Source of the DNA: Oscillospiraceae bacterium
GTDB taxonomy: Bacteria; Bacillota; Clostridia; Oscillospirales; Acutalibacteraceae
Direction of reading: 5' to 3'
Assembly: GCA_902796075.1 (NCBI GenBank)
Contig: CADBNN010000020.1
Span: 4,258-68,257 of the forward strand
Length of the DNA: 64,000 nt
Shown here: positions 1 to 64,000 of the stretch, in pieces
How the letters are laid out: each line of letters starts with the position of its first letter
How positions within the stretch are numbered: position 1 is the stretch's first letter
Notes under the pieces: generated by a model
What the model was told of the DNA's origin: nothing
The model's database searches: none
Seen by the model: only the letters and a program-made list of their open reading frames with translations
Position numbers and translations under genes: made by a program

Positions 1-113
1 AAACCGCTGGCCACGGCGGCCCGTATCACCGCCTGGTGGCCGGGGTGCAATCCGTCAAAGGTGCCCAGCGCCACCGCGGTGGGGGCGGTTGGTTGAAGGG
101 GGATCGAATTCAT
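1..113 (-). CDS. ribF: Bifunctional riboflavin kinase/FMN adenylyltransferase, N-terminal fragment (gene continues off the window start)
   Basis: The reverse complement of 1-122 has GAGGTAA followed by ATG (113-111) and reads MNSIPLQPTAPTAVALGTFDGLHPGHQAVI... The GTFDGLHPGH nucleotidyltransferase motif is typical of the RibF N-terminus. Position downstream of truB is the usual synteny. Confidence 0.6.
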   Translation of the reverse strand, partial: MNSIPLQPTAPTAVALGTFDGLHPGHQAVIRAAVASG

Positions 114-122
114 GATTACCTC

Positions 123-1001
123 TTATAAAAAGCATTGAATGCACAAAACGCCCGCTTGGGCGTCTATGCGGCCAAGACCCAGCAGGCAACCTGCGGGATC
201 GTATACCCGCACAATACTCGCCGCGCCGGCGGGCAGGGTCAACCGGTCCAGATCCAGCCGGCCCCCGTTGCCGAAGCGGGCGGCCTGCGCCGCCGTAACG
301 GTAACGGCAGGGTAGGGAGTAAGGGCGCTTTCCACCGGCCGCAGCAGTTGTTCCGCCGGCATGGTTTTGGCTTGTTCCAGCGGCAGGCAGTCGGCCAGGG
401 TAAAGCCGCAGGCTTCGGTGCGCCGCAGGGTTTGCAGCATGGCGCCGCACCCCAGGGCACGCCCCATATCGTCGGCCAGCGACCGCACATAGGTGCCCTT
501 GGAGCAAACGATTTCAAGCGTATATTCCTGGGCGGCTTCGTCGCCGTCGATATACCGCAAGGCATGCACGGTAACGGGCCGCGCCGGTCGGGCCACGGTT
601 TTGCCCTGCCGGGCCAGATCATACAGCCGCACGCCCCCCACCGAAACAGCCGAAACCATGGGCGGCACCTGCATTTGGGGCCCGGTGAACCGGGGCAGCA
701 GGGCCTGCACCTGGGCGGGGGTAACGTGGCTTTCGGTTTGAGTCAGCACGGTGCCGGTGGCGTCCAGCGTGTCGGTGGTAACGCCAAAGCGCACCACCGC
801 CCGGTAGGCTTTGTCGGTTACGGGCATGCAGTCGCACAGCCGGGTGGCTTTGCCCACCAAAAGCGGCAGCACGCCGGTCGCCATAGGGTCCAGCGTGCCG
901 GTGTGGCCGATTTTGCGAGTGCCCAATACCCGCCGCATAACGGCCACCACGTCAAACGACGTAAAGCCGGCGGGCTTATCGATCAAAACCAGGCCGGTCA
1001 T
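123..1001 (-). CDS. truB: tRNA pseudouridine(55) synthase
   Basis: 292 aa. MTGLVLIDKPAGFTSFDVV...HTGTLDPMATGVLPLLVGKATR matches the TruB catalytic-Asp motif region. It overlaps the nrnA stop by 4 nt. Confidence 0.9.
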   Translation of the reverse strand: MTGLVLIDKPAGFTSFDVVAVMRRVLGTRKIGHTGTLDPMATGVLPLLVGKATRLCDCMPVTDKAYRAVVRFGVTTDTLDATGTVLTQTESHVTPAQVQALLPRFTGPQMQVPPMVSAVSVGGVRLYDLARQGKTVARPARPVTVHALRYIDGDEAAQEYTLEIVCSKGTYVRSLADDMGRALGCGAMLQTLRRTEACGFTLADCLPLEQAKTMPAEQLLRPVESALTPYPAVTVTAAQAARFGNGGRLDLDRLTLPAGAASIVRVYDPAGCLLGLGRIDAQAGVLCIQCFL

Positions 1002-1951
1002 TGGGCTTGGGAAAGGGCGGCTGTGCAGGCGGCCAGCAGTTGCTGTTTGGCGGTTGCCAGATCACAAGTGAATCGGCAGCCCGCCGCGCCCGTGTGCCCG
1101 CCGCCCCCGAATTGGGCGCAAATGGCCGCCGAACTGATGGGGCCGCGAGAGCGCACCGAAACCCGGTATTCGCCCTGTTCGTTTTCTCGCAGGGTGCAGC
1201 CGATGAGCACCCCTTCCACCTGCCGGGGCAGGGAGGTGATGCCTTCCAGATCGCCTTCTTCGGCATGGGTCTCCTGCCGCATGCGGTTGGTGATGGTGAT
1301 AAAGGCGATCTTGCCGTCGGCAAAAAATTCCATGCCCTCCAAAATGGCCCGTTCAATGGCAATGCGGGCGCGGGATTTGGTATCGAACATGGCTTGGTTG
1401 ATCTGTTCGATGTCGGCGCCGGCCTGCATCATGCGGGCGGCGGCCAGGTGGCAGGCGGCGGTGGTGTTGGTGTACTTAAAACAGCCGGTATCGGTAGAAA
1501 TGCCGGTGTATAAACAATTGGCCAAATAGGCATCTACCGGCACGGCCAGCGCGTCCAGCACCGCCAGCACCACTTCCGCGCAGGAAGCGGCGTCAGCCTG
1601 CACCAGCGAATGGGCGGCAAACCTTTCGTGAGTGCCGTGGTGGTCAATGGCCAGTTCGATTTTGCCGGCATAATCGGTCCCCCCCGGTCCCAGAAGGGAA
1701 AGGGAAGCCACGTCGGTACTCACAAAAAAGGCCGGTTCAAAATCCTGGTGGGTATAGGGGTCGGTGATATACGCGTAGGCAGGCGGAACGGGGTGAGCGC
1801 ACCGCACGTTGGCCTGCTTGCCCAGCAGGCGCAGGGCCCGGCACAGGGCATAGCCGCTGCCGATGGTGTCACCGTCCGGATAGGCGTGCAGCAACACTTC
1901 AAACCGGTCGTTTTCCTGCAGCAGCCGGGCGGCTTGTTGCACAGTGATCAT
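998..1951 (-). CDS. nrnA: DHH/DHHA1 family phosphoesterase (NrnA-like bifunctional oligoribonuclease/pAp phosphatase)
   Basis: 317 aa with DHH-type metal motifs (AYPDGDTIGS, DHH) and the C-terminal GGGGHTGAAG DHHA1 motif. It sits between rbfA and truB, as in many Firmicutes. Confidence 0.8.
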   Translation of the reverse strand: MITVQQAARLLQENDRFEVLLHAYPDGDTIGSGYALCRALRLLGKQANVRCAHPVPPAYAYITDPYTHQDFEPAFFVSTDVASLSLLGPGGTDYAGKIELAIDHHGTHERFAAHSLVQADAASCAEVVLAVLDALAVPVDAYLANCLYTGISTDTGCFKYTNTTAACHLAAARMMQAGADIEQINQAMFDTKSRARIAIERAILEGMEFFADGKIAFITITNRMRQETHAEEGDLEGITSLPRQVEGVLIGCTLRENEQGEYRVSVRSRGPISSAAICAQFGGGGHTGAAGCRFTCDLATAKQQLLAACTAALSQAQ

Positions 1952-2334
1952 GTAGCATCCTCACTTTGTTCGTCGGTCGCGTCCTCCTCGGCCGGAATGT
2001 CCAGCGACTGGAGGATCTGCGCAATGTGGGCGCCGTGGGCAATAGAGCCGTCGGCAATAAACTTCAATTCCGGGGTTTTGCGCAGTTTCAGCCGGGCGGC
2101 CAGTTCCCGCCGGATGTAGCCGTTGGCGCTGGCCAGCCCCTGCAAGGTGCTTTTGGTGGCGGCTTCGTCCCCCATAACGCTAACAAAAATTTTGGCGTAA
2201 GAAAGATCGCCGCTCACTTCGGTGCGCACCACCGTTACCATGGTGGCAATGCGGGGATCCTTTAAGCTGCGCAGAATGTCAGCCAGCTCGCGCTTTACGT
2301 CTTCATTCACGCGGCCCATACGTTTGGATGGCAT
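1948..2334 (-). CDS. rbfA: Ribosome-binding factor A
   Basis: 128 aa. RVNEDVKRELADIL...ATMVTVVRTEVSGDLSYAKIFVSV is the RbfA signature. Located downstream of infB. Confidence 0.9.
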   Translation of the reverse strand: MPSKRMGRVNEDVKRELADILRSLKDPRIATMVTVVRTEVSGDLSYAKIFVSVMGDEAATKSTLQGLASANGYIRRELAARLKLRKTPELKFIADGSIAHGAHIAQILQSLDIPAEEDATDEQSEDAT

Positions 2335-2349
2335 GTTAAGCCCCCCTTT

Positions 2350-4896
2350 TTATTCTCTGTATTCTTCCATAATAAAGGCTTCCAGCACGTCGCCTTCTTT
2401 AATATCCGAAAACTTGGCAAGCCCAATGCCGCATTCGTAGCCGGAAGCCACTTCTTTCACGTCGTCCTTGAAGCGGCGCAGGGAGTCGATGGCGTCTTCG
2501 GCGATCACAATGCCGTCCCGCACCACGCGGATCTGGCAGGCGCGGGTGACCTTGCCGGACAGCACGTAGCTGCCGGCGATGGTGCCGGCGGAAGAGATCT
2601 TGAACACGGAGCGCACTTCGATGCGGCCCATTTCCACTTCCCGGAACTTGGGCGCCAGCATGCCCTTCATGGCGGCTTCGATCTCTTCAATGCAATCGTA
2701 AATGACCCGGTACATGCGCAGTTCCACACCGTCCCGTTGGGCATTGGCCTGGGCGGTGGGGTCGGGGCGCACGTTAAAGCCCACTACAATGGCGTTGGAG
2801 GCGTTGGCCAGCATCACGTCCGATTCGCTGATGGCGCCCACGCCGCCGTGGATGACCCGTACCCGCACTTCGTCGTTAGACAGTTTTTCCAGCGACTGGC
2901 GCACGGCTTCCACCGAGCCTTGCACGTCGGCTTTGACTACGATATTCAGTTCCTTTACGTCGCCCTGCTGCATCTGGTCGAACAGATTATCCAGCGTGAC
3001 CTTTTGCTGCGAGCGGAACTGTTCTTCCTTGGCGGCGGCTTTGCGCTGTTCCACCAGTTCGCGGGCCAGCCGTTCGTCTGAAACCGCGTTAAAGGTATCG
3101 CCGGCCTCGGGCACTTCGGCCATGCCGGTGATCTCCACGGGAATGGAGGGGCCGGCTTCGTTCACTTTTTCGCCTTTGTCGTTGGTCATCACGCGCACGC
3201 GGCCCACGGCGGTGCCGGCCACAATAATGTCGCCGGTGCGCAGGGTGCCGTTTTGCACCAGCAGGGTGGCAATGGGGCCGCGGCCTTTATCCAGCCGGGC
3301 TTCTATCACGGTGCCCTTGGCGGGCCGGTCGGGATTGGCCTTGAGTTCCAGCATATCGGCCACCAGAATAATGCTTTCCAGCAGTTTATCCAGGTTCATG
3401 CCGGTAAGGGCCGAAACGGGCACGCAGATCACGTCGCCGCCCCATTCTTCGGGCACCAGGCCATGTTCGGTGAGCTGCTGCATGATCTTATCGGGCGTCA
3501 CGCCGGGCTTATCCATTTTATTGATGGCCACAATGATCTGCACGTTGGCCGCCCGGGCGTGGTTGATGGCTTCAATGGTTTGGGGCATAATGCCGTCGTC
3601 CGCCGCCACCACCAGCACGGCCACGTCGGTAGCCATGGCGCCGCGGGCCCGCATAGAGGTGAAGGCCGCGTGGCCGGGGGTATCCAGGAAGGTGATCTCC
3701 CGGTCGCCCACCGGCACCCGGTAAGCGCCGATGTGCTGGGTGATGCCGCCCGCTTCGGTGGCGGTCACGCTGGTGTTGCGAATGGCGTCCAGCAGCGAGG
3801 TTTTGCCGTGGTCTACGTGACCCATGACCACCACAACGGGGCTGCGGGGCTTCAGGCTTTCGGCGGTGTCTTCGCTGTCGTCAATGATCCGGTCTTCAAT
3901 GGTGACGACCACTTCTTTTTCCACCACGGCGCCCATTTCGGTGGCCACAATAGCGGCGGTGTCATAGTCGATCACTTCATTCACCGACGCCATTACGCCC
4001 AGCTTCATAAGCTGTTTAATGACCTCGGCCGCCGTTTTCTTCATGCGGGAGGCCAGTTCGCTCACCGAGATCTCGTCGCCGATGGTGACTTTGATGGGTG
4101 TGTTTTTGATTTTTTCCAGTTGGATGCGGCGCAGTTTGTCTGCTTCGTTTTCCGCTTTAGACCGCTGATTGCGCCGGTAGTCTTTAGACCGCTGGTTGAG
4201 TTTTTGCTTGTTTGTGTTGGAATCGCGCATAGAGCGGTCGGGCGCCAGGTTGGTATATTTTTCGTTGTACTTTTCCAGGTCTACGTTGTCGCTGCGGGTG
4301 TTGATGTGCCGCACGGTGCCGGGCCCGCGGTTGGGCTGAGCGCCCGGTTCCCGGTTGGCCTTTTCCTGCTCTTTTTTGGCTGCGGCGGCCGCGGCGGCGG
4401 CGTTGAATTTGGCGTCGTCTTCCGGCCGGTGAGCCGGGGCTTCCGGCTTGGGCTTGGCAGGCGCTTTGGGTTTTGCGGGAGCCTTGGTTTCGGCTTTTGC
4501 CGCTTTTTGGACCTTTTCGGGCTTTTCGACTTTGGCAGGGGCGGCTTCTTTGGCGTCGTCCGCGTCAACCGGGGTTTCTTCCGCCGGTTTGCCGCCGTTT
4601 TTCAGCATTTCCAAAATCGCGGCCTGCTGGGCCAGCAATTCGGCTTTTTTGGCGTCCTTTTCCGCCTTGCGGGCGGCACGGGCTTCTTCGCCCATTTTAA
4701 AATAGGCGTCAAAACTCTTCACGGCCCGGTCCTGGGTAAAGGCGTCAAACACAATGTTCAACTCCTCTTCGGTCAGGGCGGTCATGTGCTTTTTGGTATC
4801 GCCGGTGTATTGCTGTAAAACGTCGATCACCTTTTTGTTATTGGCTTCGCCGAAATCCTTGGCGACCTCATGCACACGGTATTTAATCATCATCAT
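2350..4896 (-). CDS. infB: Translation initiation factor IF-2
   Basis: 848 aa. N-terminal [16 protein letters not shown], a Lys/Ala/Pro-rich linker, the G-domain [12 protein letters not shown] and DTPGH motifs, and a C-terminal beta-barrel. The start could be any of the three ATGs at 4896, 4893 or 4890. Confidence 0.95.
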
Positions 4897-5206
4897 ATGT
4901 CGTTTCCTCCTGATTGATCAGCAGCAGTGCTTGTTTGGCGAACCCCTCGTCGGTCACGGTCACCGTGCCGGCCGGGGCGCCCACGGCGTGAGACAGTTGT
5001 TCGCGGGTGGGGGCGATGCGTCGTATCGCAACGGAATCGCCGGCCTTGAACCGGACTTCTTTTTCTGTGCGGGCGGCTACGTCGCCGGCAATAAGGATCA
5101 GCGCGGCGGTGCGCTGTTCCACTGCCTGCAGGGTTTGTTCAAACCCCAGCCGCAAACGGCCGGCCCGGCGGCACAGGCCCAACAGAGAAAGCAGTTTGCT
5201 ATTCAT
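4883..5206 (-). CDS. ylxQ: L7Ae-family ribosomal-protein-like RNA-binding protein (YlxQ)
   Basis: 107 aa with GLCRRAGRL and IAGDVA motifs of the L7Ae/L30e fold. Conserved position between ylxR and infB. Confidence 0.8.
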
Positions 5207-5471
5207 TTGCCTTTAATTCCTCCTCCATGGCGTCAAACACCGCTTCGGGTATAGGCGCGGAAAAGGCTTTTTCAAACCGGCGTGCCTTGCGGGCGGCGGC
5301 AAAGCAGGCGGAACTGCGGCACACATAAGCGCCGCGGCCGGGCTTTTTGCCCGTCAGGTCCAGCGAAACTTCACCGGCCTGGCTGCGCACCACCCGGATG
5401 AGTTCGCCTTTTGGTTTCATTTCGCCGCAGCCGCTGCACTTGCGCAGCGGGATCTTGCGAGGTTTTTGCAT
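5199..5471 (-). CDS. ylxR: YlxR/DUF448 RNA-binding protein
   Basis: 90 aa. RKCSGCGEMKPKGELIRVV...GRGAYVC is the typical YlxR motif. Located between nusA and ylxQ. Confidence 0.8.
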   Translation of the reverse strand: MQKPRKIPLRKCSGCGEMKPKGELIRVVRSQAGEVSLDLTGKKPGRGAYVCRSSACFAAARKARRFEKAFSAPIPEAVFDAMEEELKANE

Positions 5472-5513
5472 GGCGGCCTTCTCCTTCCTGAACGAATGGG
5501 TTATTGTTGGCTG

Positions 5514-6575
5514 TTATTCGCCGTAAAAGCCGCTTTCGGGCCGAATGTCGATTTTCCACCCGGTCAAACGGGCGGCCAGGCGCACGTTTTGCCCTTTGTT
5601 GCCGATGGCCAGCGAAAGCTGACTGTCCGGCACGGTGACCCGGCAGGCCTTCGAGCCGTCTTCCGCCGGTTCCACCGATACCACCTTGGCAGGGGAAAGG
5701 GCTTCGGCAATAAAGGCGGCGGGGTCTTCGTGATAGCGCACGATGTCGATCTTTTCACCGTCCAGCTCATCTACGATCTTGGCCACGCGGGTGCCTTTGG
5801 GCCCGATGCAGGAGCCGATGGGATCGATGGCTTCGTCGTGAGAATACACCGCCAGCTTGGTGCGGGAGCCGGCTTCGCGGGAGATGGCTTTGATTTCGAT
5901 GGTGCCGTCGTAAATTTCGGGCACTTCCATTTCAAACAGTCGGCGCACCAGCCCCGAATGGGTGCGGGAGATCTTGACCTTGGGGCCCCGGTCGGTTTCA
6001 AACACGTCCACAATAAACACCTTCACGTGTTCGCCCTCGCGCAGTTCCTCGCCCGGCACCTGTTCGCCCTTGGGCAGCACATATTCGGCGGTGCCGATCT
6101 GCACCGTAACGTTGCCGGTGCGGGGGTCCACCGTGTGTACAACGGCCGTGACCAATTCCTGATTCTTGTTCTGGAACTCTTCCATAGCCTGGCCCCGTTC
6201 CGCGTCCCGAATGCCTTGCCGGATCACGTGCTTGGCGGTTTGGGCCGCAATGCGGCCGAAGGCGCGGGTGTCCAGCGGGATCTCTACCACGTCGCCCACC
6301 TTGGCGCCCCGTTTGATCTTTTTGGCGTCGGCCACCAGTATGTCGGTGTCCGGGTCTTCGATCTCTTCCACCACGTTTTTGCGCACGAATACGTCAAAGA
6401 TCTGTTCCACGGGATCGATGTTGCAAAATACCACGTCTTTGGAACCGTAGTCTTTTTTGACCGAGGTCACGATGGCGGCGGCGATTTTTTCGGCGATGTA
6501 TTCCGCCGGAATGCCCTTTTCTTTTTCCATATACAGCAGGGCTTCAAAAAATTCGTTTTTGTTTGCGTTGGTCAT
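5514..6575 (-). CDS. nusA: Transcription termination/antitermination factor NusA
   Basis: 353 aa. N-terminal MTNANKNEFFEALLYMEKEKGIP, S1 and KH domains (IGPKGTRV, IGNKGQNVRLAARLTGWKIDI). Confidence 0.95.
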   Translation of the reverse strand: MTNANKNEFFEALLYMEKEKGIPAEYIAEKIAAAIVTSVKKDYGSKDVVFCNIDPVEQIFDVFVRKNVVEEIEDPDTDILVADAKKIKRGAKVGDVVEIPLDTRAFGRIAAQTAKHVIRQGIRDAERGQAMEEFQNKNQELVTAVVHTVDPRTGNVTVQIGTAEYVLPKGEQVPGEELREGEHVKVFIVDVFETDRGPKVKISRTHSGLVRRLFEMEVPEIYDGTIEIKAISREAGSRTKLAVYSHDEAIDPIGSCIGPKGTRVAKIVDELDGEKIDIVRYHEDPAAFIAEALSPAKVVSVEPAEDGSKACRVTVPDSQLSLAIGNKGQNVRLAARLTGWKIDIRPESGFYGE

Positions 6576-6603
6576 GATTTGTTAATTCCTCCAAACTGGT
6601 GTG

Positions 6604-7098
6604 TTACAATGCCTTGTTAAAAGGATCGTCGTCTAATTTCACGGCAGCCACGTCGGCTTCTGCCAGACTAAGGGCGGCGCCGTTTTCGTCAGTGAGTGCT
6701 AGCATGCCGTTTTGCTTGCCGGCCAGCGTGGCGCGCAGCACCTTTTGGCCGTTAAGCGGGCGGTAAAGATGCACGGTGACAGGCTTACCCTGCATTTGCG
6801 CAAAATGGGCGGGACGGGTCAATTCCCGGTTGAGCCCCGGCGAGCTGACTTCCAGATAATAGGACGGCTCAATAAAATCCGCTTCGTCCAGCGGGTCGTC
6901 CAGCGCCCGGGAAAGGGCTTCGCAGTCTTCAATGGTCACGCCGCCGGGCTTGTCGATAAAATACCGCAAATACCAGGCCGCGCCCTCTTTCACAAACCGC
7001 ACGTCCCACAAAGCAAGACCCAGTTGGGCCGCAATGGGGGCGGCCAGTTGTTCCGCGCGGGCGGCTACGCCACCGTCTTTTTTGGGCAAACCGATCAT
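6604..7098 (-). CDS. rimP: Ribosome maturation factor RimP
   Basis: WDVRFVKEGAAWYLRYFIDKPGGVTIEDCE...YLEVSSPGLNRELTR matches RimP. I placed the start at the ATG giving MIGLPKK (7098), preceded by GAAAGG. The ORF is open up to 7137, so the start is uncertain. Confidence 0.8.
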   Translation of the reverse strand: MIGLPKKDGGVAARAEQLAAPIAAQLGLALWDVRFVKEGAAWYLRYFIDKPGGVTIEDCEALSRALDDPLDEADFIEPSYYLEVSSPGLNRELTRPAHFAQMQGKPVTVHLYRPLNGQKVLRATLAGKQNGMLALTDENGAALSLAEADVAAVKLDDDPFNKAL

Positions 7099-7189
7099 CC
7101 TTTCACAGCAAAAGTTGCATAACGCCGGATGAAACATAAAAGAGCGGGTCGCCCCACTCTTTCACCTACGCTTCTATCCTACTAAATGA

Positions 7190-7218
7190 ACTATATCACA
7201 TGTGAAAAACAAATGCAA
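7190..7218 (-). promoter_or_regulatory. Putative sigma-A promoter of the rimP-nusA-infB operon (minus strand). On plus coordinates the -35 TTGCAT is at 7218-7213 and the -10 TATAGT at 7195-7190.
   Basis: The reverse complement reads TTGCAT, a 17-nt spacer, then TATAGT, about 90 nt upstream of the rimP start. It is embedded in an inverted repeat TGTGAAAAA..TTTTTCACA (7201-7231). Confidence 0.45.
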
Positions 7219-7262
7219 GTGTTTTTTCACAAAAAAAGCAAGTTTTTTTGGGGGTCTGGCCG

Positions 7263-7291
7263 TTGACAAACCGCCGCCCGGCCGCTACAAT
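7263..7291 (+). promoter_or_regulatory. Consensus-like sigma-A promoter, TTGACA-17-TACAAT, for the 7316 gene (divergent from the rimP promoter)
   Basis: TTGACA (7263-7268), a 17-nt GC-rich spacer, TACAAT (7286-7291). The AAAGGGGGG RBS and GTG start at 7316 follow. Confidence 0.55.
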
Positions 7292-7315
7292 AAACAAAAA
7301 AAGGGGGGATAAGCC

Positions 7316-8023
7316 GTGCGAAGCGATTTGTGCAGTATTCCGGTGGAGGAAGTTTTCGCTCCGCGGGAGGGCTGTCCCCTGTGCCGCATGCGGGCCATGC
7401 TGGAAGAGCGGGTGCTCACCTACATTATGGGCGCCGCCATGATGGAACCCGACGTGCGCATACAAACCAACCGGCAGGGATTTTGCTTTGACCATCTCAA
7501 AAAAATGCTCAATCGGCGCAACCGGCTTTCGGTGGCGCTTATGCTGGAAAGCCACCTGACCGAACTGGACCGGCGGGTGTTCGGGCAGGGCAAGCCCTTT
7601 TTCTTAAAGCCTTCCGCCGGCGCGGGCGGGCGTTCGGCCGAACGGGCGGGGGAGACCTGCTTTGTGTGTGAACAGATCGAAACCGGCATGAGCCAGTTGG
7701 TGCGCAACACCATGGTGCTGTATGAAAACGACCGGGCGTTCCGCGAGCTGTTTGCCGGGCAGCCTCAATTCTGCCTGCCCCATTACAGCCTGCTGGCCGC
7801 CGCCGCGGAAAAGCAGTTGAGCAAAAAATACCGGGCCCGGTGTTTAGAGGATCTGACCCGCGTCACCCGTGCCGCTCTGGAAGAACTGCACGGCGACGTG
7901 AAGCATTTTTGTGATATGTTCGATTATCGCAACAACGGGCCGGACGCCGACTGGGGCAACGCCCGGGACGCGCTGGAGCGGGCCGCGCGGATGCTGACCG
8001 CCCGCGACCCGGAAACCGAATGA
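7316..8023 (+). CDS. Hypothetical Cys-rich protein (two CxxC pairs, CPLC and CFVC; DUF6062-like is my recollection only)
   Basis: 235 aa with a GTG start after a G-rich RBS. CPLCRM...GFCFDHL...CFVCEQ...FCLPHY indicates likely Zn binding. No family assigned with confidence. Confidence 0.55.
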   Translation: MRSDLCSIPVEEVFAPREGCPLCRMRAMLEERVLTYIMGAAMMEPDVRIQTNRQGFCFDHLKKMLNRRNRLSVALMLESHLTELDRRVFGQGKPFFLKPSAGAGGRSAERAGETCFVCEQIETGMSQLVRNTMVLYENDRAFRELFAGQPQFCLPHYSLLAAAAEKQLSKKYRARCLEDLTRVTRAALEELHGDVKHFCDMFDYRNNGPDADWGNARDALERAARMLTARDPETE

Positions 8024-8047
8024 TGCCACGAAAGGAGCAAACTGCTT

Positions 8048-8995
8048 ATGTATGTTGCGGGATTTGATATCGGCGGCACCAAGTGCGCCGTGATCACGGC
8101 CCAATGCGAAGGAGACGCTATTACGCTGGAACAAAAGGCGGTGTGTCCCACCGACCATTCCATTTCACCCGCGGCCATGATAGACCGCATGATGGACATG
8201 GCCGACGGTTTGCTGAAGCGCAAGCCGGACGCCATCGGTATTTCCTGCGGGGGACCGCTGGATTCCCGCAAGGGGATCATTTGCAGCCCGCCCAACCTGC
8301 CCGGATGGGACAGCGTGCCCATTGTGGCACAAATGCAGGCGCGTTACGGCGTGCCGGTGCGCTTGCAAAACGACGCCAACGCCTGTGCCCTGGCCGAATG
8401 GAAATACGGCGCCGGCAAGGGCTGTGAAAATATGATTTTTATGACCTTCGGCACCGGCATGGGCGGCGGTCTGATCCTCAACGGGCGGCTGTATGCCGGC
8501 ACCAACGATAACGCCGGCGAGATCGGCCACCTGCGGCTGGACCGGCTGGGTCCGGCGGGCTACGGCAAAACCGGTTCGTTTGAAGGCTTTTGCAGCGGCG
8601 GCGGCCTGGCCCAGTTGGGCTACACCATGGCGGTGGAACAGCTCCAGCGCGGGGTGTGCCCCGCCTATTTTGCCCCCCACATGACCGCTGCCGACGTGAC
8701 GGCCAAAACCGTGGGCGACGCGGCCGAAGCGGGGGACGAGACCGCCCTGGCCGTTTACCGCACCTGCGGGGAATATCTTGGCCGCGGCCTGGCGCTGCTG
8801 GTGGATGTGCTCAATCCCGAATGCATCGTGATCGGCAGCATTTTCGCCCGCAGTCGCGATCTGCTGTGGCCGGCGGCCGAACGGGTGCTGCGGCAAGAGG
8901 CGCTGCCGGGCGCGGTGGCCTGCTGCCGGGTGGTGCCCGCCCAATTAGGAGAACATATCGGCGATTACGCCGCGTGCGTAACGGCCGTTGTATAA
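8048..8995 (+). CDS. ROK family sugar kinase (glucokinase/N-acetylhexosamine kinase-like)
   Basis: 315 aa. N-terminal MYVAGFDIGGTKCAV ATP-binding motif, a ROK Zn motif region (GHLRLD...GCxGG-like FCSGGGLAQLGY), and an AAGGAG-type RBS. Confidence 0.85.
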   Translation: MYVAGFDIGGTKCAVITAQCEGDAITLEQKAVCPTDHSISPAAMIDRMMDMADGLLKRKPDAIGISCGGPLDSRKGIICSPPNLPGWDSVPIVAQMQARYGVPVRLQNDANACALAEWKYGAGKGCENMIFMTFGTGMGGGLILNGRLYAGTNDNAGEIGHLRLDRLGPAGYGKTGSFEGFCSGGGLAQLGYTMAVEQLQRGVCPAYFAPHMTAADVTAKTVGDAAEAGDETALAVYRTCGEYLGRGLALLVDVLNPECIVIGSIFARSRDLLWPAAERVLRQEALPGAVACCRVVPAQLGEHIGDYAACVTAVV

Positions 8996-9007
8996 GGAGA
9001 AATAACT

Positions 9008-9634
9008 ATGTTGCAGGAATTATTAGAACGCTATCCCGCCCTGGCCGCCTGCCGGGCGTCTATTGAACAGGCCGCCGCCTGTTGGATCGATTGCTTTGCG
9101 GACGGCGGCAAATTGCTGGTGTGCGGCAACGGCGGCAGCTGTGCCGATTCCGACCACATTGTGGGGGAACTGATGAAGGGCTTTTTGAAAAAACGGCCCC
9201 TTTCGGCGGCCCAAAAGCAAGCCATGCGCGAGCGTTGCCCCCAGTTGACCGAAGCCGAACTGAACAGCCTGCAGTTGGGACTGCCCACCGTGGCGCTGCC
9301 GGCCTTAACGGCGCTTAACACCGCCTTTTGCAACGACGCCGACCCCACCTTGCTTTACGCGCAGGGTGTCATGGGCCTGGGTCGGCCGGGCGACGTGCTG
9401 GTGGGCATCAGCACGTCGGGCAATTCCGCCAACGTGCTGGCCGCGGCCAAAACCGCCAAAGGATTGGGGCTCACGGTCATCGGCCTCACCGGGCAGGGGG
9501 GCGGCCGTCTGGCCCAGGTGGCCGATGTGTGCATTCGGGTGCCCGCCACCGAAACCTTTAAGGTGCAGGAACTGCATTTGCCGGTATATCACTATTTGTG
9601 CGCCGCTACCGAAGCCCATTTTTACGCCGAATAA
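9008..9634 (+). CDS. SIS-domain phosphosugar isomerase (GmhA/phosphoheptose isomerase-like)
   Basis: 208 aa. GNGGSCADSDHIVGEL and ISTSGNSANV are characteristic SIS/GmhA motifs. The AAGGAGA RBS is 7 nt upstream. Confidence 0.8.
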   Translation: MLQELLERYPALAACRASIEQAAACWIDCFADGGKLLVCGNGGSCADSDHIVGELMKGFLKKRPLSAAQKQAMRERCPQLTEAELNSLQLGLPTVALPALTALNTAFCNDADPTLLYAQGVMGLGRPGDVLVGISTSGNSANVLAAAKTAKGLGLTVIGLTGQGGGRLAQVADVCIRVPATETFKVQELHLPVYHYLCAATEAHFYAE

Positions 9635-9692
9635 AGCAAAAAACAAAAGCGATGCAACCGTTGGCTGCATCGCTTTTTCATTATGTTCGGTT

Positions 9693-10487
9693 TTACGTCC
9701 GGTCGTGTTCCGTGCTGTGGCGCCATTGGGTGGGGGTCATGCCGAAGTGGACCTTGAACCGCCGCACAAAGTTGGAAACGTCGGTGAATCCGCTTTCTTC
9801 ACACACCGCCGCCACCGTGGCGGAGGAGGTGAGCAGCAGCTTTTTGGCGTAATCGAATCGCAGGGCGTCCAAATAGGTTTTGAAGTTTACTTTCATATCC
9901 CGCTTGAACACCGCCGAAGCGTAAGAGGGGGAAAGCCCCACGTAGGCGGCCGCCTGCGCCAACGATATAGGCTGGCGAAAATGGGTGAGCAGATAAAAGT
10001 GGATCTTGGCCACCGCGTCGTCCTGCGAAGGGGCCAGATCGTCCGGCCAGAAGTGCAGCATTTTGCGCAGCAGGCATTCCATCAGCACCGTGCAATAGGC
10101 CAGATCGCCCTGATGTTGAATGATCTCTTCCAGCAGGGGCACCAAAAAGCGCTGGGTGTGCGCGTCGGCCGCCGCCGCTTTGGGAGCGGTCAGGCGCAAA
10201 AAGGGCTCCAAACAATGCTGGGGCACCAAATCGGCCGAAAACATAATGTTCACCAAGTGCACGTTGTTGCCCCGCACGCTGTGGCAGTCCAGGGGCGTCA
10301 TAAAAAACAGCATTCCCTTGTGCATGGGCATCACGGTGCCGTTCAGCGTGCAGTTGCCTTCGCCGCCGGTAATGTATTCTATTTCATAAAAATCGTGGAA
10401 ATGATTCGCTGTAAAGCCGTCAAACCGTTTTTGCCGCGCCACAATACTGCGCTGGTCAAATAAATCTTCTTTTTGCAGTCGTTCCAT
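9693..10487 (-). CDS. AraC family transcriptional regulator (cupin sensor plus C-terminal HTH)
   Basis: The C-terminal ...LTSSATVAAVCEESGFTDVSNFVRRFKVHFGMTPTQWR is an AraC HTH. I placed the start at MERLQ (10487) because AAGGAGG lies 8 nt upstream. The ORF extends to 10508 without an RBS. Confidence 0.85.
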   Translation of the reverse strand: MERLQKEDLFDQRSIVARQKRFDGFTANHFHDFYEIEYITGGEGNCTLNGTVMPMHKGMLFFMTPLDCHSVRGNNVHLVNIMFSADLVPQHCLEPFLRLTAPKAAAADAHTQRFLVPLLEEIIQHQGDLAYCTVLMECLLRKMLHFWPDDLAPSQDDAVAKIHFYLLTHFRQPISLAQAAAYVGLSPSYASAVFKRDMKVNFKTYLDALRFDYAKKLLLTSSATVAAVCEESGFTDVSNFVRRFKVHFGMTPTQWRHSTEHDRT

Positions 10488-10620
10488 AGCCGAATCCTCC
10501 TTGCGCAAGCATTATAGCACAAATCATAAAAAAAATCAATTCCCTTCCAAAAAGTTCTATTGCACTTTCACAAGACCGTGGTATAATACAATTGAACCCG
10601 TGTGTAAGGAGGAGGTCGCC

Positions 10621-13065
10621 TTGCCTCACAATACCTATTATCTGGCAGGCAACGCCCATTTGGATCCTATGTGGCAGTGGACCTGGCAGGAAGGCAGCGG
10701 CGAAGCCAAAGCCACCATCCGTTCCGCCCTGGACCGTATGAAAGAATTTCCCGCGTTTCGCTTTATTTGTTCGTCGGCGCTGGTGTTTGAATGGATCGAA
10801 GAATTTGCTCCCGCCATGCTGGAGGAAATTCGTCAGCGCGTGGCCGAAGGCCGGTTCATTCTGGTGGGCGGCTGGCACGTGCAGCCCGACTGCAATATGC
10901 CCGGCGGCGAATCCTTTGCCCGGCAAAGCCTGTATGCCCAGCGGTATTTCGCCCGCACCTTCGGCGTTACCGCCCGGGTGGGCTATTGTGTAGACAGCTT
11001 TGGCCATTGCGCTACCATGCCCATGCTGCTGCGGCACAGCGGGCTGGACTATTATATATTTATGCGGCCGGGCGCCCACGAAATGGCGCTGCCGGAAGAA
11101 ACCTTCCGCTGGGTCGCGCCCGACGGCAGCCGGGTGCTGGCCAGCCGGATCGACGGCAAGTATGACGTGAATTTTACCTCCGCCGAAGAACTGCAGGAAC
11201 GGCTGGACCATTTGCGCCAAACCACGCGTGAGGGCATGCCGGTGCGCCCCCTGTTTTACGGGGTGGGCAACCACGGCGGCGGCCCCACCATTCAGAATTT
11301 AACGGTGCTGGGCGCCTATGGCGACGCCCATCCCGACGATACGCTGATCTATTCCGATCTGCTTGACTTTTTCGCCGCGGCGGAAAACGCGCCGGTGCCG
11401 CCCGTTTTGTTCAAGGGTGAACTGCAGCACCATGCCAGCGGCTGTTACGCGGCGGAACCCCGGGTAAAAACCGGTGTGCGCCGGGCCGAAACCGCCCTGG
11501 CGGCGGCGGAATCCTACACCATGCTGGCGGCTGCGCTGTGCGGCAAGCCGGCCAAAACCGAAGCTTTTCACAAGGCGTGGGACCGGGTGTGCTTCTGCCA
11601 TTTTCACGATTCCATGGGGGGCTGTTCCATTCGGGAAGCCCATGATGAAACGCTGGCCATGCTGGGCGCCGCCCGCACCACCGCGGCGGAAGAAGAAAAC
11701 AACGCCCTGCAAACCCTTTCCTGGCAGGTGGATACCGGCACCATGGAACAGGGCAAGCCCGTGGTGGTGTTCAATCCCCACGCTTTCCCCGTTACCCACA
11801 CGGTGCAGGTCAACCAGCAGGCGGCGCGCGTCACCGACGAAGCCGGTAACCCGGTGGTGAGCCAGCCGGTGCTGTCTTCTTCCCACGAATGCATGAACCG
11901 GCCGGATACGTTGTTTACCGCTCAGGTGCCTCCGCTTGGCTACCGGGTGTATCATCTGGTGCAGGAGGGCGATCCGCTGCCCGCGGCCGAAAGTCCGGTG
12001 CACGCCGCGTTGTGCGACGGCCCCTGCACCTGCGAAACGGTGAACGGCGCCGTGCTGGAAAACGAACGTCTGCGCCTTACACTGGAAGCCCACACCGGCT
12101 ATGTGCTTTCGCTGTTTGATAAAACCGCCGGCCGGGAACTGCTGGCCGACCGCGGCGGGGTGCCGGTGGTGCTGGATGAATTTTATCACGATACCTGGAG
12201 CCACGCCAAAAACACCTTTGGCGACGTGATGGGCCGCTTTAGCGACGCGCGCATGACGGTGACAGAAAACGGGCCGGTGCGGGCCACCGTGAAGGTGACC
12301 AGCCGTTACGGCCGTTCGGTACTTACCCAATATTTTTCTCTGGCTGCCGGCAGCGACCAGCTGCAGGTGCGGGCCCGGGTGGAATGGCATGAGCGGCACA
12401 AAATGCTCAAGCTGGCCTGGCCTGTTGCGGCGCAGGATCCGCAGGCCTATTATGAGATTCCCTTCGGCGTGATCGCCCGCCCCTGCAACGGGGAAGAAGA
12501 ACCCGGCCTGACCTGGACGGCGGTGCTGGGACGTGAGGGCGGCCTGGCCGTGCTGAATAATAATACCTACAGTTCTTCGGTGCAGGGCGGCACGCTGTAT
12601 CACACGGTGCTTCGCAGTCCCATTTTCGGGGACCACGGCGGTCCCCGCACGGAAGAAAGCGAATACACCGCCCAGGGGCAAACAGACTTTTCCTACGCGG
12701 TGCAGCCTGCCAACGGCACGTGGCACACCCTTGTGCAAGCCGGGCGCCTGCTGAACAAGGGCCTTACCCCCGTGCTGGAAACCTGGCACACCGGCCCCCT
12801 GGCTCACGCTCCCTACGCCGGGCTTGCGGTTAGCGCTCCCAACGTGGCGGTGAGCGCCCTGAAAGCCGCCGAAAACGGCGACGGCCTGGTGGTGCGGGTG
12901 TATGAAACCGACGGCCGCGATACTGATTTTACCGTAAGCGGTGATGCGGTGGGTGCCCCGCTGCAGGGCCGGTTGCCGGCCTTTGGGGTGCAAACCTACT
13001 ACCGCAAAGCAGACCAAACCGTGTGGCAGCCCGTGCTGTTCACGGAAGAAAAACCCGGTTGCTAA
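10621..13065 (+). CDS. Glycoside hydrolase family 38 alpha-mannosidase
   Basis: N-terminal HLDPMWQW...GGWHVQPDCNMPGGESFARQ is the GH38 catalytic-domain signature. The start is assigned to TTG 10621, 5 nt after a strong AAGGAGGAGG RBS. The upstream in-frame ATG at 10501 has no RBS. Confidence 0.85.
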   Translation: MPHNTYYLAGNAHLDPMWQWTWQEGSGEAKATIRSALDRMKEFPAFRFICSSALVFEWIEEFAPAMLEEIRQRVAEGRFILVGGWHVQPDCNMPGGESFARQSLYAQRYFARTFGVTARVGYCVDSFGHCATMPMLLRHSGLDYYIFMRPGAHEMALPEETFRWVAPDGSRVLASRIDGKYDVNFTSAEELQERLDHLRQTTREGMPVRPLFYGVGNHGGGPTIQNLTVLGAYGDAHPDDTLIYSDLLDFFAAAENAPVPPVLFKGELQHHASGCYAAEPRVKTGVRRAETALAAAESYTMLAAALCGKPAKTEAFHKAWDRVCFCHFHDSMGGCSIREAHDETLAMLGAARTTAAEEENNALQTLSWQVDTGTMEQGKPVVVFNPHAFPVTHTVQVNQQAARVTDEAGNPVVSQPVLSSSHECMNRPDTLFTAQVPPLGYRVYHLVQEGDPLPAAESPVHAALCDGPCTCETVNGAVLENERLRLTLEAHTGYVLSLFDKTAGRELLADRGGVPVVLDEFYHDTWSHAKNTFGDVMGRFSDARMTVTENGPVRATVKVTSRYGRSVLTQYFSLAAGSDQLQVRARVEWHERHKMLKLAWPVAAQDPQAYYEIPFGVIARPCNGEEEPGLTWTAVLGREGGLAVLNNNTYSSSVQGGTLYHTVLRSPIFGDHGGPRTEESEYTAQGQTDFSYAVQPANGTWHTLVQAGRLLNKGLTPVLETWHTGPLAHAPYAGLAVSAPNVAVSALKAAENGDGLVVRVYETDGRDTDFTVSGDAVGAPLQGRLPAFGVQTYYRKADQTVWQPVLFTEEKPGC

Positions 13066-13129
13066 CGGGCCCGCGCCCGTTTCGACATTGCTCGAAATTC
13101 TTTGATTCTTAAGAAGGAGATGTTTCAAG

Positions 13130-14986
13130 ATGAAAGCAAGTATAACACGCATCCTCAGTTTGCTGCTTGTGGCCATGATGGCGATCACCATTTTTGCCGG
13201 CTGCACGCAGCAACCGAAGGACACCACGCCTACGGACGTGACGCCCACCGAAACCACCCCCGAATCGGTACCCGAACCCGTTATTGTGGGGCCGGAAGAC
13301 GATGATCCCTATACCATCAGCAAAGACGCCGATGGCAAGGACGTTGTGATCCTTACGCCCAATGACGACGGCACCGCCACCATGAACGTGGCCGAAGGCA
13401 CCACCCTGGAACAGTTCTTCACGCTGGTAACGGCGAAGGAAGGCTACACCCAGAAGGTGACCGACGCGGAAGGCAACGAAGTGACCGATCCCGCCGCCCT
13501 CATCGCCGACGGCATGACCTATGCCGTGTATGCCGACGGGGAGACCGACCCGGCCAAACAGTTTGCCATTCATGTGGAAAGCCAGGAAAAGATCGAAGAA
13601 ACCGTAAGTCAGGCGGCTGTGGTTTCCCAGCAGATCGCCAAAGCCGAAAGCCAACGCGCTAACCAAACCAGCAGCAAGGGCAAAGGCAACGGCAAAACCG
13701 ACAGCAGCAAAAACACCAAATCTTCCACGCCTTCTAAGGACCCCGGCAGCCCCGACACGCCTTCTTCCAAAGACGAAACGCCCATGGAAGATATTATCCT
13801 GTCCACTATCTGGGATCATAACTATCAGGCTTCCGATAATACCGGCAACGCCTGGCAGTCCACCTTCAAAAACATGGAAAAGAAATATCACATCCGCACC
13901 ATCATCGATCCCCATCTGGATGCCGCTACCGCTACCGACCTGATCGTGAAAGACGTTATGGCCGGCAAAGCCCGCGTGGATATTTACGAAGTTTCGCTGG
14001 TGCGCTGCCGCGATATCGCCAAGCGCAAAGCGGCCGCCAACATTTACAAATCCAAAACTATCAACAAGGATGTTTTCAACACCAGCGCTACCAAGTCGGT
14101 CACCTTCAACGGCAAGGTGTACGGCGTGGCGTTCGCTTCCAATGCCCTTAACCCGGTAGGCGTAATCTACAACAAGGACCTGATCAAAAAGTACGCGCCC
14201 GAGTATGACATTGCCAAACTGTATAAAGAGAAAAAGTGGGATTTCGACGCCATGCGCGCCGTGGCCAAGCTGTGCACCCGCGATACCAACGGCGACGGCA
14301 AAACCGATATTTACGGCGTGACCTCCAACACCAACCTGATCGGTATGGCCATCACCAACAACGCCGGCGCTACCGCCGATATGGTGAACGGCCGCGTGGT
14401 ACCGGTTATGTGCAGCGACGAAGGCATTCGCGCTCTTGAATGGTGCAAAGCCCTGTGGAAAGACGATAAGAGCTGGAAGTACTTCGGCGATATCACCGAC
14501 GCAGTGCCCTTCTTCGCTTCTGGCCAATGCGCCATGTTCGCTTCTTATCTGCAGTATTATCCCAACATCGCTTCTTTGGCCGACTTCGATTTCGGTTTCG
14601 TGCTCATGGCTATGGGCCCGGATAAATCGGATTACATCAACGCCGTGTACGACAGCAGTCTGTATATCGTGCCCAAAACCCGCGAAAACCGGCTGGACGT
14701 GATCGGCAACTGGCTCAACGGCGCGGCTACCATGTCCAGCAAGATCATTACCTTCAACGTGCAGAAGATGGCCCGCAACGGCTTTGACAAGACCTCTACC
14801 GACGCTTACAAATGGGTAGTTGCCCACATGACGCCCGAATTCTCTTCCGGCGTGTTCTCCGGCAAAATCGCTTCTCAGGTAGACGGTTCTGTTACCTCGC
14901 CCTCTAAATCGCCTTCCAAAGTTATGACCGCTATCAAAACGGCGGCGCAGGCGGAATGCGACGACTACTACGCGGATCTGTATTGA
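13130..14986 (+). CDS. Extracellular solute-binding protein (ABC-transporter SBP family 1 fold) lipoprotein with a long disordered linker. Orphan: no permease or ATPase adjacent.
   Basis: Signal peptide plus lipobox (IFAGC). A ~200-aa T/P/E/D/K/S-rich linker is followed by an SBP-like domain (...NTNLIGMAITNNAGATADMVNG...). RBS AAGAAGGAG. Confidence 0.7.
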   Translation: MKASITRILSLLLVAMMAITIFAGCTQQPKDTTPTDVTPTETTPESVPEPVIVGPEDDDPYTISKDADGKDVVILTPNDDGTATMNVAEGTTLEQFFTLVTAKEGYTQKVTDAEGNEVTDPAALIADGMTYAVYADGETDPAKQFAIHVESQEKIEETVSQAAVVSQQIAKAESQRANQTSSKGKGNGKTDSSKNTKSSTPSKDPGSPDTPSSKDETPMEDIILSTIWDHNYQASDNTGNAWQSTFKNMEKKYHIRTIIDPHLDAATATDLIVKDVMAGKARVDIYEVSLVRCRDIAKRKAAANIYKSKTINKDVFNTSATKSVTFNGKVYGVAFASNALNPVGVIYNKDLIKKYAPEYDIAKLYKEKKWDFDAMRAVAKLCTRDTNGDGKTDIYGVTSNTNLIGMAITNNAGATADMVNGRVVPVMCSDEGIRALEWCKALWKDDKSWKYFGDITDAVPFFASGQCAMFASYLQYYPNIASLADFDFGFVLMAMGPDKSDYINAVYDSSLYIVPKTRENRLDVIGNWLNGAATMSSKIITFNVQKMARNGFDKTSTDAYKWVVAHMTPEFSSGVFSGKIASQVDGSVTSPSKSPSKVMTAIKTAAQAECDDYYADLY

Positions 14987-15020
14987 TCTGAGCGTCTATC
15001 GTCAAAAATCCATAACCCCG

Positions 15021-15057
15021 CGGGGTCGGCTTTTGCAAGCCGGCCCCGTTTTTTTGC
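15021..15057 (+). terminator. Rho-independent terminator after the SBP gene
   Basis: GGGGTCGGCTT-TTGC-AAGCCGGCCCC forms an 11-bp stem with one G-U pair, followed by TTTTTTT. Confidence 0.6.
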
Positions 15058-15128
15058 GCTAAAGGCTTGCAAACCGGGCCGGTTTTCGGTATGATAAAAG
15101 GGTAGATCCACCCAAGGAGGTTTTTGTA

Positions 15129-15746
15129 ATGCATGTTTTGATTTTGAACGGCAGCCCCCGTAAGCAAGGCAATTCGCAGCGCCTGCTGCAGGAGGTCACC
15201 CGCGTGCTGGACGAAGCGCAGGTAACCTGGGAATGCTGGCACCTGGGCACCAAGGCGGTGCAGGGCTGTTTGGCCTGCGGCTATTGCCACACCCACCCGG
15301 GCTGCGCGCTGCAGGACGACGTGAACGAACTGGCCCCCAAGCTGGCTGCCTGCGACGGGCTGGTGATCGTTTCGCCCGTGTATTACGCTTCGGCCAACGG
15401 CAGTTTGGTGGCCCTGCTGGACCGGCTGTTTTACAGCGCCCGGTGCGATTTGCGCATGAAGGTGGGCGCCGCGTTTGCCGTGGCCCGCCGGGGCGGCACC
15501 TCCGCCACTTTTGACCAGCTCAATAAATATTTCACCATCAACCAAATGCCCATCGCCTCCGGCCGGTATTGGAACAACGGCTTCGGCCGGGAACCGGGGC
15601 AGATCGAACAAGACGCGGAAGGCCTGCAAAACGCCCGGGTAGTGGCCCGCAATATGGTGTTTTTAATGCGGTCCATCGCCCTGGGCAAGCAAACCTACGG
15701 CCTGCCGGACCCCGAGCCCGTGCAAATGACCCACTTTATTCGCTGA
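15129..15746 (+). CDS. Flavodoxin-like fold NAD(P)H-dependent FMN reductase / iron-sulfur flavoprotein-like
   Basis: 205 aa. MHVLILNGSPRKQGNS (the FMN-reductase N-terminal motif) and Cys cluster CLACGYC. RBS AAGGAGG. Confidence 0.75.
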   Translation: MHVLILNGSPRKQGNSQRLLQEVTRVLDEAQVTWECWHLGTKAVQGCLACGYCHTHPGCALQDDVNELAPKLAACDGLVIVSPVYYASANGSLVALLDRLFYSARCDLRMKVGAAFAVARRGGTSATFDQLNKYFTINQMPIASGRYWNNGFGREPGQIEQDAEGLQNARVVARNMVFLMRSIALGKQTYGLPDPEPVQMTHFIR

Positions 15747-15778
15747 CCCAAAGCGCAAGCACGTTGTGCGTCAGCGAC

Positions 15779-15807
15779 TTGCCGTTATGTACCGATAGTG
15801 GTACAAT
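15779..15807 (+). promoter_or_regulatory. Promoter TTGCCG-17-TACAAT (with extended -10 TGGTACAAT) for the WYL regulator gene. It contains the perfect palindrome TGTACC-GATAGT-GGTACA (15788-15805) overlapping the spacer and -10: a putative autoregulatory operator.
   Basis: Read directly: -35 at 15779-15784, spacer 15785-15801, -10 at 15802-15807. The palindrome arms are exact reverse complements. Confidence 0.55.
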
Positions 15808-15833
15808 CAACAACACAGAACAGGAGGCGCACC

Positions 15834-16847
15834 ATGAAAAATCCCCAATCGAAAAAGGAAACGTTGAAAGGGCTGGAACCCAAAAAATTGGCGTTGCTGC
15901 GCATTTTGCAAATCATGCAGCAATACAGCGATCACGACCATCCGCTCAAGCAAGAGGATATTGCCCAATATCTTGAAAACGAATACGGTATCGTGATCGA
16001 GCGCAAAGCTATCAGCCGCAACATTTCTTTGCTGAAAGAAGCGGGATTTGAGATCGAATCCTGCCGTGCCGGCAGTTATTTGGACGAGCGCGATTTTACC
16101 GATGCGGAACTGCGCATCCTGATAGACGGCGTTTTATCCAGCAAGTATATCACCGCCAGCTATTCCAAAGCGCTGATCGATAAACTGTGCGCCCTGTCCA
16201 GCCGGTATTTTCGCTCTCACGTGCGGCATATCCATTCGGTAGGGGATTGGGACAAAAGCGAAAACCCGGCTTTGTTTTACAATATCGAGATCGTGGACGA
16301 AGCCATCGAGCAAAAAAAGCAGATCCGGTTTGATTATAACCAGTACGGCGCAGACAAAAAACTGCACAGAACCACCACCCACCGGGTTTCGCCTTACCAG
16401 CTGATCTTGCACAACCAGCGCTATTATTTAATGTGCAAAAGCGAGCGTTGGAAGAACATGGGTTTTTACCGTATGGACCGCATTACCAACATGGCGATCA
16501 CCGAACAAAAACTCACGCCGGTTTCGTCTGTGGAAGGGTACAAAAAAGGCATCAATTATAAGGAACTGGCAACGGCGCTTCCCTATATGTATACCGACAA
16601 GCCGGTGCGGGTGGATTTTATTGCCGCGGCGCAGATCGTAGACCAGATCATCGACTGGTTCGGCAAGGATATCCGCGTGCAGCCGTTGGACGAAAACCAA
16701 CTGAAGGTTACTGTGAAAGCCAGCCCCATGGCCATGGAACACTGGGCGCTGCAGTATGCGGGCTATGTTACCGTAACGGCGCCGGCGGACCTGGTGAACA
16801 ATATCAAAGCCCGCCTGCGGGCCGCGGCGGAACAGTATGACACATAA
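15834..16847 (+). CDS. WYL-domain transcriptional regulator (wHTH-WYL-WCX architecture; BrxR/CapW/PafBC-like)
   Basis: 337 aa. The N-terminal wHTH (LRILQIMQQYSDHDHPLKQEDIAQYL), a central WYL-like region (RFDYNQYGADKKLHRTTTHRVSPYQLILHNQRYYLMCK) and a C-terminal WCX-like region. Start assigned to the ATG at 15834 after a CAGGAGG RBS. Markedly lower GC than flanking DNA. Confidence 0.8.
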   Translation: MKNPQSKKETLKGLEPKKLALLRILQIMQQYSDHDHPLKQEDIAQYLENEYGIVIERKAISRNISLLKEAGFEIESCRAGSYLDERDFTDAELRILIDGVLSSKYITASYSKALIDKLCALSSRYFRSHVRHIHSVGDWDKSENPALFYNIEIVDEAIEQKKQIRFDYNQYGADKKLHRTTTHRVSPYQLILHNQRYYLMCKSERWKNMGFYRMDRITNMAITEQKLTPVSSVEGYKKGINYKELATALPYMYTDKPVRVDFIAAAQIVDQIIDWFGKDIRVQPLDENQLKVTVKASPMAMEHWALQYAGYVTVTAPADLVNNIKARLRAAAEQYDT

Positions 16848-16933
16848 CAATGGCTTTTAACGACGAAAAATTCACCGCCATCCGTTGCAAACAACAAGAA
16901 TCATATCGCTTTTTCGCATTTGCCTAGGAAAAT

Positions 16934-16960
16934 GGACCGTGAAGCTCACGGTCCTTTTTC
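16934..16960 (+). terminator. Rho-independent terminator downstream of the WYL regulator gene
   Basis: GGACCGTGA-AGC-TCACGGTCC is a perfect 9-bp stem, followed by TTTTTCATTT. Confidence 0.65.
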
Positions 16961-17039
16961 ATTTGGCGCGTTATGCCCCGGTTTTGGTACATCGACCGTG
17001 CGATACTCTTTTTATAACGGCCGGAAAGGGGACTGTTGT

Positions 17040-19961
17040 ATGGATCTCATAGGCAACTTGAACGAAAAGCAGCAAGAAGCCGTGCTGGCAACCGAAGGGT
17101 TTGTGCGGGTCATTGCAGGCGCAGGCAGCGGCAAAACCAAGCTTTTGGTCAGTCGGTACGCGTATCTTGTGAAAGAATACGGCATCGATCCGGCCAACAT
17201 TTTGTGCGTTACCTTTACCAACAAAGCGGCCGGTGAAATGAAGCGCCGCATCAGCGCTATCATCGGCGATGAATACGATACGGCGCTGATCTGCACCTAC
17301 CACGGCTTTTGCGCCAGACTGCTGCGGGACGACGGCGAAAAACTGTTTTTATCCAAAAATTTTCAGATCATAGACGCGGTGCAGCAAAAAACCATACTCA
17401 GCGAAATTTACCAAAGGCGGGAATTAAAGCTTGACTACGCCAGCTTTGAAAAAATGCTCAAACAAATAGGAGAATACAAAGCAGCGGCATACCATGCATA
17501 CGTCCCCTGCATGATCAGCCCGGAACAAAAGCAGATCATGGCCGCCGTCGCTTCGCCGGACGACGAGATCGTGGAAGAATATATGCAACGGCAAAAAGCG
17601 GTGAACGCCCTCGATTTTCACGATTTGCTGAGCTTTGCCCTGTATTTGCTGGAAACCGACGAAACCGTGCGCACACGCTGGCAGAACAAACTGAACTATA
17701 TTCAGGTAGACGAATTTCAAGACAGCGCCGCGCGCGAAATGCGGCTGATCGATATTTTGTGCGGCCGTTACCGCAATCTTTTGATCGTGGGCGACCCGGA
17801 TCAGAACATTTACGAATGGCGGGGTTCGGACGTGAAGCTGCTGGTGGATTTTGATAAAACCCACACCCCTACCAAAACGATCATTCTCAATCGCAATTAT
17901 CGCAGCACACCGCAAATACTGGATTGCGCCAACAGCCTGATCGGCCACAACCAACTGCGCTTGAAAAAAGACCTTTTTACCAAGCGCTCGGCGGGCACCA
18001 ACGTTACCCATTTTCATTTTAAAAGCGACGATAAAGAAACCGCCAAAATAGCGGAACTGATCAAAAGCATTGTGCGCAGAAACGAATATAGGTATTCCGA
18101 CATAGCGATTTTGTACCGGTCCGGCTTTTTGTCGCGCCTGGTGGAAAACCGGCTTGCGGAACAAAACATACCCTATGAAATATACGGCGGCGTTAAGTTT
18201 TTTCAGCGCATGGAAGTTTTGGATATGATCGCATACCTGCGGGTGATCGCCTTTGGCGACGATGTTTCGTTCAAGCGCATTATCAACAAACCCCGCAGGC
18301 GTTTCGGCAAAGCCAAACTGCTTGCGCTGGAGCAGCTGCAGGAATCCCTGCAGGCCGCCGGCACACAGACGGTCCCTTTGTTTAACGTTTTGGCGGCTCA
18401 CCTTGAAAACGAGCCGTTTAAAAACAGCGACGCCGCCGGATTCGTGCGGATGATACAGGCTGTGCGAGGCGAAGCGGCCCAATGCAGCATCGGCGAGATC
18501 GTGAACCGCGTGGCGGCCGAATCGGGCTACGAAGCGTACATGCGGGGGTTGGGCGATGAAGAACGCTACAACAATTTAATGGAGTTTAAGCGGGTGGCGG
18601 ATGAGTTTGAGCGAAATTTCGGCGAAGAGATCCCGCTGACGCAGTTTTTGCAGCACCTGGCCCTGCAAAGCGGGGACGACGACGAAACCGAAAGCGACGC
18701 CGTAAAACTCATGACCATACACGCCGCCAAAGGGCTGGAATTCCCCGTGGTGTTCATTATCGGCTTTTCCGAAGGCATTTTTCCGTCTGCCAAAACCATA
18801 GAAGAACGCAAACTGCTGGGCTTGGAGGAAGAACGGCGATTGTGTTACGTTGCCATAACCAGAGCGAAAGAACAGCTGTATTTGATGGATTCCGAAGGGC
18901 TTTCCCAAAACGGCATAAAAAAACTGCCGTCCCGCTTTTTGCGAGAGATCGGGCCGGACCGTTACGACAGGATCGGCGTTATTTCCGACGGGCTCGACCG
19001 GGAAAGCAGAGAATACGCCGCCCGGCTGGACGCAGGATTTGAAACAAAAGCAAGGCGCCTGTATCGGGCAGGCGACGTAGTAACCCACCACGCCTTCGGC
19101 AAAGGGCGGGTGGTTCGTTACGATCCCAAACGCAACAGCCTGACCGTTGCTTTTGAAAAAATAGGGCAGGAGCGTTCGCTTAACGCGGATTATTTCACCC
19201 GGCCGCATACCCTGCCGGCCGTTGCTGCCCCTGCGCCGGAAACGTATCAAACCGAAATCAGCGAAACAGATTTTGAACAAGCAGAAGGCGCCCCGGCGAC
19301 GCCCCGGCTGACGGCCGATTGGATGGAAGATGAAGCGAAGAGTTTACCGTATGATGGGCGTGAGGCGAGGGTGCAAGCCGAAAGCTTTGTGATTCCCGAC
19401 CCGGTGGCGGTGCACCGGGAAGCAGCCGCTCCCGACGAAATCATCACACCTGCGCCTGAACCCGATTATGTTGACGCGCAGGAAGAAGTGAAACGCAAAC
19501 TGGCCAACACGCCCAATTTGTGGAAGCGCGACGACGCACCCCACGACGGCTGGCACTGCGCCGGCGTCAGCGATCTGGGCGCCCCTGTGGGGGTGTGCGA
19601 AATGTGTGGCTGCCAGGTCATCCGGTATGTGCATCACATGGTCCATCCCGCCTTTCACCCGCTTAACGTGGGCTGCGTTTGCGCCGGCAAAATGGAAGGC
19701 AACGTGGAACAGGCGATAAAACGTGAAAACGATTTTAAAAACAAAGAAAATCGCCGCCGGAACTTTTTGAAACGTACGTGGAAAACCTCCCGCAACGGCA
19801 ATCATTACGTCAAAATCAAACAGCACGTGGTCGTGCTGTATCGGCAAAAGGGGGGCTGGCAGTATTCGCTGGACTATGTGTTTTGCAACACGCTTTTTCC
19901 TTCGCGCGACCAGGCGATGAACGCGGCTTTTGAAGCGCTGGATCATGTGATAAAGGCGTAA
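17040..19961 (+). CDS. UvrD/PcrA/Rep-family SF1 DNA helicase with a ~250-aa C-terminal extension containing a Cys/His-rich putative zinc-binding domain
   Basis: Start at ATG 17040 (MDLIGNLNEKQQEAV). Walker A GAGSGKTK; helicase motifs (TFTNKAAGEM, DEFQD, GDPDQNIYEWRG, YRS); a Tudor-like region (GKGRVVRYD...LTVAFE). The C-terminus has HCAG..VCEMCGC..GCVCAG. Confidence 0.85.
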   Translation: MDLIGNLNEKQQEAVLATEGFVRVIAGAGSGKTKLLVSRYAYLVKEYGIDPANILCVTFTNKAAGEMKRRISAIIGDEYDTALICTYHGFCARLLRDDGEKLFLSKNFQIIDAVQQKTILSEIYQRRELKLDYASFEKMLKQIGEYKAAAYHAYVPCMISPEQKQIMAAVASPDDEIVEEYMQRQKAVNALDFHDLLSFALYLLETDETVRTRWQNKLNYIQVDEFQDSAAREMRLIDILCGRYRNLLIVGDPDQNIYEWRGSDVKLLVDFDKTHTPTKTIILNRNYRSTPQILDCANSLIGHNQLRLKKDLFTKRSAGTNVTHFHFKSDDKETAKIAELIKSIVRRNEYRYSDIAILYRSGFLSRLVENRLAEQNIPYEIYGGVKFFQRMEVLDMIAYLRVIAFGDDVSFKRIINKPRRRFGKAKLLALEQLQESLQAAGTQTVPLFNVLAAHLENEPFKNSDAAGFVRMIQAVRGEAAQCSIGEIVNRVAAESGYEAYMRGLGDEERYNNLMEFKRVADEFERNFGEEIPLTQFLQHLALQSGDDDETESDAVKLMTIHAAKGLEFPVVFIIGFSEGIFPSAKTIEERKLLGLEEERRLCYVAITRAKEQLYLMDSEGLSQNGIKKLPSRFLREIGPDRYDRIGVISDGLDRESREYAARLDAGFETKARRLYRAGDVVTHHAFGKGRVVRYDPKRNSLTVAFEKIGQERSLNADYFTRPHTLPAVAAPAPETYQTEISETDFEQAEGAPATPRLTADWMEDEAKSLPYDGREARVQAESFVIPDPVAVHREAAAPDEIITPAPEPDYVDAQEEVKRKLANTPNLWKRDDAPHDGWHCAGVSDLGAPVGVCEMCGCQVIRYVHHMVHPAFHPLNVGCVCAGKMEGNVEQAIKRENDFKNKENRRRNFLKRTWKTSRNGNHYVKIKQHVVVLYRQKGGWQYSLDYVFCNTLFPSRDQAMNAAFEALDHVIKA

Positions 19962-20044
19962 AAATGGCCCTATCCTGCAGTGCTTATCACCGAAAAAGCA
20001 AGGCGCCGCGCCCTATCATACAAAACCGCTGCACACGGCGCAAA

Positions 20045-20078
20045 TGCACCGAAAAGGGTGCATAACAAATGGTAGAAT
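20045..20078 (+). promoter_or_regulatory. Extended -10 promoter (TGgTAGAAT, 20070-20078) for the AAA-protease gene. The perfect palindrome TGCACC-GAAAAG-GGTGCA (20045-20062) occupies the -35 region. It is related to the palindrome in the WYL gene promoter.
   Basis: Read directly from the sequence. An AAAGGAGG RBS at 20087-20094 precedes the ATG at 20103. Confidence 0.5.
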
Positions 20079-20102
20079 AAGCACGAAAAGGAGGTAATAC
20101 TC

Positions 20103-21407
20103 ATGAATGATTTTGAAAAGATCCTCGGCTATGAAGCGATCAAACAAGAACTGATCCAGATCAGCGACGTTCTTGCCAATAGCGAAGCGTATCAAAAGCT
20201 GGGCGTTGAATCTCCGCACGGGCTGTTGCTGTACGGATCGCCCGGCGTGGGTAAAACGCTTATGTCATACGCGGTGATCGCCGCCAGCGGCCGAAAGTCC
20301 TTTATGTGCCGCAAAGATAAACCAAACGGCGATTTTGTAAAGGCGATCAAAGAAACGTTTGCGGCGGCAAAAGCAGCGGCGCCGTCTATCGTGTTTCTTG
20401 ACGACATGGAAAAATTTGCCAACGGCGATGAACGCCATCCGCATGCGGAAGAATACGTTACGGTGCAGTCGTGCATTGACGACTGCAAAGGCCAAGAAGT
20501 GTTTGTGCTCGCCACGGCCAACAAACTGCAGTCACTGCCGAGGTCGCTCCTTCGCGCCGGCCGTTTTGACCGGATGATCAAGGTGCATAACCCCCGCGGG
20601 GAAGACGCCGTGAAAATCATTGACCATTATATCAAAAAGAAGAAATGCATGGCAGATATGGACGCGACCGTTATTGCGCGGATGATGGACGGGCGCTCGT
20701 GTGCGGCGCTGGAAACGGTGATAAACGAAGCGGGGCTGTATGCCGGCTTTGAACGCTCCAACGTGATCACCATGGATCATTTTATGAAAGCGTGTTTGCA
20801 TACCGTTTACGATATTCCCAGCGCGGTGCTGAACGGCCCTGTGCCGAAAACCGACCTGACAAACGGCAACGACCAGCGGGTGCGCATCGTTTACCACGAA
20901 GCCGGCCATGCCACCGTGGCGGAAGTGCTGAATCCCGGAAGCGTCGCGCTCGTTACTGCGTATAACGATGCCGGACATTCCGGCGGATTTACTTCTTACT
21001 GTTGCGACCATGAGCGCAGCACGACGCAAGACATGTTTCGGCAAATATGCGCTTCGCTGGGCGGCATGGCGGCGCTGGATCAGCAATACGGCATGGCAGA
21101 CGCCGGAGTAGGGCAAGACCTGGATCATGCGTTTTCATTGGTCAGCGGCCTTGTGGGAGACGCCTGCATCCGCGGATTCGGTTTTTACGTCAGCGAATGC
21201 GGCGATTCGCAAAGCCGCAAATCCAGGCGAGAGCAGGCGGTCGCCGTTGAAATGGAACGTTGGTATCGAAAAACGAAGGAGATCTTGTCTGCGAACCGTG
21301 ATCTGTTTGAAGCTATTGCGGCTGAACTGTCGCAAAAAGGGGTTCTCACCACGGCGGATATCGACCGGATCAAGCAGCGTTGCCGCATTACGCCGGTCGC
21401 GATCTGA
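20103..21407 (+). CDS. Soluble (no TM) FtsH-like protein: AAA+ ATPase domain fused to an M41-type HEXXH zinc metalloprotease domain
   Basis: 434 aa. Walker A GSPGVGKT; a Walker B-like IVFLDDME (DD rather than DE); sensor-1 TAN; Arg finger RAGRFDR (FtsH has RPGRFDR); HEAGHA zinc motif (FtsH has HEAGHA). No hydrophobic N-terminal segments, and the FtsH aromatic pore loop is absent. Confidence 0.8.
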   Translation: MNDFEKILGYEAIKQELIQISDVLANSEAYQKLGVESPHGLLLYGSPGVGKTLMSYAVIAASGRKSFMCRKDKPNGDFVKAIKETFAAAKAAAPSIVFLDDMEKFANGDERHPHAEEYVTVQSCIDDCKGQEVFVLATANKLQSLPRSLLRAGRFDRMIKVHNPRGEDAVKIIDHYIKKKKCMADMDATVIARMMDGRSCAALETVINEAGLYAGFERSNVITMDHFMKACLHTVYDIPSAVLNGPVPKTDLTNGNDQRVRIVYHEAGHATVAEVLNPGSVALVTAYNDAGHSGGFTSYCCDHERSTTQDMFRQICASLGGMAALDQQYGMADAGVGQDLDHAFSLVSGLVGDACIRGFGFYVSECGDSQSRKSRREQAVAVEMERWYRKTKEILSANRDLFEAIAAELSQKGVLTTADIDRIKQRCRITPVAI

Positions 21408-21417
21408 ATCCGCGCCC

Positions 21418-22122
21418 ATGTATATCAAGCGGCTGGAGATCGATCCTTTTGAAGAATGCGGGCCTATTGGCATATCGTTTGCCGAAGACGTTACGGTGAT
21501 CGACCACAATGTGGGTCAAACGGTCGTCGGCGCAATCAAAATGTTGCTGCTGTATTCTTCGCAGTACGGTGTCGACTTGCCCTTTTCGGCGGGGAAACCG
21601 GCCAAACTGTTTGCCGAAGTGGTGGCCGGTGACGCGACATACCACGTGCGGTCTTGCGGCCTTGCCGGCGGTTTGACGGTGCAGCGGCTTGCAAAGGACG
21701 GCACGATCACACGGGCCGAAGAAGCGTATTGCGCCCTGATGCGGCGGTGCGCGGAGGAAAACAGGATCTCGGTCGTTGCCGGCGTGCATAACGGCTCGGA
21801 TTACGGCCTTGAGCGATACCGCCGGGAGGATCGGTATTACGGTGCGGGCGTTTTTGCCCGTGTAACAGACGGGATGTGCTTAACGCACTCTTTCCGCCGG
21901 TGTGTGAGGCAGCACATGCGCCAAAATGCGGCCGAAGCTCCCAACGCGGATACGCCGGCAAGACCGTGGATCGATACCGTAAGATTTTGGAATGCGTTCG
22001 GCAAAATGCGGGATCTTCATTATGAGGGAAAACCGCTTGTTGTGGACCAAACGCTGCTTTCGTTTGTTTCTGCGCCGGTCTTGTTCCGCATGACCGGCAG
22101 ACAGGTGCTGATCGTAACGTAA
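21418..22122 (+). CDS. Hypothetical protein, co-transcribed with the AAA-protease (10-nt gap). The N-terminus resembles a RecF/SMC-type ABC-ATPase N-terminal strand but has a degenerate P-loop.
   Basis: 234 aa. MYIKRLEIDPFEE...ISFAEDVTVIDHNVGQTVVGAIKMLL aligns in pattern with the MxIxxLxLxNF...IxGxNGxGKS N-termini, but the GKS/T is missing. Weak RBS. Confidence 0.5.
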   Translation: MYIKRLEIDPFEECGPIGISFAEDVTVIDHNVGQTVVGAIKMLLLYSSQYGVDLPFSAGKPAKLFAEVVAGDATYHVRSCGLAGGLTVQRLAKDGTITRAEEAYCALMRRCAEENRISVVAGVHNGSDYGLERYRREDRYYGAGVFARVTDGMCLTHSFRRCVRQHMRQNAAEAPNADTPARPWIDTVRFWNAFGKMRDLHYEGKPLVVDQTLLSFVSAPVLFRMTGRQVLIVT

Positions 22123-22138
22123 TAAGTTTATTTTCAAA

Positions 22139-22178
22139 GCAACCGCCGAAACGATGGCGCCATCGTTTCGGCGGTTGC
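22139..22178. terminator. Bidirectional intrinsic terminator between the convergent hypothetical gene (+) and spoVAC (-)
   Basis: GCAACCGCCGAAACGATGG..CCATCGTTTCGGCGGTTGC is a 19-nt perfect inverted repeat, flanked by T-rich (plus strand) and A-rich runs. Confidence 0.6.
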
Positions 22179-22189
22179 TTGCGCTTTAT

Positions 22190-22633
22190 TTACAGCAGGC
22201 CGGCGGCCCACAAGATTACGCCGTATATCACGCTGGCCAATGTGCCGTATACCAGCACCGGGCCGGCGATCACAAACATTTTGGCGGCCAGGCCGGGCAC
22301 CAGCCCTTCGCTGCGAAATTCCATGGCGGGGGCGGCAACGGCGTTGGCAAAGCCGGTAATGGGCACCAGCGTGCCGGCGCCTGCCTGCCGGGCCAGCCGG
22401 TCGTATACGCCCAGCGCCGTGAGCAGGATAGACAAAAAAATCAAACTCACCGAAACCAGCCCCCGGGCGGTATCGGCGGGCAAGCCCATTCCTTCAAACC
22501 GTTCCCACAAAAACTGTCCTGCGGTGCAAATGGCGCCGCCGGTTAAAAAAGCCTTCAGGCAGTTGAGCGCTACCGGCGAGCGGGGAGAGGCGTCGGCCGT
22601 CATGCGCCGGTATTGCTTGGGTTTTGTTTGCAT
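22190..22633 (-). CDS. spoVAC: SpoVAC-family protein (stage V sporulation protein AC-like membrane channel subunit), solitary
   Basis: 147 aa from the ATG at 22633 (AAAGGAAG RBS). The hydrophobic core FLTGGAICTAGQ...GFANAVAAPAMEFRSEGLVPG matches SpoVAC/SpoVAEb-family motifs. No spoVAD or spoVAEb nearby. Confidence 0.65.
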   Translation of the reverse strand: MQTKPKQYRRMTADASPRSPVALNCLKAFLTGGAICTAGQFLWERFEGMGLPADTARGLVSVSLIFLSILLTALGVYDRLARQAGAGTLVPITGFANAVAAPAMEFRSEGLVPGLAAKMFVIAGPVLVYGTLASVIYGVILWAAGLL

Positions 22634-22797
22634 AGCGTTCTTCCTTTGCGTTTTTTTGTTCATAGTGTGGCCGGCTGTTGCCGATCCATACGCCGCCGGA
22701 GAAAATCTCTTCATTATTTGGCCCGTTTGTCTTGATTTTCCGGACGTTTTCTGCTACTATGCCATTAGAATCTAACTTTTTGCAGGGGGCGTGTACT

Positions 22798-23883
22798 ATG
22801 AAACAGTTAAAAGGCGGCATTATCGGGTGCGGCGGTATTGCGTTCGGCAAACATCTGCCGGCCATTCAGCGAGTGGGCGCCGTGGATATGACGGCGTTTT
22901 GCGACATTGTGGAAGAACGGGCGGCCAAAGCCGCGGCGGAATACGGCGCCGAAGGCGCCAAGGTTTATACCGATTACAAGGAATTGCTGGCGGACCCCAC
23001 GCTGGATGTGGTGTACGTTTGCACCCCCAACCGGTCTCACAGCTTTATCACGGTGGATGCGCTGCACGCCGGCAAGCACGTGATGTGTGAAAAGCCCATG
23101 GCCAAAACCTATGCGGAAGCCGTGGCCATGTGTGAAGCGGCCGAAGAAACCGGCAAGGTGCTCACCATCGGCTACCAAAACCGCCGCCGGGCCGACGCGC
23201 TGTATGCCAAAGCCTGTGCCGATGCCGGCGAACTGGGCGATATCTATTATGCCCGCGCCCTGGCGCTGCGCCGTCGGGCGGTGCCCACCTGGGGCGTATT
23301 TTTGAATGAATATGAGCAGGGAGGCGGCCCGCTGATCGATATCGGCACCCACGCGTTAGACCTGACCTTGTGGTGCATGAACAATTATAAGCCCAAAATG
23401 GTGGTGGGCACCACCTTCCGCAAACTGGCCGATCAGACCGAAACCGGTAACGCCTGGGGCGATTGGGACCCGGAACAGTTTACGGTGGAAGACGCCGCCT
23501 TCGGCTTTGTGGTGATGGAAAACGGCGCCACCGTTTCGGTGGAATCCAGCTGGGCGCTGAATCTGATCGACGCGAAAGAGGCGTCCACCGTGCTGTGCGG
23601 TACCAAAGCCGGCCTAGATATGCTGGACGGCTTGCGCATCAACGGGGTGCAGCACGGTCGGCAATATGTGCAAAAGCCCAACCTGCAGGCGGGCGGCGCG
23701 GCGTTTTACGACGGCATTGCCGGCGGCGCGCCGGAAGATATTGAAGCCAAAATGTTTACCGACGCGGTGCTGCACGGCACCGAGCCTTCCACCTTGCCCC
23801 GGCAGGCGGCCTGCGTTACCCGCATTTTAGAAGCCATTTATGAATCGGCCCAAACCGGCAAGCCGGTGTTTTTGGAGGACTGA
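22798..23883 (+). CDS. Gfo/Idh/MocA family NAD(P)-dependent oxidoreductase
   Basis: The Rossmann N-terminus GIIGCGGIAFGKHLPA and a CEKP motif. Start at ATG 22798 after a G-rich RBS. Confidence 0.85.
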   Translation: MKQLKGGIIGCGGIAFGKHLPAIQRVGAVDMTAFCDIVEERAAKAAAEYGAEGAKVYTDYKELLADPTLDVVYVCTPNRSHSFITVDALHAGKHVMCEKPMAKTYAEAVAMCEAAEETGKVLTIGYQNRRRADALYAKACADAGELGDIYYARALALRRRAVPTWGVFLNEYEQGGGPLIDIGTHALDLTLWCMNNYKPKMVVGTTFRKLADQTETGNAWGDWDPEQFTVEDAAFGFVVMENGATVSVESSWALNLIDAKEASTVLCGTKAGLDMLDGLRINGVQHGRQYVQKPNLQAGGAAFYDGIAGGAPEDIEAKMFTDAVLHGTEPSTLPRQAACVTRILEAIYESAQTGKPVFLED

Positions 23884-23885
23884 AT

Positions 23886-24671
23886 ATGAAACTGGGTATC
23901 ATCACCACCCCCGACGCAGCCGGCATTCGCTGGGCCCGGGATATGGGCGTGGACGCAGCGGAATTTTGCCTGAACGTGGGCGTGGACCTGGACGCGGTGA
24001 TCGCCCGCAAGGATGAAATACTAAACGCCTTGCAGGAAACGGGGTTGGTCATGGGCTCCATCGGCCGGTGGGGGCCCGACCGGATCTGTGCCGACGGCCT
24101 GTGCCGGGACGAACTGGCCAACGAGCGCAAACTGCTGGCGTTGTGCCGGGATCTGCATTGCCCGGTGTACGTGACCGGCTGTAATATGGTGGAAGGGCTT
24201 TCCTTTTACCAAAACTGCACGCTGGCTATCGAGTATCTTTCCGAACTGATGCAAACGGCCGAAGAATACGGCGTAAAGGTTTGCACCTATAACTGCCACT
24301 GGAACAGTTTTTTAGACTGCGATCCGGCCTGGACGGTGGTGCACGGCCATCTGCCCGCGTTGGGCATCAAATACGATCCCTCTCATGCCTTTGCCGGCGG
24401 GCGGGATTATCTGGCCGAAACGCAAGCCTGGGGCCACCGGTTTTACCATGTGCATCTCAAAGGCTCGCTTTACGCGGCCGGGCAGCATATCGACGATCCG
24501 CCGGCCGGGATGGACTGCACCAACTGGGGCGCGTTTATGGCTATGCTGTACCAAAAAGGATATAACGGTGTGCTGTCTGTCGAACCCCACTCCGCCACCT
24601 GGCAGGGCCGGTTGGGCGAAGCGGGCATCCGTTACACGGTCGATTATTTCAAACGGTTTTTGCTGGCGTAA
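23886..24671 (+). CDS. Sugar phosphate isomerase/epimerase (xylose-isomerase-like TIM barrel)
   Basis: 261 aa. Typical AP-endonuclease-2/TIM-barrel family composition (HVHLKG...VEPH motifs). Tightly linked (2-nt gap) to the preceding oxidoreductase. Confidence 0.75.
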   Translation: MKLGIITTPDAAGIRWARDMGVDAAEFCLNVGVDLDAVIARKDEILNALQETGLVMGSIGRWGPDRICADGLCRDELANERKLLALCRDLHCPVYVTGCNMVEGLSFYQNCTLAIEYLSELMQTAEEYGVKVCTYNCHWNSFLDCDPAWTVVHGHLPALGIKYDPSHAFAGGRDYLAETQAWGHRFYHVHLKGSLYAAGQHIDDPPAGMDCTNWGAFMAMLYQKGYNGVLSVEPHSATWQGRLGEAGIRYTVDYFKRFLLA

Positions 24672-24708
24672 CGCCGTCGGCATTGCCATACATAAGGAGC
24701 GATTTTCC

Positions 24709-25770
24709 ATGCAAAAACAATGCGCTATCATCGGTTACGGCGGCATGGGGGAATGGCACGGCGATTTTATTCGCACCGCCATGACCGATTGCCTGACCCT
24801 GCGGGGCGTTTGGGACGTGCGGCCCGAGCGGCGCCAACATGCCGAAAGCAAAGGCATTGCGGCTTATGAAAGTTTAGAAGCCCTGCTGGCCGACGAAGCG
24901 GTGGAACTGGTTACCCTGGCGGTGCCCAACGATTTTCACAAGCCACTGGCCATCGCCTGCCTGCAGGCGGGCAAAAACGTGGTGTGCGAAAAGCCGGTTA
25001 TGCTCAACGCCGCCGAACTGGCGCAGGTGCAGGCGGTGGCCCGGGCCTGCGGCAAGGTGTTCACCGTGCATCAAAACCGCCGGTGGGACAAAGACTTTGT
25101 TACCGTGAAGCAGGTGCTGCAAAGCGGCGTGATCGGTCAGCCTTATATGATCGAAAGCCGGGTGCAGGGCTCCCGCCGGGTGCTCAACGGCTGGCGGGGC
25201 GTTAAAAGGGAAGGCGGCGGCATGCTGCTGGACTGGGGCGTGCATTTGCTGGACCAACTGCTGTGGCTGATAGACAGCCCGGTGGTGGAAGTGGGCGCCC
25301 ATTTGTTCGCTTTAATGCCCGGCGTGGAAGTGGACGATAATCTGGACGTGTTTTTGCGTTTTCAAAACGGCGTTTCGGCCCTGGTGCAGGTGGCCACCAA
25401 CTGCTTTGTGCTGCAGCCCCGGTGGCACGTTTCCTGCCGGGAGGGCACGCTGCAGGTGGACGACTGGAACGTGAACGGCAAAATCGTAAAACTGGCCGAC
25501 GACAGCGAAATGGCCTGGGATGAGGTGATCACCTACACCGCCGCCGGCCCCACCCGCACCATGGCCCCCCGCCCGCGGGAAACGGTGGAAGAACTGCCGC
25601 TGCCCGACGTGCCCACCCATTTGGAGGAATACTACCGCAACGTGTGCGCCGCCATTGACGGCAAAGCAGAACTGATCGTAACGCCCGCCCAGGCCATGCG
25701 GGTGATGCAGGTGGTAGACGCGGCCTTTGCCGCCCAGGAACAGGGCCACAGCATAAGGTGTGAAATATAA
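24709..25770 (+). CDS. Gfo/Idh/MocA family oxidoreductase
   Basis: Start at ATG 24709 after AAGGAG. CAIIGYGGMGEWH Rossmann motif and CEKP motif. Confidence 0.85.
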   Translation: MQKQCAIIGYGGMGEWHGDFIRTAMTDCLTLRGVWDVRPERRQHAESKGIAAYESLEALLADEAVELVTLAVPNDFHKPLAIACLQAGKNVVCEKPVMLNAAELAQVQAVARACGKVFTVHQNRRWDKDFVTVKQVLQSGVIGQPYMIESRVQGSRRVLNGWRGVKREGGGMLLDWGVHLLDQLLWLIDSPVVEVGAHLFALMPGVEVDDNLDVFLRFQNGVSALVQVATNCFVLQPRWHVSCREGTLQVDDWNVNGKIVKLADDSEMAWDEVITYTAAGPTRTMAPRPRETVEELPLPDVPTHLEEYYRNVCAAIDGKAELIVTPAQAMRVMQVVDAAFAAQEQGHSIRCEI

Positions 25771-26096
25771 TGGAACTGAAATTGCAAACCGCCTATGTGC
25801 GCCGGTGCGGCCCCCGCACCGAATACCGTGGCGCCGTGAAGGACGACGGCCGGCCCACCACCCTGCATTTAACAGCCGACGCCCTGCCGGCCGACTTTGT
25901 GTGCCGCGTTAACGGCCGGACTCCCGCCTGGGACCCGGCGCCGGCCGCCGGCCCGGTGTGCGCCTGTGCGCCGGTGCCGCCGGGAGAGCCGGTGATCGAA
26001 CTGTCCCTCACCGCCGACCCTGCCGCCGCCGTGCGCGTGTGGCTTTCGGCAGAGGATGGGGAATGGGAAAGCGTGTATCGGCACGAAGCGGAATAG
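25770..26096 (+). CDS. Small hypothetical protein (108 aa). The start overlaps the upstream stop (ATAATGG).
   Basis: Only the ORF and the translational-coupling geometry support it. High-GC genomes generate spurious ORFs, so confidence is low. Confidence 0.3.
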   Translation: MELKLQTAYVRRCGPRTEYRGAVKDDGRPTTLHLTADALPADFVCRVNGRTPAWDPAPAAGPVCACAPVPPGEPVIELSLTADPAAAVRVWLSAEDGEWESVYRHEAE

Positions 26097-26183
26097 CGTC
26101 TTTCCAAAGCAACATACGTAACGGGCTTGATCCAGAGGACCAAGCCCGTTTTGTTCTGTGATAGTATGCGCGGTTCAGGCGGT

Positions 26184-27968
26184 TTACCGTCTGCCGGGGC
26201 CGCCCATGCCGCCCTGCATACCGCCCATACCGCCTTGCATGCCGCCCATGCCCGTGCCGGCGCCCACAATGGTGTCGGTCATTTCCACGGTGGTGGTGTT
26301 GCTGCCCGCCGTTACGGTGTAGGTTTGGCCCACCGCCAGTTCGGGACAGCTGATGATCACGCATTGATAGGCTTTTTCGGGGGTGAAGGTCACCAGCGTG
26401 TTGCCGTCGGCGTCGGTCAGGGTCACGGCGTCGCCGGCGTTGCCGCTCAGATTCACCAGCATGGCGCATTGGGTGGAGGAAGCGCCGAAGTTTTCGGCCA
26501 TGCCGGCGGAACCGGCCGCCACGCACACACCGCCGGTGATTTGCAGGGTGCCGCCCGTATCCAGCGCGCCGTTGCCGTTGTCGGTGGGACCGGACACGGT
26601 GGTAACGCCGCCCGAGATGACCAGTTCGCCGTTGGAATCCAAACCGTCGCCGGACGCGTTTACGTGCACGGTGCCGCCGCTGATGTGCAAATAACTGTCG
26701 CTGCTCGACGCGAAGGGATCGCCGCCAAAGCCGCCGCCAAAGCCGCTTTGGTCGTTGCCGCCCGCCGCGTTAAAGCCGTCGTCGCTGGCGGTCACGCTCA
26801 CGGTGCCGCCGGTCACGTCTATGGATTGACCTTCCACCCCTTCATAACTCACGCTGACGGTAACGCTGCCGCCGCTGATGACCACCGCTTCGTCGGCATG
26901 AATGCCGTCGTCGCCGCTGGCCAGAGAAAGGGTGCCGTTTTGCACGGTAACGCCGGCGTTGGCGTGCACCGCGTCGTCCGCCGCGCTCACCGTCAGGGTG
27001 CCGCCGGTCACGGTAATGGCGCCGTTTGCTTTCACGCCTTTCGTGCTCACGCTGTCGTCGGCCGCCGTGCCGTCGGTCCATTGGTTGCCGAACTGTGCAT
27101 AGGTGCGCACCTGCTCGGGCGCGCCGCCCCCGGCGGTCACGTTCCAGTCGCCGCCGTCTATCTGCAGAACGCCCGAAGCGTCCATCCCGTCGCCTTCGGC
27201 GGTAACAACGCCGGCGCCGCCCACAAGGGCGATGTAGCCCTGGGTGGTATCGTCGGTGTTTTCGGCGTGCAGGCCGTCCTTGCCGGCGGTAAGGGTCAAG
27301 GTGCCGTCGCCCACGCGAATGCTGTCGTTGGCCTGCAGGGCGTGGCCCGCCGCCGTTACGGTAACGGTGCCGCCGGTGATCTTCAGATCATCCTTGCACA
27401 CAATGCCGTGGCCCTGGGCCGAGGTGACGGTGAGGGCGCCCGACCCGTTAACGGTCAGGTCGTCTTTGGCAAAAATCACGCCGTCCACGTTCACGTCGCC
27501 GTCGGCCGCAAAGGCGCCGGTGACCGAAAGGGCGTTTTGACTGCCCTGCGCCAGAGTGATGAACACTTTGTCCGCCTGTTTTACGTAAATGGCGGCCAGG
27601 GATTCATTGGTAACGGTAACGCCGTTGAGCACCAGCTGCACCTTGGCGGCGTCGTCGGCGTCCACCACGATCTGCCCGTCGGTAAGCGAGCCGGACAGAA
27701 TATACACCCCTTCTTGCGAAATGGTCACCCCGTCGCCCGAAAGGGTAACGGCGGTGGCAGTAGCTTCGTCGTAGTCGCCCGCCAGATCCCGGTCGGAAAA
27801 CAGGTCGGCTGTATCCAGCGTTTGGGCGGCGGGGGAGACCGCCGCTTCGCCCGACGAAGAAACCGACGAAGCGGTTTGGGCCGAGCCGTCCGGGTTGGCG
27901 GCGCACCCCGCCAGCGCCACGCCCAGCAGCAGGCTGAGCAATATAATAAGAAAGCGTTTGTGTTTCAT
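26184..27968 (-). CDS. Lipoprotein with parallel beta-helix-like repeats (putative adhesin / DUF4097-like) and a C-terminal GGMQGGMGG repeat tail
   Basis: Start at MKHKRFLIILLSLLLGVALAGC (lipobox) with an AAAGGAG RBS. Internally repeated GGTVTV.. A.. DDxVHA segments. The tail is GMGGMQGGMGGMQGGMGGPGRR. Confidence 0.65.
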   Translation of the reverse strand: MKHKRFLIILLSLLLGVALAGCAANPDGSAQTASSVSSSGEAAVSPAAQTLDTADLFSDRDLAGDYDEATATAVTLSGDGVTISQEGVYILSGSLTDGQIVVDADDAAKVQLVLNGVTVTNESLAAIYVKQADKVFITLAQGSQNALSVTGAFAADGDVNVDGVIFAKDDLTVNGSGALTVTSAQGHGIVCKDDLKITGGTVTVTAAGHALQANDSIRVGDGTLTLTAGKDGLHAENTDDTTQGYIALVGGAGVVTAEGDGMDASGVLQIDGGDWNVTAGGGAPEQVRTYAQFGNQWTDGTAADDSVSTKGVKANGAITVTGGTLTVSAADDAVHANAGVTVQNGTLSLASGDDGIHADEAVVISGGSVTVSVSYEGVEGQSIDVTGGTVSVTASDDGFNAAGGNDQSGFGGGFGGDPFASSSDSYLHISGGTVHVNASGDGLDSNGELVISGGVTTVSGPTDNGNGALDTGGTLQITGGVCVAAGSAGMAENFGASSTQCAMLVNLSGNAGDAVTLTDADGNTLVTFTPEKAYQCVIISCPELAVGQTYTVTAGSNTTTVEMTDTIVGAGTGMGGMQGGMGGMQGGMGGPGRR

Positions 27969-28074
27969 AACGAATAACTCCTTTCGTGCGGTTCTGGCGT
28001 AAGTATACCCGGCCAACTTTAAACGGAATTAAAAAAGCCGAAAGAAATTTTCGGCTTTTTATTCATGTGCATTT

Positions 28075-29355
28075 TTACAGCGTTACGGTAAATTCCATGC
28101 GGCCGTTGCGGCCGACCGCCGCTACCTTGCCTTTGTGGGTTTGGGCGATGGCTTTTACCACCGAAAGGCCGATGCCGTGGCCTCCCGTTTCGGAATTGCG
28201 GGAAGCGTCCGCCCGGTAAAACCGTTCAAACAGCCGGTCGGCCGGGCCGTCGGTCACGTGGTCGGCGGTGTTGGCAACGGTCAACACCTTGTGCTTGCCG
28301 GCGGCTTTCAGGGTCACGTCGATCTGCCCGCCTTCGTTGGAATACTTCACCGCGTTATCCAGCAGCAGGCCAACGGCTTGGCGAATGGCGGCTTCGTCAC
28401 CGTAAAGCGAAAGACCTGGCTGTACGTTCACCGCAAGCGATTTGCCGGCGGCTTCGGCCACGGCCGCAAAGGGCTGCGCGGCTTCGCTTACCGCGTCGGA
28501 AAGGGAAAAATCCACCATGGGCGTGCGGGAGCCGGCTTCTTCCATGCGGGAAAGCAGCACCAGCTTGCCGGTGAGATCGGTCAATCGCGCCACCTGTTTG
28601 CGAATGCTTTGGGTCCATTCGTTGGCGCCCTGTTCCATTTCCAGAATCTCGGTGTTGGCGTCGATAATGGTAAGGGGCGTTTTGATCTCGTGGCTGGAAT
28701 CGGTGATGAATCGCTTTTGTTTTTCGTAGCTTTCGGCCACCGGCGCGATCACTTTTTTGGAAAAGATCACCACCAGCAAAAACACCAGTGCCAGCCCGAT
28801 CAAACTCACCCACAAACTGCTCCACAAAAAGGAACGGAAGGTGTCCAGATCGCGGCCGCAGTCTAAAAAAATGTACATGGTGCCGTTCTCTACCGCCACG
28901 GCGGTGAACTTATAATCGCCGTAAAATCCCCCGGTGCGGCCTTGCACGGCCGTCGCCATGGCGTTGGCGCCCGCTTCGTCCACCGCCGCAATGCGGTCGA
29001 TATTGGTGGCAACGGTGTTGCCGGCGTCATCCAGCACCACGGTGAAAAAACGCATTTCAAAAGGCGCTTCGGCCGTCAGTCGTCGACCGTCCCACTGCCT
29101 GTGGGGGGCGTTATCCTCGTTTGGCCGCGCGTCGGTTGCCGTAACAGGCGGCTCTTCACCGTTAAAAGCCGGCTCGCCTGGCACGGCCATGGGAAACTGG
29201 CCGCCGTTCATGGCAAGCATTTGCAGCCGCACGTCGGCGTTGCGGTTGATGTTAACATAGTTGCTCACGTTAATGGCGGCCATCATACCGCCCGGCACCA
29301 ACAGCACGGCCCCCATGGCAATGGCAATAAAACGAATGCGTAACGAGCGGATCAT
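28075..29355 (-). CDS. Sensor histidine kinase (two TM segments, HAMP/HisKA/HATPase_c)
   Basis: Start at MIRSLRI, overlapping the response-regulator stop by 4 nt. H-box SHEIKTPLT and G-box motifs (GGHGIGLSVV). Confidence 0.85.
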   Translation of the reverse strand: MIRSLRIRFIAIAMGAVLLVPGGMMAAINVSNYVNINRNADVRLQMLAMNGGQFPMAVPGEPAFNGEEPPVTATDARPNEDNAPHRQWDGRRLTAEAPFEMRFFTVVLDDAGNTVATNIDRIAAVDEAGANAMATAVQGRTGGFYGDYKFTAVAVENGTMYIFLDCGRDLDTFRSFLWSSLWVSLIGLALVFLLVVIFSKKVIAPVAESYEKQKRFITDSSHEIKTPLTIIDANTEILEMEQGANEWTQSIRKQVARLTDLTGKLVLLSRMEEAGSRTPMVDFSLSDAVSEAAQPFAAVAEAAGKSLAVNVQPGLSLYGDEAAIRQAVGLLLDNAVKYSNEGGQIDVTLKAAGKHKVLTVANTADHVTDGPADRLFERFYRADASRNSETGGHGIGLSVVKAIAQTHKGKVAAVGRNGRMEFTVTL

Positions 29356-30026
29356 ACGGTCGCCTCCAACGAATAGCCCACCCCGCGGGTGGCCTTGATT
29401 TGCACGGCAGCCTGCAGCGACGTGAGTTTTTTGCGCAGGTACGATAAATACACCCACACCACGTTCAGGTCCGCGTCGCTTTCATAACCCCATATTTTGT
29501 CCATAAACCGTTCGGTGGGAATAATTTGCCCCGGGCGCACCATAGGCATTTCCAGCATTTGGAATTCCTTGTTGCCCAGCTTAAAAGAGCCCTTGGGGGA
29601 GGACAGTTCGTAAGTGGAACGGTCCAGGGTGATATTTTGAAAGGTCAGCACCGCGTCGGACGCATCGGCCTGGCGGCGGGTCATGGCCCGGATGCGAGCC
29701 AGCAGTTCCTTGGTATCGAAGGGCTTGGGCAAATAATCGTCGGCGCCGCTGTCCAGCCCGGCCACCCGGTCGTCCACTTCGGCCTTGGCGGTGAGCAACA
29801 GCACCGGAATGTGGTCGCCCTTGGCCCGGATCTCTCGCAGCACGGTCAATCCGTCCTTTTTGGGCATCATAATGTCTAAAATCGCGCCGTCGTACAGGCC
29901 GGTCTCCAAATAATCCACCGCGTCCTGACCGTTATACACCGCGTCGACCGAATACTGATTATGTTTTAAAATGGTCACCAGCGCCCGGGAAAGTTCCCGT
30001 TCGTCTTCCGCCAGCAATAAGCGCAT
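29352..30026 (-). CDS. OmpR-family response regulator (REC plus winged-helix)
   Basis: 224 aa. MRLLLAEDE...DGAILDIMMPKKDG...LLLTAK, with a C-terminal wHTH. AAGGAGGG RBS. Confidence 0.9.
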   Translation of the reverse strand: MRLLLAEDERELSRALVTILKHNQYSVDAVYNGQDAVDYLETGLYDGAILDIMMPKKDGLTVLREIRAKGDHIPVLLLTAKAEVDDRVAGLDSGADDYLPKPFDTKELLARIRAMTRRQADASDAVLTFQNITLDRSTYELSSPKGSFKLGNKEFQMLEMPMVRPGQIIPTERFMDKIWGYESDADLNVVWVYLSYLRKKLTSLQAAVQIKATRGVGYSLEATV

Positions 30027-30166
30027 GTCGATCCCTCCTTTTGGCGCCAGTATAAGGGAAAAACCTTAAATCAACTTAAATATACCATGAATATCACGAA
30101 AAATCAACCGATTGACAAGACTGCGGTATTCGTTTATAATCATGAAAAACAGCGGGAGATGGTGTT

Positions 30167-31642
30167 ATGAAACGGTGGATGTGTATTTGGCTGGCCGTGT
30201 GCGTTAGCGTGACGGCGTTATTTTGTGCGCCGGCAGTCCGGGCGGAACAGGCACAGCCCCGCGTTACCTGGGGCGACCCCAACGGCGACGGCACCGTGAA
30301 CGCCGCCGACGCTTTGGTGGCCTTGCGGTGCGCTGTGGGCAAACTGGCCCCCGGGGGGCTGGTGCTTTCGGCCTGCGACGTGGACTGCAGCGATGTTGTG
30401 AACGCCGCCGACGCCCTGCAAATGCTGAAAACAGCGGTGGGCAAACAAACCGCTTTTGACCCCGTTGGCATGCGGGGCAACACCTATTTGATCGGCACGG
30501 CGTATCCCAGCCGTTACAGTGAAGATACGGCCTACGGCCGCGCCATGCTGCAAGCCATTGCCAACGCGGAAGCCGCTTTGGGCGTGACGATTGAAGTGCA
30601 AACGCTGGAAGCGGACGATCCTTTGTGGATGTATGATCTGCTGGAACTGCCCGCCCACCAGTGCCGGAACTATGCCCGCAGCGGCGCCGTGCGGGATTTT
30701 GCCCAAAACGCGGCGCTTTCAGACGTCGTGCGCACCGGCGCTTCGGCCCTGGCATGCGCCATGGGCGACGGCCAATACGGCGCGGGCAGCCCTGCCATGG
30801 GCGCCAACGCCATGGGACTGGCGATCAACGGCGACCTGCTGGCCCGTTACGCCCCCACAGCCTATGCCGCGCTGGGCGACCAATTTGAAGACGGCACCTG
30901 GACCTGGGAGGCGCTGGATGCGCTCATCGCCGAATACCGCACCAACAAGCCCCGGTCGGCGGTGCTGATTTCCAACACCAACATCATCGGCCAGGCCATT
31001 GTTTCCAACGCCGGGTACGAGGTGGCGTTTTTGCCGGATGGCACCGGCGCGGTATGTTCCATCGCGTCGCCCGAAGGCATTCAGGCCATGGAATACATCA
31101 AGGGTATGTATAACAGCGGCGCCTGGCAGTATGAAAATAACGTGAATGAAATGGCCGCCATGTTCCGCGAACAGCAGGTGCCCATGGCGGTGTATTATCT
31201 TTCGGAAGCCGGCGCTTGGGCGTGGGACGCGGATTTTACTCTCACGGCCATGCCGTTTCCCAAAGGGCCCAAACAGCAAGACTATGTGATGAGCACGTTT
31301 AATGCGGCGGTGTTTACCTGCCCGGCGGCCCAAACCGAACCGGCCAACGGCACGGCGTTGGTGCTCAACGCGCTGGCCGAAGCCGACGCCGCGCTGGCGG
31401 CGGCCCAAACGGCGGACATGGCCGAGCGGGGGTTTGACCGGGCGGGTCAGGCGGTGTTTGCCTGGGCGGCCGCCCATACGTCGCCCGACTTTTCCACCGG
31501 CCCGTTTGACGGCGCGGTGGGCGGCCCGGTGGACGGCAGTGTGCTGACCCCCTCCCAAAAACCGGCCACGGCGCTGCCCCGCATTGCCGACCTGATCCAG
31601 CAGGAAGTAGACGCCTATTACGGCATGTTTTACCGGCGGTAA
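30167..31642 (+). CDS. Secreted protein with an N-terminal type-I dockerin-like module fused to a solute-binding-protein-like domain (a paralog of the SBP domain of the 13130 lipoprotein)
   Basis: Signal peptide, then dockerin segments DPNGDGTVNAADALVALR and CDVDCSDVVNAADALQMLK. The SBP-like region aligns with the 13130 protein (NTNIIGQAIVSNAG..SPEGIQAMEYIKGMY versus NTNLIGMAITNNAG..SDEGIRALEWCKALW). Confidence 0.7.
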   Translation: MKRWMCIWLAVCVSVTALFCAPAVRAEQAQPRVTWGDPNGDGTVNAADALVALRCAVGKLAPGGLVLSACDVDCSDVVNAADALQMLKTAVGKQTAFDPVGMRGNTYLIGTAYPSRYSEDTAYGRAMLQAIANAEAALGVTIEVQTLEADDPLWMYDLLELPAHQCRNYARSGAVRDFAQNAALSDVVRTGASALACAMGDGQYGAGSPAMGANAMGLAINGDLLARYAPTAYAALGDQFEDGTWTWEALDALIAEYRTNKPRSAVLISNTNIIGQAIVSNAGYEVAFLPDGTGAVCSIASPEGIQAMEYIKGMYNSGAWQYENNVNEMAAMFREQQVPMAVYYLSEAGAWAWDADFTLTAMPFPKGPKQQDYVMSTFNAAVFTCPAAQTEPANGTALVLNALAEADAALAAAQTADMAERGFDRAGQAVFAWAAAHTSPDFSTGPFDGAVGGPVDGSVLTPSQKPATALPRIADLIQQEVDAYYGMFYRR

Positions 31643-31707
31643 CGTCCAAAAAGTCATAAACAAAAGCACCGGTGCGCGGCATCGGTGCTTTTTTGCTGCG
31701 GCAGGCG

Positions 31708-32322
31708 TCAGGGCCCGTATTCAATATCCGCTTTGTCTACCAGTTCTTTTAAATAGCCGCTGAAGGCTTGGGCAAAATCGTCGCTGTTCACGTCGTCAAA
31801 CCCGTTTTCTTCGGCATAGTGTTCCACCAGCGCCGCCATGCCGGCGTCCAGCCGGCAATAGGTTTGGGCGTATTCTTCATACAGTGCCCGGGTAATGCCC
31901 TGCTGGGTAAGGGCGGCGTGGAACGCGTCGTAATACGCCCGTTCCGGCGTGTCGGGGGCCGCGTCTTCATACAGCGAATATTGCTGCCGGGCGTTTTGCA
32001 GGGCGGTTTCGTAGTCCACCGCCAACTGCAGGCGTTTGGCTTCGGCGGCGGCCACTTCCATTTGTGCCAGCGCCTGGGCCATGGCCGCGTGGGGCAAATT
32101 GCCCGCCCCGCCGGCGGATTCCCCTTTGGCGGAGGCGTAGGCTTTGGCCGCCTGGGCCTGGGCCAGATAGATCTGTCGGTATATGTTCACCTGCCGGTTG
32201 GTGTAAACCGTTTGGCCGATACGCACCGCCATGGCCGCCGGGTCCCGTTCGGGTTCGGCACAGCCGGTAAGCAGCGCGGCCGCCAGCACCAGCACAAGGC
32301 CCAGCGCGATATATCGTTTCAT
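31708..32322 (-). CDS. Hypothetical lipoprotein
   Basis: Start at MKRYIALGLVLVLAAALLTGC (lipobox) with a GGGAGG RBS. It is the last gene of the DUF1836-NfeD-flotillin operon (minus strand). Confidence 0.55.
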   Translation of the reverse strand: MKRYIALGLVLVLAAALLTGCAEPERDPAAMAVRIGQTVYTNRQVNIYRQIYLAQAQAAKAYASAKGESAGGAGNLPHAAMAQALAQMEVAAAEAKRLQLAVDYETALQNARQQYSLYEDAAPDTPERAYYDAFHAALTQQGITRALYEEYAQTYCRLDAGMAALVEHYAEENGFDDVNSDDFAQAFSGYLKELVDKADIEYGP

Positions 32323-32427
32323 GCAGGATACCTCCCGTGTTTTTCGTTTTACCCATAGTACCAAATTTGCGGCGGCTTGTCAATGCAAAAGCGGGACAGC
32401 TTGCGCTGCCCCGCCGGGGGAAAAAGA

Positions 32428-33870
32428 TTATGCCAATGCGGGCTGTGTTGCCGGCGTGTTATCGGCCGGTTCGGCCAGGGGTTCGGCCGCCGGGTCTTCC
32501 GCCGTTTCGTCGGGCAGCTTTTTGCCCAAAATCTCCGGCAGTTGCATGCCTGCCATGGCAAACACCTCGTTCAGCGGCGGCACCGACTGCATCAGTCCCG
32601 ACAAAAAGTTGGCGGTGCTGCTTTTGCCGTCTTTGGCGTTGCCGCCGTCCCACACGGTCACTTTGTCTATCTTGATGTTCTTGATGGCGTCTACCTGCAC
32701 CCGCATCAGATCCTCCAGTTTGTCGGCGATCATCAGCTTCAGCGCGGCATTGGCGTCGCCGCCGGCGGCGGAAACGATCTTTTCAAAACCGGCGGCCTGC
32801 CGGGTAAGGATCTCTTCCATACCTTTGGCTTCGGCGGCCATTTTGGCATAAATGGCGTCGGCGTCGCCCTTGGCCTTGCGGCGGATCTGTTCGGCGGCGG
32901 CTTCGGCTTCCAGTTCGATTTTGCGTTTTTCGATTTCGGCGCCGATGATCACGTCGGCTTCCAGCGTGGCTTTTTCGCGGGCCGAACGGGCGGCTTCGGC
33001 CTGCTGTTCGGCGGCGTAGGCTTCCTCCAGCGCCCGGGCGGCCTGGATCTTTTCGGCCGTGGTGGCAATGCGCTGGGCCTCGGCTTCTTTTTCCCGCAGG
33101 GAAGCGTTGGACATGGCAATGGCCATTTTGGCGTTGTTTTCGCCTTCAATGGCTTCGGAATTGGCTTTGGAAACTTCAATGCGCTCGGTCATGTTGGCGT
33201 GAGACTGGCCGATGGAGCCGTCCCGTTCCCGTTCGGCCACGTTTTTCTTGGCGTCGTTAATGGCTTTGGCGGCGGCCTCTTTGCCCAGCGCTTCAATGTA
33301 GCCCGATTCGTCGCTGATGTCGGTCACGTTCACGTTGATGAGCCGCAGACCGATTTTTTTCAGTTCGCTTTCCACGTTGCGGCTTACCGCTTCCAAAAAC
33401 TTATCCCGGTCGGTGTTGATCTCTTCAATATCCATGGTGGCGATGATCAACCGCAGTTGGCCGAAGATGATATCCCGCGAAAGCTCCTGAATTTCGTTAA
33501 GCTTCAGCCCCAGCAGCCGCTCGGCGGCGTTTTGCATAATGGCCGGCTCGGTGGAAATGCCCACCGTGAAGCGGGAAGGCACGTCTATGCGGATGTTTTG
33601 CCGCGAAAGGGCGTTTTTCAGGTCTACCGAAATGGAAATGGGGGTCAGATCCAAAAATTCGTAAGCCTGGAACAGGGGCACAATAAAGGCCGCGCCGCCG
33701 TGGATGCATTTGGCGCTGCGGGCGCTGCCGTCTTTGTTGGAGCCCACTTTACCGTAAATGACCATAATTTTGTCGGACGGACATTTTTTATACCGCGAAA
33801 GCAGCAATAAAAGCAGCATAAACGCTACCAGCACGCCCACACAGATGAATGCGATCGTTTCGAATCCCAT
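32428..33870 (-). CDS. Flotillin-family SPFH/band-7 protein (FloT-like)
   Basis: 480 aa. N-terminal TM, an SPFH domain, and a long Ala/Glu-rich coiled-coil (flotillin EA repeats). GGAGG RBS. Confidence 0.85.
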   Translation of the reverse strand: MGFETIAFICVGVLVAFMLLLLLLSRYKKCPSDKIMVIYGKVGSNKDGSARSAKCIHGGAAFIVPLFQAYEFLDLTPISISVDLKNALSRQNIRIDVPSRFTVGISTEPAIMQNAAERLLGLKLNEIQELSRDIIFGQLRLIIATMDIEEINTDRDKFLEAVSRNVESELKKIGLRLINVNVTDISDESGYIEALGKEAAAKAINDAKKNVAERERDGSIGQSHANMTERIEVSKANSEAIEGENNAKMAIAMSNASLREKEAEAQRIATTAEKIQAARALEEAYAAEQQAEAARSAREKATLEADVIIGAEIEKRKIELEAEAAAEQIRRKAKGDADAIYAKMAAEAKGMEEILTRQAAGFEKIVSAAGGDANAALKLMIADKLEDLMRVQVDAIKNIKIDKVTVWDGGNAKDGKSSTANFLSGLMQSVPPLNEVFAMAGMQLPEILGKKLPDETAEDPAAEPLAEPADNTPATQPALA

Positions 33871-33905
33871 AATGAATACCTCCGTTTCTTATGTGTTGCA
33901 GGATC

Positions 33906-34616
33906 CTATTTGCGTTTTACTACCAGCACGCCGCCGCCCGAAAGACCCACCACCGTTACCTCGGTGCCGGTGGCAAGGGGCGCATCGTCGTCGGTCACTG
34001 CCGAAAGTTCGGTAAACTGTCCTTGCAGAATCAGGTTCACTTTGCCCTGTTCCTGCCGGGCGGGAGGCACCGTGATGTAAACCGTGCCCGAAGCGCCCAG
34101 GGCGTTGCGCAGGTCCATGGTGCCGTTGGCCTGCAGTTTGTAAAAATAGTACATCGCCACCGCAACAATGAACATGGTGAGCAACCCCACCAGCACCGCC
34201 ACCGTGAGCGAAAGCGGCAACGAAACACCGCTCCGCAGCATGGCCAGACCGCACCAGCCCGCCATGGCGAAAAAGGCTACCACGCCCCGCACCGAAAACA
34301 GCCGCAGGCCGCTGTCGGAATGGATCACCGGGGCAGGATGATCCTCCCCGAAGATGCCGTCGTGATCGAAGTCGTGGTCAAAATCATGGTCAAAATCGTG
34401 ATCCAGATCATGGTCGAAGTCATGGTCAAAATCGTGGTCAAGATCATGGTCAACATCCAAGCCCGCGTCGTGATCAACGTCGGAATCGTGATGTCCCAGG
34501 CCCAGCAACAGCATAATCAGCTGCAAAATCAAAATCAGCGTGGCCGGCAGGGCAATGCAGGCCAGCACACGTTCTGCCAGGGTCAAAGAGGCCCACCATA
34601 ACAGCATTTCGGTCAT
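33906..34616 (-). CDS. NfeD-family membrane protein (flotillin partner) carrying an unusual (DHDFDHDL)n His/Asp repeat insert
   Basis: TM segments, a C-terminal NfeD OB-fold (GTEVTVVGLSGGGVLVVKRK), and a 40-aa DHD repeat. The start is either 34616 or the second ATG at 34607. Confidence 0.7.
   Translation of the reverse strand: MTEMLLWWASLTLAERVLACIALPATLILILQLIMLLLGLGHHDSDVDHDAGLDVDHDLDHDFDHDFDHDLDHDFDHDFDHDFDHDGIFGEDHPAPVIHSDSGLRLFSVRGVVAFFAMAGWCGLAMLRSGVSLPLSLTVAVLVGLLTMFIVAVAMYYFYKLQANGTMDLRNALGASGTVYITVPPARQEQGKVNLILQGQFTELSAVTDDDAPLATGTEVTVVGLSGGGVLVVKRK
34361..34500 (-). repeat. Tandem 6/12-nt coding repeat (GTGATC/GTGGTC/ATGGTC alternating with xAxxTC) encoding the His-Asp repeat of the NfeD protein
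   Basis: Direct reading of 34361-34495. Confidence 0.6.
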
Positions 34617-34619
34617 CTC

Positions 34620-35186
34620 CTAATCTAAATTCTGCAACAGCAGCTGGGCGTCGGCCTGCAGGCGGGTGGCGCAATAGGCCAGCACCATGATCTGCAGCAC
34701 CTTTTCCAGCCGTTTGCGGGCGCCGGGATAGGCTTCGGTGTAGCCGGCGGCCACGGTATGGATCAGTTCTTCCGTTTGCCGGCGCAGCAGCCGGTCCCGG
34801 TCGGTTTGCACCAGAATGCGCACAAAATAGGCGTACAGCTCATCGTCGCCCAGGGCGTCGTCCCGCTCGTCGGTGAGGGTGCGGTTGATGTAAGTGAGCA
34901 TGGCGGCGATGCGGGGCAGCGGCAGGCTTTCTTTTAACAGATTGATGATCACCAGCCGGCAAAACTGCCGTTTGGAATACTGCTTGGCCACCGGGGAAGA
35001 GCAGAAGCCCCGTTTTACCCAGTTTTGCACGGTGTGAGGCTCCAGCCCCGTTAAGCGGCATACCTGTGAAAGCACCAACCCACCTGCGGCAAACACCGCG
35101 TGCAGCACGGCCAGCGGATCGTCGCTTGACCAGTCGGTTTCCAACAACGTGCCGGGCAAATAAGCTTTCACGGATCTCACCTCCAT
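34620..35186 (-). CDS. Hypothetical protein (DUF1836-like is my recollection only), first gene of the NfeD-flotillin operon. Translationally coupled to nfeD.
   Basis: 188 aa ORF. Stop TAG at 34620-22, 4 nt from the NfeD start. No clear RBS at ATG 35186; an internal GTG start is possible. Confidence 0.5.
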   Translation of the reverse strand: MEVRSVKAYLPGTLLETDWSSDDPLAVLHAVFAAGGLVLSQVCRLTGLEPHTVQNWVKRGFCSSPVAKQYSKRQFCRLVIINLLKESLPLPRIAAMLTYINRTLTDERDDALGDDELYAYFVRILVQTDRDRLLRRQTEELIHTVAAGYTEAYPGARKRLEKVLQIMVLAYCATRLQADAQLLLQNLD

Positions 35187-35324
35187 CGCGTTTACTTGAT
35201 TATATCACACGGTCACGTAACCGTCAAGTATTTTTTTCGAATTTTTTCGGTTTTTTTATTGACTTATGTCGGCTTTCCATTATATTATAAAGAAGCAAGA
35301 CAAGCACCCCGAAGGAGGTACCTT

Positions 35325-37175
35325 ATGGCTTACGAATATACCGTCGACCGCTCGGCGGACGAATCCCGCAAGATCGTGACCGACGGGCTGCTGCCCGACA
35401 CGATCTATTGGGCGGACGGTTCGTTGCTGCGGCGGGATCCGATTTTTGAAAAGGACGCCACCCGGTTTGTGGTGAGTTTTCAGGGCCTGCTCAACCGGGA
35501 ATACGGCCAAAGCCACACCAGCCTGCTGTATTTAGACGTGACCCAATCGGACGATTTTTGGTTTGATTACACCCGCCGGCCGGGCAAAAGTTTTCACGGC
35601 ATGGCGGTGCGCAAAATTGCCGATTTGACCGACTTTTTTGCCCTGTTTGCCCCGCAGTTGGCCGATTTCGGCCTGATCGAATGGGATCCGGCCGTGCCTG
35701 CCACCGCCAACGTGGCCGCCACCATTTGCGGACTGGACGGCATGCTGCCCGTGCGGCATGACCCGGCGCCCGACAGCTTTGAAACGCTTGCGCTGGGCCG
35801 GGGGTTAACGGTCAAGCAAAGCCTGGTTGGCATGTTCGGCCCCGGCGGCACCGCGTATGAACATGGCTTCACTTCCTGCGGCAGCGCCAAAAACGACGCC
35901 TATCGCTGGGCGTATGATAAATATTTTGCCCGCTGTTCCTCTCGCTACATCGCTTATATTCTGGACGGCGCCGGTTGTGTGCCCGGCACCCCCTTTGAAG
36001 CGGCGGCTCATTCGGCGGGGCTCAACTGCCTGTATAATCACGATTACTACCTGGCCCGCCGGTGCTTCTTTTTTGATTTGACCTGTATCGATATCGAAAA
36101 GCCCTGCGACGATCCCGATCAGCCGCTGGGCACCGACCTTGCCACCCTGAAAATGATCATGAAAGGCCGGTATGACCGGGCAAACGGCGCTTTCGGGCAG
36201 ATCCTGGGCTTCCCGCCCTGGTGGGTGAAATACACCACCTCCCGCGGCATGGGCAGTTTGTTCCCCACCACGGTGGAATGGATCTACGTGGCGCTGGTGA
36301 CCGCCTATAACCTGGCCAAGGAAGCGGACGCCGCCCACCCCTGCACCATGAGCAACGCGTCGTTCTACAGCCGCTATACCAGCAGCTTCAAACAGTATAA
36401 AAACAACCGGCCCACCCAAAAGAAACGGTTTGACCCAAAAGTGAAGTATTTTACTTTCTACGGGGGCGATTACGATTCGGCCGCCTGGCTCAAACAGCAC
36501 GTGGCCAACTTTTGGGTGAATGACGACGCCCGGGGCAAGATCCCCATCAACTGGTCTTTCAACCCCAATTTGTCGGAACGGGCGCCCATGGTGTTTGATT
36601 TTATTCATGAAGAAATGACCCCCAACGACTTCTTTTCCGCCGGGGACAGCGGCGCCGGTTACGTGATCCCCGCCGCGCTGTCGTCCGATTCCTCTTTGCG
36701 TGAAGTGCCGGACGGCTGTAACGCCTGGGCGGAATACAGCAAGTGGTTTTATGAAAAATTCGATCTGGACGTGACCGGATTCATCATCAACGGCCACTAC
36801 CCCATGACCCGGCAGATCATGGAAATGTTCGCTTCCTTTTCGCCGGTTGGCAATTTCCACAACTGCTCCAATACCACCATGGCCCTGTGCAACGGGGTGC
36901 CGTTTGTGTATTTGCACAACGGCGTGAGCGGCCGCAAGGAATCGGCCGAGGGCAGCGCCAAAGCCATGCTCAATCACTTCCGCACCCGCATGGCACCCTA
37001 TAACTTCGCCGGCTTCCGCAATGTGTGCGACGCTCCTTCCGACACCCTGCGGCTGGTGGAAACTTTCCTGGCCTACGCCAAGGAGCAAGACCCCGAAACC
37101 CGGTATGAGTATGTTGATACTTACACGTTCTTCGATCTGGTGATGCAATCAGGCCAGTGCACCGAAGAACTGTGA
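35325..37175 (+). CDS. Member 1 of a 5-gene tandem paralog family (uncharacterised conserved domain). No signal peptide or dockerin, so predicted cytoplasmic.
   Basis: Start at ATG 35325 after GAAGGAGG. Shared motifs with the paralogs: PATANVAATICGLDG, GSAKNDAYRWA..YF.RCSS.Y.AY.LDGA, NHDYYLARRCFFFDL, RANGAFGQ..GFPPWW.KYT, GDYDS.AW.K, FNPNLS.R.P..FD, GDSGAGYVIPA, FD.D.TGFIING. Confidence 0.7.
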   Translation: MAYEYTVDRSADESRKIVTDGLLPDTIYWADGSLLRRDPIFEKDATRFVVSFQGLLNREYGQSHTSLLYLDVTQSDDFWFDYTRRPGKSFHGMAVRKIADLTDFFALFAPQLADFGLIEWDPAVPATANVAATICGLDGMLPVRHDPAPDSFETLALGRGLTVKQSLVGMFGPGGTAYEHGFTSCGSAKNDAYRWAYDKYFARCSSRYIAYILDGAGCVPGTPFEAAAHSAGLNCLYNHDYYLARRCFFFDLTCIDIEKPCDDPDQPLGTDLATLKMIMKGRYDRANGAFGQILGFPPWWVKYTTSRGMGSLFPTTVEWIYVALVTAYNLAKEADAAHPCTMSNASFYSRYTSSFKQYKNNRPTQKKRFDPKVKYFTFYGGDYDSAAWLKQHVANFWVNDDARGKIPINWSFNPNLSERAPMVFDFIHEEMTPNDFFSAGDSGAGYVIPAALSSDSSLREVPDGCNAWAEYSKWFYEKFDLDVTGFIINGHYPMTRQIMEMFASFSPVGNFHNCSNTTMALCNGVPFVYLHNGVSGRKESAEGSAKAMLNHFRTRMAPYNFAGFRNVCDAPSDTLRLVETFLAYAKEQDPETRYEYVDTYTFFDLVMQSGQCTEEL

Positions 37176-37212
37176 GGATGAAAGTTTTGTATTCTTTATG
37201 GAGGACACTGTT

Positions 37213-39468
37213 ATGAGACGAGCCATTGCTATGCTTTTATTTGTGCTGCTGGTTTTGGGCGCGGGCGTTGTGCCGGCCGCCGCGGCGGAAAGCGACGATC
37301 CCTACGGCGTGACGCGCGCGTTATACGGCGACGTGAACCTGGACCGGAAAATCGACGCGGCCGACGCGCTGGCAATTTTGAAAGCCGCCGTAGCCAAAAC
37401 GGTATTGAACGAACTGCAGGCGGTCGTTGCCAACGTGAACGCGGACAACAGCATAAACGCCGTGGACGCCTTGCTGGTGCTGCAGTTTGCGGTGCATAAA
37501 CTCACCGAACTGCCGGCCGGCGTGTTATATGAGATCAAACCGCAATCCAACGACCCCATCGTCCGTTTTGATAAAACCAATTCGGTCAACGGCGCTTACG
37601 TGCCCGACCTTACGGCCGATACCTCTTTCCACGCGGATTTGAGCAGTTTGCCGGCCCACACGCTGTACCGCATCGGCTTAAACGCCATTTCGGGCGACAA
37701 GGACAAAGCCCGCCTGCTTTACAGCCTGCAGGGGCTTGTCAACCGGGATTTCGGCATGGACGACGACCACACCGTGCTGATGTACGTGGTGGGAGACGGC
37801 TCCGACGCCGACTGGCTCAAGGTCATTACCGAAGAAGGCACCATCGCCGCCGAACTGACGCCGGTGACCATTACCAAGTGGGACGATTTTATGGCCACCT
37901 TCGGCGACGTGATCCGCGCCTGCGGGATCATCGCCTGGGACGGTAACGTGCCCGCCACCGCTAACGTGGCCGCCACCATTTGCGGGTTAGACGGATATTT
38001 GCCCGTGCTGTACGGCTGTCCGCTGCACAGCGAACTGGTGGCCGCCAACGTGCCGGTGAAGCAGTCGCTTTCGGGCGTTTTCCGCAACGGTCGCAAGGGC
38101 CAGGCCATCAACGGCACCAGCCTCACCAGCACCGGCAGCGCCAAAAACGACGCCTATCTGTGGGCGCTGGAAAAATACTTCCCCCGGTGTTCTTCCACCT
38201 ATTTGGCTTACACGCTGGACGGCGCCATTTGCATTAAGGACTACGGCGATTTGTATGCCGATAACCCCATTGCGGTGGCCGGCGGCAACAACTGCCTGAC
38301 CAATATGGACTACTTTATTGCCCGGCGCTGCTTTGTTTACGATCTGGCCGTGTATAAGGGCGACGCCGCCTGCGACGACCCGGCCCAGCAAAACGGCCAG
38401 GCCAGCGTGGGGGAAGACAACCGCACCATGCTCAAGATCTTTGCCGCCCGGTTCAAACGGGCCAACGGCGCCTTTGGCCAACTGTTGGGCTTCCCGCCCT
38501 GGTGGGCCAAATACACCGCCTTCCACGATATGGGCAGCAAGGGCGAAGTGTGGAACGAATGGCTGTTTGCCGAATATATCACCTGCTACAACATGGCCAA
38601 AGAAGCCGACGCCCAGGCGCCCGCCAGCATGACCAACGGTTCGGTATATTACAAATACGTGCCCCACACCAAACAATATACCAACAACCACAACAAGCAG
38701 GACCTGGCCTTTAACAGCAACGTGTTCTATTACACGTTCTACGTGGGTGACTACGATTCTTCCGCCTGGATGAAACAGCACGTGCACACCATGTGGCTGA
38801 AAAACGGCGGCGACCGCCGGCGGGGCGCTTTGCCGCTCATGTGGTCCTTTAACCCCAACCTGTCTTACCGGGTGCCCATGATTTTTGATTACGTGTATGA
38901 ACACCGCACCGACAACGACTATTTCGCGGCCGGTGACGGCGGCGCCGGTTACGTGATGCCTTCGGCGCTGGTGCAGGGCACCGTTATGCCCAACATGGGC
39001 GAAGCCCGCCCGGTGGAAAACGGCGAAGCCGGCAATCTGTGGGCCGCCTATTCCAAGCCTTTCTACGACCGGTTCGATCTGGATATCACCGGCTTTATCA
39101 TCAACAGCGGCATTTCCGCAATGCCGGCCAACGTGGCGTCGTTTATGAACAAGATCTCCCCCGTGGGCAGTTTTATGAACAGCAGCGGCACCCGGCTGGG
39201 TCTGTATAACGGCACGCCTTACATCCATTGCTACAACCAGATCACCACCGGTCAAAGCGCCGCCATGTATTCTTACGCCACCAACACCATGCGCGGTTAC
39301 AACTTCGGCGCCTATCGCACCATTTGCCAGACGCCCACCCAAATGTATACCATTGTGAACGACTTTAACGCCTATGCCGCCGGCAAGGGCCTTACCACCC
39401 AATTCCTGGATCCTTACACCTATTTTGCCCTGGTGCGCAAATCGGGGCAGGGGACCCAGATACGCTGA
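37213..39468 (+). CDS. Paralog 2: secreted protein with an N-terminal signal peptide and type-I dockerin-like module, plus the conserved ~550-aa domain
   Basis: Start at ATG 37213 (GGAGGA RBS). Dockerin DVNLDRKIDAADALAILK / NVNADNSINAVDALLVLQFAV. Conserved motifs as in paralog 1. Confidence 0.75.
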   Translation: MRRAIAMLLFVLLVLGAGVVPAAAAESDDPYGVTRALYGDVNLDRKIDAADALAILKAAVAKTVLNELQAVVANVNADNSINAVDALLVLQFAVHKLTELPAGVLYEIKPQSNDPIVRFDKTNSVNGAYVPDLTADTSFHADLSSLPAHTLYRIGLNAISGDKDKARLLYSLQGLVNRDFGMDDDHTVLMYVVGDGSDADWLKVITEEGTIAAELTPVTITKWDDFMATFGDVIRACGIIAWDGNVPATANVAATICGLDGYLPVLYGCPLHSELVAANVPVKQSLSGVFRNGRKGQAINGTSLTSTGSAKNDAYLWALEKYFPRCSSTYLAYTLDGAICIKDYGDLYADNPIAVAGGNNCLTNMDYFIARRCFVYDLAVYKGDAACDDPAQQNGQASVGEDNRTMLKIFAARFKRANGAFGQLLGFPPWWAKYTAFHDMGSKGEVWNEWLFAEYITCYNMAKEADAQAPASMTNGSVYYKYVPHTKQYTNNHNKQDLAFNSNVFYYTFYVGDYDSSAWMKQHVHTMWLKNGGDRRRGALPLMWSFNPNLSYRVPMIFDYVYEHRTDNDYFAAGDGGAGYVMPSALVQGTVMPNMGEARPVENGEAGNLWAAYSKPFYDRFDLDITGFIINSGISAMPANVASFMNKISPVGSFMNSSGTRLGLYNGTPYIHCYNQITTGQSAAMYSYATNTMRGYNFGAYRTICQTPTQMYTIVNDFNAYAAGKGLTTQFLDPYTYFALVRKSGQGTQIR

Positions 39469-39486
39469 CAGTTTTTTATACGACCG

Positions 39487-39520
39487 CGACCGCTCTGCAC
39501 CGGCAGGGCGGTCGTTTTTT
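39487..39520 (+). terminator. Intrinsic terminator after paralog 2
   Basis: CGACCGC...GCGGTCG stem with an inner CTGC/GCAG stem, followed by TTTTTT. Confidence 0.5.
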
Positions 39521-39617
39521 GCCGCCGGGCGCTTTTTGTGAATGTTTGCTATTTGCCGCCCAAAAAAACTGTGAAAACTGTCCAAAATAAAAAGCGCAAT
39601 TTTGTGGCAAATATGTA

Positions 39618-39646
39618 TTGTTTAAACAGCGGGTTTGTTGTATAAT
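39618..39646 (+). promoter_or_regulatory. Putative promoter TTGTTT-17-TATAAT for paralog 3
   Basis: -35 at 39618-39623, -10 TATAAT at 39641-39646, about 90 nt upstream of ATG 39734. Confidence 0.45.
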
Positions 39647-39733
39647 AATAATGGCCGCTTGGGGCTTCCCGCGGCACAATGTTTTCAGCTCGTCCGGCCG
39701 GTTCCGGCGGGTCGCGCTATAGGAGTGAAGAGG

Positions 39734-42013
39734 ATGAAGAAATGTATTGCCGCCCTGTTGGCCGTACTGCTGATGCTGGGTATCGGGCTGTTGCCCGCCA
39801 CCGTGGCAGAAGAAGCGGACGATTACGGCGTTACCCGGGCAAAATATGGCGACGTGACATTGGATCAAACCATCAACGCCACCGATGCGCTGGCCATTTT
39901 ACAAAGTGCCGTTGCCAAACGGCAGCTGAACGAACTGCAAGCTATTGTGGCTAACGTGAACACCGATAACGACATTAACGCGGTAGACGCCCTTATGGTG
40001 CTGCAGTTTGCCGTGGGCAAGCTGGCCGCCTTCCCGGCCGGCGAGGAGTATTCCGCTAAGCCGCCCGTGCCCAGTGACCCGATTTTGGCGTTTGATAAAA
40101 CCAATTCGGTCAACGGCGCCTATGAAGCGGACGAAACGGCCGACACCGGCTTTTCGGTGGACATCAGTTCGCTGCAGGACCACACCATCTACCGGCTCAG
40201 CCCTGCCGTACTCAACAGCAACTATGACGCCGCCCGTTTGGTTTACAGCCTGCAAGGCCTCATCAACCGGGATTTTGGTATGGACGAAAATCATACTTCG
40301 CTGGTGTACATAGTATCGGAAGCGTCGGATACCGCATGGCTGACGCAGATCACCGGCGAAAGCGACATTATGCATGGCCTGGCCAACGCTACCGTTAAAA
40401 CGTTCGACGACTTTTTGGAACAGTTTGGCGAAGTCATCAAATCCTGCGGTCTGGTGCTGTGGGACGGTAACGTGCCCGCCACCGCCAATGTGGCCGCCAC
40501 CATTTGCGGGTTAGACGGCTATTTGCCCGTGCTGGCCGAAAGCCCCCTGCACACCCAACTGGTCGCCGCCGGGGTACCGGTCAAGCAAAGCCTGGTGGGC
40601 ATGTTTGAAAACGGCAAAAAAGGCCACAAGATCTACGGCACCAACTTGACCAGCACCGGCAGCGCCAAAAACGACGCCTATTTGTGGGCGCTGGAAAAAT
40701 ACTTTGCCCGCTGCTCTTCCACCTATCTTGCTTACACGCTGGACGGCGCTGTCTGCCTGAAGGGCTACACCGCCTATCCCAATCACCCCAACGCTTTGCT
40801 GGATACGTCGAGCATCAACTGCCTGTCTAACCACGATTACCTCATCGCCCGCCGCTGCTTCTTCTTCGATCTGGCGGTGTATAAGGGCGAAGCCGCTTGC
40901 GACGACCCCGCCCAAAAAGAGGGTCTGGCCAGCGCCGGGGAAGACCACAACACCATGGTGAAGATCTTCAACGCCCGGTATCAGCGCGCCGGCGGCGCCA
41001 TCGGTCAGCTCATGGGCTTCCCGCCCTGGTGGGTAAAATACACCAACCACCACAACCAGGGCGGCAAAGTGGGCACCTGGATCGAATGGCTGTTCAGCGA
41101 ATACATCACCTGCTACAACCTGGCCAAAGAAGCGGACGCCCAGGCGCCTGCCGCCATGACCAACGGTTCGGCATACTACAAATACGTGCCCCACAAGGCC
41201 CGGTATGAAGCCAACCATTCCAGACAAAACCTGACCTTTGACGCCAGCAAGGTGTATTACACCATTTACGTGGGCGACTACGATTCTTCCGCCTGGATGA
41301 AAATGCACGTGCATGCCATGTGGGTGAACCGCGGCGGCGATAAGAACCGGGGCAAGCTGCCGCTTATGTGGGCTTACAACCCCAACCTGTCTTACCGCGT
41401 GCCCATGATCTTTGATTACATTTACGAAAATCAAACCGGTAACGACTTCTTTGTTGCGGGCGACAGCGGCGCCGGTTACGTGATCCCCGCCGGCCTGTTC
41501 GGCGGCACCAACCTGAAGTATATGGGCGAAGCCCGGCCGGCCGCTTATCCCGACGCCGGTCAGCTGTGGGCCGATTACTGCAAGGCTTTCTATAAACGGT
41601 TTGATATCGACATCACCGGCTTCATCATCAACGGTGAAAATCCCCTCACCACCAAAATCGCCGCCTGCTACAACCAGTTCTCCACCGCCGGCAGCTTCCA
41701 CAACATGCCGGCCTACCGCCTGGGTCTGTATAACAGCGTGCCCTATGTTTACTGTGATAACGGTTGGGGCAACGAAACCAGCCATACCGACGCCGCGGCC
41801 GCCATGTACACCCGCGCCAAATCCACGCTGGGTGTTTACAAGCTGAACTTCATGGCTTCCCGCACCATTTGCTGGACGCCCACCAAGATCAAGAATCTGG
41901 TCAGTGCGTTTGAATCCTATGCGGCCGAACGCGACTTAACGGTAGAATACGTGGATCCCTACACCATGTTCGATTTGATCAAGCAATCGCAACAAGGTAC
42001 CACGATTCAATAA
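39734..42013 (+). CDS. Paralog 3: signal peptide, dockerin and conserved domain
   Basis: Start at ATG 39734 (GGAGTGAAGAGG RBS). Dockerin DVTLDQTINATDALAILQ / NVNTDNDINAVDALMVLQFAV. Confidence 0.75.
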   Translation: MKKCIAALLAVLLMLGIGLLPATVAEEADDYGVTRAKYGDVTLDQTINATDALAILQSAVAKRQLNELQAIVANVNTDNDINAVDALMVLQFAVGKLAAFPAGEEYSAKPPVPSDPILAFDKTNSVNGAYEADETADTGFSVDISSLQDHTIYRLSPAVLNSNYDAARLVYSLQGLINRDFGMDENHTSLVYIVSEASDTAWLTQITGESDIMHGLANATVKTFDDFLEQFGEVIKSCGLVLWDGNVPATANVAATICGLDGYLPVLAESPLHTQLVAAGVPVKQSLVGMFENGKKGHKIYGTNLTSTGSAKNDAYLWALEKYFARCSSTYLAYTLDGAVCLKGYTAYPNHPNALLDTSSINCLSNHDYLIARRCFFFDLAVYKGEAACDDPAQKEGLASAGEDHNTMVKIFNARYQRAGGAIGQLMGFPPWWVKYTNHHNQGGKVGTWIEWLFSEYITCYNLAKEADAQAPAAMTNGSAYYKYVPHKARYEANHSRQNLTFDASKVYYTIYVGDYDSSAWMKMHVHAMWVNRGGDKNRGKLPLMWAYNPNLSYRVPMIFDYIYENQTGNDFFVAGDSGAGYVIPAGLFGGTNLKYMGEARPAAYPDAGQLWADYCKAFYKRFDIDITGFIINGENPLTTKIAACYNQFSTAGSFHNMPAYRLGLYNSVPYVYCDNGWGNETSHTDAAAAMYTRAKSTLGVYKLNFMASRTICWTPTKIKNLVSAFESYAAERDLTVEYVDPYTMFDLIKQSQQGTTIQ

Positions 42014-42097
42014 TCAATAATCACAGTTTTGGCAAAAGGTAAGCCGGCAATACCGCTTACCTTTTGCCCGGTTTTTCAGCAAAGGATGTGACCCATT

Positions 42098-44512
42098 ATG
42101 AAACGTATGCTTTGTGTGCTGCTGGCACTGTTGCTGTGTGCGGCAGTGGCGTCTCCGGCCGCGGCCTGGATCGATCTTTCGGATACCGCCGGCGCTTACG
42201 GCGATTTGAACCAGGACTATATCGCGAACGCGGCTGACGCCCTCATGGCGCTTAAAAACGCGGTTGGCAAACTGAAGCTCACCGCCAAACAAGCCGCCGC
42301 GGCCGACGTGGACGGCAACCACACCATCAACGCTACCGACGCGTTGTATATCCTCAAATACGCTGTGAACAAGATCGACGCTTTCCCCGCCGGCGACGCG
42401 TATGATTCCTACGCCCTTTCACTGGACGGGTATGAAGACCCCAGCACGACCTATAAGCCCTACGAAAATGACTTTTTCTTTGATACTTCCAATTCCTTCA
42501 ACGGCGCTTATGCAACCGACACCACGGCCGATACCGGCTTTACCCTTACGGTAGAAGGCCTGGCGCCCAAAACCATTTACATGTACGGCGGCGCCGTTTA
42601 CACCAACGTGGATACCCAGCGTCTGGTAGTCAGCCTGCAGGGCCTGCTCAACCGGGATTTCGGCATGGATAACAACCACACCATGCTGCTGTATGCCATA
42701 ACCGACAATTCCGACAGCAACTGGCTCGACGAAATGCAAACCGAAGGTTCGGTGTTTGAAGGCTTTGCCATTCAGCGCATCAACACTTGGGAGCAGTTCT
42801 ATACCACCTTTGAAGCGCAAATCAAAGCCTGCGGCATGGTGCTGTGGGACGGCAACGTGCCCGCCACTTCCAACGTGGCCGCCACCATTTGCGGGTTAGA
42901 CGGCTATTTGCCCGTGTTGGACAAGAGCCCCCTGTATGATGAACTCGCCGCCAAAGGCGTGCCCACCAAACAGTCGTTAACGGGGCTGTTCCAAAACGGC
43001 CACAAGGGCGAAACCCTGGCCGGCACCAAGGTGGTCAGCACCGGCAGCGCCAAAAACGACGCCTACCGCTGGGCGATGGAAAAATACTTTGACCGCTGCA
43101 GCGCCAATTACCTGGCCTATATTCTGGACGGCGCCTGCACCGTGCGCGGTTACTCAGCTTATGATGATAACCCCGCGGCCTGGCAGCCCAATTCCCATTC
43201 TCACTGTTTGGCCAACCACGATTATCTGATCGCCCGCCGCTGTTTCTTCTTTGATCTGGATCCCTATGCCCGAGACAGCGCCTGCGACGATACCTCGCAA
43301 ATCGTGTATTATGATTTCACCTGCCCCAACGGCCACACCCATCAGTATCCTGAAGACGTAGCCGTGCAGGTGGACGATCCCGTTTGCCCCACCTGCGGCG
43401 CCACCGTGGTGATAGACGGCGAATGGCCGGAACCCCATTCCCAGGCCGACGTGGGCGTGGACAACGAAACCATGCTGATGCTGTTTGAACGGCGGTATCA
43501 ACGGGCCAACGGCGCCATTGGCCAGCTCATGGGCTTCCCGCCCTGGTGGCTGAAATACACCGAGTTTGACAACAAGGGCACCCGCCCCGCGACCTGGATC
43601 GAATGGCTGTTTACCGAATACGTTTCCTGCTATAACATGGCCAAAGAAGCGGACGCCGCCCAACCCAGCTCCATGTCCAACGGTTCGGCTTATTACAAAT
43701 TCGTGCCCCTGACCGATCAGTACGACAACAAGCTGGATGAATACGATCCCGGCCTGAAATTTGACGAAGATACCCTGTATTATACCATTTATGTGGGCGA
43801 CTACGATTCTTCCGCCTGGCTCAAAGCGCGGGTGAACGATTTCTGGATCAAAAACGACCGTACCCGCGGCCGTCTGCCCCTCACCTGGTGCTTCAATCCC
43901 AACCTGTCTAACCGGGTGCCGGTGATCTTCGATTACATTTATTCCAACAAGAAGAACAACGAGTTTATTGCCGCCGGCGACAGCGGCGCCGGTTATGTGA
44001 TCCCCGCCGGTTTGTTCGGCGATAACAAGCTGGCCTATGTGGGCGCCAAACGGCCCGAACAACTGGCCGACGGCGACGTAGCCTGGGCCGGTTATTGCCG
44101 CCGGTTCTATGAAATGTTTGATATGTCCGCCACCGGCTTTATCATCAACGGTTCCAACCCGGTCACTTCCAAAATTTTGGGTATGTACAACACCTTCTCC
44201 ACCAGCGGCGGTCTGCACAACGGCGGTTCCGCGCTCATGACCCAGTACAAGGGCGTGCCCTATATTTATTGCCAAAACGGCATTGGGACCGATACCAATA
44301 TGGCCACCATTTACAATCACGCTTTTGACCGCATGGCGGGTTATAACTTTGCCGCTTACCGCACCATTTGTCTGTCTCCCACCCAAATCGGGCAGATCGT
44401 GCAGCACTTTAACGCTTATGCTGCCGAAAAAGGCAAAAAAGTGCAGTATGTGGAACTGTATACGCTCCTGCGGCTGGCAAAAGAATCCAAACAAGGTTTT
44501 GTGATCGGCTAA
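42098..44512 (+). CDS. Paralog 4: signal peptide, dockerin and conserved domain, with a ~40-aa Cys/His (zinc-ribbon-like) insertion
   Basis: 804 aa. Dockerin DLNQDYIANAADALMALK / DVDGNHTINATDALYILKYAV. The insert is FTCPNGHTHQY..PVCPTCG. Confidence 0.75.
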   Translation: MKRMLCVLLALLLCAAVASPAAAWIDLSDTAGAYGDLNQDYIANAADALMALKNAVGKLKLTAKQAAAADVDGNHTINATDALYILKYAVNKIDAFPAGDAYDSYALSLDGYEDPSTTYKPYENDFFFDTSNSFNGAYATDTTADTGFTLTVEGLAPKTIYMYGGAVYTNVDTQRLVVSLQGLLNRDFGMDNNHTMLLYAITDNSDSNWLDEMQTEGSVFEGFAIQRINTWEQFYTTFEAQIKACGMVLWDGNVPATSNVAATICGLDGYLPVLDKSPLYDELAAKGVPTKQSLTGLFQNGHKGETLAGTKVVSTGSAKNDAYRWAMEKYFDRCSANYLAYILDGACTVRGYSAYDDNPAAWQPNSHSHCLANHDYLIARRCFFFDLDPYARDSACDDTSQIVYYDFTCPNGHTHQYPEDVAVQVDDPVCPTCGATVVIDGEWPEPHSQADVGVDNETMLMLFERRYQRANGAIGQLMGFPPWWLKYTEFDNKGTRPATWIEWLFTEYVSCYNMAKEADAAQPSSMSNGSAYYKFVPLTDQYDNKLDEYDPGLKFDEDTLYYTIYVGDYDSSAWLKARVNDFWIKNDRTRGRLPLTWCFNPNLSNRVPVIFDYIYSNKKNNEFIAAGDSGAGYVIPAGLFGDNKLAYVGAKRPEQLADGDVAWAGYCRRFYEMFDMSATGFIINGSNPVTSKILGMYNTFSTSGGLHNGGSALMTQYKGVPYIYCQNGIGTDTNMATIYNHAFDRMAGYNFAAYRTICLSPTQIGQIVQHFNAYAAEKGKKVQYVELYTLLRLAKESKQGFVIG

Positions 44513-44540
44513 ACGCCGAAACGGAAAAGAGGAAGATGTT

Positions 44541-46742
44541 ATGAAACGATGGACCGGCTGGCTGTTAGCGCTGGCCATGGTGCTTTCGCTGGCGGTAACG
44601 GCAGGCGCGCCTGCCGCGGCTGAAGTCGTTACCTATTATTACGGCGACGTGACCATGGATCAAGAGGTCAACGCAAGCGACGCGCTGGCGGTGTTAAAAG
44701 CCGCTGTGGGCAAACTCAATTTAAATGAAATCGAAAAAAAGGCGGCAGAAGTGAACGGCGATAACACCATTAACGCCGGCGACGCGCTGCTCATCCTGAA
44801 ATTCGCCGTGAAGAAGATCACCACCTTCCCGGTGGGACTTACCTTTACGGTAGGGGAAGACGATCCGGTGCCCGACGATAATTGGAATCCCCCCTTCGAC
44901 ACGACCAACGTGTACAACGGCGCTTATTCCGACGACGCCACAGCCGACACGTCCTTTGTGATGGACAACACCGGCCTTGCGGCAAAAACGGTGTACACCG
45001 TCAGCGGCAAGGCGTTGGGCGACTGGGATAAAACCCGCATGGGCGTGGCTCTGCAGGGCCTTATTAACCGGGATTTCGGCCGGGACGCCGACCACACCAG
45101 CCTGGTGTATCTGGTAAGCGACGATTCCGACAGCGCCTGGCTCACCGAATTGCTGGCCTCTCCCGCCTTTAAGGGCTATACCCGCGTAGCGGTTGCCACA
45201 TGGGATAAGTATTTGGAAGTGTTCGCCAACCAGCTTAAGTATTGCGGCATGGTGCTGTGGGATCCCGAAGTGGGCGCCACCGCCAACGTGGCGGCCACCA
45301 TTTGCGGGGTAGACGGCTTTTTGCCCGTGCTGGGCGGCAGCGCGCTGCAAACCGAACTGGAAAACGCCGGCGTAGAGGTCAAGCAGTCGCTGGTGGACAT
45401 GTTCACGGATGATATCGAGTATTTGCCCGGCACCAATGTGGAAACCACCTTCAGCACCAAAAACGACGCCTATCGCTGGGCGATGGAAAAGTATTTTGAC
45501 CGCTGCTCTTCCTTCTACATCGCCTACACGCTGGACGGCGCCGCTACCCTGGACGGCAGCCCCTTTAAAACCTCCAGCCACTGTTTGCATAACCACGATT
45601 ATCTCATCGCCCGGCGGTGCTTCTTCTTCGATTTAGACCCCGTGATCGGCGAAGCGGCCTGCGACGATCCCAACCAAACCCCCGGTTTAGACAGTGAAAC
45701 CCTGCGTATGCTGTTCCAGCGGCGGTACGACCGGGCCAACGGCACCATCGGCATGGCCATGGGCTTCCCGCCCTGGTGGGCCAAATACACCGCCGAACAC
45801 GGCGGCGGCCGGCTGTCCGGCGGCGCGCTGGAACCCTATTATTCTGAAGTGGTCACCTGGTATAATCTGGCTATGGAAGCGGACGCCGCCCAACCCGCCG
45901 CTATGACCAACGGTTCGGTTTACTACAAATTCGTGCCCTCTCAGGCCACTTATAAGAATAATCAACCCGACAATTCTGTGAAGTATGATAAAAATACGTA
46001 CTATTTCACCGTGTATGTGGGCGACTACGATTCTTCCGCCTGGATGAAGAAATATGCCTTCACCATGTGGCTCAGCCGTGGCGGCGACAAGGCCCGCGGC
46101 AAACTGCCGCTTATGTGGGGTTATAATCCCAATTTGTCTTACCGCATTCCGCTGGTGTTCGATTACGTGCGCACCCATGCTTCGGCTAACGATTACTTTG
46201 TGGCCGGCAACAGCGGCGCCGGGTATGTGATCCCCTCCGCCTTGCTGCCCAACACGCCCATGAGCGCCACCGGCATGGCGCGGCCCGCCTCCACCGGCAA
46301 CGGGGAAGACCAGTGGGTGAAATATTGCAAGGCGTTTTATGATCGGTTCGATATCAGCATCACCGGCTTTATCATCAACAACGGCCGGTTTGACGCGCCG
46401 GTCATGAAGATGTACAACCGCATTTCGCCCGTCGGCTCGCTGTATTACAACGGCAACGATGATCAGCTCATCATCCGCAACGGCGTGCCTTATCTGCGAT
46501 GCCGCATCGGCGTGGGCAAAGACAACCCCTCGTATCTGTACAGTTGGGCCACGTCGGGTATGAAAGGCTATCATTTTGCCGGCTATCGCACCGTGTCCTG
46601 GACGCCTACCGAAATCAAAGCCAATGTGGACGCGTATATCGAATACGCCGCCGGTCAGGGCAAAACCATGCAATATGTGGATATGTACACCCTGTTCCGT
46701 CTTATCCGCGAATCGGGCGAAGGCGTCGTGCTCAACGACTGA
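44541..46742 (+). CDS. Paralog 5: signal peptide, dockerin and conserved domain
   Basis: 733 aa. RBS AAGAGGAAG. Dockerin DVTMDQEVNASDALAVLK / EVNGDNTINAGDALLILKFAV. Confidence 0.75.
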   Translation: MKRWTGWLLALAMVLSLAVTAGAPAAAEVVTYYYGDVTMDQEVNASDALAVLKAAVGKLNLNEIEKKAAEVNGDNTINAGDALLILKFAVKKITTFPVGLTFTVGEDDPVPDDNWNPPFDTTNVYNGAYSDDATADTSFVMDNTGLAAKTVYTVSGKALGDWDKTRMGVALQGLINRDFGRDADHTSLVYLVSDDSDSAWLTELLASPAFKGYTRVAVATWDKYLEVFANQLKYCGMVLWDPEVGATANVAATICGVDGFLPVLGGSALQTELENAGVEVKQSLVDMFTDDIEYLPGTNVETTFSTKNDAYRWAMEKYFDRCSSFYIAYTLDGAATLDGSPFKTSSHCLHNHDYLIARRCFFFDLDPVIGEAACDDPNQTPGLDSETLRMLFQRRYDRANGTIGMAMGFPPWWAKYTAEHGGGRLSGGALEPYYSEVVTWYNLAMEADAAQPAAMTNGSVYYKFVPSQATYKNNQPDNSVKYDKNTYYFTVYVGDYDSSAWMKKYAFTMWLSRGGDKARGKLPLMWGYNPNLSYRIPLVFDYVRTHASANDYFVAGNSGAGYVIPSALLPNTPMSATGMARPASTGNGEDQWVKYCKAFYDRFDISITGFIINNGRFDAPVMKMYNRISPVGSLYYNGNDDQLIIRNGVPYLRCRIGVGKDNPSYLYSWATSGMKGYHFAGYRTVSWTPTEIKANVDAYIEYAAGQGKTMQYVDMYTLFRLIRESGEGVVLND

Positions 46743-46762
46743 TCGCCCAACCAACACACCCG

Positions 46763-46801
46763 CATGGATCGAAGTTCGCTTCGGTCCATGCGTTTTTTTG
46801 C
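46763..46801 (+). terminator. Strong rho-independent terminator ending the paralog array
   Basis: CGCATGGATCGAAG-TTCG-CTTCGGTCCATGCG is a 14-bp stem with one mismatch, followed by TTTTTTT. Confidence 0.7.
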
Positions 46802-46821
46802 CGAAAAACGGAATTTATGGT

Positions 46822-46850
46822 TGCAAACGGGCGCCGCATCTTGTATAATG
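46822..46850 (+). promoter_or_regulatory. Consensus sigma-A promoter TTGCAA-17-TATAAT driving the ECF/DUF4430 operon through a ~180-nt leader
   Basis: -35 at 46822-46827, -10 at 46845-46850. Confidence 0.6.
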
Positions 46851-46979
46851 AACAAAATAAAATACTTCACGGCGTGTTGTCAGATGAGTCTTGTATGTTT
46901 TTTCGGTTCAAATCCGAAGCAGCTGCCGTTTTTGTTGGCCGCATTGCGCGCCGGCAAAAATGTTGCTTGCATACTGTTA

Positions 46980-47013
46980 CCCCTCGTGACCGCGCGTCGC
47001 GAGGGGTTTTGTT
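46980..47013 (+). terminator. Leader-region intrinsic terminator/attenuator hairpin (possible expression platform of an unidentified riboswitch or attenuator)
   Basis: CCCCTCGTGAC-CGCGC-GTCGCGAGGGG is an 11-bp stem with one mismatch, followed by TTTTGTT. It lies 20 nt upstream of the GTG start at 47033. Confidence 0.45.
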
Positions 47014-47032
47014 ACAGAAAGGATGATCGATT

Positions 47033-47956
47033 GTGAAAAAACTGATCGCAATGGCGCTGGCCCTTATGCTGGCGCTGTGCGCCGTTAACATGGCGGCGCT
47101 GGCCGACGGGGAAACCGTTGTGTACGTTACCATTGCCAACGGCAAGCTGGAACTCACCCAAAAGGCCGTTACCGTGACCGACACGGACAACGACGGCAAG
47201 CTCACCATTAACGACGCGCTGTATTGCGCCCATGAAGAAAACTACGCAGGCGGCGCAGCGGCCGGTTACGCTACGGAAGAAGGCCAATACGGCCTTTCCC
47301 TCGCCAAACTGTGGGGCGTGGCCAACGGCGGCAGCTACGGCTACTACGTTAACAGCGCTTCCGCCTGGAGCCTGCTGGACGAAGTGAAAAACGGCGACTA
47401 TCTGGACGCGTTCGTGTATACCGACACCACCGCCTGGAGCGATACCTATTGCTATTTTGAAGAGCGGGGCCCGGAAATGTACGCTGAGCTCAATGAGGAC
47501 ATTGAAACGTCGAAAGAGATCACCCTCACCCTTTTGGCCGCCGCGTTTGATGAAGAATTCAAACCCATCACCAAGCCCGTGGCCGGCGCCACCATCACCA
47601 TCGATGGCAAGGAAACCGCCTTTGTTACCGATGAAAACGGCAAAGTGACCGTGACCGTGGAAGGCAATGGTGAACACGTGATCAGCGCCGTCGGCAAGGA
47701 TATGCTGTTGGTGCCCCCTGCCTGCCTGTATACGATCTCTTTGTATGTTGTGTGCCCCCCCGGACCCGAAGTTGAATCGGAATCGGACGCGACGCCTACC
47801 GAAATCGGCGAAGCAACCGTGACTTCTTCAAACGTTAAAACCGTTGGCGCCAACCCCAAAACCGGCGACGCTTCGCCCGTGGCGCTGGTTGCCGGCCTGA
47901 TGGCCGTTGCCTTTGTGGGTATGGCTATTGCCCGCCGCAAATCTCATGAAGCGTAA
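47033..47956 (+). CDS. Surface protein with signal peptide, DUF4430-like (transcobalamin-C-terminal-like beta-grasp) domain, and a C-terminal sortase signal (NPKTG plus hydrophobic stretch plus RRK tail)
   Basis: GTG start. Signal peptide MKKLIAMALALMLALCAVNMAALA. The C-terminus is NPKTGDASPVALVAGLMAVAFVGMAIARRKSHEA. Confidence 0.65.
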   Translation: MKKLIAMALALMLALCAVNMAALADGETVVYVTIANGKLELTQKAVTVTDTDNDGKLTINDALYCAHEENYAGGAAAGYATEEGQYGLSLAKLWGVANGGSYGYYVNSASAWSLLDEVKNGDYLDAFVYTDTTAWSDTYCYFEERGPEMYAELNEDIETSKEITLTLLAAAFDEEFKPITKPVAGATITIDGKETAFVTDENGKVTVTVEGNGEHVISAVGKDMLLVPPACLYTISLYVVCPPGPEVESESDATPTEIGEATVTSSNVKTVGANPKTGDASPVALVAGLMAVAFVGMAIARRKSHEA

Positions 47957-49790
47957 GGCAGTTGCGTTTTTAAGCTGCCTGCTGGTACTGTGCAGTCTGC
48001 TGGGCTGCACAGTACCCGTTTTGGCTGAATACGATCACCAAACCGTCGCCCGCCAGTGGGTAGACGGTATTTTGGCGTATGAGCGTTCTGCCGCCGGCGC
48101 CGCCTCTGACCAGGCGTGGATAGACGGGGCGCTCACCCAAACCGCCGGCCGCTCGGCCGAATGGTATGTGCTCGCCTTGAGCCAAAGCGGGACCTATCGT
48201 TTTGATTCTTACGAAAAAGCCTTGCTGACCTATGTGGACCAGCACCCGGTGTATTCCGCCACCACCCGGCAAAAATACGCCCTCACCCTGGCCGCCGTGG
48301 GCTCCACCAACGGCTATATCGGCCGTGTGGTAAACGACGCGCCCGGCGAGCAGGGGGTCATGAGCTGGATCTACGGCCTGCATCTGCTCAACAACGGCTA
48401 CACCGGGCGCACCGTCACCCAAAGCGGGGCCGTTCAGCGTCTGCTGGATCTGCAGCTGGCCGACGGGGGCTGGGCGGTGATCGGCTCCACCGGCGACGTG
48501 GACGTGACCGCCATGGCCCTGCAAGCCCTGGCCCCCCACAAAATGCAGGCGGCGGTGGCCGCGGCAGGGGAGCGGGCGTTTGCTCTGCTGGCCGGCCGCC
48601 AGCAAGCCAACGGCGCCTTTGCCGGTTACGGCGCCCAAAACGCCGAAAGCACCGCCCAGGTGTTGTGCGCCCTTTCGGAGTGGGGCATAGACGCCGCCCG
48701 TGACGACCGGTTTGTGCAAAACGGCCACACTGTGTTTGACGGCCTGGCCGCCTATCGACTGGCCGACGGCAGTTTTTGCCATGCCGTTGGGGAAGGGTAT
48801 AACGCTTCCGCCACCGTGCAGGTGTTGTATACCATGGTGGCTTATTTGCGCATGTGCGCCGGCAAGCCCGGTTTATATGTGTTAGACCACGCAAACCCCG
48901 CCGGTTTGCAGCTCATCGCTTCCGAACCGTCCTCTGCCGCTTCGGCCGTTTCTTCGGTGCCGTCGGCGGTTTCCGCGGCCTCGTCGGCGCTGTCCCGTGT
49001 ACCTGTTTCGTCAGCGCCCGCGGCATCCCGACCGGTCGTTTCTCGGCCGGCTTCGTCCGCACCGTCCGGGCCTGCGTCTTCGGCGGCTTCGGCGCCGTCT
49101 GCTGTTTCTGCAGTCTCGGTGCCCGCTTCTTCGGCGGCTTCGGCTGTTGCCACTCGTCCGGCGGCAACGCCCACACCCACCGATCCCACCGTTACAGCCA
49201 CCAACGGCCCGGCGCCCGGCGGCTACAAACTGTGGGCCTGCCTGGGCGCGGTGTGCTTGGCCGGGGTGGTGTGTCTGGTGCTGTGGCTGTGCCGCAAGCG
49301 GCATTATAAAAACTTTTTGGCCGTGGGCATTTGTTTGGCGCTGGCGGTGGCGATCATTTTGAGCACCAACCTGCAGTCGGCCACCGATTATTACCACGGG
49401 CAAGACGCCGTTAAACCCCAAACGGTGGGGCAGGTCACGCTCACCATCCGGTGCGATACGGTGGTGGGCCTGTCGGACGCCGATTACATCCCCGCCGACG
49501 GCTGTATTTTAGACGTGACCGCTTTTGCCTTGGCGCCGGGGGACACGGTGTTTGACATTATGGAGGAAGCCGCCCGCAAATACGGCATTCAAATGGACGT
49601 TTCCGGCGGCGCCAACATGACTTATATTGCCGGCATCAATTATTTGTATGAAATGCAGTTTGGCGAGCTGTCGGGCTGGATGTACTACGTAAACGGCACG
49701 GCACCGTCGGTCAACTGCGGCGAATATGTGCTGGCCGATGGCGACCGCATTGAATTTTTGTATTCCCGCGAGATCGGCAAAGATCTGTAA
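47946..49790 (+). CDS. Membrane protein: lipoprotein-type signal, prenyltransferase/squalene-oxidase-like alpha/alpha toroid domain, S/A/P-rich linker, two TM helices, and a C-terminal DUF4430 domain
   Basis: The start at ATG 47946 overlaps the upstream gene by 11 nt. Toroid-type repeats (QRLLDLQLADGGW, ANGAF). The C-terminal region matches DUF4430 (SGWMYYVNG...LADGDRIEFLY). Confidence 0.65.
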   Translation: MKRKAVAFLSCLLVLCSLLGCTVPVLAEYDHQTVARQWVDGILAYERSAAGAASDQAWIDGALTQTAGRSAEWYVLALSQSGTYRFDSYEKALLTYVDQHPVYSATTRQKYALTLAAVGSTNGYIGRVVNDAPGEQGVMSWIYGLHLLNNGYTGRTVTQSGAVQRLLDLQLADGGWAVIGSTGDVDVTAMALQALAPHKMQAAVAAAGERAFALLAGRQQANGAFAGYGAQNAESTAQVLCALSEWGIDAARDDRFVQNGHTVFDGLAAYRLADGSFCHAVGEGYNASATVQVLYTMVAYLRMCAGKPGLYVLDHANPAGLQLIASEPSSAASAVSSVPSAVSAASSALSRVPVSSAPAASRPVVSRPASSAPSGPASSAASAPSAVSAVSVPASSAASAVATRPAATPTPTDPTVTATNGPAPGGYKLWACLGAVCLAGVVCLVLWLCRKRHYKNFLAVGICLALAVAIILSTNLQSATDYYHGQDAVKPQTVGQVTLTIRCDTVVGLSDADYIPADGCILDVTAFALAPGDTVFDIMEEAARKYGIQMDVSGGANMTYIAGINYLYEMQFGELSGWMYYVNGTAPSVNCGEYVLADGDRIEFLYSREIGKDL

Positions 49791-49824
49791 ATCTCCCGTT
49801 TCGGCCCGAAAGGAGGCGCCCGCC

Positions 49825-50688
49825 GTGCAAAGCCTTGCTCATCATAATCCCGCCGCTGTGGCCGTATATTTTGCGGGCGTGGCGGGCATCGCCATGTTTT
49901 GCATGGACCCGGTGATCCTGACCCTTTCGCTGGTGGGGTCGCTGTTATATTTCGCCGTGGGCGGCGGCCGGGGCGGCCATTGGTTCGGCCTGCTGTTGTT
50001 TGCCGCCATGGCAATTGCCGGGCCGGTGCTTTCTCACAACGGCGTTACGGTGCTGTTTGTGCTCAACCACAATCCCGTTACGCTGGAAGCCGTGATCTAC
50101 GGCGTGGCTTCGGCCGGCATGATCGTAGCGGTGCTGTATTGGTTTCGCAGTTTCACGGCCATTATGACCAGCGATAAATTGCTGTATTTATTCGGCCGGC
50201 TTTCGCCGCGGCTTGCGCTGGTGCTTTCCATGGCGCTGCGGTTTGTGCCTCTGTTTGGGCGGCAGGCCAAAAAAATCAACGCCGCCCAGCGGGCGCTGGG
50301 GCTGTATAAAGACGACAACCTGATCGATACCTTCCGGGGCGGACTGCGGGTGTTTTCCGTACTCATCACCTGGGGGCTGGAACAGGGCGTGGTAACGGCC
50401 GACAGCATGGTGGCCCGGGGCTACGGCGCCGGCCGGCGCACGCATTTTGATATTTTCCCCTTCGGTTTGTGGGACGGGGTGCTGACGCTGACATCTGTGG
50501 CGCTCACGGCGCTCACGCTGGCGGGCCTGCGGCAGGTTGCCTTTACTTATTATCCCGCCATCACCATCAGTCACATTCCGCCGCTGGGCTGGGTGGGTTA
50601 CGCCGCTTATGCCCTGCTGGTTTTATTGCCCACGCTGCTGCAAGGAAAGGAGGCGCTGCAATGGCGTTGCTTGCGGTTGAAAATTTGA
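49825..50688 (+). CDS. ecfT: ECF transporter transmembrane (T) component, CbiQ/EcfT family
   Basis: GTG start after AGGAGG. A polytopic membrane protein with the conserved EcfT C-terminal region (ARGY..R motif: MVARGYGAGRRT). Confidence 0.75.
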   Translation: MQSLAHHNPAAVAVYFAGVAGIAMFCMDPVILTLSLVGSLLYFAVGGGRGGHWFGLLLFAAMAIAGPVLSHNGVTVLFVLNHNPVTLEAVIYGVASAGMIVAVLYWFRSFTAIMTSDKLLYLFGRLSPRLALVLSMALRFVPLFGRQAKKINAAQRALGLYKDDNLIDTFRGGLRVFSVLITWGLEQGVVTADSMVARGYGAGRRTHFDIFPFGLWDGVLTLTSVALTALTLAGLRQVAFTYYPAITISHIPPLGWVGYAAYALLVLLPTLLQGKEALQWRCLRLKI

Positions 50689-52289
50689 CCTTTACCTATC
50701 CCGGCGCCGCCGCGCCCGCTTTGCAAAACGTGAGTTTTTCGCTGGAGGCCGGCTCTTTTACCGTGATGGCCGGCGCCACCGGCAGCGGCAAATCCACCTT
50801 GCTGCGGCTGTTAAAAAAAGAACTGGCGCCCCTGGGACAACTGACCGGCGCCATTACCTTGAACGGCACCGATCCGGCTGCCGTGCCGGCTGCTCAGGTG
50901 GGCTATGTGGCCCAGCAGCCGGAACAGCAGATCGTGACCGACAAAGTGTGGCACGAACTGGCCTTTGGCCTGGAAAACATGGGCCTGCCCAAAAAAGAGA
51001 TCGGCCGGCGGGTGGCGGAAATGGCCGCCTATTTCGGCATAGAAGCCTGGTATGACCGGCCGGTTTCGGAACTGTCCGGCGGGCAAAAGCAGTTGCTTAA
51101 CCTGGCGTCTGTCATGGTCATGCAGCCGGGTTTGTTGTTATTAGACGAGCCCACCGCTCAGTTGGACCCCATTGCCGCTGCCGATTTTATGGCTACGGTG
51201 CATAAAATCAACCGGGAATTCGGCCTTACCGTGCTGCTGGCGGAACACCGGCTGGAAGAAGCCGTGCCCTTGTGCGACCGTCTGCTGGTGCTGGAAAATG
51301 GCGCCCTGCCGGTAAACGCCCCGCCCACGCAGGCGGCCGCCGCCCTGGCCGACCGGCCGGAATTGTTGTGCGCCATGCCGTCGGCGGTGCAGTTATATCA
51401 CGCCGTGGGAGGGCAGGGGCCTTGCCCGCTCAGCGTGCGGCAGGGGCGGCAATTCGTTACCGCCCATTTCGGTAACGCGGTGCGTTCTTTGCCGGCGCCG
51501 CCCGCCGTTCACAGCGAAAAGCCGGCTCTGGCTCTGCAAGGGGTGCGCCTGCGCTATCAGCGGCACCTGCCCGACGTGCTGCAGGGTACCGATCTGACGG
51601 TGTATGAAGGGGAACTGTTTTGTCTGCTGGGGGGCAACGGTTCGGGCAAATCCACGCTGCTGGCGGCCGCCGCCGGTTTGGCGCAGCCCTATATGGGCCG
51701 CATTGCCGTTTTGGGCAAGCCCATCAAACAGTATAAAAATCAATCCCTTTACCGCAACGGGGTGGCCCTGCTGCCCCAAGACGTGCAAACCGTGTTTTTA
51801 CGCAACACGGTGGCCGAAGAACTGGCCGACGTGGACCTTGCGGCTGAAGAACTGCCGTTTGATCTTTCCCCCTTGTACGACCGGCATCCCTACGATCTTT
51901 CCGGGGGCGAACAGCAGCTGGTGGCGCTGGCCAAAGTGCTGGCCGCCCGGCCCAAACTGCTGTTGCTGGACGAGCCCACCAAAGGGCTGGACGCCTACAC
52001 CAAACAGCGGTTTATCGGGGTGCTGCGGCAACTGCAGGGGCAGGGGGTCACGGTGGTGGCCGTTACTCACGACGTTGCCTTTGCCTGCGCCTGCGCCGAC
52101 CGGTGCGGGTTGCTGTTTCGCGGGCAGGTGGTATCGGTCGGCGTTCCCGCGGAATTTTTTGCCCAAAACGCTTTTTACACCACCGCCGCCAGCCGCATCA
52201 CCCGCGGGTATTACGACGGCGCCGTAACGGTGGAAGCCGCCGCCCGGCTGTGCCTGCTCAACGCCCCGGGAAAGGAGCCGACCGCATGA
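50661..52289 (+). CDS. ecfA: Fused duplicated ECF/ABC ATPase (EcfA1-EcfA2, CbiO-like), two nucleotide-binding domains
   Basis: Walker A GATGSGKST and GGNGSGKST; two LSGGQ signatures (LSGGQKQ, LSGGEQQ); Walker B LLLDEPT twice. Confidence 0.85.
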   Translation: MALLAVENLTFTYPGAAAPALQNVSFSLEAGSFTVMAGATGSGKSTLLRLLKKELAPLGQLTGAITLNGTDPAAVPAAQVGYVAQQPEQQIVTDKVWHELAFGLENMGLPKKEIGRRVAEMAAYFGIEAWYDRPVSELSGGQKQLLNLASVMVMQPGLLLLDEPTAQLDPIAAADFMATVHKINREFGLTVLLAEHRLEEAVPLCDRLLVLENGALPVNAPPTQAAAALADRPELLCAMPSAVQLYHAVGGQGPCPLSVRQGRQFVTAHFGNAVRSLPAPPAVHSEKPALALQGVRLRYQRHLPDVLQGTDLTVYEGELFCLLGGNGSGKSTLLAAAAGLAQPYMGRIAVLGKPIKQYKNQSLYRNGVALLPQDVQTVFLRNTVAEELADVDLAAEELPFDLSPLYDRHPYDLSGGEQQLVALAKVLAARPKLLLLDEPTKGLDAYTKQRFIGVLRQLQGQGVTVVAVTHDVAFACACADRCGLLFRGQVVSVGVPAEFFAQNAFYTTAASRITRGYYDGAVTVEAAARLCLLNAPGKEPTA

Positions 52290-52972
52290 TCACCATTCCC
52301 AACGTCCGCCTGCGGCGATGGCTGCAGATACTCATTCCCTTTGTGTGCGTGCCGGCGCTGGTGGCGGTGGGCGCCACCGTGCTGCCCGAAAAACAGTATT
52401 TGCTGGTGTCCTTCGGCGTGGCCTTGCTGGCGGTGCTGTTGTTTATCACCGGTTTTGAACAAAAACGGGTGGGGGCCCGCCGCCTGGTGTTGGTGGCGGT
52501 TATGACCGCCTTGTGCATCGTGGGCCGCTTTATTCCGTTTTTTAAGCCCATCACGGCGCTCAGCGTCATCGCGGCGCTGTATCTGGGGCCGGAATCGGGC
52601 TTTTTTGTGGGGTCGGTCGCCGCGCTGCTGTCTAACTTTTATTTCGGGCAGGGGCCCTGGACGCCTTTTCAAATGCTGGCGTGGGGGCTCATCGGCCTGC
52701 TGGCCGGCTATCTGGCCGAGCCGCTCAAACGGCGCCGGTGGCTGCTGCTGGCCTACGGCGTAGCGGCGGGCGTGGCCTTTTCGTTTTTAATGGACGTGTG
52801 GACCGTGCTGTGGTACGCCGGCCGGTTTGAATGGCAGTATTATCTTTCGGCGCTGGCCGCCGCCGTGCCCCACACGGTGCTGTATGCCGTTTCCAATTTT
52901 GTGTTTTTGTGGTTTTTGGCCAAGCCCATGGGCGAAAAACTGGAACGCATCAAAGTAAAATACGGGGTGTAA
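52286..52972 (+). CDS. Putative ECF transporter substrate-capture (S) component. Small 6-TM membrane protein; substrate unknown.
   Basis: 228 aa, hydrophobic. The start overlaps the ecfA stop (ATGA). It is the last gene of the operon. Confidence 0.55.
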   Translation: MITIPNVRLRRWLQILIPFVCVPALVAVGATVLPEKQYLLVSFGVALLAVLLFITGFEQKRVGARRLVLVAVMTALCIVGRFIPFFKPITALSVIAALYLGPESGFFVGSVAALLSNFYFGQGPWTPFQMLAWGLIGLLAGYLAEPLKRRRWLLLAYGVAAGVAFSFLMDVWTVLWYAGRFEWQYYLSALAAAVPHTVLYAVSNFVFLWFLAKPMGEKLERIKVKYGV

Positions 52973-53070
52973 AACCCCGCTCCGCCCGTTTCGCTCTGCC
53001 TTCTCCGGCAGGGCGAAAAATTTTATGTGTCAAAAATTCGGCTCGATTTTTGTGCAGTTTGTATACCAAA

Positions 53071-53114
53071 TGTGAACAAATTGTGAACAAATTATGAACA
53101 AACTGTGAACAAAA
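53071..53114. repeat. Four tandem 11-bp direct repeats: TGTGAACAAAT / TGTGAACAAAT / TATGAACAAAC / TGTGAACAAAA
   Basis: Read directly. The 11-bp period equals one helical turn. Located 30-75 nt upstream of a TTGACA -35 element. Confidence 0.7.
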
Positions 53115-53145
53115 AAGAGTAGAGTCACTTTTTTGCCCAAAATGC

Positions 53146-53177
53146 TTGACAAATTTTCGATTTTGTGCTTAAGATGG
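53146..53177 (+). promoter_or_regulatory. Putative promoter TTGACA-18-TAAGAT for the 53218 gene
   Basis: -35 TTGACA at 53146-53151. The -10-like TAAGAT follows an 18-nt spacer. Confidence 0.4.
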
Positions 53178-53217
53178 AAGTGGAGGAAACCCCAAAAACG
53201 AAGCGGAGGTCTGTGTT

Positions 53218-54108
53218 ATGAAAAAACTGTTCTGCCTTCTTTTGTGCCTGACGCTGCTGTGCTGCACGGCCCTGCCCGCGGCGGCGGTGGAAGATAACGA
53301 GATCACCTGGCAGGAAGCGGTGCAGCAACTGAAGCAGGAAGAAACGATAGAAGAATTATGGCTGCCGAAAATGGCGCCGTCGTTCATGTTTAAAAAAGTT
53401 ACGGCCTATACCGATGGGGCCAATTCCTATGCGATCAGCGGCTACACGGAGCTTATGGACGCTAAACTGTATCTTAGAATCGCGTTTGTTCCGGCAAACG
53501 CAGAGGCTCCCCGGGCTGATTTTTCACCCTATTTTGCCATGTGCAAGCAAAAAGGCGCCGATTTGTCTATCGACGAGTCTGTGTGGGCCAACTGGTCGAC
53601 CGATGACGAGGTGTCCTATGTACAGCCCTATAAAATACGGGAAGGCCACATGTCAACGCGGACGCAGAAATATAGGTTCAATAACGTGAAGCCGTTTGAA
53701 TACAAAGGCTTGCCGGCGCTTTTTAACGGCTGGTTATTTAACAGTTACATGGGAAGCGACATTCAAACGCCTTCCGATGGCATGGGAGAAATCGTTCTGC
53801 CGGTATCGGACTCACTTTGGATGACGGTCGTTATCAGTCGATATGACGACGGTCGCTGGACAGCGGAGCAAATAGCCGATTTGCCCGGCAGCGTATTGGA
53901 TCAACTGGGCCTGACCACCACCGGCGACGCGGACCTGAACGGCCAGGTGAACGCGGTGGACGGATTGCTCACCTTGAAACACGCGGTGCAAAAGGCGGAA
54001 ATCGCCGACGAGCTGGCCTTCGCTCTGGCCGACTGGGACGACGACGGCGCGCTGGACGCGGGCGACGCCCTGCACACCCTGCAAAAAGCCGTTGGCAAAG
54101 CCCGGTAA
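53218..54108 (+). CDS. Secreted protein with a C-terminal dockerin-like module. The N-terminal domain is unknown.
   Basis: Signal peptide MKKLFCLLLCLTLLCCTALPAAA. C-terminal DADLNGQVNAVDGLLTLKHAV..DWDDDGALDAGDALHTLQKAVG. RBS GGAGG. Lower GC than its neighbours. Confidence 0.65.
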   Translation: MKKLFCLLLCLTLLCCTALPAAAVEDNEITWQEAVQQLKQEETIEELWLPKMAPSFMFKKVTAYTDGANSYAISGYTELMDAKLYLRIAFVPANAEAPRADFSPYFAMCKQKGADLSIDESVWANWSTDDEVSYVQPYKIREGHMSTRTQKYRFNNVKPFEYKGLPALFNGWLFNSYMGSDIQTPSDGMGEIVLPVSDSLWMTVVISRYDDGRWTAEQIADLPGSVLDQLGLTTTGDADLNGQVNAVDGLLTLKHAVQKAEIADELAFALADWDDDGALDAGDALHTLQKAVGKAR

Positions 54109-54173
54109 AAGGGCATATATGAACTAAAAAAACCGAGTTCCTGCGGGAACTCGGTTTTTTGCGTTATCATGCT

Positions 54174-55070
54174 TCAGCTTTCGCTGCGGCTGCGCACCGA
54201 AGTGGCGTATTCGGTGGGGGACATGCGGGTTTGTTTTTTGAACCATTGCGAAAAATAGTGCAGTGAAGAAAAGCCCAGCCGTTCGGCAATTTGCGTAAAG
54301 TTATACTCTTCCTGCCGGATCATTTGCTTGGCGGCTTTCAACCGCTGGCGGGCCACCAGCTCCTGGGGGCTGCGGTGGGTGGTGGCGCGAATATCCCGGC
54401 TGAGTTTGTTGACGCTCACGTTAAAATGCCGGCTTAACCGGGCAAGCGAAAGTTTTTCGTCCAAATGGGCGTTCACATATTCTTCCACCATGCGGGCCAG
54501 GTTGGTTTTTTGGTTTTCGGTGGTCAGTTTGGCCGTTCGGGCGGCGGGCTGGGGCGCGTTGGCGCGCAGCAGCTCCAGCAGCAGTTTTTCCAGCGAAAGA
54601 GCCGCCAGCTGCAAAATCAAATCCTTTTGCGGGTTGGGGGAGTGGCGGGCCCGGTCCAACTCGTTCACCGGCAAATACCCTTCGGAAATGGTGGAAACAT
54701 ATTGAAACACGTCGCTTAACAGCTTTTGCAGTTCGGGCGAAAGCCGGATGATGCGGCCGCTGATGTCATACAGCGCCGGGCTGGTGGACTCAAACGCCAC
54801 CGAGGCCACGTTGGGGGTGTTTTCGGTTTTTTCCAAAATGCCGTGGGGCGTCATGGGGGCGTGCAGCAGCATGTCCTGCTTTTGCAGCAGCATTTCACGG
54901 CCGTCCACCCACGTGCGCAGGGAGCCGTAATCAATAAAGTTCAGTTCCCAGCACCGGTGATGCTCCGCCTGAAACACAAAATCCTTGGGCAGTTCCAGAT
55001 ATTCCACCGAAACCAGCGCCGTTACGTCCACGGTTTTTTGGCAGGGCAGCCGGTCGTAAAGCAGTTCCAT
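54174..55070 (-). CDS. AraC family transcriptional regulator
   Basis: The C-terminal HTH ...FTQIAERLGFSSLHYFSQWFKKQTRMSPTEY. Start at MELLYD (55070) with AAGGAGGTG 7 nt upstream. Confidence 0.85.
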   Translation of the reverse strand: MELLYDRLPCQKTVDVTALVSVEYLELPKDFVFQAEHHRCWELNFIDYGSLRTWVDGREMLLQKQDMLLHAPMTPHGILEKTENTPNVASVAFESTSPALYDISGRIIRLSPELQKLLSDVFQYVSTISEGYLPVNELDRARHSPNPQKDLILQLAALSLEKLLLELLRANAPQPAARTAKLTTENQKTNLARMVEEYVNAHLDEKLSLARLSRHFNVSVNKLSRDIRATTHRSPQELVARQRLKAAKQMIRQEEYNFTQIAERLGFSSLHYFSQWFKKQTRMSPTEYATSVRSRSES

Positions 55071-55306
55071 TCCGCGCACCTCCTTTTTTGCACCGACTAT
55101 ATTGTAACGAAGTTATGGCGAAAAAACAACCCCCAAATGGACAAATGGGCCGATTTGTTAGACAAATCTACCATTTTTTGCCCGCTTTGGACGTAATTTA
55201 TTACAAAGAACACAAAATATTGTAAATAAATGATTGAAAATCATAAATACAAAACCGCGAAAAAATGGTATACTGAACACACAAGAAATAAAGGGGGAAA
55301 AAGGGC

Positions 55307-56470
55307 ATGCCTGTTTTGCGTGTGGCGCTCATCGGCGCCGGGCCCATGGGGGCTTCTATGGCGGCGAATATGCAGCGCACCGGCCGGGCGGAAATGGTGG
55401 CGTTTTGCGACCGTTCACCGGTGGTTTTGCAGGCGGCTGCCGCCGGTTTTCAAAAAGAGACCGGCCGGCAGGTGAAATGCTGTGCCTCGGTGGAAGAACT
55501 GTACCGCGACGCGGCGTTTGACGCGGCCATTGTGGCGTTAAGCCCCGAAACACAGCCCAAATTGGCGGCAGACCTGCTGCGGCGGGGCGTTCACGTGCTG
55601 TGCCAGGTGCCGGTGGCCTTCACCATGGAAGATTGCGCCGCTCTGGTGAACGCGGTGCGCGCCTCCGGCGCGGTGTATGTGGCGGCCGAACAGACGCGGG
55701 AATGGCAGTTTGTGCGCGCCTGGCGCGATATGGCGGCCCGGGGCGATTTCGGCAAGATCATTTTTGCCGAAGGCCAGTATTTGCATTACGAGCCCAAATG
55801 GGGCTGGTTTGTTAACAAGGCCGACGGTTCGGTGCTGGCCACCGACGACCCCGCCTACGGCAAAAACCCCGCTTTTGAAGAAAGCTGGCGCTACCGCACC
55901 TTCCGCCACCCCATTTTGTATACGCCCCACACCCTCAACCCGCTGCTTTCGGTCACGGGCGGGCGCATCACCAAGGTTTCGTGCATGGGCACCCGGCCCG
56001 AGAGTTATTACACCCGGGGATTCGACGTGCGGGATATGGAAACGGCCCTGATGTATGCCGATAACGACGTGGTGTTTCAAGTAAAAACCGGCTTCACCAG
56101 TCCCCACGGCTTTCACGCCGGCACCGGCGCCCACTGGTATCAGATCAAGGGCACGGCGGCTTCGGTGGAATGGGCCCGCAGTGAGATCGATACCCCAAAA
56201 CTCTATACGCCCGAACCCGGCACCCACAACGGCACCTGGCAGGCTATGCCCTGGTCGGTGGTGGACGAAACGCAGGACGAACTGGTGCGGGCCAGCGGCC
56301 ACGGCGGGGTGGATATGATCCCCATTCTGGCGTTTTTAGACGCCATTCAGCACCACATTGCCCCGGCTATGGACGTGTACGCGGCGGTGCGGCTGGCGGC
56401 GCCGGCCATTGCGGCGGCGCAGTCCAGCGAACAGGGGGGCGCCCTGGTGGAAGTGCCCGATTTTGCATAA
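55307..56470 (+). CDS. Gfo/Idh/MocA-fold protein (possibly a GH109-like NAD-dependent glycosidase or oxidoreductase)
   Basis: Rossmann VALIGAGPMG; shared ...ILYTPHTLNPLLSVTGGRITKVSCMG... core with the next gene. Confidence 0.7.
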   Translation: MPVLRVALIGAGPMGASMAANMQRTGRAEMVAFCDRSPVVLQAAAAGFQKETGRQVKCCASVEELYRDAAFDAAIVALSPETQPKLAADLLRRGVHVLCQVPVAFTMEDCAALVNAVRASGAVYVAAEQTREWQFVRAWRDMAARGDFGKIIFAEGQYLHYEPKWGWFVNKADGSVLATDDPAYGKNPAFEESWRYRTFRHPILYTPHTLNPLLSVTGGRITKVSCMGTRPESYYTRGFDVRDMETALMYADNDVVFQVKTGFTSPHGFHAGTGAHWYQIKGTAASVEWARSEIDTPKLYTPEPGTHNGTWQAMPWSVVDETQDELVRASGHGGVDMIPILAFLDAIQHHIAPAMDVYAAVRLAAPAIAAAQSSEQGGALVEVPDFA

Positions 56471-56519
56471 GTTTATAAGCCGCAAGGCTTAAAATAAAAA
56501 ACAATGACCAAAGGTGGTT

Positions 56520-57716
56520 ATGAAAATGGAAGAAAAGAAATTGCGCATCGGCTTGGTTGGCACCAGCTCCCGCTGTCATTCACTGCACGAAAGTTATCAT
56601 CTGCACCCGCAGTATGAAGTGGTGGCCGCTTGCGATACGGCGCTGCACAAGGCCGAAGATTTTTTAGAGACTTTTAAAACCATTACCGGCGGCAAAACGT
56701 ATAAACCTTACTCCTGCTATGAAGAAATGGTGAAAAACGAAAAGCTGGACGCGGTGCTCATCACCTGCGATCCCGACGTGCAGGTGGACATTGCGGTGGA
56801 CGCCATGCACCGCGGCATTCACGTTATGACCGAAGTGCCCGCCGCTTTTTCCATTGAACAGTGCGAAAAACTGGTGGACGCCGTGGAACAAACCGGCTGC
56901 AAATACCAAATGCAGGAACAAACCCGCTATTGGAAGTTTATCCGCGACTGGCGCGAAATGGCCGCCCGGGGCGAATTCGGCAAAATCATTTACGCCGAAG
57001 GCGAATACCTGCATTTTGAACCCGCCTGGGACGCCTTTATGGACCGCAAGACCGGCTACCGCGAATGGACCAGCGATCCGTCTTATTACGCCAACCCCAA
57101 CTACGTGCCCTCCTGGCGGGGCCGCTGCTTCCGCAATCCCATTTTCTATTTGCCCCACACCTTAAGCCCGCTGCTGTCCATCACGGGCGGGCGCATCACC
57201 AAGGTTTCCTGCATGGGCGTTAAGGCGGACAGCTACGGCACCCCCGGCATGGCCTATCGGGATATTCAAAATGCTTTGATGTATAATTCCGACGATATCG
57301 TGTTTTCGGTGCGGGCCGGCTTTACGTCGCCTTACGGCCAAAAAGCCCAAACCGGCGCCCACTGGTATCAGGTCAAGGGCACCCAGCGTTCGGTGGAATG
57401 GGCCCGCAGCACCATCGATACTCCCAAAATGTACACCCCCGTGCCCGGCACCCACGACGGGGAATGGAAGGCCATGGACTGGACCTGCGCCGACCCCGAG
57501 GCCGAAGCCTTTATTCGGGAAGGGTATCACGGCGGCGCCGACTACTATCCGCTGATGCATTTTATTGACGCTATCAATCACGACACCACCCCGCCCATGG
57601 ACGTGTATACCGCGGTGGAAACCGCCGCGCCGGCTATTCTGGCGGCGCAGTCCTGCGAGCAAGGCGGCGTTTTGCTGGAAGTGCCCGACTTCCGTAACCG
57701 GGGGAAGAAAGCATGA
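56520..57716 (+). CDS. Paralog of the preceding Gfo/Idh/MocA-fold protein
   Basis: About 50% identical by eye to the 55307 gene (IFYLPHTLSPLLSITGGRITKVSCMG). The start is ATG 56520 or 56526 after AAAGGTGG. Confidence 0.7.
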   Translation: MKMEEKKLRIGLVGTSSRCHSLHESYHLHPQYEVVAACDTALHKAEDFLETFKTITGGKTYKPYSCYEEMVKNEKLDAVLITCDPDVQVDIAVDAMHRGIHVMTEVPAAFSIEQCEKLVDAVEQTGCKYQMQEQTRYWKFIRDWREMAARGEFGKIIYAEGEYLHFEPAWDAFMDRKTGYREWTSDPSYYANPNYVPSWRGRCFRNPIFYLPHTLSPLLSITGGRITKVSCMGVKADSYGTPGMAYRDIQNALMYNSDDIVFSVRAGFTSPYGQKAQTGAHWYQVKGTQRSVEWARSTIDTPKMYTPVPGTHDGEWKAMDWTCADPEAEAFIREGYHGGADYYPLMHFIDAINHDTTPPMDVYTAVETAAPAILAAQSCEQGGVLLEVPDFRNRGKKA

Positions 57717-59419
57717 CCGTTTATTACGTGCAAGATCTGGCCAAAAAAGCGGCCCAGAATGAACAAACCGGGTTTTATACGCCCGGCTATATGGAAGAAA
57801 TGGTTTCCCGTTTGGGGGCGCCCGCTGCGGCGCTGGACCTGAACGCGCTGCCCGCCGCCGCGCCGGCGGCGGACGACGTGGTGCTGGTGGGGGCCGATAC
57901 CCTCACCGCCGGGCAAGCGGCCGCTTTGGCGGCGGCCGCCGCCCGCGGCACGCTGGTGGTGGGCTTTGCCACTCTCGGCGCCGAAGAGTTGTTTGGCTGC
58001 CGTGTGACCGAAACTCTGCCCCAGGCCGATCCGTTTGAAACCATCGGTACCTTCACGGCCGATAACGCCCTGCTGCATATTCTGGACGCCGCCCCCGGCC
58101 TGCCGGTTTTGTCGGCGGTGCTCGGCACGGCGGGCGGCACGTCGGCCGCCACCCTGCAGGTGGGGGACCGCACCCTGCCCGGGCTGATCGTGACCGAAAA
58201 CACCTGCTATTTCCCCTTTGACCTGCCCGAAACCCTGCTCAAGATCGCCCAGGGCCGGCCGATGCCTTTCGGCCCGTCCGACTATTTTCCGGTGCACCGC
58301 ACGCCCGACAGCCGCGCCCTGACCTATGAATATGATTCCACCGTGCCGGCGGTCGATATGTATTTGCTGCTGCTGGAAAAACTGCTGTGGCAGCGTGGCA
58401 TGCCTTTGCTGCACGTGCTGCCGCCGCTGGCGGACGGCACGCCGGCCGATCTGCTGTTCTATTACGGCGGGGATGACGATAACACCTCGGCCGAACTGGA
58501 CGAGCGGGCTTCCCAAATCATGCACGAAAAAGGCTTGCCTTATCACATGAATTTAATGCCCGGCAGCGATCAGGGCGATTACACCCTCACCAAGGCGGAC
58601 TTTGACCGCATTACCGCCCGCGGGCACGAACTGGCCCTGCATTACAATCTCACCGGCGGCTATACCAAAGAAGCGTTTGACAACCAAATGCAGACCTATA
58701 TGGATCTGTATCAGGTCAAACCGGTGGTTAACGTGGCCCACTGCCTGGCCCAGGGGGGCTGGGCGGAATATGCCCGCTGGCAGGCCGCGTGGGGCGTGAA
58801 AGGGGATAACGGCCGTTCCGGCTTTAACAATCCCGGCGATATCAACGCCTTTAACCTGTATGATTTCGGCTTTGGCACCGCGTTTCCCGCTTTTGTGTAT
58901 GACGACGCGGCCCACGGCGGCGGGCGCATCGATTTTTGCTCCATTCCGCTGAGTTATTACGAACCCCGCGTGGGCGGCCAATACGGCGACGGCGAAAAAA
59001 TGCAAAAATGTGTGAACAACGCCGTGTTTTACGGCCAGGCGGTCAATCTGTTTTCCCATCCCCATTATGTGGCGTTCTGGAACGGGTACGATTCGCTTAT
59101 GACCCTGCAGGCCTTTGACCTGGCGCTCAATTTGTGCCGGCAAAAGGGTGTGCGCCCCTATTTGGCGGGTGTGGACGCGTGGTGCGCCTGGTGGCATGCC
59201 CGGTCCCATTGCCGGCTTGCCGGCGCCGGCCAAAACGCGCTCACCGTCACGCTGGCGGACGACGCCGCTGTGGTGGTCAAATTCCCCGCCATGGGCCAGC
59301 AAACCGCCTTTATGCTGGACGGCGCCCCGGTGCAAGCCACTGTGAAAGAAATTGGCGGCTTGTCCTATGCGCTGGTGGTCGTGTCAGGCGTTGGCGAGCA
59401 TACGATTGCCGCCCGGTAG
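57713..59419 (+). CDS. Hypothetical protein, possibly a NodB/CE4-like polysaccharide deacetylase fold (weak)
   Basis: 568 aa. The start overlaps the upstream stop. GGDDDN and HELALH resemble CE4 motifs 1 and 2, but the match is tentative. Confidence 0.45.
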   Translation: MTVYYVQDLAKKAAQNEQTGFYTPGYMEEMVSRLGAPAAALDLNALPAAAPAADDVVLVGADTLTAGQAAALAAAAARGTLVVGFATLGAEELFGCRVTETLPQADPFETIGTFTADNALLHILDAAPGLPVLSAVLGTAGGTSAATLQVGDRTLPGLIVTENTCYFPFDLPETLLKIAQGRPMPFGPSDYFPVHRTPDSRALTYEYDSTVPAVDMYLLLLEKLLWQRGMPLLHVLPPLADGTPADLLFYYGGDDDNTSAELDERASQIMHEKGLPYHMNLMPGSDQGDYTLTKADFDRITARGHELALHYNLTGGYTKEAFDNQMQTYMDLYQVKPVVNVAHCLAQGGWAEYARWQAAWGVKGDNGRSGFNNPGDINAFNLYDFGFGTAFPAFVYDDAAHGGGRIDFCSIPLSYYEPRVGGQYGDGEKMQKCVNNAVFYGQAVNLFSHPHYVAFWNGYDSLMTLQAFDLALNLCRQKGVRPYLAGVDAWCAWWHARSHCRLAGAGQNALTVTLADDAAVVVKFPAMGQQTAFMLDGAPVQATVKEIGGLSYALVVVSGVGEHTIAAR

Positions 59420-59521
59420 TGAAAACATCGTTAGGCTGCGGCACAACGGATCGTTTCGATCGCTTTATTGCCCGTACTAAGGCGCCGCTGACGCATGGCG
59501 CTTCTAAAAGAGGTGTGCAAC

Positions 59522-62500
59522 ATGAAAAAACAGATGAAAAACGTGCTGACAATGGCTTTGGCAGTTACAATGATCTTGTCCTGCCTGAGCGCGCTTTCCC
59601 TGCCGTTTGCGGCCGCGGATACCGCGCCGACGATTGACGGCGTGAAAGACGACGCCTATACCGACGACCGGTGTCTCACCGTTACCCAGGTCGTTCCGGC
59701 GGTCGGTTCCGGCCAAACCGTGCCCAACACCACCAACTCAACCATCAAACTTTGGTATACGTGGGACGATACAACGGTGTACTGCTTTATGCAGGTAACG
59801 GAACCCGGCCAAACGGACGTGGACGCTTTGTACGACATCTTGTATTTTGGCAACCGGGTCAATTTCAATTCTTCGCCCATCCTCACCCAGGCGGGCGGCG
59901 GTTACGCGCAGTTTTCCACAGCCGACGGGTCGGTCACCAGCGCGTCTTCGGTTATGCCGCCGCTGGCCACCGCCCACGTTTACAGCGACAATAAGCAAAC
60001 TCGCAGTTATGAGGTCTCCTTCACGCGCGACACGTCTTCGGACGGCTTTACGGTCAGCCCGGTGGTGTATGGGCGCGATCAGTACATTGTGGCCTACAGC
60101 GATTATTATTCTTCCGGCACCATCAACAAAAAGGTTTATTATAACGACGCGTCCTCCTGGAAAGAATCGAAAGGCGAACCCGTAGGCGAACAGCCGGATG
60201 AACCGGTAGTCGACGGGATAGACGGCGAAAAAGACGAACGCTACAGCGATGACAAATGCTTAACGGTCACCACGGCTTATGCGCAGCAAGGCGCTTCCGG
60301 CACCATACCCAACGTGACCAATACGACCGTTAAGGTGTGGTATGCCTGGACGGATGAAACCATCTATTTGTTCATGCAGGTCACCGAACCCGGTCAAACC
60401 GATCTTACGGGGATCTACGATATTTTGTATTATGCCAACAAGGCCGAAGGGCTGAACGGCAGCGCGATCCATGCGCAACCCGGCGGCGGTTATTTGCAAA
60501 CCGCCGTGGCCACCGGCGCGCCTGTCAGCGACGGCAGCCAACTGGCGCCCACTCATAAAGCGGCCAAGATCAGCGCAGACAAGCAAACCCGCTGTTATGA
60601 AATGTCTCTCCCGCGCAACGCCGCGGCAACCGGTTTTGCCGTTAGCCCGGTGGTGTATGGTCGCACCGATTATTTTGTGAGTTATGTGAACTATTACAAT
60701 GCCGGCAATCTGGCTAAAGTGGTCTCTTTTACAGATGAAAACACCTGGCAGGAAACCAAAGGCGAGCCGGTGAACGGCGGCGACGAGCCGGCCGATCCCG
60801 AAGCGGTAGACGGCATTGACGGTGTGAAGGACGAACGCTATACCGACGAAAAAGTGACCACCGTTAACAAAACCTACCGCGTGGTGGGCGCGGCCGATTG
60901 CGACAACACGGCCGAAGTGGTCGTAAAAACCTATTACGCCTGGAACGACGATTACACCTATATTTACATGGACGTGGATGATCCCGAAAAAGACCCGCTG
61001 CATCCGCTCACCTATTTGATGTTCTATTTCCGCGACAATTTTGATTATGCGCCCACCGACGATCCCGCCGGCTTCATTTTCAAAAACTCCGGCGGCGGCT
61101 GGATGCAGTATAATGTGAAAACCGGCGCCATGAGTGCCGACACCGCTAACTGGTCGTCTTTCGAAAAAGCCACGGCCAAAACCGCCAACGGCTACGCGTT
61201 GGAATTCCGCGTGCCCCGCAAAGCGAACGCCGCCGGCTTTATCATCAGCCCCGTGGTGCAAATGGGGGACGACAGCGATCCCCAACGGTATGCCGTCAGC
61301 TATGTGTCCGCTTATAATCTGGACGGCGGCGTCAAGCGGGTGCTGTATAACAACAGCGCCTCCTGGGTGGATACCTCCGCTTACGAAGAAGCGGCTTCCG
61401 GCACCACCACCGACCTGCCCGGCATTGACGGCGTGAAGGACGAGCGGTATTCCGAAGACAAAATGACGCTTATTTCCAAAGCCTACGGCGGCCAAAGCCA
61501 GGGTGCCATTTACAACAGCAAGCACGTGTTCCTCAAACTGTATTATAACTGGGATGACAACTACAACTACATTTTCGCCGAGGTGCACGATCCCTTTAAT
61601 ATGGCAACGGAAGACGTGTTCTACTACGCTTCCCACACCCAACAGCTAAGCGATTCCGTTCACACGCTGCCCGGCGGCGGTTACATCACCTTCCTGGCGG
61701 CCACCGGCACCAAATACGGCGGCAAGGACATGGATAACCGCTTGCTGCAATACGGCAGTGTGAAAGAAAACGGCGTGCGCTGTTACGAATTTGTGCTGCC
61801 CAAAAGCAATAATGCCGACGGCTTTATGATCAGCCCCGTTATTTCCGGCAATCAGGGCCGCTATGTGGTGGCTTATAATACCACCTACACCAACAGCACC
61901 GCCACCAAACTCATCCGTTACGGCGATCCCACCACCTGGAAAGACGAAACCCAGGTGGACCCCGACGTGGTGATGGACCCCGCCGCCACCTTCGATCCCA
62001 TATTTGCCCGCATCAACGCCCTGCCGGACGATCCTCAGACCGTTACCCTGGCCGACCATGAGCAGGCTATTTTGAGCCTGCGGGACGAACTGGCCGCCAT
62101 GCCCGGCACCTGGTCGGTGTTTATGGACGAAGACTTGCTGGCCAAGTTCCAGGCCGATTACGACCGGCTGGTGGAACTGATGGCCGCCGAACATGCCGAC
62201 GAGATCGCGGCGGTGGAAGCCCTTGTGAACGCCCTGCCGGACGAAGTGGATCTTGCCAATGAAGAAGCGGTGGAAGACGTGGCGGCGGCTGTGGCCGAAC
62301 TGGGCGATCTGTTCCGGTACGCCGATCCTGCCGTTATTGCCAAATATGAAAACGCGCTGGCTCAGATCCGGTCTTATAAAACCTCCGTTGTAATAGACGG
62401 CAAACTGGATTCAGCGTATGAAGCCACCGAAGAAGTGCCGGTCAGTTATGAAATTGCAATGGGGTCCGCCGGCGGCATTCTGGATATGTCGCCCGCGACC

Positions 62501-63451
62501 AACGGCCTGATCTACACCATGGCGGACGATGATTACGCCTATATTTACTTTATGGTGTACGATGCAGACCAGATCTATCACGTGCCCCAGGGCGTAGACT
62601 ATTCCAATGTGATCAACCAGTATGACGGCATTGCTTTCTATCTGGATATGGACCCCGGCAACCGGGTGATCGGCATTGCTTATCAGGACGCGTCTGAACC
62701 GACCGACAATATGATGTATTTCTGCATGACGGCCGACGGCGACGTACCCGACAGCTGCATTTCCGCCAAAACCGCGTTTTTGCGGGATCCCGCCAACTTC
62801 TGCTCGTTTACCACGGATGAAGGTTATGGCTTTGAAATGCGGGTGGCCCGCGTGCCCGGCGAAGAAACCTTTATGTTCAACGCGGTTATCGTGAACCCCG
62901 TTTATACCGAAAATCCCTCCACCGGCGAAATGGAATTCAATTATAACGATTCCCGCTACATCGCCCAGGGCGAATACTGGGCCGGCACCTACGCCAACTA
63001 TGCGGAAATGTATTTTGAAGATTATCCGGTGATGATGGACTATATGCAAATCATCAAAATCATCAACAGCCTGCCGGCTGCCGACGCGGTGGTAGACCGT
63101 TCTCCTCTTAAAAAGATCACCCGCGTGCGCAGCGCGCTGGCACTGTTGTCCGACGCGCACATGGCCAAAATTCCGGCCGACGTGCTTAAGCATTTAGACG
63201 ATGTGGAAGCGGCCGTGCTGGCTCTGCCGCCGGAAAGCAACGTGAAACTGGGCGACGTGAACAACGACGCCGCCATTGACGCCAAGGACGCCCTGCTGGC
63301 GCTGAAAGCGGCGGTTGGCAAAGCCACTCTCACCGCCGACCAGACCAAAGCGGCCGACGTGAACGGCGACGGCGCCATCAACGCCAAAGACGCGCTGGAG
63401 ATTTTGAAGTTTGCCGTGCGTAAAATCGACAAATTCTCCGCTGAAAAGTAA
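59522..63451 (+). CDS. Large secreted protein with five repeated ~190-aa CBM9/DOMON-like modules and a C-terminal type-I dockerin
   Basis: Start at ATG 59522 with a signal peptide. Modules begin IDGVKDDAY / DGIDGEKDERY / DGIDGVKDERY / PGIDGVKDERY / IDGKLDSAYEA. C-terminal dockerin DVNNDAAIDAKDALLALK..DVNGDGAINAKDALEILKFAV. Confidence 0.7.
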   Translation: MKKQMKNVLTMALAVTMILSCLSALSLPFAAADTAPTIDGVKDDAYTDDRCLTVTQVVPAVGSGQTVPNTTNSTIKLWYTWDDTTVYCFMQVTEPGQTDVDALYDILYFGNRVNFNSSPILTQAGGGYAQFSTADGSVTSASSVMPPLATAHVYSDNKQTRSYEVSFTRDTSSDGFTVSPVVYGRDQYIVAYSDYYSSGTINKKVYYNDASSWKESKGEPVGEQPDEPVVDGIDGEKDERYSDDKCLTVTTAYAQQGASGTIPNVTNTTVKVWYAWTDETIYLFMQVTEPGQTDLTGIYDILYYANKAEGLNGSAIHAQPGGGYLQTAVATGAPVSDGSQLAPTHKAAKISADKQTRCYEMSLPRNAAATGFAVSPVVYGRTDYFVSYVNYYNAGNLAKVVSFTDENTWQETKGEPVNGGDEPADPEAVDGIDGVKDERYTDEKVTTVNKTYRVVGAADCDNTAEVVVKTYYAWNDDYTYIYMDVDDPEKDPLHPLTYLMFYFRDNFDYAPTDDPAGFIFKNSGGGWMQYNVKTGAMSADTANWSSFEKATAKTANGYALEFRVPRKANAAGFIISPVVQMGDDSDPQRYAVSYVSAYNLDGGVKRVLYNNSASWVDTSAYEEAASGTTTDLPGIDGVKDERYSEDKMTLISKAYGGQSQGAIYNSKHVFLKLYYNWDDNYNYIFAEVHDPFNMATEDVFYYASHTQQLSDSVHTLPGGGYITFLAATGTKYGGKDMDNRLLQYGSVKENGVRCYEFVLPKSNNADGFMISPVISGNQGRYVVAYNTTYTNSTATKLIRYGDPTTWKDETQVDPDVVMDPAATFDPIFARINALPDDPQTVTLADHEQAILSLRDELAAMPGTWSVFMDEDLLAKFQADYDRLVELMAAEHADEIAAVEALVNALPDEVDLANEEAVEDVAAAVAELGDLFRYADPAVIAKYENALAQIRSYKTSVVIDGKLDSAYEATEEVPVSYEIAMGSAGGILDMSPATNGLIYTMADDDYAYIYFMVYDADQIYHVPQGVDYSNVINQYDGIAFYLDMDPGNRVIGIAYQDASEPTDNMMYFCMTADGDVPDSCISAKTAFLRDPANFCSFTTDEGYGFEMRVARVPGEETFMFNAVIVNPVYTENPSTGEMEFNYNDSRYIAQGEYWAGTYANYAEMYFEDYPVMMDYMQIIKIINSLPAADAVVDRSPLKKITRVRSALALLSDAHMAKIPADVLKHLDDVEAAVLALPPESNVKLGDVNNDAAIDAKDALLALKAAVGKATLTADQTKAADVNGDGAINAKDALEILKFAVRKIDKFSAEK

Positions 63452-63538
63452 TTATCTCATCCTCATACTTCATCCGTCGGTGGCCAAACGCGTGTTGGCC
63501 GCCGGCGGAAGTCCCGGTTTTAACGGAGGCGATTTTCC

Positions 63539-64000
63539 ATGATGCAAAACACAACCAACCGCCATGCCGCGGCGCGCGTGTTGGCGCTGCTGCTGGCTCT
63601 TGCGCTGGCGCTGTTAAGCGCGCCCGTTGCCGTTTTTGCGGCGGAATCGGGCTTGATCGGCGACCCCAATCGAGACGACCAGATAAACGCAAAAGATGCA
63701 TTGTTTGTGCTGCGGGTTGCAGTGGGCAAACAAACGGCAGACGATTACCAGACCATTGTGGGCGACGTGAATGACGATGAAAAACTGGACGCCAAAGACG
63801 CCCTTATGATTCTGCAATACGCTATAAACAAGCGGGATTCCTTCCCCCGGGTGTGGGTGGAAGAAGGCGACTATTACGGCGCCCGCGACCGGGAATACCG
63901 GGTGGATTATTCCGATTTTACCGAGCCTGTCACCATTAACGATGTGACCGACGCCGCCGAGATCGTGCAAAAACTGGGGGGCGACCCCCAAACCGGCCCG
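63539..64000 (+). CDS. Partial CDS (runs off the window end): secreted protein with an N-terminal dockerin-like module
   Basis: AACGGAGG RBS, then MMQNTTNRHAAARVLALLLALALALLSAPVAVFA signal peptide, then DPNRDDQINAKDALFVLR..DVNDDEKLDAKDALMILQYAI. Confidence 0.6.
   Translation, partial: MMQNTTNRHAAARVLALLLALALALLSAPVAVFAAESGLIGDPNRDDQINAKDALFVLRVAVGKQTADDYQTIVGDVNDDEKLDAKDALMILQYAINKRDSFPRVWVEEGDYYGARDREYRVDYSDFTEPVTINDVTDAAEIVQKLGGDPQTGP

Follow-up and report, generated by a model that had tools for sequence, protein, structure and literature searches.

Regulation of defence islands by WYL proteins is established. Moreover, DriD is an ssDNA-sensing activator of the damage response in Caulobacter, and PafBC of mycobacteria and other actinobacteria is a WYL activator of a LexA-independent damage regulon with a genomic link to an AAA+-dependent protease system, the Pup-proteasome. 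Besides ssDNA, DriD binds an inverted repeat of 20 bp (PMC9186387). Its sites overlap the −35 position, with constant spacing to the −10 element, in promoters that have no −35 (PMC13004042). CapW also senses ssDNA (PMC11662680). Here we describe a segment of ~6.4 kb with four genes, within a 64,000-nt stretch of DNA (the window) from a Clostridia genome of gut or rumen, that on balance is probably a small, horizontally acquired regulon controlled by a wHTH-WYL-WCX regulator of the DriD/PafBC type.

Genes and transcription units of the segment

A first-pass annotation of this DNA had proposed four co-oriented genes, and gene calls and Pfam bear out both the genes and their domains. All four lie on the + strand, in the order WYL regulator, UvrD-like helicase, FtsH-like protease and protein 4 (Table 1). 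A single operon of four genes was rejected; there are three transcription units, namely WYL, UvrD, and FtsH-like plus protein 4, the last of which starts 10 nt past the FtsH-like stop codon. The right-hand terminator of the first-pass annotation is present as a perfect palindrome of 22+22 nt, whereas the one placed to the left, after a flavodoxin-like gene, was not recovered: our scan found nothing resembling an intrinsic terminator after this FMN-reductase gene. The clear terminator of the scan stands 3′ of the WYL gene.

Table 1. Features of the segment, in window coordinates
Feature	Position	Strand	Detail	Source or score
WYL promoter	15779..15807	+	−35 TTGCCG, 17-nt spacer, TG-extended −10 TACAAT	consensus scan
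Operator box 1	15787..15806		ATGTACCGATAGTGGTACAA	PWM 15.1 and 18.8 bits (two strands)
wHTH-WYL-WCX transcription regulator	15834..16847	+	337 aa	Pfam
Intrinsic terminator past WYL gene	16934..16954	+	9-bp stem, then T run	
Operator box 2	16973..16992		ATGCCCCGGTTTTGGTACAT	PWM 12.7 and 16.6 bits (two strands)
UvrD/PcrA-like SF1A helicase paralogue	17040..19961	+	973 aa	Pfam
C-terminal Cys4 domain of helicase	19512..19958	+	~145 aa, CEMCG...IRYVH...GCVCAGKMEG	
Operator box 3	20044..20063		ATGCACCGAAAAGGGTGCAT	PWM 19.3 and 15.0 bits (two strands)
Soluble FtsH-like AAA+/M41 zinc metalloprotease	20103..21407	+	434 aa	Pfam, NCBIfam
Protein 4	21418..22122	+	234 aa, minimal Rad50/SMC-head-like ABC fold without P-loop	
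Bidirectional terminator	22137..22180		perfect 44-nt palindrome, shared with convergent spoVAC gene	

At a GC content of 0.532, compared with 0.581 in the window as a whole and 0.584/0.614 in flanks of equal size, the segment has the lowest GC of any 6.4-kb stretch in the window. Moreover, GC3 is 0.64–0.66 in its genes and 0.71–0.80 in the neighbouring ones. The dip that had been noted by eye is thus there, but its depth, put at 10–12 points, is 5–8 points when computed. This composition suggests horizontal acquisition of the segment.

By domain architecture the regulator is a wHTH-WYL-WCX protein (Pfam WYL, 1.9e-11; WCX, 2.8e-7; HTH_11/HTH_12, about 2e-4, the HTH_11 match being below the cut-off and that to HTH_12 just at it). 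When the profile of its family was compared with solved structures, DriD was recovered first (3.5e-7 to 1.5e-6) and then PafC (1.4e-5). Up to E = 1 no other solved regulator beyond DriD and PafC/PafBC was found, and neither BrxR nor CapW structures matched. Within the family a YYL motif and the R-x-D-R downstream of it do not vary, and both align with the WYL region of DriD.

The helicase has UvrD-helicase and UvrD_C domains in Pfam and a weak match to the PcrA tudor domain. Its core (residues 1–640) is followed by a PcrA-type tudor-like segment (678–712), a Pro/Glu/Ala-rich linker and the Cys4 domain. Scores fall short of both the PcrA equivalog (NCBIfam TIGR01073, 587.9 against a cut-off of 911.2 bits) and the UvrD equivalog (uvrD model, 480.9 against 1144 bits), and on sequence grounds we class the protein as an SF1A paralogue that carries an additional domain at its C-terminus. 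The Zn-finger or Cys-rich tail reported earlier is confirmed as a domain of its own that lacks annotation, with no Pfam or PHROG family found for it. It occurs in 1715 representative clusters, either stand-alone (about 160 aa) or fused to a UvrD-like helicase at one terminus, N or C.

The FtsH-like protein combines a single AAA module with AAA_lid_3 and a Peptidase_M41 domain bearing HEXXH (Pfam). It covers positions 160–597 of the 598-position FtsH model and therefore has no membrane anchor, in keeping with the transmembrane-less protease that had been proposed. The ATPase motifs, placed by alignment to the VAT AAA+ ATPase, are altered: Walker B is DD, not DE, and pore loop 1 is KPNG, not aromatic-hydrophobic-Gly. 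HEAGH is intact, and all three motifs (DD, KPNG and HEAGH) are invariant among 27 aligned homologues. A true FtsH was rejected, given a score of 180 against a cut-off of 600 bits and the missing anchor, Walker B DE and aromatic pore loop.

Protein 4 drew no match in Pfam, and a sequence search gave none to Pfam ABC families or PDB chains. It has the head-domain fold of ABC/SMC/Rad50 proteins and lacks their Walker A, signature motif and coiled-coil insertion; no coiled coil was found in it at all. The degenerate ABC-ATPase-like protein of the first-pass annotation can thus be restated as a Rad50/SMC-head-like protein without Walker A, a motif present in no member of the family. An LSxxE motif is seen in the longer homologues alone; the window protein has a deletion at that place. 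The structural neighbours of the family include PtuA, LmuB, AriA, JetC and retron ATPases.

The operator box in the window and in other genomes

The segment has three promoters, and each carries one copy of a 20-bp palindrome, ATG-YACC-N6-GGTRC-AT. A PWM trained solely on other genomes returned exactly three window sites with at least 12 bits on both strands; these are the three segment promoters, and none was found beyond them in the 64 kb. Shuffling the window 100 times gave a mean of 0.04 such sites. Box 1 lies within the spacer of the WYL promoter and overlaps its −10, a geometry from which autorepression of the WYL gene would be expected. In the UvrD and FtsH-like promoters, which have no −35 hexamer, boxes 2 and 3 stand where that element would be, each exactly 9 nt upstream of the −10 (GATACT, 17002–17007, and TAGAAT, 20073–20078, respectively). 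Because one conserved operator is common to all, the three transcription units form a small regulon, and the WYL protein appears to control its neighbours, as the first-pass annotation had implied. From this co-occurrence, and by analogy, we infer that the box is bound by a dimer of the WYL protein.

FtsH-like genes in other genomes have the same box and spacing upstream. A box of at least 12 bits was found 5′ of ~58% of 79 FtsH-like genes (species-level loci) against 1.4% of random 130-nt windows (the first PWM was scored on its own training sequences, of which the window scan and the 0.82 Mb set below are independent), and ~40% of these genes had no recognisable box. It lies at −62 to −68 relative to the ATG, and its distance to the −10 is exactly 9 nt in 41/48 distinct sites. 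Having the box and having a WYL gene at 10 kb or less were uncorrelated (25/17 against 21/16). In an independent 0.82 Mb set there were 15 composite sites, 13 with a downstream ORF, and 11 of these 13 precede UvrD-tail (6), WYL (4) or AAA_lid_6 ATPase (1) genes.

Box and spacing are kept in many other Clostridia 5′ of FtsH-like, UvrD-tail, WYL and several repair genes, and divergent WYL/FtsH-like pairs have one box for both genes. Elsewhere the box precedes genes for a DnaE-like polymerase, LigA, DUF2779/Cas4-like and PDDEXK nucleases, NADAR, a metallophosphatase and SNF2, while RtcB, Tpt1, UDG and a DnaQ-like exonuclease are neighbours at other loci. The box also overlaps a −10-like hexamer at the WYL orthologues of L016, L019, L029, L048 and L053, and several box promoters carry TG-extended −10 elements. 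A repressor placed over the −35 region in the style of CapW/BrxR would fit the same promoter sequences.

The four genes do not make up the fixed, syntenic module that the first-pass annotation had supposed. Of 80 FtsH-like loci, 45 have a WYL gene at 10 kb or less and only 1 has the UvrD type with tail; likewise, the FtsH-like gene was found at 1 of 80 UvrD-tail loci. Protein 4 family genes adjoin the protease gene in 17/63 loci, and WYL, protease and tailed UvrD are joined in three loci only, the window included. To judge from these comparisons of sequence, what is conserved as a unit is a regulator plus operator, with targets that vary.

Proposed function and alternative explanations

A damage-response regulon is favoured because, among solved structures, DriD is nearest to the regulator, the promoters have a DriD-like layout and the genes co-regulated elsewhere are mostly for nucleic-acid repair enzymes; we read the box-linked genes as a nucleic-acid-damage regulon under WYL control. 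In the mechanism that we propose, the box would be held by a WYL dimer, and ssDNA from damage or foreign DNA would bind the WYL domain and switch the regulator on, as in DriD, PafBC and CapW. The activated regulator would then recruit RNA polymerase to the −35-less promoters, and would limit its own synthesis. Two products would be induced: the PcrA-like helicase, carrying the tudor-like segment plus the additional Cys4 domain, and a soluble FtsH-type metalloprotease that would form hexamers. The ATPase of this protease would resemble a slow switch rather than a threading motor. More speculatively, the dead Rad50-head-like partner may act as its adaptor or targeting subunit, for example to DNA-bound proteins.

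In its most far-reaching form, this proposal would make the segment part of an undescribed, SOS-independent, ssDNA-triggered WYL activator regulon in Clostridia, with a Cys4 PcrA-like helicase and a new kind of protease, in which a dead Rad50/SMC-head-like subunit directs a switch-like soluble FtsH-type ring to DNA or DNA-bound proteins. We regard that whole as unlikely. If it were true, the targets of the protease could be DNA–protein crosslinks, trapped topoisomerases or stalled complexes.

Alternatively, the segment may be a new anti-phage or anti-plasmid island in which a BrxR/CapW-like repressor silences a toxic pair until infection or DNA damage, the effectors being the dead ABC-head protein, as sensor or scaffold, and the FtsH-like protease, with the helicase as a GajB-like partner. 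We hold this to be possible, if on the improbable side, because of the GmrSD neighbours (homologues in 8/80 loci) and of some mobile-element contexts. Some copies lie on mobilisable elements, one of them beside GmrSD, and this linkage points towards conflict systems. The low-GC island, WYL control of such islands and the sensing of ssDNA by CapW, the structural neighbours of protein 4, and the Nmad2/3, Fic and PDDEXK genes nearby are all consistent with defence, as is the patchy distribution of the FtsH-like gene, Eggerthellaceae and Bacilli included. The gene was not found on viral contigs, which fits a host-side function. However, PADLOC matched the combination to none of its systems, and the first-pass annotation had likewise recognised no named one; IetA matches are limited to the AAA module, and GajB matches reflect generic UvrD homology, weaker than that to PcrA. 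Moreover, the solved relatives of the regulator are damage-response activators, so rigid a spacing of 9 nt from the −10 is what an activator in contact with RNA polymerase typically shows, repair enzymes are the main co-regulated genes, and the window copy lies amid housekeeping genes, with no integrase, mobility gene or flanking direct repeats found.

The genes could also be cargo of mobile elements, serving establishment, repair or counter-defence, with an ssDNA-sensing WYL protein turning them on at single-stranded entry. At L085/L086 and L004 genes for the FtsH-like protein, protein 4, an AAA_lid_6 ATPase and an SNF2 helicase adjoin those for a relaxase, MobC/NikA and serine/tyrosine recombinases, and NADAR, RtcB, Tpt1 and LigA belong to the usual repertoire of repair or counter-attack; patchy spread and low GC would suit cargo too. 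Yet mobility markers were seen in only 3/80 loci (with queries of limited sensitivity), the window copy has none, and the order FMN reductase–WYL–UvrD recurs in other assemblies, so that we consider this quite improbable. Lastly, a chance cluster of unrelated housekeeping genes, for PcrA, FtsH, some regulator and one hypothetical protein, as the full-length similarity of the helicase to PcrA/UvrD and of the protease to the cytosolic part of FtsH might suggest, is highly improbable and is already contradicted by the shared operator, confined to the three promoters, and by WYL–FtsH-like linkage and box kept across species, besides the scores far under the equivalog cut-offs, the missing anchor and the altered ATPase motifs.

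Comparison with described systems

The damage-response regulon that we favour is of a kind known from other phyla, and its component proteins are uncharacterised. The protease shares with FtsH, YME1 and AFG3L2 the classical AAA module, AAA_lid_3 and M41 with HEXXH; unlike them, it has no transmembrane or periplasmic N-terminus, has DD in Walker B and KPNG in pore loop 1, and is paired with an ABC-head-like protein. At L001, L004, L007, L042 and L050 the FtsH-like gene stands beside MoxR, DUF2201/vWA and SNF2, as in MoxR-vWA ternary conflict systems. The FtsH component of those systems is described in passages of Kaur et al. 2020 (PMC7159879) as having two AAA domains and occurring in actinobacteria, deltaproteobacteria and planctomycetes, and these passages do not mention an M41 domain. 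The window protein has a single AAA module, and no MoxR or vWA was found among the scanned adjoining ORFs. For ietAS, the PADLOC IetA HMM covers the AAA part only (60.9 bits), NCBIfam IteA scores 52.8 against 510 bits, and none of the four proteins matched the IetS models in PADLOC.

Gabija also sets a UvrD-like helicase near an ABC-fold protein, and our helicase matches GajB HMMs. However, it is nearer to PcrA (587.9 against 359 bits), protein 4 has no GajA or other PADLOC match, no P-loop (Walker A) and no TOPRIM domain, and the two genes are neither adjacent nor co-conserved. BrxR and CapW, the WYL repressors of BREX and CBASS islands, have the wHTH-WYL-WCX architecture, palindromic operator and horizontally acquired neighbours of the window regulator, but BREX or CBASS genes are not present here, and strict box-to-−10 phasing at the targets suggests activation, repressor-like geometry being limited to the autoregulatory site.

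The PafBC element replaces normal −35 recognition, as in the window, and in its regulon, as among the box-linked genes, those for helicases, ligase, polymerase and nucleases are frequent; a genomic link to an AAA+-dependent protease is common to both regulators. PafBC is, however, a heterodimer or two-WYL fusion with an asymmetric element, whereas the window has one gene and a palindromic box, and the PafC profile match is weaker than that of DriD. DriD, the closest solved relative by profile, equals the regulator in size and domain order, although similarity is detectable over WYL-WCX alone (E about 1e-6). Both have a 20-bp inverted-repeat operator and a site at the regulator's own promoter, and in both the operator lies over the −35 position of promoters without a −35 element, at a fixed distance to the −10, as seen at boxes 2 and 3. 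The window regulator differs in phylum (Bacillota, class Clostridia) and in its operator (GTACC-N6-GGTAC), and ssDNA sensing and activation, which are properties of DriD, are predicted for it. Moreover, DriD acts on didA, bapE, recA, dnaG and recJ, whilst the predicted targets in the window are a UvrD paralogue and the soluble FtsH-like protease with its partner.

Gene content and boundaries of the segment

The segment at 15779-22180 carries four genes, and two further assemblies with this arrangement have the WYL and UvrD-like genes called from identical starts. The WYL, UvrD and FtsH-like M41 domains that the first-pass annotation had read from the sequence were recovered by Pfam. PADLOC gave only generic matches to the four proteins (WYL; GajB-type UvrD models; the AAA part of IetA), with none to protein 4, the fourth gene product. 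A clear intrinsic terminator lies after the WYL gene and therefore the four genes are three transcription units.

Positions of the features discussed, in the window unless a locus is named
Feature	Position	Strand	Description
WYL regulator	15834-16847	+	337 aa; Pfam HTH_11/HTH_12, WYL and WCX
UvrD-like helicase	17040-19961	+	973 aa; Pfam UvrD-helicase and UvrD_C, weak PcrA tudor match
Cys4 domain	19512-19958; P0241-P0390		last ~145 residues of the helicase; CEMCG...IRYVH...GCVCAGKMEG
FtsH-like protein	20103-21407	+	434 aa; Pfam AAA, AAA_lid_3 and Peptidase_M41
Protein 4	21418-22122	+	234 aa; starts 10 nt past the FtsH-like stop codon; no Pfam match
Operator, WYL promoter	15787-15806		at least 12 bits
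Operator, UvrD promoter	16973-16992		at least 12 bits
Operator, FtsH-like promoter	20044-20063		at least 12 bits
Intrinsic terminator	16934-16954		after the WYL gene; terminator scan
Bidirectional terminator	22137-22180		perfect 22+22 nt palindrome; common to protein 4 and convergent spoVAC
618-aa ORF	13130-14986	+	no Pfam match
GxGYxYP genes	35196-46742	+	five tandem paralogues, 659-804 aa
1318-aa protein	59495-63451	+	C-terminal type I dockerin, no other Pfam domain
UvrD-tail locus L165			WYL divergent from UvrD-tail, then DUF2779, then FtsH-like
Second WYL class, single bidirectional box (L013, L021, L025, L028, L036, L044, L049)	around 9900-10000

Of the two terminators proposed as boundaries, the right-hand one is present as a perfect palindrome, whilst a terminator scan of the window found no hairpin 3′ of the flavodoxin-like (FMN-reductase) gene on the left. 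The right-hand palindrome, 44 nt without a loop at the junction of protein 4 and spoVAC, is unusually long for an intrinsic terminator. A GC dip of 10-12 points had also been claimed; the deviation is real, this being the lowest-GC 6.4-kb stretch within the window, but its size is only 5-8 points (0.532, against 0.581 for the window and 0.584 and 0.614 for the flanks). GC3 is 0.64-0.66 in the segment versus 0.71-0.80 for neighbouring genes. Ordinary chromosomal genes (GH38 mannosidase, ROK kinase, FMN reductase, spoVAC, GFO/IDH/MocA oxidoreductases) make up the flanks, with no integrase among them. No direct repeats were found around the segment, which thus shows no sign of an att site. Scanning the window for Rfam families and tRNAs gave no hits.

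Elsewhere in the window, the tandem paralogues encode GxGYxYP-family putative glycoside hydrolases, four of the five with an N-terminal type I dockerin, and their paralogy is marked by the repeated internal sequence GCGCCAAAAACGACGCCT. Together with the 1318-aa dockerin protein, these tandem dockerin genes suggest a cellulosome-type organism. Another assembly has a gene call for the 618-aa ORF, which is overlapped by a 572-aa ORF on the opposite strand.

One operator at three promoters

A palindrome, ATG-YACC-N6-GGTRC-AT (the box), was spotted by reading the three intergenic regions alongside 80 upstream regions of FtsH-like homologues from GTDB species representatives (the best 80 of 213 loci). 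The window was scanned with a PWM built from other genomes only, requiring 12 bits or more on each strand. Exactly three sites were found, and these are the segment's three promoters (WYL, UvrD and FtsH-like); the mean over 100 shuffles was 0.04 such sites. At the UvrD promoter GATACT follows the box after 9 nt, and at the FtsH-like promoter a TG-extended TAGAAT does so at the same distance. Both lack a -35 hexamer because the A/T-rich centre of the box fills that position. The WYL promoter has a normal TTGCCG-17-TACAAT arrangement, with the box in the spacer and overlapping the -10. A single-strand match of 13.6 bits at 57295-57312 on the minus strand (GCACCGAAAACACGATAT) is not palindromic, has no -10 and is probably due to chance. 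A LexA (Cheo) box was rejected, the motif here being GTACC-N6-GGTAC and not the Cheo consensus GAAC-N4-GTTC.

In other genomes, 58% of 79 FtsH-like genes have a box scoring 12 bits or more in their upstream region; for random 130-nt windows drawn from these loci the figure is 1.4%, a contrast inflated by a PWM trained on those same upstream regions. The position of the box before FtsH-like genes is constant (-62 to -68 from the ATG), and 41 of 48 distinct sites have exactly 9 nt between box and -10. Within the best 80 of 213 FtsH-like loci, 47 box-bearing promoters precede FtsH-like genes, and other genes behind a box are AAA_lid_6, WYL, metallophosphatase, NADAR, DUF2779, DnaE-like, LigA, SNF2 and PDDEXK_4. 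No correlation was seen between having a box and having a WYL gene within 10 kb; the genomes concerned may encode the regulator at some other place. A second, independent collection of 80 metagenome loci (0.82 Mb), gathered via the UvrD tail domain, contains 15 composite sites (box, 9 nt and -10). Thirteen have a downstream ORF, and 11 of these precede UvrD-tail (6), WYL (4) or AAA_lid_6 ATPase (1) genes.

The autoregulatory layout of the window is repeated in WYL orthologues of at least 55% identity, with the box over a TACAAT- or TATAAT-like hexamer. Members of a second WYL class (36-46% identity) are divergent from the FtsH-like gene, and one box stands for both with 9 nt and a -10 on each side, a predicted bidirectional promoter of activator type. 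At several of these divergent loci the half-sites look closer to a direct GGGAC repeat than to an inverted one.

Gene linkage and three protein families

A GTDB scan gave 213 confirmed FtsH-like loci, and gene linkage was examined in the best 80. In 45 of these a WYL gene is found no more than 10 kb away, and in one (L034) the UvrD-tail type, the helicase with a C-terminal Cys4 domain, is present. Conversely, 80 UvrD-tail loci include WYL in 19 and an FtsH-like gene in one (L165), and the box precedes the helicase in at least 8 of the 56 with enough upstream sequence. All three genes occur together in three loci including the window, in differing orders. The four-gene cassette of the first-pass annotation therefore does not hold, its members rarely co-occurring. 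Protein 4 homologues are very divergent (12-46% identity) and occur in 17 of 63 FtsH-like loci with enough flank, always immediately adjacent on the same strand, downstream or upstream.

The commonest neighbours in the best 80 of 213 FtsH-like loci are a lambda-phosphatase-like metallophosphatase (17 loci), AAA_lid_6 ATPase (12) and DUF2779/Cas4-like nuclease (12), followed by DUF2201/vWA (10), MoxR (8), GmrSD/DUF262 (7-8), DnaE-like polymerase (7), ClpP, NADAR and RtcB (6 each) and DnaQ-like exonuclease (5); LigA, Tpt1, UDG and PDDEXK_4 are found at single loci. A recurrent trio of SNF2 (WH_1/DUF8437), MoxR-like AAA and DUF2201/vWA lies upstream of AAA_lid_6 and FtsH-like genes in L001, L004, L007, L042 and L050, two of which carry LigA and a SUFU-domain protein in between. 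Mobility markers were found in 3 of the 80 loci, an underestimate given a tblastn search with few queries. In L085/L086 (1-20500), a block of FtsH-like, protein 4, AAA_lid_6 and SNF2-DUF8437 genes with two GmrSD genes and PAD_porph adjoins relaxase and MobC; the flanking gene is a serine recombinase in one assembly, and in a second it is a tyrosine integrase.

The FtsH-like protein scores 180 bits against the 600-bit NCBIfam cut-off for FtsH, and canonical FtsH was rejected on its defining features. It aligns to model positions 160-597 only and therefore lacks a membrane anchor, in keeping with its earlier description as soluble. An exact-sequence look-up returned nothing. The family numbers 3,325 database proteins (E up to 0.001), and identity to the window protein is 55% or higher for each of the 120 best matches listed. 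The best 80 of 213 GTDB loci are mostly from Clostridia, with bins labelled Eggerthellaceae, Bacilli and Erysipelotrichaceae; no relatives were found among the IMG/VR viral contigs scanned. The 27 homologues compared all retain Walker A, the arginine fingers and HEAGH, whilst their Walker B is invariantly DD, not DE. Pore loop 1 is Lys-aromatic-hydrophobic-Gly in VAT, Cdc48 and FtsH, whereas this family has an invariant KPNG there. From these motifs we infer that the ATPase may be an ATP-binding or slowly hydrolysing switch on an intact protease chamber, not a processive unfoldase.

Protein 4 had been described as a degenerate ABC-ATPase-like protein, and this holds, since Walker A is absent from every family member and longer homologues show a resemblance to the ABC signature, Walker B and D/H-loop regions in their LSxxE, KPL-hydrophobic strand and RQ-hhhh. 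The LSxxE stretch is missing from the window protein through loss. Searching PDB with a family profile, or Pfam with loosened thresholds, gave only noise, and PHROGs gave nothing. The AlphaFold model of the window protein was poor (pLDDT 51) and therefore a better-sampled family member was modelled instead. The role of the protease pair is the weakest step in our reading; with its dead Rad50-head-like subunit, it may be targeted to DNA or DNA-bound proteins.

The helicase scores 587.9 bits against the NCBIfam PcrA equivalog cut-off of 911.2 and is also below that for UvrD; canonical PcrA was rejected on its defining features. Its supposed zinc-finger tail is indeed present as the Cys4 domain, to which no Pfam family and nothing in PHROGs corresponds. 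The domain comprises 1,715 representative clusters; it either stands alone (~160 aa) or is attached to one end, N- or C-terminal, of various UvrD-like helicases. These repeated, independent fusions argue for a putative helicase-linked function.

Classification and known WYL systems

A single operator is common to the three promoters, and both its phasing and its linkage to WYL are conserved. We class the segment as a WYL-controlled stress regulon whose contents are three unannotated protein families. By analogy with DriD, PafBC and CapW, ssDNA from damage or invading DNA would bind the WYL domain, and the WYL dimer would bind the box and assist the loading of RNA polymerase at the UvrD and FtsH-like promoters, which lack a -35. 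By sitting on the box over its own -10, the regulator would limit WYL synthesis. In the window genome this would yield the PcrA-like helicase and the protease pair, and elsewhere the same box may also drive polymerase, ligase, nuclease, de-ADP-ribosylation and RNA-repair genes. Taken together, such targets suggest that the regulon responds to nucleic-acid damage.

WYL repressors of defence systems are on record in the literature, and the segment could instead be a defence island with a BrxR/CapW-like WYL repressor. Its low GC, the GmrSD neighbours, copies on mobilisable elements and the defence-type structural neighbours of protein 4 are consistent with this, as are TG-extended -10 promoters, which could be blocked from the -35 region; nevertheless we consider it unlikely. 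A role in mobile-element establishment or counter-defence seems quite improbable. Gabija and ietAS, already excluded in the first-pass annotation, were likewise rejected on their defining features. So was MoxR-vWA-FtsH, whose published FtsH component (PMC7159879) differs in having two AAA domains. Chance adjacency of housekeeping genes is ruled out by the operator common to all three promoters.

For this regulator family, which is common in gut and rumen Clostridia, the analysis supplies a defined operator, a promoter layout with rigid phasing and a set of candidate targets. Moreover, the soluble FtsH-like protease with altered ATPase motifs, its P-loop-less Rad50-head-like partner and the Cys4 domain are families without annotation; should the protease pair turn out to act on DNA-bound proteins, or to be an effector of abortive infection, this would be a new mechanism in either field. 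Full-text literature searches found no WYL damage-response activator for Bacillota, and nothing on a Clostridia regulon, on a soluble FtsH-like protease linked to WYL or on the Cys4 domain. LexA-independent damage-response WYL activators are known from work on Actinobacteria (PafBC, SiwR), Caulobacter (DriD) and Moraxellaceae.

A phmmer search with the single WYL sequence found no solved relative among PDB sequences and therefore a profile of 11 family members was used. The family's YYL motif and the R-x-D-R after it show no variation. The top five matches of the profile (7U02, 7TZV, 9CU3, 9PFQ and 8TP8; E 3.5e-7 to 1.5e-6) are all C. crescentus DriD, followed by PafC (1.4e-5) and PafBC (2e-3), with no other regulator up to E = 1. 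DriD is a homodimeric wHTH-3HB-WYL-WCX activator; its WYL domain binds ssDNA, and its DNA site is a 20-bp inverted repeat (PMC9186387). On DriD promoters, which have no -35, the site covers that position and keeps a fixed distance to the -10 (PMC13004042), a geometry like that of the UvrD and FtsH-like promoters of the window.

Follow-up and report, generated by a model that had tools for sequence, protein, structure and literature searches.

A palindromic operator shared by three promoters marks a putative WYL regulon in a defence-like island of Oscillospirales

Three promoters of a small gene island within the 64-kb stretch of DNA analysed here (the window) carry the same palindrome, TGYACC-N6-GGTRCA, and the sequence evidence indicates that this is a real, local WYL regulon. 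The binder of the three operators (O1-O3) is most likely a homodimer of the wHTH-WYL-WCX protein encoded beside them, and the best model, which we consider probable on the promoter sequences and by analogy with known systems, combines autorepression of the WYL gene with DriD-like activation of the target promoters. The sites, their enrichment and conservation, the linkage to the WYL gene, the fixed spacing and the absent -35 were computed here.

The first-pass annotation had placed palindromes at 15788-15805 and 20045-20062. Both are present there, as O1 (TGTACC-N6-GGTACA; TGTACCGATAGTGGTACA) and O3 (TGCACC-N6-GGTGCA; TGCACCGAAAAGGGTGCA), and they are the only perfect matches in the window, for which a mean of 0.01 is expected; none of 100 dinucleotide-preserving shuffles reached two. 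At up to one mismatch O2 emerges on the helicase promoter (16974-16991; TGCCCCGGTTTTGGTACA), just 3' of the WYL gene terminator, with the helicase ATG 48 nt further on. The sequence described earlier as a half-site at about 16987 is indeed there but is no half-site, since the one-mismatch scan gives a full operator. Scored with a weight matrix trained solely on the sites of other species, O1, O2 and O3 (all without an assigned strand) reach 22.1, 17.9 and 22.2 bits respectively; the next-highest score in the window is 9.5 bits, shuffles average 10.2 bits for their top score, and no operator beyond these three rises above chance in the 64 kb. Two-mismatch matches at 24516, 24547 and elsewhere were rejected as extra sites, their frequency being that of the background. 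O1-O3 are real sites, not chance matches, of an 18-bp operator with the consensus a-TGYACC-aAATtt-GGTRCA-t.

The operators lie in an island of four forward-strand genes (6.4 kb, lower GC) that forms a small, horizontally acquired, defence-like cluster in which the WYL protein is the sole DNA-binding protein encoded. The WYL gene (15834-16847, 337 aa) is followed by an intrinsic terminator at 16934-16954 on the same strand (9-bp stem with 6 GC pairs, then TTTTTCATTT). The second gene (17040-19961, 973 aa) encodes a UvrD/PcrA-like SF1 helicase (Pfam UvrD-helicase and UvrD_C) that is extended at the C-terminus by about 260 aa and matches PADLOC GajB-type models; it was rejected as a housekeeping PcrA, given a score of 588 bits against the equivalog cut-off of 911 bits, and only 6 of 80 loci have it beside the WYL gene. 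The third (20103-21407, 434 aa) encodes a soluble FtsH-like AAA+/M41 protease without a membrane anchor, with an intact HEAGH and the Walker B motif VFLDD. It is followed by, and probably co-transcribed with, the ORF4-like gene (21418-22122, 234 aa), which belongs to no Pfam family and whose homologues are located 3' of an AAA+ gene in other islands. A strong intrinsic terminator with a 20-bp stem (22137-22180, forward strand) ends the island. The flanking genes (GH38 mannosidase, FMN reductase, SpoVAC, sugar oxidoreductases) were set outside it because they are ordinary metabolism and sporulation genes with higher GC.

The regulator contains a central WYL domain (PF13280, residues 151-220, 44.3 bits against a cut-off of 21.8) and a C-terminal WCX dimerisation domain (PF25583, residues 258-332, 31.2 bits against 23.9). 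At the N-terminus, HTH_12 scores 21.5 bits (cut-off 21.4) and HTH_11 21.4 bits, under its cut-off of 25; the AF2 model places a winged helix-turn-helix here, with helices at 16-31, 40-51 and 57-69 and a beta wing at 74-83 (pLDDT 76-88). Between the wHTH and WYL domains the model, of mean pLDDT 74, has helices at 90-99, 112-122, 136-141 and 145-159, with pLDDT below 50 over 88-107 and 119-142, so that the helical-bundle region (residues 88-142) is of low confidence. A fold comparison was needed because a PDB sequence search gave a single, marginal match, PafC. The nearest Foldseek matches are PafBC and DriD (E about 1e-12, 15-19% identity), with BrxR and CapW more distant (E 1e-7 to 1e-6, 10-14% identity) and full-length alignments to DriD, PafBC and BrxR. 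The predicted fold thus resembles the activators DriD and PafBC more than the repressors BrxR and CapW.

Conservation was followed in 80 genomes with orthologues of the WYL protein (57-77% identity; 1.25 Mb of loci selected for the presence of the WYL gene). These hold 120 occurrences of the motif, 43 perfect and 77 with one mismatch, against 0.1 and 4.45 expected from first-order Markov simulations preserving the dinucleotide composition of each locus; at three or more mismatches specificity is lost, and at four the share of matches with a -10 at +10 equals the control level. The sites cluster between -2 kb and +10 kb relative to the WYL gene, with the highest density immediately either side of it, number up to 8-9 per island, and in 99 of the 107 cases with an assignable downstream ORF precede genes codirectional with the WYL gene. 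The WYL gene's own promoter carries the motif in 33/80 loci at up to one mismatch and in about 45/80 at up to two. That the operator should track the WYL orthologues had been proposed as a check on the earlier claim, and it does so: it is conserved upstream of them in the 80-genome set, at the frequencies just given, and still precedes homologues of only 27-41% identity that have the ERKAxxR recognition helix, and is absent upstream of a paralogue with a different recognition helix. The genes behind the sites encode retron RT, dGTPase-like HD, GmrSD, SNF2, AAA+ ATPases, UvrD-like helicase and AAA+/M41 protease, and the neighbours of the WYL gene across loci include retron RT (2e-117), dGTPase (9e-44), GmrSD, DrmD-like SNF2, GajB-type UvrD and IetA-like AAA+. 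A metagenome scan for operator-N10-TATAAT, not selected for WYL genes, returned 120 loci, 47 of which have a WYL homologue or a gene of an island family in the short flanks available. A phage origin of the motif-promoter unit was rejected, with only 8 exact matches in 2.9 million viral contigs. The WYL clade occurs widely among Oscillospirales of gut and rumen (239 GTDB species hits), and its carriers include a cultured isolate, Faecousia intestinalis CLA-AA-H192 (L055). Literature searches found no description of the TGYACC-N6-GGTRCA motif or of the clade.

The position of O1 suggests repression. A consensus promoter scan recovered the promoter on which the first-pass annotation had put this palindrome, P1 (15779-15807, forward strand), with the -35 hexamer TTGCCG at 15779-15784, a 17-bp spacer, a TG extension at 15799-15800 and the -10 hexamer TACAAT at 15802-15807; O1 occupies the spacer and overlaps the -10. 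The arrangement recurs among orthologues: in 12 of 14 'type A' WYL-gene promoters a TTGNNN hexamer lies 3-4 bp 5' of the operator, 12 of the 14, including that of the window, have TTGNNN-17/18-TACAAT enclosing it, and GGTACAAT is kept. With a good -35 on one side of O1 and the -10 on the other, in what is a canonical sigma-A promoter, binding should switch P1 off, a repressor-type placement that should result in autorepression of the WYL gene.

Enclosure by a complete promoter, which holds for O1 and the type A WYL-gene promoters, does not hold for the target promoters, which lack a -35. The spacing was determined from 76 sites upstream of non-WYL genes, two of them O2 and O3. A TATAAT match of at least 5/6 begins exactly 10 bp after the operator at 70% of these sites, compared with 0-18% at other offsets (11% or less at all but one); at a threshold of at least 4/6, and leaving O2 and O3 out, the figure is 64/74 (86%). 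The sequence between operator and -10 has diverged although the 10-bp spacing is kept, in front of unrelated genes and in dozens of species. The -10 elements come close to consensus, with a TG extension in 35% of target promoters; TTG at the -35 position was found in 0 of 66, and the best -35 match averages 1.76, compared with 2.57 at control positions. Both O2 and O3 obey the spacing rule. The -10-like hexamer of the helicase, GATACT (17002-17007, forward strand), lies exactly 10 bp 3' of O2, and the site position is kept at orthologous helicases in three further loci (L037, L038, L043). O3 fills the -35 position of the protease promoter, as had been proposed, and the hexamer of the extended -10 TGgTAGAAT (20070-20078, forward strand) begins exactly 10 bp 3' of it; protease homologues in two loci (L029, L035) keep this position. 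By analogy, the fixed spacing and absent -35 of the targets are the signature of DriD-type activators and not of a roadblock repressor.

DriD of Caulobacter crescentus, a wHTH-3HB-WYL-WCX activator, is a single-gene homodimer type of 327 aa (337 aa here) and among the best Foldseek matches. According to its cryo-EM paper, its sites extend over the -35 position, at an invariant distance from the -10, in promoters without a -35 (PMC13004042), so that the palindromic site, the missing -35 and the constant distance are all shared with the present system; the centre of its site lies about 19 bp before the -10, as estimated from the oligonucleotides printed there (PMC13004042), against 19.5 bp here. 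It differs in having just 15-17% identity to the WYL protein of the window, in its operator (ATACGAC-N7-GTCGTAT) and in its dispersed DNA-damage targets (didA, bapE, recJ, dnaG), whereas the sites here cluster in a mobile defence-type island. DriD activates and senses ssDNA, and by analogy the window protein may do both. PafBC, the actinobacterial factor for sigma adaptation at the -26 element, is a best Foldseek match and the only PDB sequence match, and also regulates promoters without a -35; the promoter-proximal half-site GGTRCA lies here at about -28 to -23, near that element. PafBC, however, is a heterodimer of PafB and PafC (or a fusion of them), has a non-palindromic motif and needs RNA polymerase in order to bind DNA. 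Membership of this type, with its two paralogous WYL proteins, was rejected given the single WYL gene and symmetric site of the window. DdaA of Moraxellaceae is likewise a WYL activator with a palindrome (CGWCA-N5-TGWCG) and drives DNA-damage and defence genes, for example CRISPR-Cas and RM (PMC12392091); by comparison, the site here has its centre at about -31.5, and the regulon looks local. BrxR and CapW are wHTH-WYL-WCX repressors that resemble the present system in heading a defence island (BREX, CBASS and others), as by its gene content the WYL gene does here, and in having palindromic boxes, an autoregulatory site and more than one box per island, pEFER having two R-boxes (PMC9122601). 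They are a weaker structural match, of about 285 aa, and BrxR boxes lie downstream of the -10 as roadblocks, whereas the target sites here are phased at the -35 position and reach the per-island numbers given above.

It could be argued that the WYL dimer simply blocks RNA polymerase on all three promoters and that a ligand on the WYL domain derepresses the island. Such pure repression would agree with O1 lying inside a canonical promoter and with the defence-associated WYL regulators characterised so far, BrxR and CapW, being repressors (PMC9122601, PMC11662680), BrxR with two boxes in its own island (PMC9122601). Given the near-consensus -10 elements and the TG extension, which can render a -35 dispensable, activity of some target promoters might need no activator, the bound protein merely blocking them; a protein covering -40 to -23 would occlude sigma region 4; and the +10 hexamers of the helicase (GATACT) and the WYL gene (CAGAAC) in the window are weaker than those of relatives, a point against activation. 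Nevertheless, we consider pure repression less likely: a roadblock needs no base-pair-exact phasing, yet 70-86% of about 75 promoters keep exactly 10 bp; no target keeps a -35, yet the type A P1 promoters of the same organisms do; and the predicted fold is nearer the activators. Of the earlier proposal that the adjacent WYL protein autoregulates and also controls the protease operon, the shared dimer-type operator and the autorepression position stand, and control extends to the helicase; repression of the protease is doubtful, as is its induction by derepression, with the operator exactly 10 bp before the -10 and in place of the missing -35.

The WYL-to-motif link is one of association, the 80 loci having been picked for the WYL gene, and the WYL gene is present in the available flank of only 18 of the 120 metagenome matches, which would also be expected if a regulator encoded elsewhere bound the palindromes and the WYL gene were merely a frequent neighbour. 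Many of those flanks, however, are just 1-5 kb, and site density peaks directly beside the WYL gene. This alternative is highly improbable given that the island encodes no other DNA-binding protein, that the WYL gene's own promoter carries the site and that distant homologues keeping the recognition helix have it too. Less credible still, to the point of being negligible, is that the palindromes arose by chance, form RNA or DNA hairpins (terminators, attenuators) or act as sites of cassette recombination. Chance is excluded by the shuffles, the weight-matrix scores and the 80-locus enrichment. The perfect sites could fold 6-bp hairpins (-6.7 and -9.6 kcal/mol), but O2 is unable to fold, no T-run follows the sites, an Rfam search of 15000-23000 returned no known RNA element, and the sites are absent from the local transcript because they lie 5' of the -10. 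The degenerate positions of the arms show no covariation (C..G 32, C..A 30, T..A 21, T..G 17); the half-sites vary independently, which fits recognition of half-sites by a protein and not a hairpin. Recombination would suit modules shuffled between genomes, each with a site at its 5' end, but no recombinase is conserved in the islands.

In the combined model of autorepression and activation, a WYL homodimer on O1 would shut off its own canonical promoter. At the helicase and protease promoters the operator would span about -40 to -23, because it ends exactly 10 bp before the -10 hexamer, and the dimer would substitute there for the absent -35, most likely recruiting or stabilising RNA polymerase in the manner of DriD, roughly at the -26 element of PafBC. 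We infer the WYL protein as binder, the regulatory direction and the ligand; for the last, ligand switching of the WYL domain in DriD, PafBC and CapW (PMC13004042, PMC11662680), together with DdaA, suggests a nucleic acid trigger, such as ssDNA from DNA damage or phage replication.

Little is understood of how defence islands can be silent and yet inducible, above all in strictly anaerobic gut Firmicutes. The locus offers a defined operator, about 150 natural examples and a simple promoter grammar in which a -10 follows the operator after 10 bp and no -35 is present. The prediction is that the WYL factor activates the whole island, rather than acting by repression alone. The motif may also serve as a regulatory tag for finding new defence modules downstream of it, such as AAA672 with its ORF4-like partner and the soluble AAA+/M41 protease. 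The modules seen are a retron, dGTPase-like HD, GmrSD, SNF2/MoxR/VWA, AAA+ with ORF4-like, UvrD-like helicase and AAA+/M41 protease. More tentatively, and somewhat short of an even chance in our judgement, this undescribed WYL clade could act as a ligand-gated master activator over a defence island that is modular and mobile, repressing its own canonical promoter; equally tentatively, each interchangeable module could come with a portable operator-10 bp-TATAAT promoter lacking a -35. If so, newly acquired modules would plug into one infection- or damage-inducible switch, because each carries such a promoter of its own.

The two palindromes that the first-pass annotation read at the WYL gene and protease promoters, TGTACCGATAGTGGTACA (15788-15805) and TGCACCGAAAAGGGTGCA (20045-20062), have exactly the coordinates it gave. 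No other stretch of the 64-kb window matches TGYACC-N6-GGTRCA perfectly, and in shuffles of the window that preserve dinucleotide composition such matches averaged 0.01 and never numbered two. Allowing one mismatch added exactly one site, TGCCCCGGTTTTGGTACA at 16974-16991, which lies 20 nt past the WYL gene's intrinsic terminator (16934-16954) and 48 nt ahead of the helicase start codon. The GGTACA at about 16987, previously described as a half-site, is therefore part of a third full site. When a position weight matrix trained only on sites from other species was applied to the window, the three sites scored 22.2, 22.1 and 17.9 bits and the next-best position 9.5 bits, which is within chance given a mean top score of 10.2 in the shuffles. 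The operators are each positioned ahead of one of three consecutive genes in the same direction.

The first of these genes (15834-16847) encodes a 337-aa protein with wHTH, WYL (44.3 bits) and WCX (31.2 bits) parts, and the second (17040-19961) a UvrD/PcrA-like helicase that scores far under the PcrA equivalog cut-off (588 vs 911 bits) and is extended at its C-terminus by about 260 aa, a part kept in its four orthologues. This extension (18957-19961), located after a weak PcrA tudor match, is Cys/His-rich (…WHCAGVSDLGAPVGVCEMCGCQVIRYVHHMVHP…GCVCAGK…) and has no Pfam family; the orthologues carrying it are found at L001, L037, L038 and L043, loci of other genomes with WYL orthologues. The third gene (20103-21407) encodes a soluble, FtsH-like AAA+/M41 protease of 434 aa with intact Walker A and HEAGH motifs and without the membrane anchor of FtsH; its Walker B motif is VFLDD, with Asp replacing the catalytic Glu. 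It is followed by ORF4 (21418-22122), a 234-aa protein of no Pfam family, and a strong terminator (22137-22180). The ORF4 N-terminus (MYIKRLEI) looks like the first strand of ABC/SMC ATPases, but the protein has no P-loop. In at least 12 islands a homologue of ORF4 lies directly 3' of an AAA+ gene, which encodes either the M41 protease or a 672-aa ATPase, and the pair looks like a two-gene module. Given that the flanks hold ordinary metabolism and sporulation genes (GH38 mannosidase, FMN reductase, SpoVAC, sugar oxidoreductases) and that the GC content of the block (15800-22200) is 51-56%, rising to about 58% in the last kilobase, against 58-64% for most flanking sequence, the four genes look like a compact acquired island. 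The GC contrast is consistent with horizontal transfer into a host of higher GC, which may also be the reason for the GC-richer operator spacers and weaker -10 hexamers of the window relative to its relatives.

The WYL protein belongs to a family of 3631 proteins at E < 1e-10, most of which come from MAGs of Oscillospiraceae and Acutalibacteraceae. Across 80 genome loci with WYL orthologues of 57-77% identity (1.25 Mb in total), the motif lies directly upstream of the orthologue at two mismatches or fewer in about 45, with recognisable variants in several more, and the set contains 43 perfect and 77 one-mismatch sites where first-order Markov simulations give 0.1 and 4.45. Site density in these loci is highest right next to the WYL gene, on both sides, raised for about 10 kb downstream and near zero more than 3 kb upstream. 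A downstream ORF could be assigned to 107 sites, and 99 of these precede a gene oriented like the WYL gene. A metagenome scan for operator-N10-TATAAT, in which the protein was not used as a criterion and many flanks were only 1-5 kb, returned 120 loci, 47 of them containing a WYL homologue or an island-typical gene family; the same pattern matched 8 times in 2.9 million viral contigs. The operator is also retained upstream of distant WYL homologues (27-41% identity) with the recognition-helix motif ERKAxxR and is absent upstream of a paralogue whose helix differs (NRRTIYS). Site enrichment, linkage to the WYL gene and the ERKAxxR homologues together support well the earlier proposal of a regulon and of the WYL protein as its inferred binder; it is possible, but improbable, that another protein occupies these sites. 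At the degenerate position the two arms vary independently (C..G 32, C..A 30, T..A 21, T..G 17), which is consistent with recognition of two half-sites by a protein but not with a nucleic-acid hairpin. Together with the enrichment, the shuffles and the lack of an Rfam match, this leads us to reject chance, a hairpin or a recombination site as the origin of the motif, each of which is very improbable.

The promoter layout was read from 76 sites upstream of non-WYL genes, aligned on the operator. Exactly 10 bp past the operator, 70% have a hexamer matching TATAAT at five or more of six positions, compared with 0-18% at other offsets (all but one at 11% or less), and with the two window sites left out 64 of 74 match at four or more. 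The consensus, in which the half-site centres are 12 bp apart, is a-TGYACC-aAATtt-GGTRCA-T-N9-TATAAT so that, if the -10 element is numbered -12 to -7, the operator reaches from about -40 to -23 and its bases CAAATT fill the position of the -35 hexamer. TTG occurs at that position in none of 66 target promoters, where the mean best -35 match (1.76) is lower than at control positions (2.57), and 35% of target promoters have a TG extension. Both window targets fit the spacing rule, with TAGAAT (20073-20078; TG at 20070-20071) at the protease promoter and GATACT (17002-17007) at the helicase promoter. The promoter of the WYL gene itself follows another plan: in 13 orthologues and the window (type A) the operator is preceded at 3-4 bp by a TTGNNN hexamer and its right arm, GGTACA, merges with a TG-extended TACAAT, and in the window a complete TTGCCG-17-TACAAT promoter (15779-15807) encloses the site. 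Most type A orthologues have an extra good -10 at the +10 position, which is degenerate (CAGAAC) in the window. In a second class of WYL promoters (L017:9905-9950, with equivalents at L020-L024 and L026) the operator sits inside a 34-bp palindrome, ACACCCnnTGCACC-N6-GGTGCAnnGGGTGT, followed by TTGTAA-17-TAAAAT, an arrangement that points to a further layer of binding or to a tetramer.

A site phased to the base pair at an absent -35, kept in dozens of species and ahead of unrelated genes while the 10 bp between it and the -10 have diverged in sequence, is the pattern predicted for an activator in contact with RNA polymerase. As a roadblock repressor would not need a base-pair-exact position, an activator is preferred for the targets. 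The first-pass annotation had instead proposed a single repressor that autoregulates and whose release derepresses the protease operon. Pure repression at all sites is a possible but less favoured reading: the target -10 elements are strong, a third of them TG-extended, and the defence-linked WYL factors that have been characterised act as repressors (PMC9122601), but exact phasing and universal loss of the -35 are then left unexplained. The repressor idea fits the WYL gene's own promoter, where the operator has a repressor-type position, and is doubtful at the helicase and protease promoters. What the sequences show is the cis-architecture; in the preferred, dual mechanism inferred from it, the WYL dimer would repress its own canonical promoter and activate those of the helicase and of protease/ORF4. 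Its trigger is probably an ssDNA-like ligand, by analogy with DriD, PafBC, CapW and DdaA, for which such a response has been demonstrated (PMC13004042, PMC11662680, PMC12392091). DriD binds its site better with ssDNA, whereas CapW is released by it.

In related islands the sites precede an AAA+ ATPase of 672 aa, usually with an ORF4 homologue next to it downstream; an SNF2 helicase, then a MoxR-type AAA+ protein and a VWA/DUF2201 metallopeptidase; two GmrSD-type nucleases; BspA-type LRR proteins; a retron RT (RT_Ec107-like, 2e-117) with a 186-aa partner; a dGTPase-like HD protein (9e-44); and SUFU-like proteins, metallophosphoesterases and DUF2779/Cas4-like proteins. The UvrD-like helicase and the AAA+/M41 protease are also among the families downstream of sites; the helicase adjoins the WYL gene in 6 loci and the protease does so in 10 genome loci. 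In some islands (L017, L021) each module has its own site, for a total of eight or nine. These are modular defence-type islands with the WYL gene at their head, of which the window holds a minimal version. The operator-promoter and the retron RT are separated by about 200 nt of conserved non-coding sequence (L017:8592-8806; also L015, L020 and L021), which found no match in Rfam and is probably the retron msr/msd RNA. A DUF2779/Cas4-like protein of 498 aa, present in 28 copies (L004, L029, L051, L052, L067-L069, L072, L074 and others), is encoded either directly upstream of an operator-less WYL gene or inverted at the far end of an island, and may mark island boundaries. One locus, L055 (NZ_JBBMFF010000194.1), with a WYL gene, operator and two GmrSD-type targets, comes from the cultured isolate Faecousia intestinalis CLA-AA-H192, which could serve as an experimental carrier.

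An AF2 model of the WYL protein (mean pLDDT 74; wHTH, WYL and WCX parts good, linker bundle poor) has PafBC and DriD as its best predicted fold matches (E ~1e-12, 15-19% identity), BrxR and CapW matching more weakly (E 1e-7 to 1e-6); identity to these four and to DdaA is below 20%. With DriD, a homodimeric WYL activator for which a 2026 cryo-EM study reports the same fixed site position at a missing -35 (PMC13004042), the system shares its promoter architecture: the site centre lies about 19 bp from the -10 hexamer in DriD, by our own estimate from the oligonucleotides printed in that study and not a statement of its authors, and 19.5 bp here. The -26 element of PafBC coincides with the promoter-proximal half-site (about -28 to -23), whereas subunit composition and site symmetry differ. 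The genomic setting is that of BrxR and CapW, and the nearest precedent for a WYL activator driving defence genes is DdaA. The operator TGYACC-N6-GGTRCA is new, and our literature search found no paper describing this WYL clade or motif. A DriD-type activator devoted to one modular defence island would be a credible twist. The locus offers a clean and experimentally tractable regulatory system rather than a new principle.

Follow-up and report, generated by a model that had tools for sequence, protein, structure and literature searches.

FtsH-family proteases are membrane-anchored machines which couple ATP-driven threading to proteolysis. The protein described here, encoded within a stretch of 64 kb that was analysed as a whole (the window), resembles FtsH, Yme1 and AFG3L2 in the order of its AAA, lid and M41 domains, in its Walker A, sensor 1 and Arg fingers, and in its HEXXH motif and Asp zinc ligand; however, it has neither TM helices nor a periplasmic (or IMS) domain, its Walker B reads D-D where these relatives have D-E, and it has lost the pore-1 loop (MFVG in FtsH) as well as part of the pore-2 segment. 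The loss of one of two activities in an FtsH derivative has a counterpart in the chloroplast FtsHi proteins of the Ycf2-FtsHi motor, which were also among the structural matches: FtsHi has given up the zinc site but kept its motor, whereas the present protein is its mirror image, with an invariant zinc site and the translocation elements lost. Classical-clade AAA rings without an aromatic pore loop are represented by the "structural" rings NSF D2 and p97 D1, which serve mainly nucleotide-dependent ring assembly, and the Walker B of NSF D2 is also Asp-Asp. There the same polypeptide supplies a second, active AAA ring on which the structural one is stacked, whereas the sole AAA ring of the present protein is coupled to M41 and its sensor 1 and Arg fingers are intact. 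Active AAA+ enzymes with an Asp-Asp Walker B exist as well, such as DnaA and papillomavirus E1.

On the regulatory side the locus can be compared with PafBC and DriD. PafBC is activated by ssDNA and acts through a -26 motif found in place of the -35 box (PMC11804915); the Pup-proteasome, encoded together with pafBC, removes RecA after DNA stress (PMC8223512). Our locus is similar in having a WYL regulator next door, promoters without a -35 box in which an element stands about 10-11 nt 5' of the -10, a predicted replication/repair regulon, and an AAA-dependent protease genomically tied to the regulator. It differs in the host phylum (Clostridia), in the protease, which is an FtsH derivative and not Mpa with the 20S proteasome, and in the putative operator, the palindromic form of which suggests a homodimer.

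In the MoxR-vWA "FtsH ternary" systems (Kaur et al. 2020), which occur in deltaproteobacteria, actinobacteria and planctomycetes, the third component carries a pair of FtsH-type AAA domains, the N-terminal one being inactive, and no M41 (PMC7159879). Several loci related to ours likewise place the protease beside a MoxR-type AAA, DUF2201/vWA and a further classical AAA; the window protein differs in consisting of one AAA domain plus M41, and tblastn with the proteins of the related loci gave no match to MoxR or DUF2201/vWA in the window. The AAA part also matched the IetA/IteA models (PADLOC E 4e-17, NCBIfam E 4e-14), while for the IetA equivalog NF042959 it reached 52.8 bits against a cut-off of 510, the likeness being that of a generic AAA core only. 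No IetS-like serine protease gene was found among the neighbours, and unlike in IetAS the protease activity is predicted to reside in a fused M41 domain.

Architecture and active sites of the FtsH-like protein

An earlier note on this DNA had described an ORF that starts directly with the AAA+ domain, has no hydrophobic N-terminal segment, keeps the Walker A, RAGRFDR and HEAGHA motifs intact, carries Asp for Glu in Walker B and lacks the aromatic pore loop. All of these observations were upheld. The gene and its sites are the following:

20103 to 21407, forward strand: coding sequence of the soluble FtsH-like AAA plus M41 zinc metalloprotease, 434 aa (ORF, Pfam, Foldseek)
20235 to 20258, forward strand: Walker A GSPGVGKT, residues 45-52 (G45, G48, G50 and K51 in 136/136 representatives)
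20298 to 20333, forward strand: strand beta2 and pore-1 remnant SFMCRKDKPNGD, residues 66-77 (AlphaFold2 secondary structure, alignments)
20388 to 20411, forward strand: Walker B IVFLDDME, residues 96-103, with Asp replacing the catalytic Glu (conservation, alignments)
20520 to 20573, forward strand: sensor-1 N140 and the second region of homology with the Arg fingers R151 and R154 (RAGRFDR)
20895 to 20909, forward strand: zinc site HEAGH, residues 265-269 (pairs with FtsH HEAGH)
21117 to 21119, forward strand: D339, predicted third zinc ligand (pairs with the Asp of T. maritima FtsH NDIE)

The ORF encodes an AAA plus Peptidase_M41 protein with the AAA module at its very start, and a GGAGG (20090-20094) stands 8 nt 5' of the ATG. 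Pfam assigned AAA to residues 41-161, AAA_lid_3 to 187-229 and Peptidase_M41 to 257-423, the last with 54 bits against a cut-off of 29.9, thus the M41 domain is present. The match to the NCBIfam FtsH model TIGR01241 is confined to profile positions 160-597, the TM and periplasmic part of the model having no counterpart in the protein; the score is 180 bits, below the whole-protein cut-off of 600, and PRK10733 gave 116 bits against 1008. Since the highest Kyte-Doolittle hydropathy in a 19-residue window is only 1.25, the protein has no TM helix. The gap between the genes 5' of the protease is 141 nt (19962-20102), and an in-frame stop codon stands 10 codons 5' of the ATG, therefore an N-terminal extension is impossible and a missed upstream start that would add TM helices was ruled out.

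The FLDDME, RAGRFDR and HEAGHA motifs were located at residues 98-103, 151-157 and 265-270, respectively. In the HMMER alignment with the solved T. maritima FtsH IVFLDDME pairs with IVFIDEID and HEAGH with HEAGH, and all solved relatives displayed in the alignments have D-E at Walker B. This alignment starts only past the pore-loop segment; in that with VAT, KPNG pairs with KWVG and five residues are deleted immediately ahead of KPNG. Comparison with FtsH relatives recovered neither a canonical pore loop nor a Walker B Glu. The AlphaFold2 model (pLDDT 84.6), full-length Foldseek matches of which are FtsH, AFG3L2 and YME1 (TM 0.73-0.81), has a strand at 65-70, a four-residue turn (KDKP) and a helix at 75-91, that is, a beta2-alpha2 link of 4 residues in comparison to about 13 in FtsH. 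Depending on the alignment, 3 to 8 residues are missing from the pore-2 segment in comparison to FtsH, and in the stretch equivalent to the FtsH "DGF" the Phe is replaced and not conserved.

Conservation was counted in 136 representatives with at most 50% identity to one another. H265, E266 and H269 of the HExxH motif as well as D100 are present in 136/136, D101 and D339 in 135/136 each, and N140, R151 and R154 in 134/136 each; Glu never occurs at position 101. Positions 70 and 71 are basic as well (R/K in 131 and K/R in 132 of the 136), and no aromatic residue is conserved in the pore-1 remnant; the loss of the aromatic loop is a fixed trait of the family. As the D-D Walker B and the other motifs are conserved family-wide, a pseudogene or decaying gene was rejected.

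The ORF is a member of a large, so far uncharacterised family of FtsH-derived proteases, predicted to be soluble. Clustered at 50% identity, its sequences fall into at least 150 groups, and thousands of homologues have the same length, therefore the architecture is not a product of chance; about 116 of 120 close homologues are 410-460 aa long. All but two of the representatives of about 430 aa remain below the hydropathy flag of 1.8, and the two exceptions peak at 1.85-1.87, internally, within the conserved domains. A search of genome contigs with the single protein yielded 2 loci, and in an alignment-based scan of metagenomes approximately 15 of 80 loci proved to be family members, the rest being mostly ordinary FtsH and other AAA proteins. 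The family is distributed mainly in Clostridia, their plasmids and mobile elements, and one member (BPR_RS19030) is found on plasmid pCY186 of a cultured and completely sequenced organism, Butyrivibrio proteoclasticus B316. In two of about 150 representatives the FtsK_gamma DNA-binding domain was detected, at the C-terminus of P0225 (49.8 bits, cut-off 30.6) and, as a weaker match, in P0173. Genes of the phage collection were rejected as members, being ordinary FtsH-like with at most 30% identity, e.g. a 576-aa gene with N-terminal extension in a Pseudomonas jumbo phage. Similarly, P0208, P0250 and P0263 were rejected as "Rosetta-stone" fusions of the upstream AAA protein and the protease, since they bear FtsH_ext/TM segments and 3-4 classical AAA domains. 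Literature searches on soluble or TM-less FtsH, Peptidase_M41 (PF01434) and FtsH with WYL found no description of the family, and those on DUF2201 with SNF2 and MoxR and on pCY186 with WYL did not describe it either.

Shared promoter element and the WYL regulator

The strongest functional clue, which the earlier note does not mention, is the operator/promoter that is shared between the protease gene, the WYL regulator gene and replication/repair genes and ties them together. The elements of the window are listed here:

15789 to 15807, forward strand: exact palindrome GTACC-N6-GGTAC overlapping the -10 (TACAAT) of the WYL promoter
15834 to 16847, forward strand: HTH-WYL-WCX regulator gene, ATG at 15834, listed ORF from 15798 (Pfam WYL, WCX, HTH_11; PADLOC WYL)
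16975 to 17007, forward strand: one-mismatch palindrome GCCCC-N6-GGTAC, 11 nt spacer and GATACT, 5' of the helicase gene
17040 to 19961, forward strand: UvrD/PcrA-like helicase gene with a Cys/His-rich C-terminal extension of about 250 aa (Pfam UvrD-helicase, UvrD_C)
20045 to 20078, forward strand: protease promoter without -35, consisting of TGCACC-N6-GGTGCA (20045-20062), a 10 nt spacer and the -10 TAGAAT (20073-20078)

No -35/-10 pair emerged at the protease promoter in a sigma-70 scan, and the WYL promoter reads TTGCCG-17-TACAAT. The consensus of the palindrome is GYACC-N6-GGTRC, placed 10-11 nt 5' of the -10, and this register is kept in 14 loci. Exact palindromes in the 64 kb are confined to the WYL and protease promoters, the two copies standing against 0.46 expected, and 7 of 100 shuffled sequences reach two. 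A position weight matrix (PWM) scan over 420 kb gave 57 matches in comparison to 1-7 in shuffles, and in all four loci left out of the training the site was found directly 5' of the protease gene. Sites also precede the gene of a 670-aa AAA protein (7 loci) and DnaE-like, ligase and SNF2 genes, and on pCY186 six promoters carry the site, including those of WYL, dnaX and PolC. At the helicase gene (588 bits for TIGR01073, cut-off 911) the PWM match lies on the opposite strand and the forward orientation is below threshold, for this reason this palindrome is the weaker site.

In a given genome the WYL promoter and the protease promoter carry one and the same half-site variant (GYACC/GGTRC in the window, ATGTGC/GCACAT on pCY186), and the WYL gene adjoins the protease gene in the window and in further loci (L003, L006, L007, L011, L023, L127, L129, L132 and L134). 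From the co-location and the common half-site variants we infer that the WYL regulator is a candidate binder of the palindrome, although the palindrome could belong to another factor. The protease gene appears to be switched on together with DNA replication/repair genes by the neighbouring WYL regulator, which is of the DNA-damage type. Neither the WYL protein nor the C-terminal extension of the helicase had a match in sequence searches of the PDB. To our knowledge no LexA-independent DNA-stress response has been described in gut/rumen Clostridia.

Operon partner

Two further features complete the operon:

21418 to 22122, forward strand: co-operonic coding sequence, 234 aa, degenerate RecF/SMC/PtuA-like ABC head without P-loop
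22137 to 22180, no strand: terminator hairpin with a 20-bp stem, which ends the operon and is common to the convergent spoVAC-like gene

Only 10 nt separate the protease gene from that of the partner. Pfam gave no match on the window copy, while in the partner family the similarities are weak: AAA_23 with E 0.0019 in one member only, and the N-termini of RecF, SMC and PtuA with E 0.1-0.7. The resemblance to ABC/SMC-RecF proteins is limited to the N-terminal strand-turn-strand and a C-terminal "GRQVLIVT"; there is a three-residue gap instead of a Walker A at the position of the RecF GKS, and the motif set of P-loop, signature motif, Walker B D-E and H-loop was not found. The partner is therefore at best a putative degenerate ABC/SMC-RecF relative. 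The AlphaFold2 model of it, built from 5 sequences, reached a pLDDT of 42.

The partner stands immediately 3' of the protease in 6 of the 22 loci scanned with the partner profile. Loci with the pairing are L001, L004, L006, L123, L126, L131, L134 and L136. It was not found beside the protease in the minimal WYL plus protease pairs or in the more distant family members, and in one locus (L013) the partner homologue follows a DnaE fragment instead. The homologues are 234-300 aa long and no conserved leader or cleavage motif was seen in them. The idea of the earlier note that the protease processes a small neighbouring protein was not borne out, as this neighbour resembles a degenerate RecF/SMC-like ABC head and accompanies only part of the family. 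A protease dedicated to processing the immediately downstream protein is still favoured by the 10-nt gap, the common terminator and the recurrent pairing, but the absence of the partner from minimal loci and distant members, its position in L013, and the length of the homologues together with their lack of a leader or cleavage motif make this highly improbable.

Proposed function and its alternatives

Our tentative preference, held at somewhat less than even confidence, is a nucleotide-gated chamber protease without unfoldase of its own, which is induced in a WYL-controlled DNA-stress response. The protease would form an FtsH-like ring, in which ATP binding and slow hydrolysis may govern the assembly or the gating of the chamber. 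Folded substrates would not be threaded by the protease itself; it may cut flexible or unfolded proteins, or proteins delivered by a partner. The degenerate ABC-like 234-aa protein is a candidate for such delivery, and in other genomes the candidate is the CbbX/SpoVK-like AAA protein of 670 aa, which has a YVG pore loop and whose gene directly precedes that of the protease. An ssDNA-responsive WYL-type activator might induce the protease gene in the manner of PafBC/DriD, and the role of the enzyme could be the regulated turnover of replication/repair proteins or regulators, during or after DNA stress, functionally analogous to the mycobacterial PafBC/Pup-proteasome link. The earlier note had offered either a protease of limited unfoldase activity or a regulated ATP-binding switch. 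A limited-unfoldase protease or a slow, regulated ATPase is compatible with the features, but a pure switch is not supported, since it leaves the invariant HExxH with its Asp, the sensor-1 Asn and the Arg fingers unexplained. The imperfect site of the UvrD-like gene stands against the chamber protease reading, and so do the many neighbourhoods with GmrSD, with SNF2, MoxR and DUF2201, with relaxase and with integrases; because of these defence and mobile-element genes the response could be targeted at invading DNA rather than at damage.

A possible, though doubtful, alternative is that the protease is an effector or regulator of a conflict system (anti-phage, anti-plasmid, anti-defence or for the establishment of mobile elements), where the WYL protein, as repressor or activator, would release expression on foreign or damaged DNA and the protease would cleave specific host or invader proteins, possibly with growth arrest. 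Defence systems under the control of WYL regulators are known, and in PADLOC WYL is entered as CRISPR-associated. In close relatives the protease is part of a block of SNF2 (DUF8437), MoxR, DUF2201 (vWA), the 670-aa AAA, the protease, an ABC-like and a ClpP-like gene, often beside GmrSD restriction genes, relaxase/MobC, resolvases or integrases, and one relative is located on a 214-kb viral contig amid ligase, nuclease and NrdD genes. Parallels would then exist with the protease effectors of other defence systems and with the "ternary" MoxR-vWA systems, which carry an extra classical AAA protein; MoxR-vWA systems with an added FtsH-type AAA have been predicted as conflict systems, but in the published examples the FtsH-type part combines two AAA domains and lacks M41 (PMC7159879). 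Furthermore, the PADLOC matches are nothing more than generic AAA similarity to IetA, the copy in the window sits on the chromosome and neither MoxR or vWA nor integrase or restriction genes were found around it, and the putatively co-regulated genes are mostly those of replication/repair enzymes (DnaE-like, PolC, DnaX, ligase, UvrD).

The two remaining alternatives concern the ring itself. It is argued by the invariant sensor 1 and Arg fingers that ATP is hydrolysed, and therefore motor function is possible: in a full ATP-driven unfoldase-protease Asp101 would serve as catalytic base and other residues, e.g. R70/K71 at the end of beta2, would grip the substrate. The invariance of Walker A, of the sensor-1 Asn and of the two Arg fingers would be expected if hydrolysis matters, R70/K71 are basic in at least 96% of the representatives, and the model superposes on substrate-bound AFG3L2 (TM 0.81). 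On the other hand, with a beta2-alpha2 connection of only four residues in the model the pore-1 remnant should not be able to reach the channel axis, and the shortened pore-2 segment, the replaced "DGF" Phe and the lack of a conserved aromatic in the loop also disagree with threading, so a full unfoldase is judged unlikely. Alternatively, the ring, widened by the loss of the pore loops and lined by R70/K71, might bind or encircle DNA and remove proteins stuck on it, with the RecF/SMC-like partner or FtsK-gamma as targeting element. The replication/repair context and regulon, the FtsK_gamma fusions of P0225 and P0173, the resemblance of the partner to RecF, SMC and PtuA N-termini and the basic residues at the channel-facing end of beta2 are in line with such a DNA-directed protease, but the reading is inferential throughout, the fusions are rare, and the partner has no P-loop and is missing from many loci; we regard it as quite unlikely. 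In its most far-reaching form the family would be a hitherto unrecognised class of DNA-stress-induced, DNA-associated AAA-metalloproteases having a wide basic channel instead of threading loops, which, with targeting by the degenerate RecF/SMC-like protein or FtsK-gamma, would clear DNA-trapped proteins (crosslinks, replisome or repair complexes that have stalled) as part of a regulon of Clostridia and their mobile elements that is governed by WYL and independent of LexA; this, too, is thought improbable.

The family has dispensed with the membrane anchor and the threading loops, yet its nucleotide and zinc sites are under strict selection, and thus it represents a natural experiment on the tasks other than unfolding that an AAA ring performs for an M41 protease. 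Through its promoter the family is connected with a WYL-type replication/repair regulon of Clostridia from gut and rumen and of the plasmids and mobile elements of these bacteria, and as a member is carried by the cultured B. proteoclasticus B316, these questions are directly testable.

A membrane-free relative of the FtsH cytoplasmic module

The protease and its downstream partner are encoded in one unit, whose features are as follows.

20090-20094, + strand: GGAGG of the protease gene, 8 nt before the ATG
20103-21407, + strand: protease CDS, 434 aa
21418-22122, + strand: partner CDS, 234 aa, starting 10 nt past the protease stop
22137-22180: terminator hairpin with a 20-bp stem, ending the protease unit and common to a convergent spoVAC-like gene

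Since a stop codon lies in frame 10 codons upstream of the ATG and the hydropathy maximum is 1.25 (Kyte-Doolittle, 19-residue window), a missed N-terminal extension is impossible and a transmembrane segment is absent; an upstream start adding membrane helices, which the earlier note had considered, is ruled out by the same stop. The Pfam domains are AAA (41-161), AAA_lid_3 (187-229) and Peptidase_M41 (257-423). The NCBIfam FtsH model TIGR01241 was matched only at its positions 160-597, and the score of 180 bits falls short of the cut-off, 600; thus the protein corresponds to a divergent FtsH cytoplasmic module. In HMMER alignments IVFLDDME of the protease pairs with IVFIDEID or IVFLDEID of solved structures, HEAGH pairs with HEAGH, and D339 falls on the Asp within NDIE of FtsH.

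The HMMER alignment with FtsH starts only past the pore-loop segment, and in that with VAT the protease KPNG stands opposite KWVG of the pore loop, just after a five-residue deletion. In the AlphaFold2 model (pLDDT 84.6, pTM 0.76) a strand (65-70) is followed by a four-residue turn and a helix (75-91), and this predicted connection is too short for a pore-1 loop. Measured against an E. coli FtsH sequence, used as a ruler only, the pore-1 and pore-2 regions are each 8 residues shorter, and IDDC is found where FtsH has MDGF. The whole model superposes on the cytoplasmic regions of FtsH, AFG3L2 and YME1 with TM-scores of 0.73-0.81. The earlier description of a soluble FtsH-like protein with an altered Walker B and no pore loop was therefore confirmed by the reading frame, domains, motifs, alignments and model, and every motif quoted there was found in its place.

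A word-indexed search returned more than 3,000 homologues. The best 120 share 55-99% identity with the protease, originate in assemblies of Clostridia, Oscillospiraceae and Eubacteriales and are annotated no further than 'AAA family ATPase'; about 116 of them are 410-460 aa long, the exceptions including one 352-aa fragment. In an exhaustive profile search the 150 listed cluster representatives (50% identity, E below 1e-106) were nearly all 410-450 aa and matched from residue 1. Conservation was counted in an alignment of 136 of these, numbered as in the window protease. The Walker A residues G45, G48, G50 and K51 (G-x-P-G-x-G-K-[TS]), the first Walker B Asp (D100) and the zinc site (H265, E266, H269) are invariant (136/136), while D339 occurs in 135, and the sensor-1 Asn (N140) and each Arg finger (R151, R154) in 134. 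The second Walker B position, D101, is Asp in 135 and Glu in none, opposite a D-E in every displayed alignment to solved classical AAA proteins. Where strand beta2 ends, residues 70 and 71 are basic in at least 96% of the 136. This pattern indicates strong selection as a zinc protease and nucleotide-binding oligomer from which the translocation elements are consistently absent, and its family-wide extent excludes decay or an annotation artefact as the origin of these traits. That the family exists with these traits we regard as practically certain.

Segments resembling transmembrane helices are nearly absent among the representatives, two of which pass the 1.8 hydropathy flag (1.85-1.87) with peaks inside conserved domains. 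One representative, P0225, carries at its C-terminus the winged-helix domain FtsK_gamma (49.8 bits, cut-off 30.6) and another, P0173, a weaker match to it; the N-terminal tails of P0267 and P0274 are acidic. Three others (P0208, P0250, P0263) are giant FtsH-like proteins of 1184-1367 aa, with a TM/FtsH_ext N-terminus, 3-4 tandem classical AAA domains and one M41.

Four defining features of FtsH are missing from the protease, namely the membrane anchor, the curated score, the Walker B Glu and the pore loop; it is FtsH-derived, yet should not be filed as FtsH. Chloroplast FtsHi proteins have kept the motor and lost the protease, and the present protein is their mirror image, its putative AAA ring resembling 'structural' rings such as NSF D2. 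In the published MoxR-vWA ternary systems the FtsH-type component has two AAA domains and no M41, so the single AAA plus M41 architecture rules out that identity; IetA was also rejected, as the IetA models match only the generic AAA core. No description of an FtsH family devoid of membrane and pore-loop elements, or of a Clostridia WYL regulon containing it, was found in the literature outside subscription journals.

A palindromic promoter element

Within the 141 nt that precede the protease gene, no sigma-70 -35/-10 pair was found. Instead, a palindrome of the form GYACC-N6-GGTRC is present there, and related sites precede two neighbouring genes.

15789-15804 (15789-15807 with the -10): exact match at the WYL promoter, 4.2 kb upstream of the protease gene, overlapping the WYL -10
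16975-17007: one-mismatch palindrome before the UvrD-like helicase gene, with the same spacing, to GATACT
20045-20062: perfect palindrome TGCACC-GAAAAG-GGTGCA at the protease promoter, followed by 10 nt and TAGAAT (element to 20078)

Exact matches in the 64-kb window are confined to the protease and WYL promoters (2 versus 0.46 expected; 7 of 100 shuffles reach 2). The upstream regions of 14 loci, whose proteases are about 37% to about 70% identical to the window copy, align without gaps except for one column in one sequence, giving the consensus G-Y-N-C-C, N6, G-G-N-R-C-A-T, about 10 nt and TATAAT. When a weight matrix built from the aligned protease promoter sites was run over 420 kb from 27 loci at a threshold of at least 14 bits, 57 matches were obtained, versus 1-7 in shuffled controls, and all four loci outside the training set (L131, L132, L134, L136) had a match directly upstream of the protease gene. 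In seven loci a further match precedes a 670-aa AAA gene; others lie ahead of DnaE-like polymerase genes in L001 and L003, an NAD-type ligase gene in L004 and SNF2 helicase operons in L126 and L134. On plasmid pCY186 (L129) of the cultured Butyrivibrio proteoclasticus B316, six units are preceded by the element (positions 1592, 4977, 5789, 7351, 8905 and 13066): WYL, a hypothetical gene, the dnaX operon, a pol III alpha fragment, the protease and the PolC operon.

The element is common to the protease, WYL and other genes, and within a genome its half-site variant is identical at the WYL and protease promoters (GYACC/GGTRC in the window, ATGTGC/GCACAT in pCY186). In the window and no fewer than nine further loci, the protease gene has a WYL gene as a neighbour; in L127 the two form a minimal divergent pair 122 bp apart, and in L132 a WYL, PD-(D/E)XK and UvrD arm stands opposite the protease gene. 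We infer that the WYL protein binds the palindrome, and a shared regulon is likely. PafBC, which is activated by ssDNA, works by sigma adaptation at a '-26 motif' that takes the place of the -35 box (PMC11804915); similarly, the protease promoter has a specific element in lieu of the -35 box, ending about 10 nt from the -10.

Gene neighbourhoods and the ABC-like partner

In one setting (window, L003, L132, pCY186) WYL, with or without UvrD and PD-(D/E)XK, accompanies the protease and is followed by a DnaA/IstB-like small AAA, Metallophos and DnaE-like polymerases. In the other (L001, L004, L123, L126, L131, L134, L136) the block comprises SNF2 (WH_1/DUF8437), a MoxR-type AAA, DUF2201 (vWA), the 670-aa AAA (AAA_lid_6), the protease, the ABC-like partner and a ClpP-like protein; GmrSD genes are frequently found close to it, and it is often carried by mobilisable or integrative elements. 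In these loci the 670-aa AAA gene immediately precedes that of the protease:

L001, 5910-7931
L004, 5921-7936
L123, 5910-7934
L126, 5615-7630
L131, 4921-6936
L136, 4920-6935

In the CbbX/SpoVK-like C-terminal half of its product, Walker B is canonical (FIDEA, D-E) and the pore loop reads YVG, the N-terminal half of about 400 aa being unassigned. This protein could be the unfoldase partner of the protease; no homologue of it was found in the 64-kb window. In L004 (10201-10758), L131 (9201-9758) and L134 (9196-9753) a gene for a 185-aa ClpP-like protein (CLP_protease) follows that of the ABC-like partner, thus these blocks hold two protease types.

The protease gene of the window lies on a chromosome, in a stretch of slightly lower G+C and not far from infB and dockerin glycoside hydrolases. 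Glycoside hydrolase array and dockerin protein regions occupy 35196-44512 and 59495-63451; they include four tandem paralogous putative glycoside hydrolases of the GxGYxYP family, three with an N-terminal dockerin, and a 1318-aa protein with a C-terminal one, which suggests a cellulosome-type Oscillospiraceae or Ruminococcaceae chromosome. The UvrD/PcrA-like helicase (17040-19961) scores 588 bits against a PcrA cut-off of 911, and its C-terminal extension of about 250 aa (19230-19958) carries a Cys/His cluster, CEMCGC...HHMVH...GCVCAGKM; the extension matched no sequence in PDB, and a Pfam scan of the full-length helicase reported no domain there. Two long ORFs overlap on opposite strands, 13130-14986 (+, 618 aa), whose product had no match in Pfam or PHROG, and 13109-14827 (-, 572 aa). 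Small stand-alone DNA polymerase III alpha fragments (NTPase/finger domains, 317-480 aa) flank the pCY186 protease gene (7427-8869, 10279-11277), and another precedes the ABC-like protein gene of L013 (11557-12510); these fragments may be split, degenerate or specialised subunits of the polymerase. A relative with 36% identity is encoded in a 214-kb viral contig (L087, IMG/VR UViG_3300011008_000004, region 4316-14432) beside an NAD-ligase, a class-1 peptide release factor, a PD-(D/E)XK nuclease, TnpB and an intein-containing NrdD; the contig resembles a jumbo phage and may have recoded stops.

The partner is fast-evolving, with five homologues in the word-indexed search. By profile, homologues lie directly 3' of the protease gene in L001, L004, L006, L123 and L126 (split in the last) and elsewhere in L013, and genes alike in size (281-295 aa) and position are present in L131, L134 and L136. 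Its N-terminus, MYIKRLxIxNFG..., aligns weakly with those of RecF, SMC and the retron PtuA ATPase (E 0.1-0.7), the gap falling exactly on the GKS of their P-loop; one family member matches Pfam AAA_23 (E 0.0019), and 'LSxxE...' and '...GRQVIILT' in longer members are reminiscent of the ABC signature and H-loop. The partner, modelled with a pLDDT of only 42, is on these sequence grounds probably a degenerate, non-catalytic ABC/SMC-type head, a membership to be taken only as a lead.

Possible function of the protease

The protease combines intact zinc and nucleotide sites, a D-D Walker B, an operon partner and a common promoter element with the lack of a pore-1 loop and membrane anchor. We tentatively prefer, at not quite an even chance, a composite reading as a nucleotide-gated protease without its own unfoldase, induced under WYL control and linked to repair. 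Since the Arg fingers are conserved, an FtsH-like ring may be assumed, in which ATP binding, probably with slow hydrolysis, would assemble or gate the protease chamber. Folded substrates would not be pulled by such a ring, hence its targets would be flexible or unfolded proteins or those delivered by a partner. The lack of autonomous unfoldase activity is somewhat more probable than its presence, and the earlier suggestion of limited unfoldase activity was judged reasonable, as is an attenuated ATPase; full unfoldase activity through an unconventional pore is improbable.

The mobile-element and MoxR-vWA/GmrSD contexts point to an effector or regulator of a conflict system, to which we give a small but appreciable probability; PADLOC recognised no known defence system around the protease. 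A DNA-directed protease is favoured by the fusions to FtsK_gamma, by the basic channel residues and by the resemblance of the partner to RecF/SMC, and is quite improbable. The idea of the earlier note that the protein processes its small neighbour proved weak, a dedicated processing enzyme of that kind being very improbable.

For the preferred nucleotide-gated protease, the WYL regulator would sense ssDNA and the protease would be induced along with replication and repair genes. It might plausibly serve to remove replication or repair proteins, or regulators, at a set time; this specific role is doubtful. The mycobacterial Pup-proteasome, encoded with pafBC, brings RecA back to pre-stress levels (PMC8223512).

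The chief new information on the protease is its regulatory context. The palindrome at a fixed distance from the -10 marks an apparent replication/repair regulon of Clostridia and of their plasmids and mobile elements. It is possibly a WYL-type regulon for DNA stress or replication that does not depend on LexA and has not been described before.
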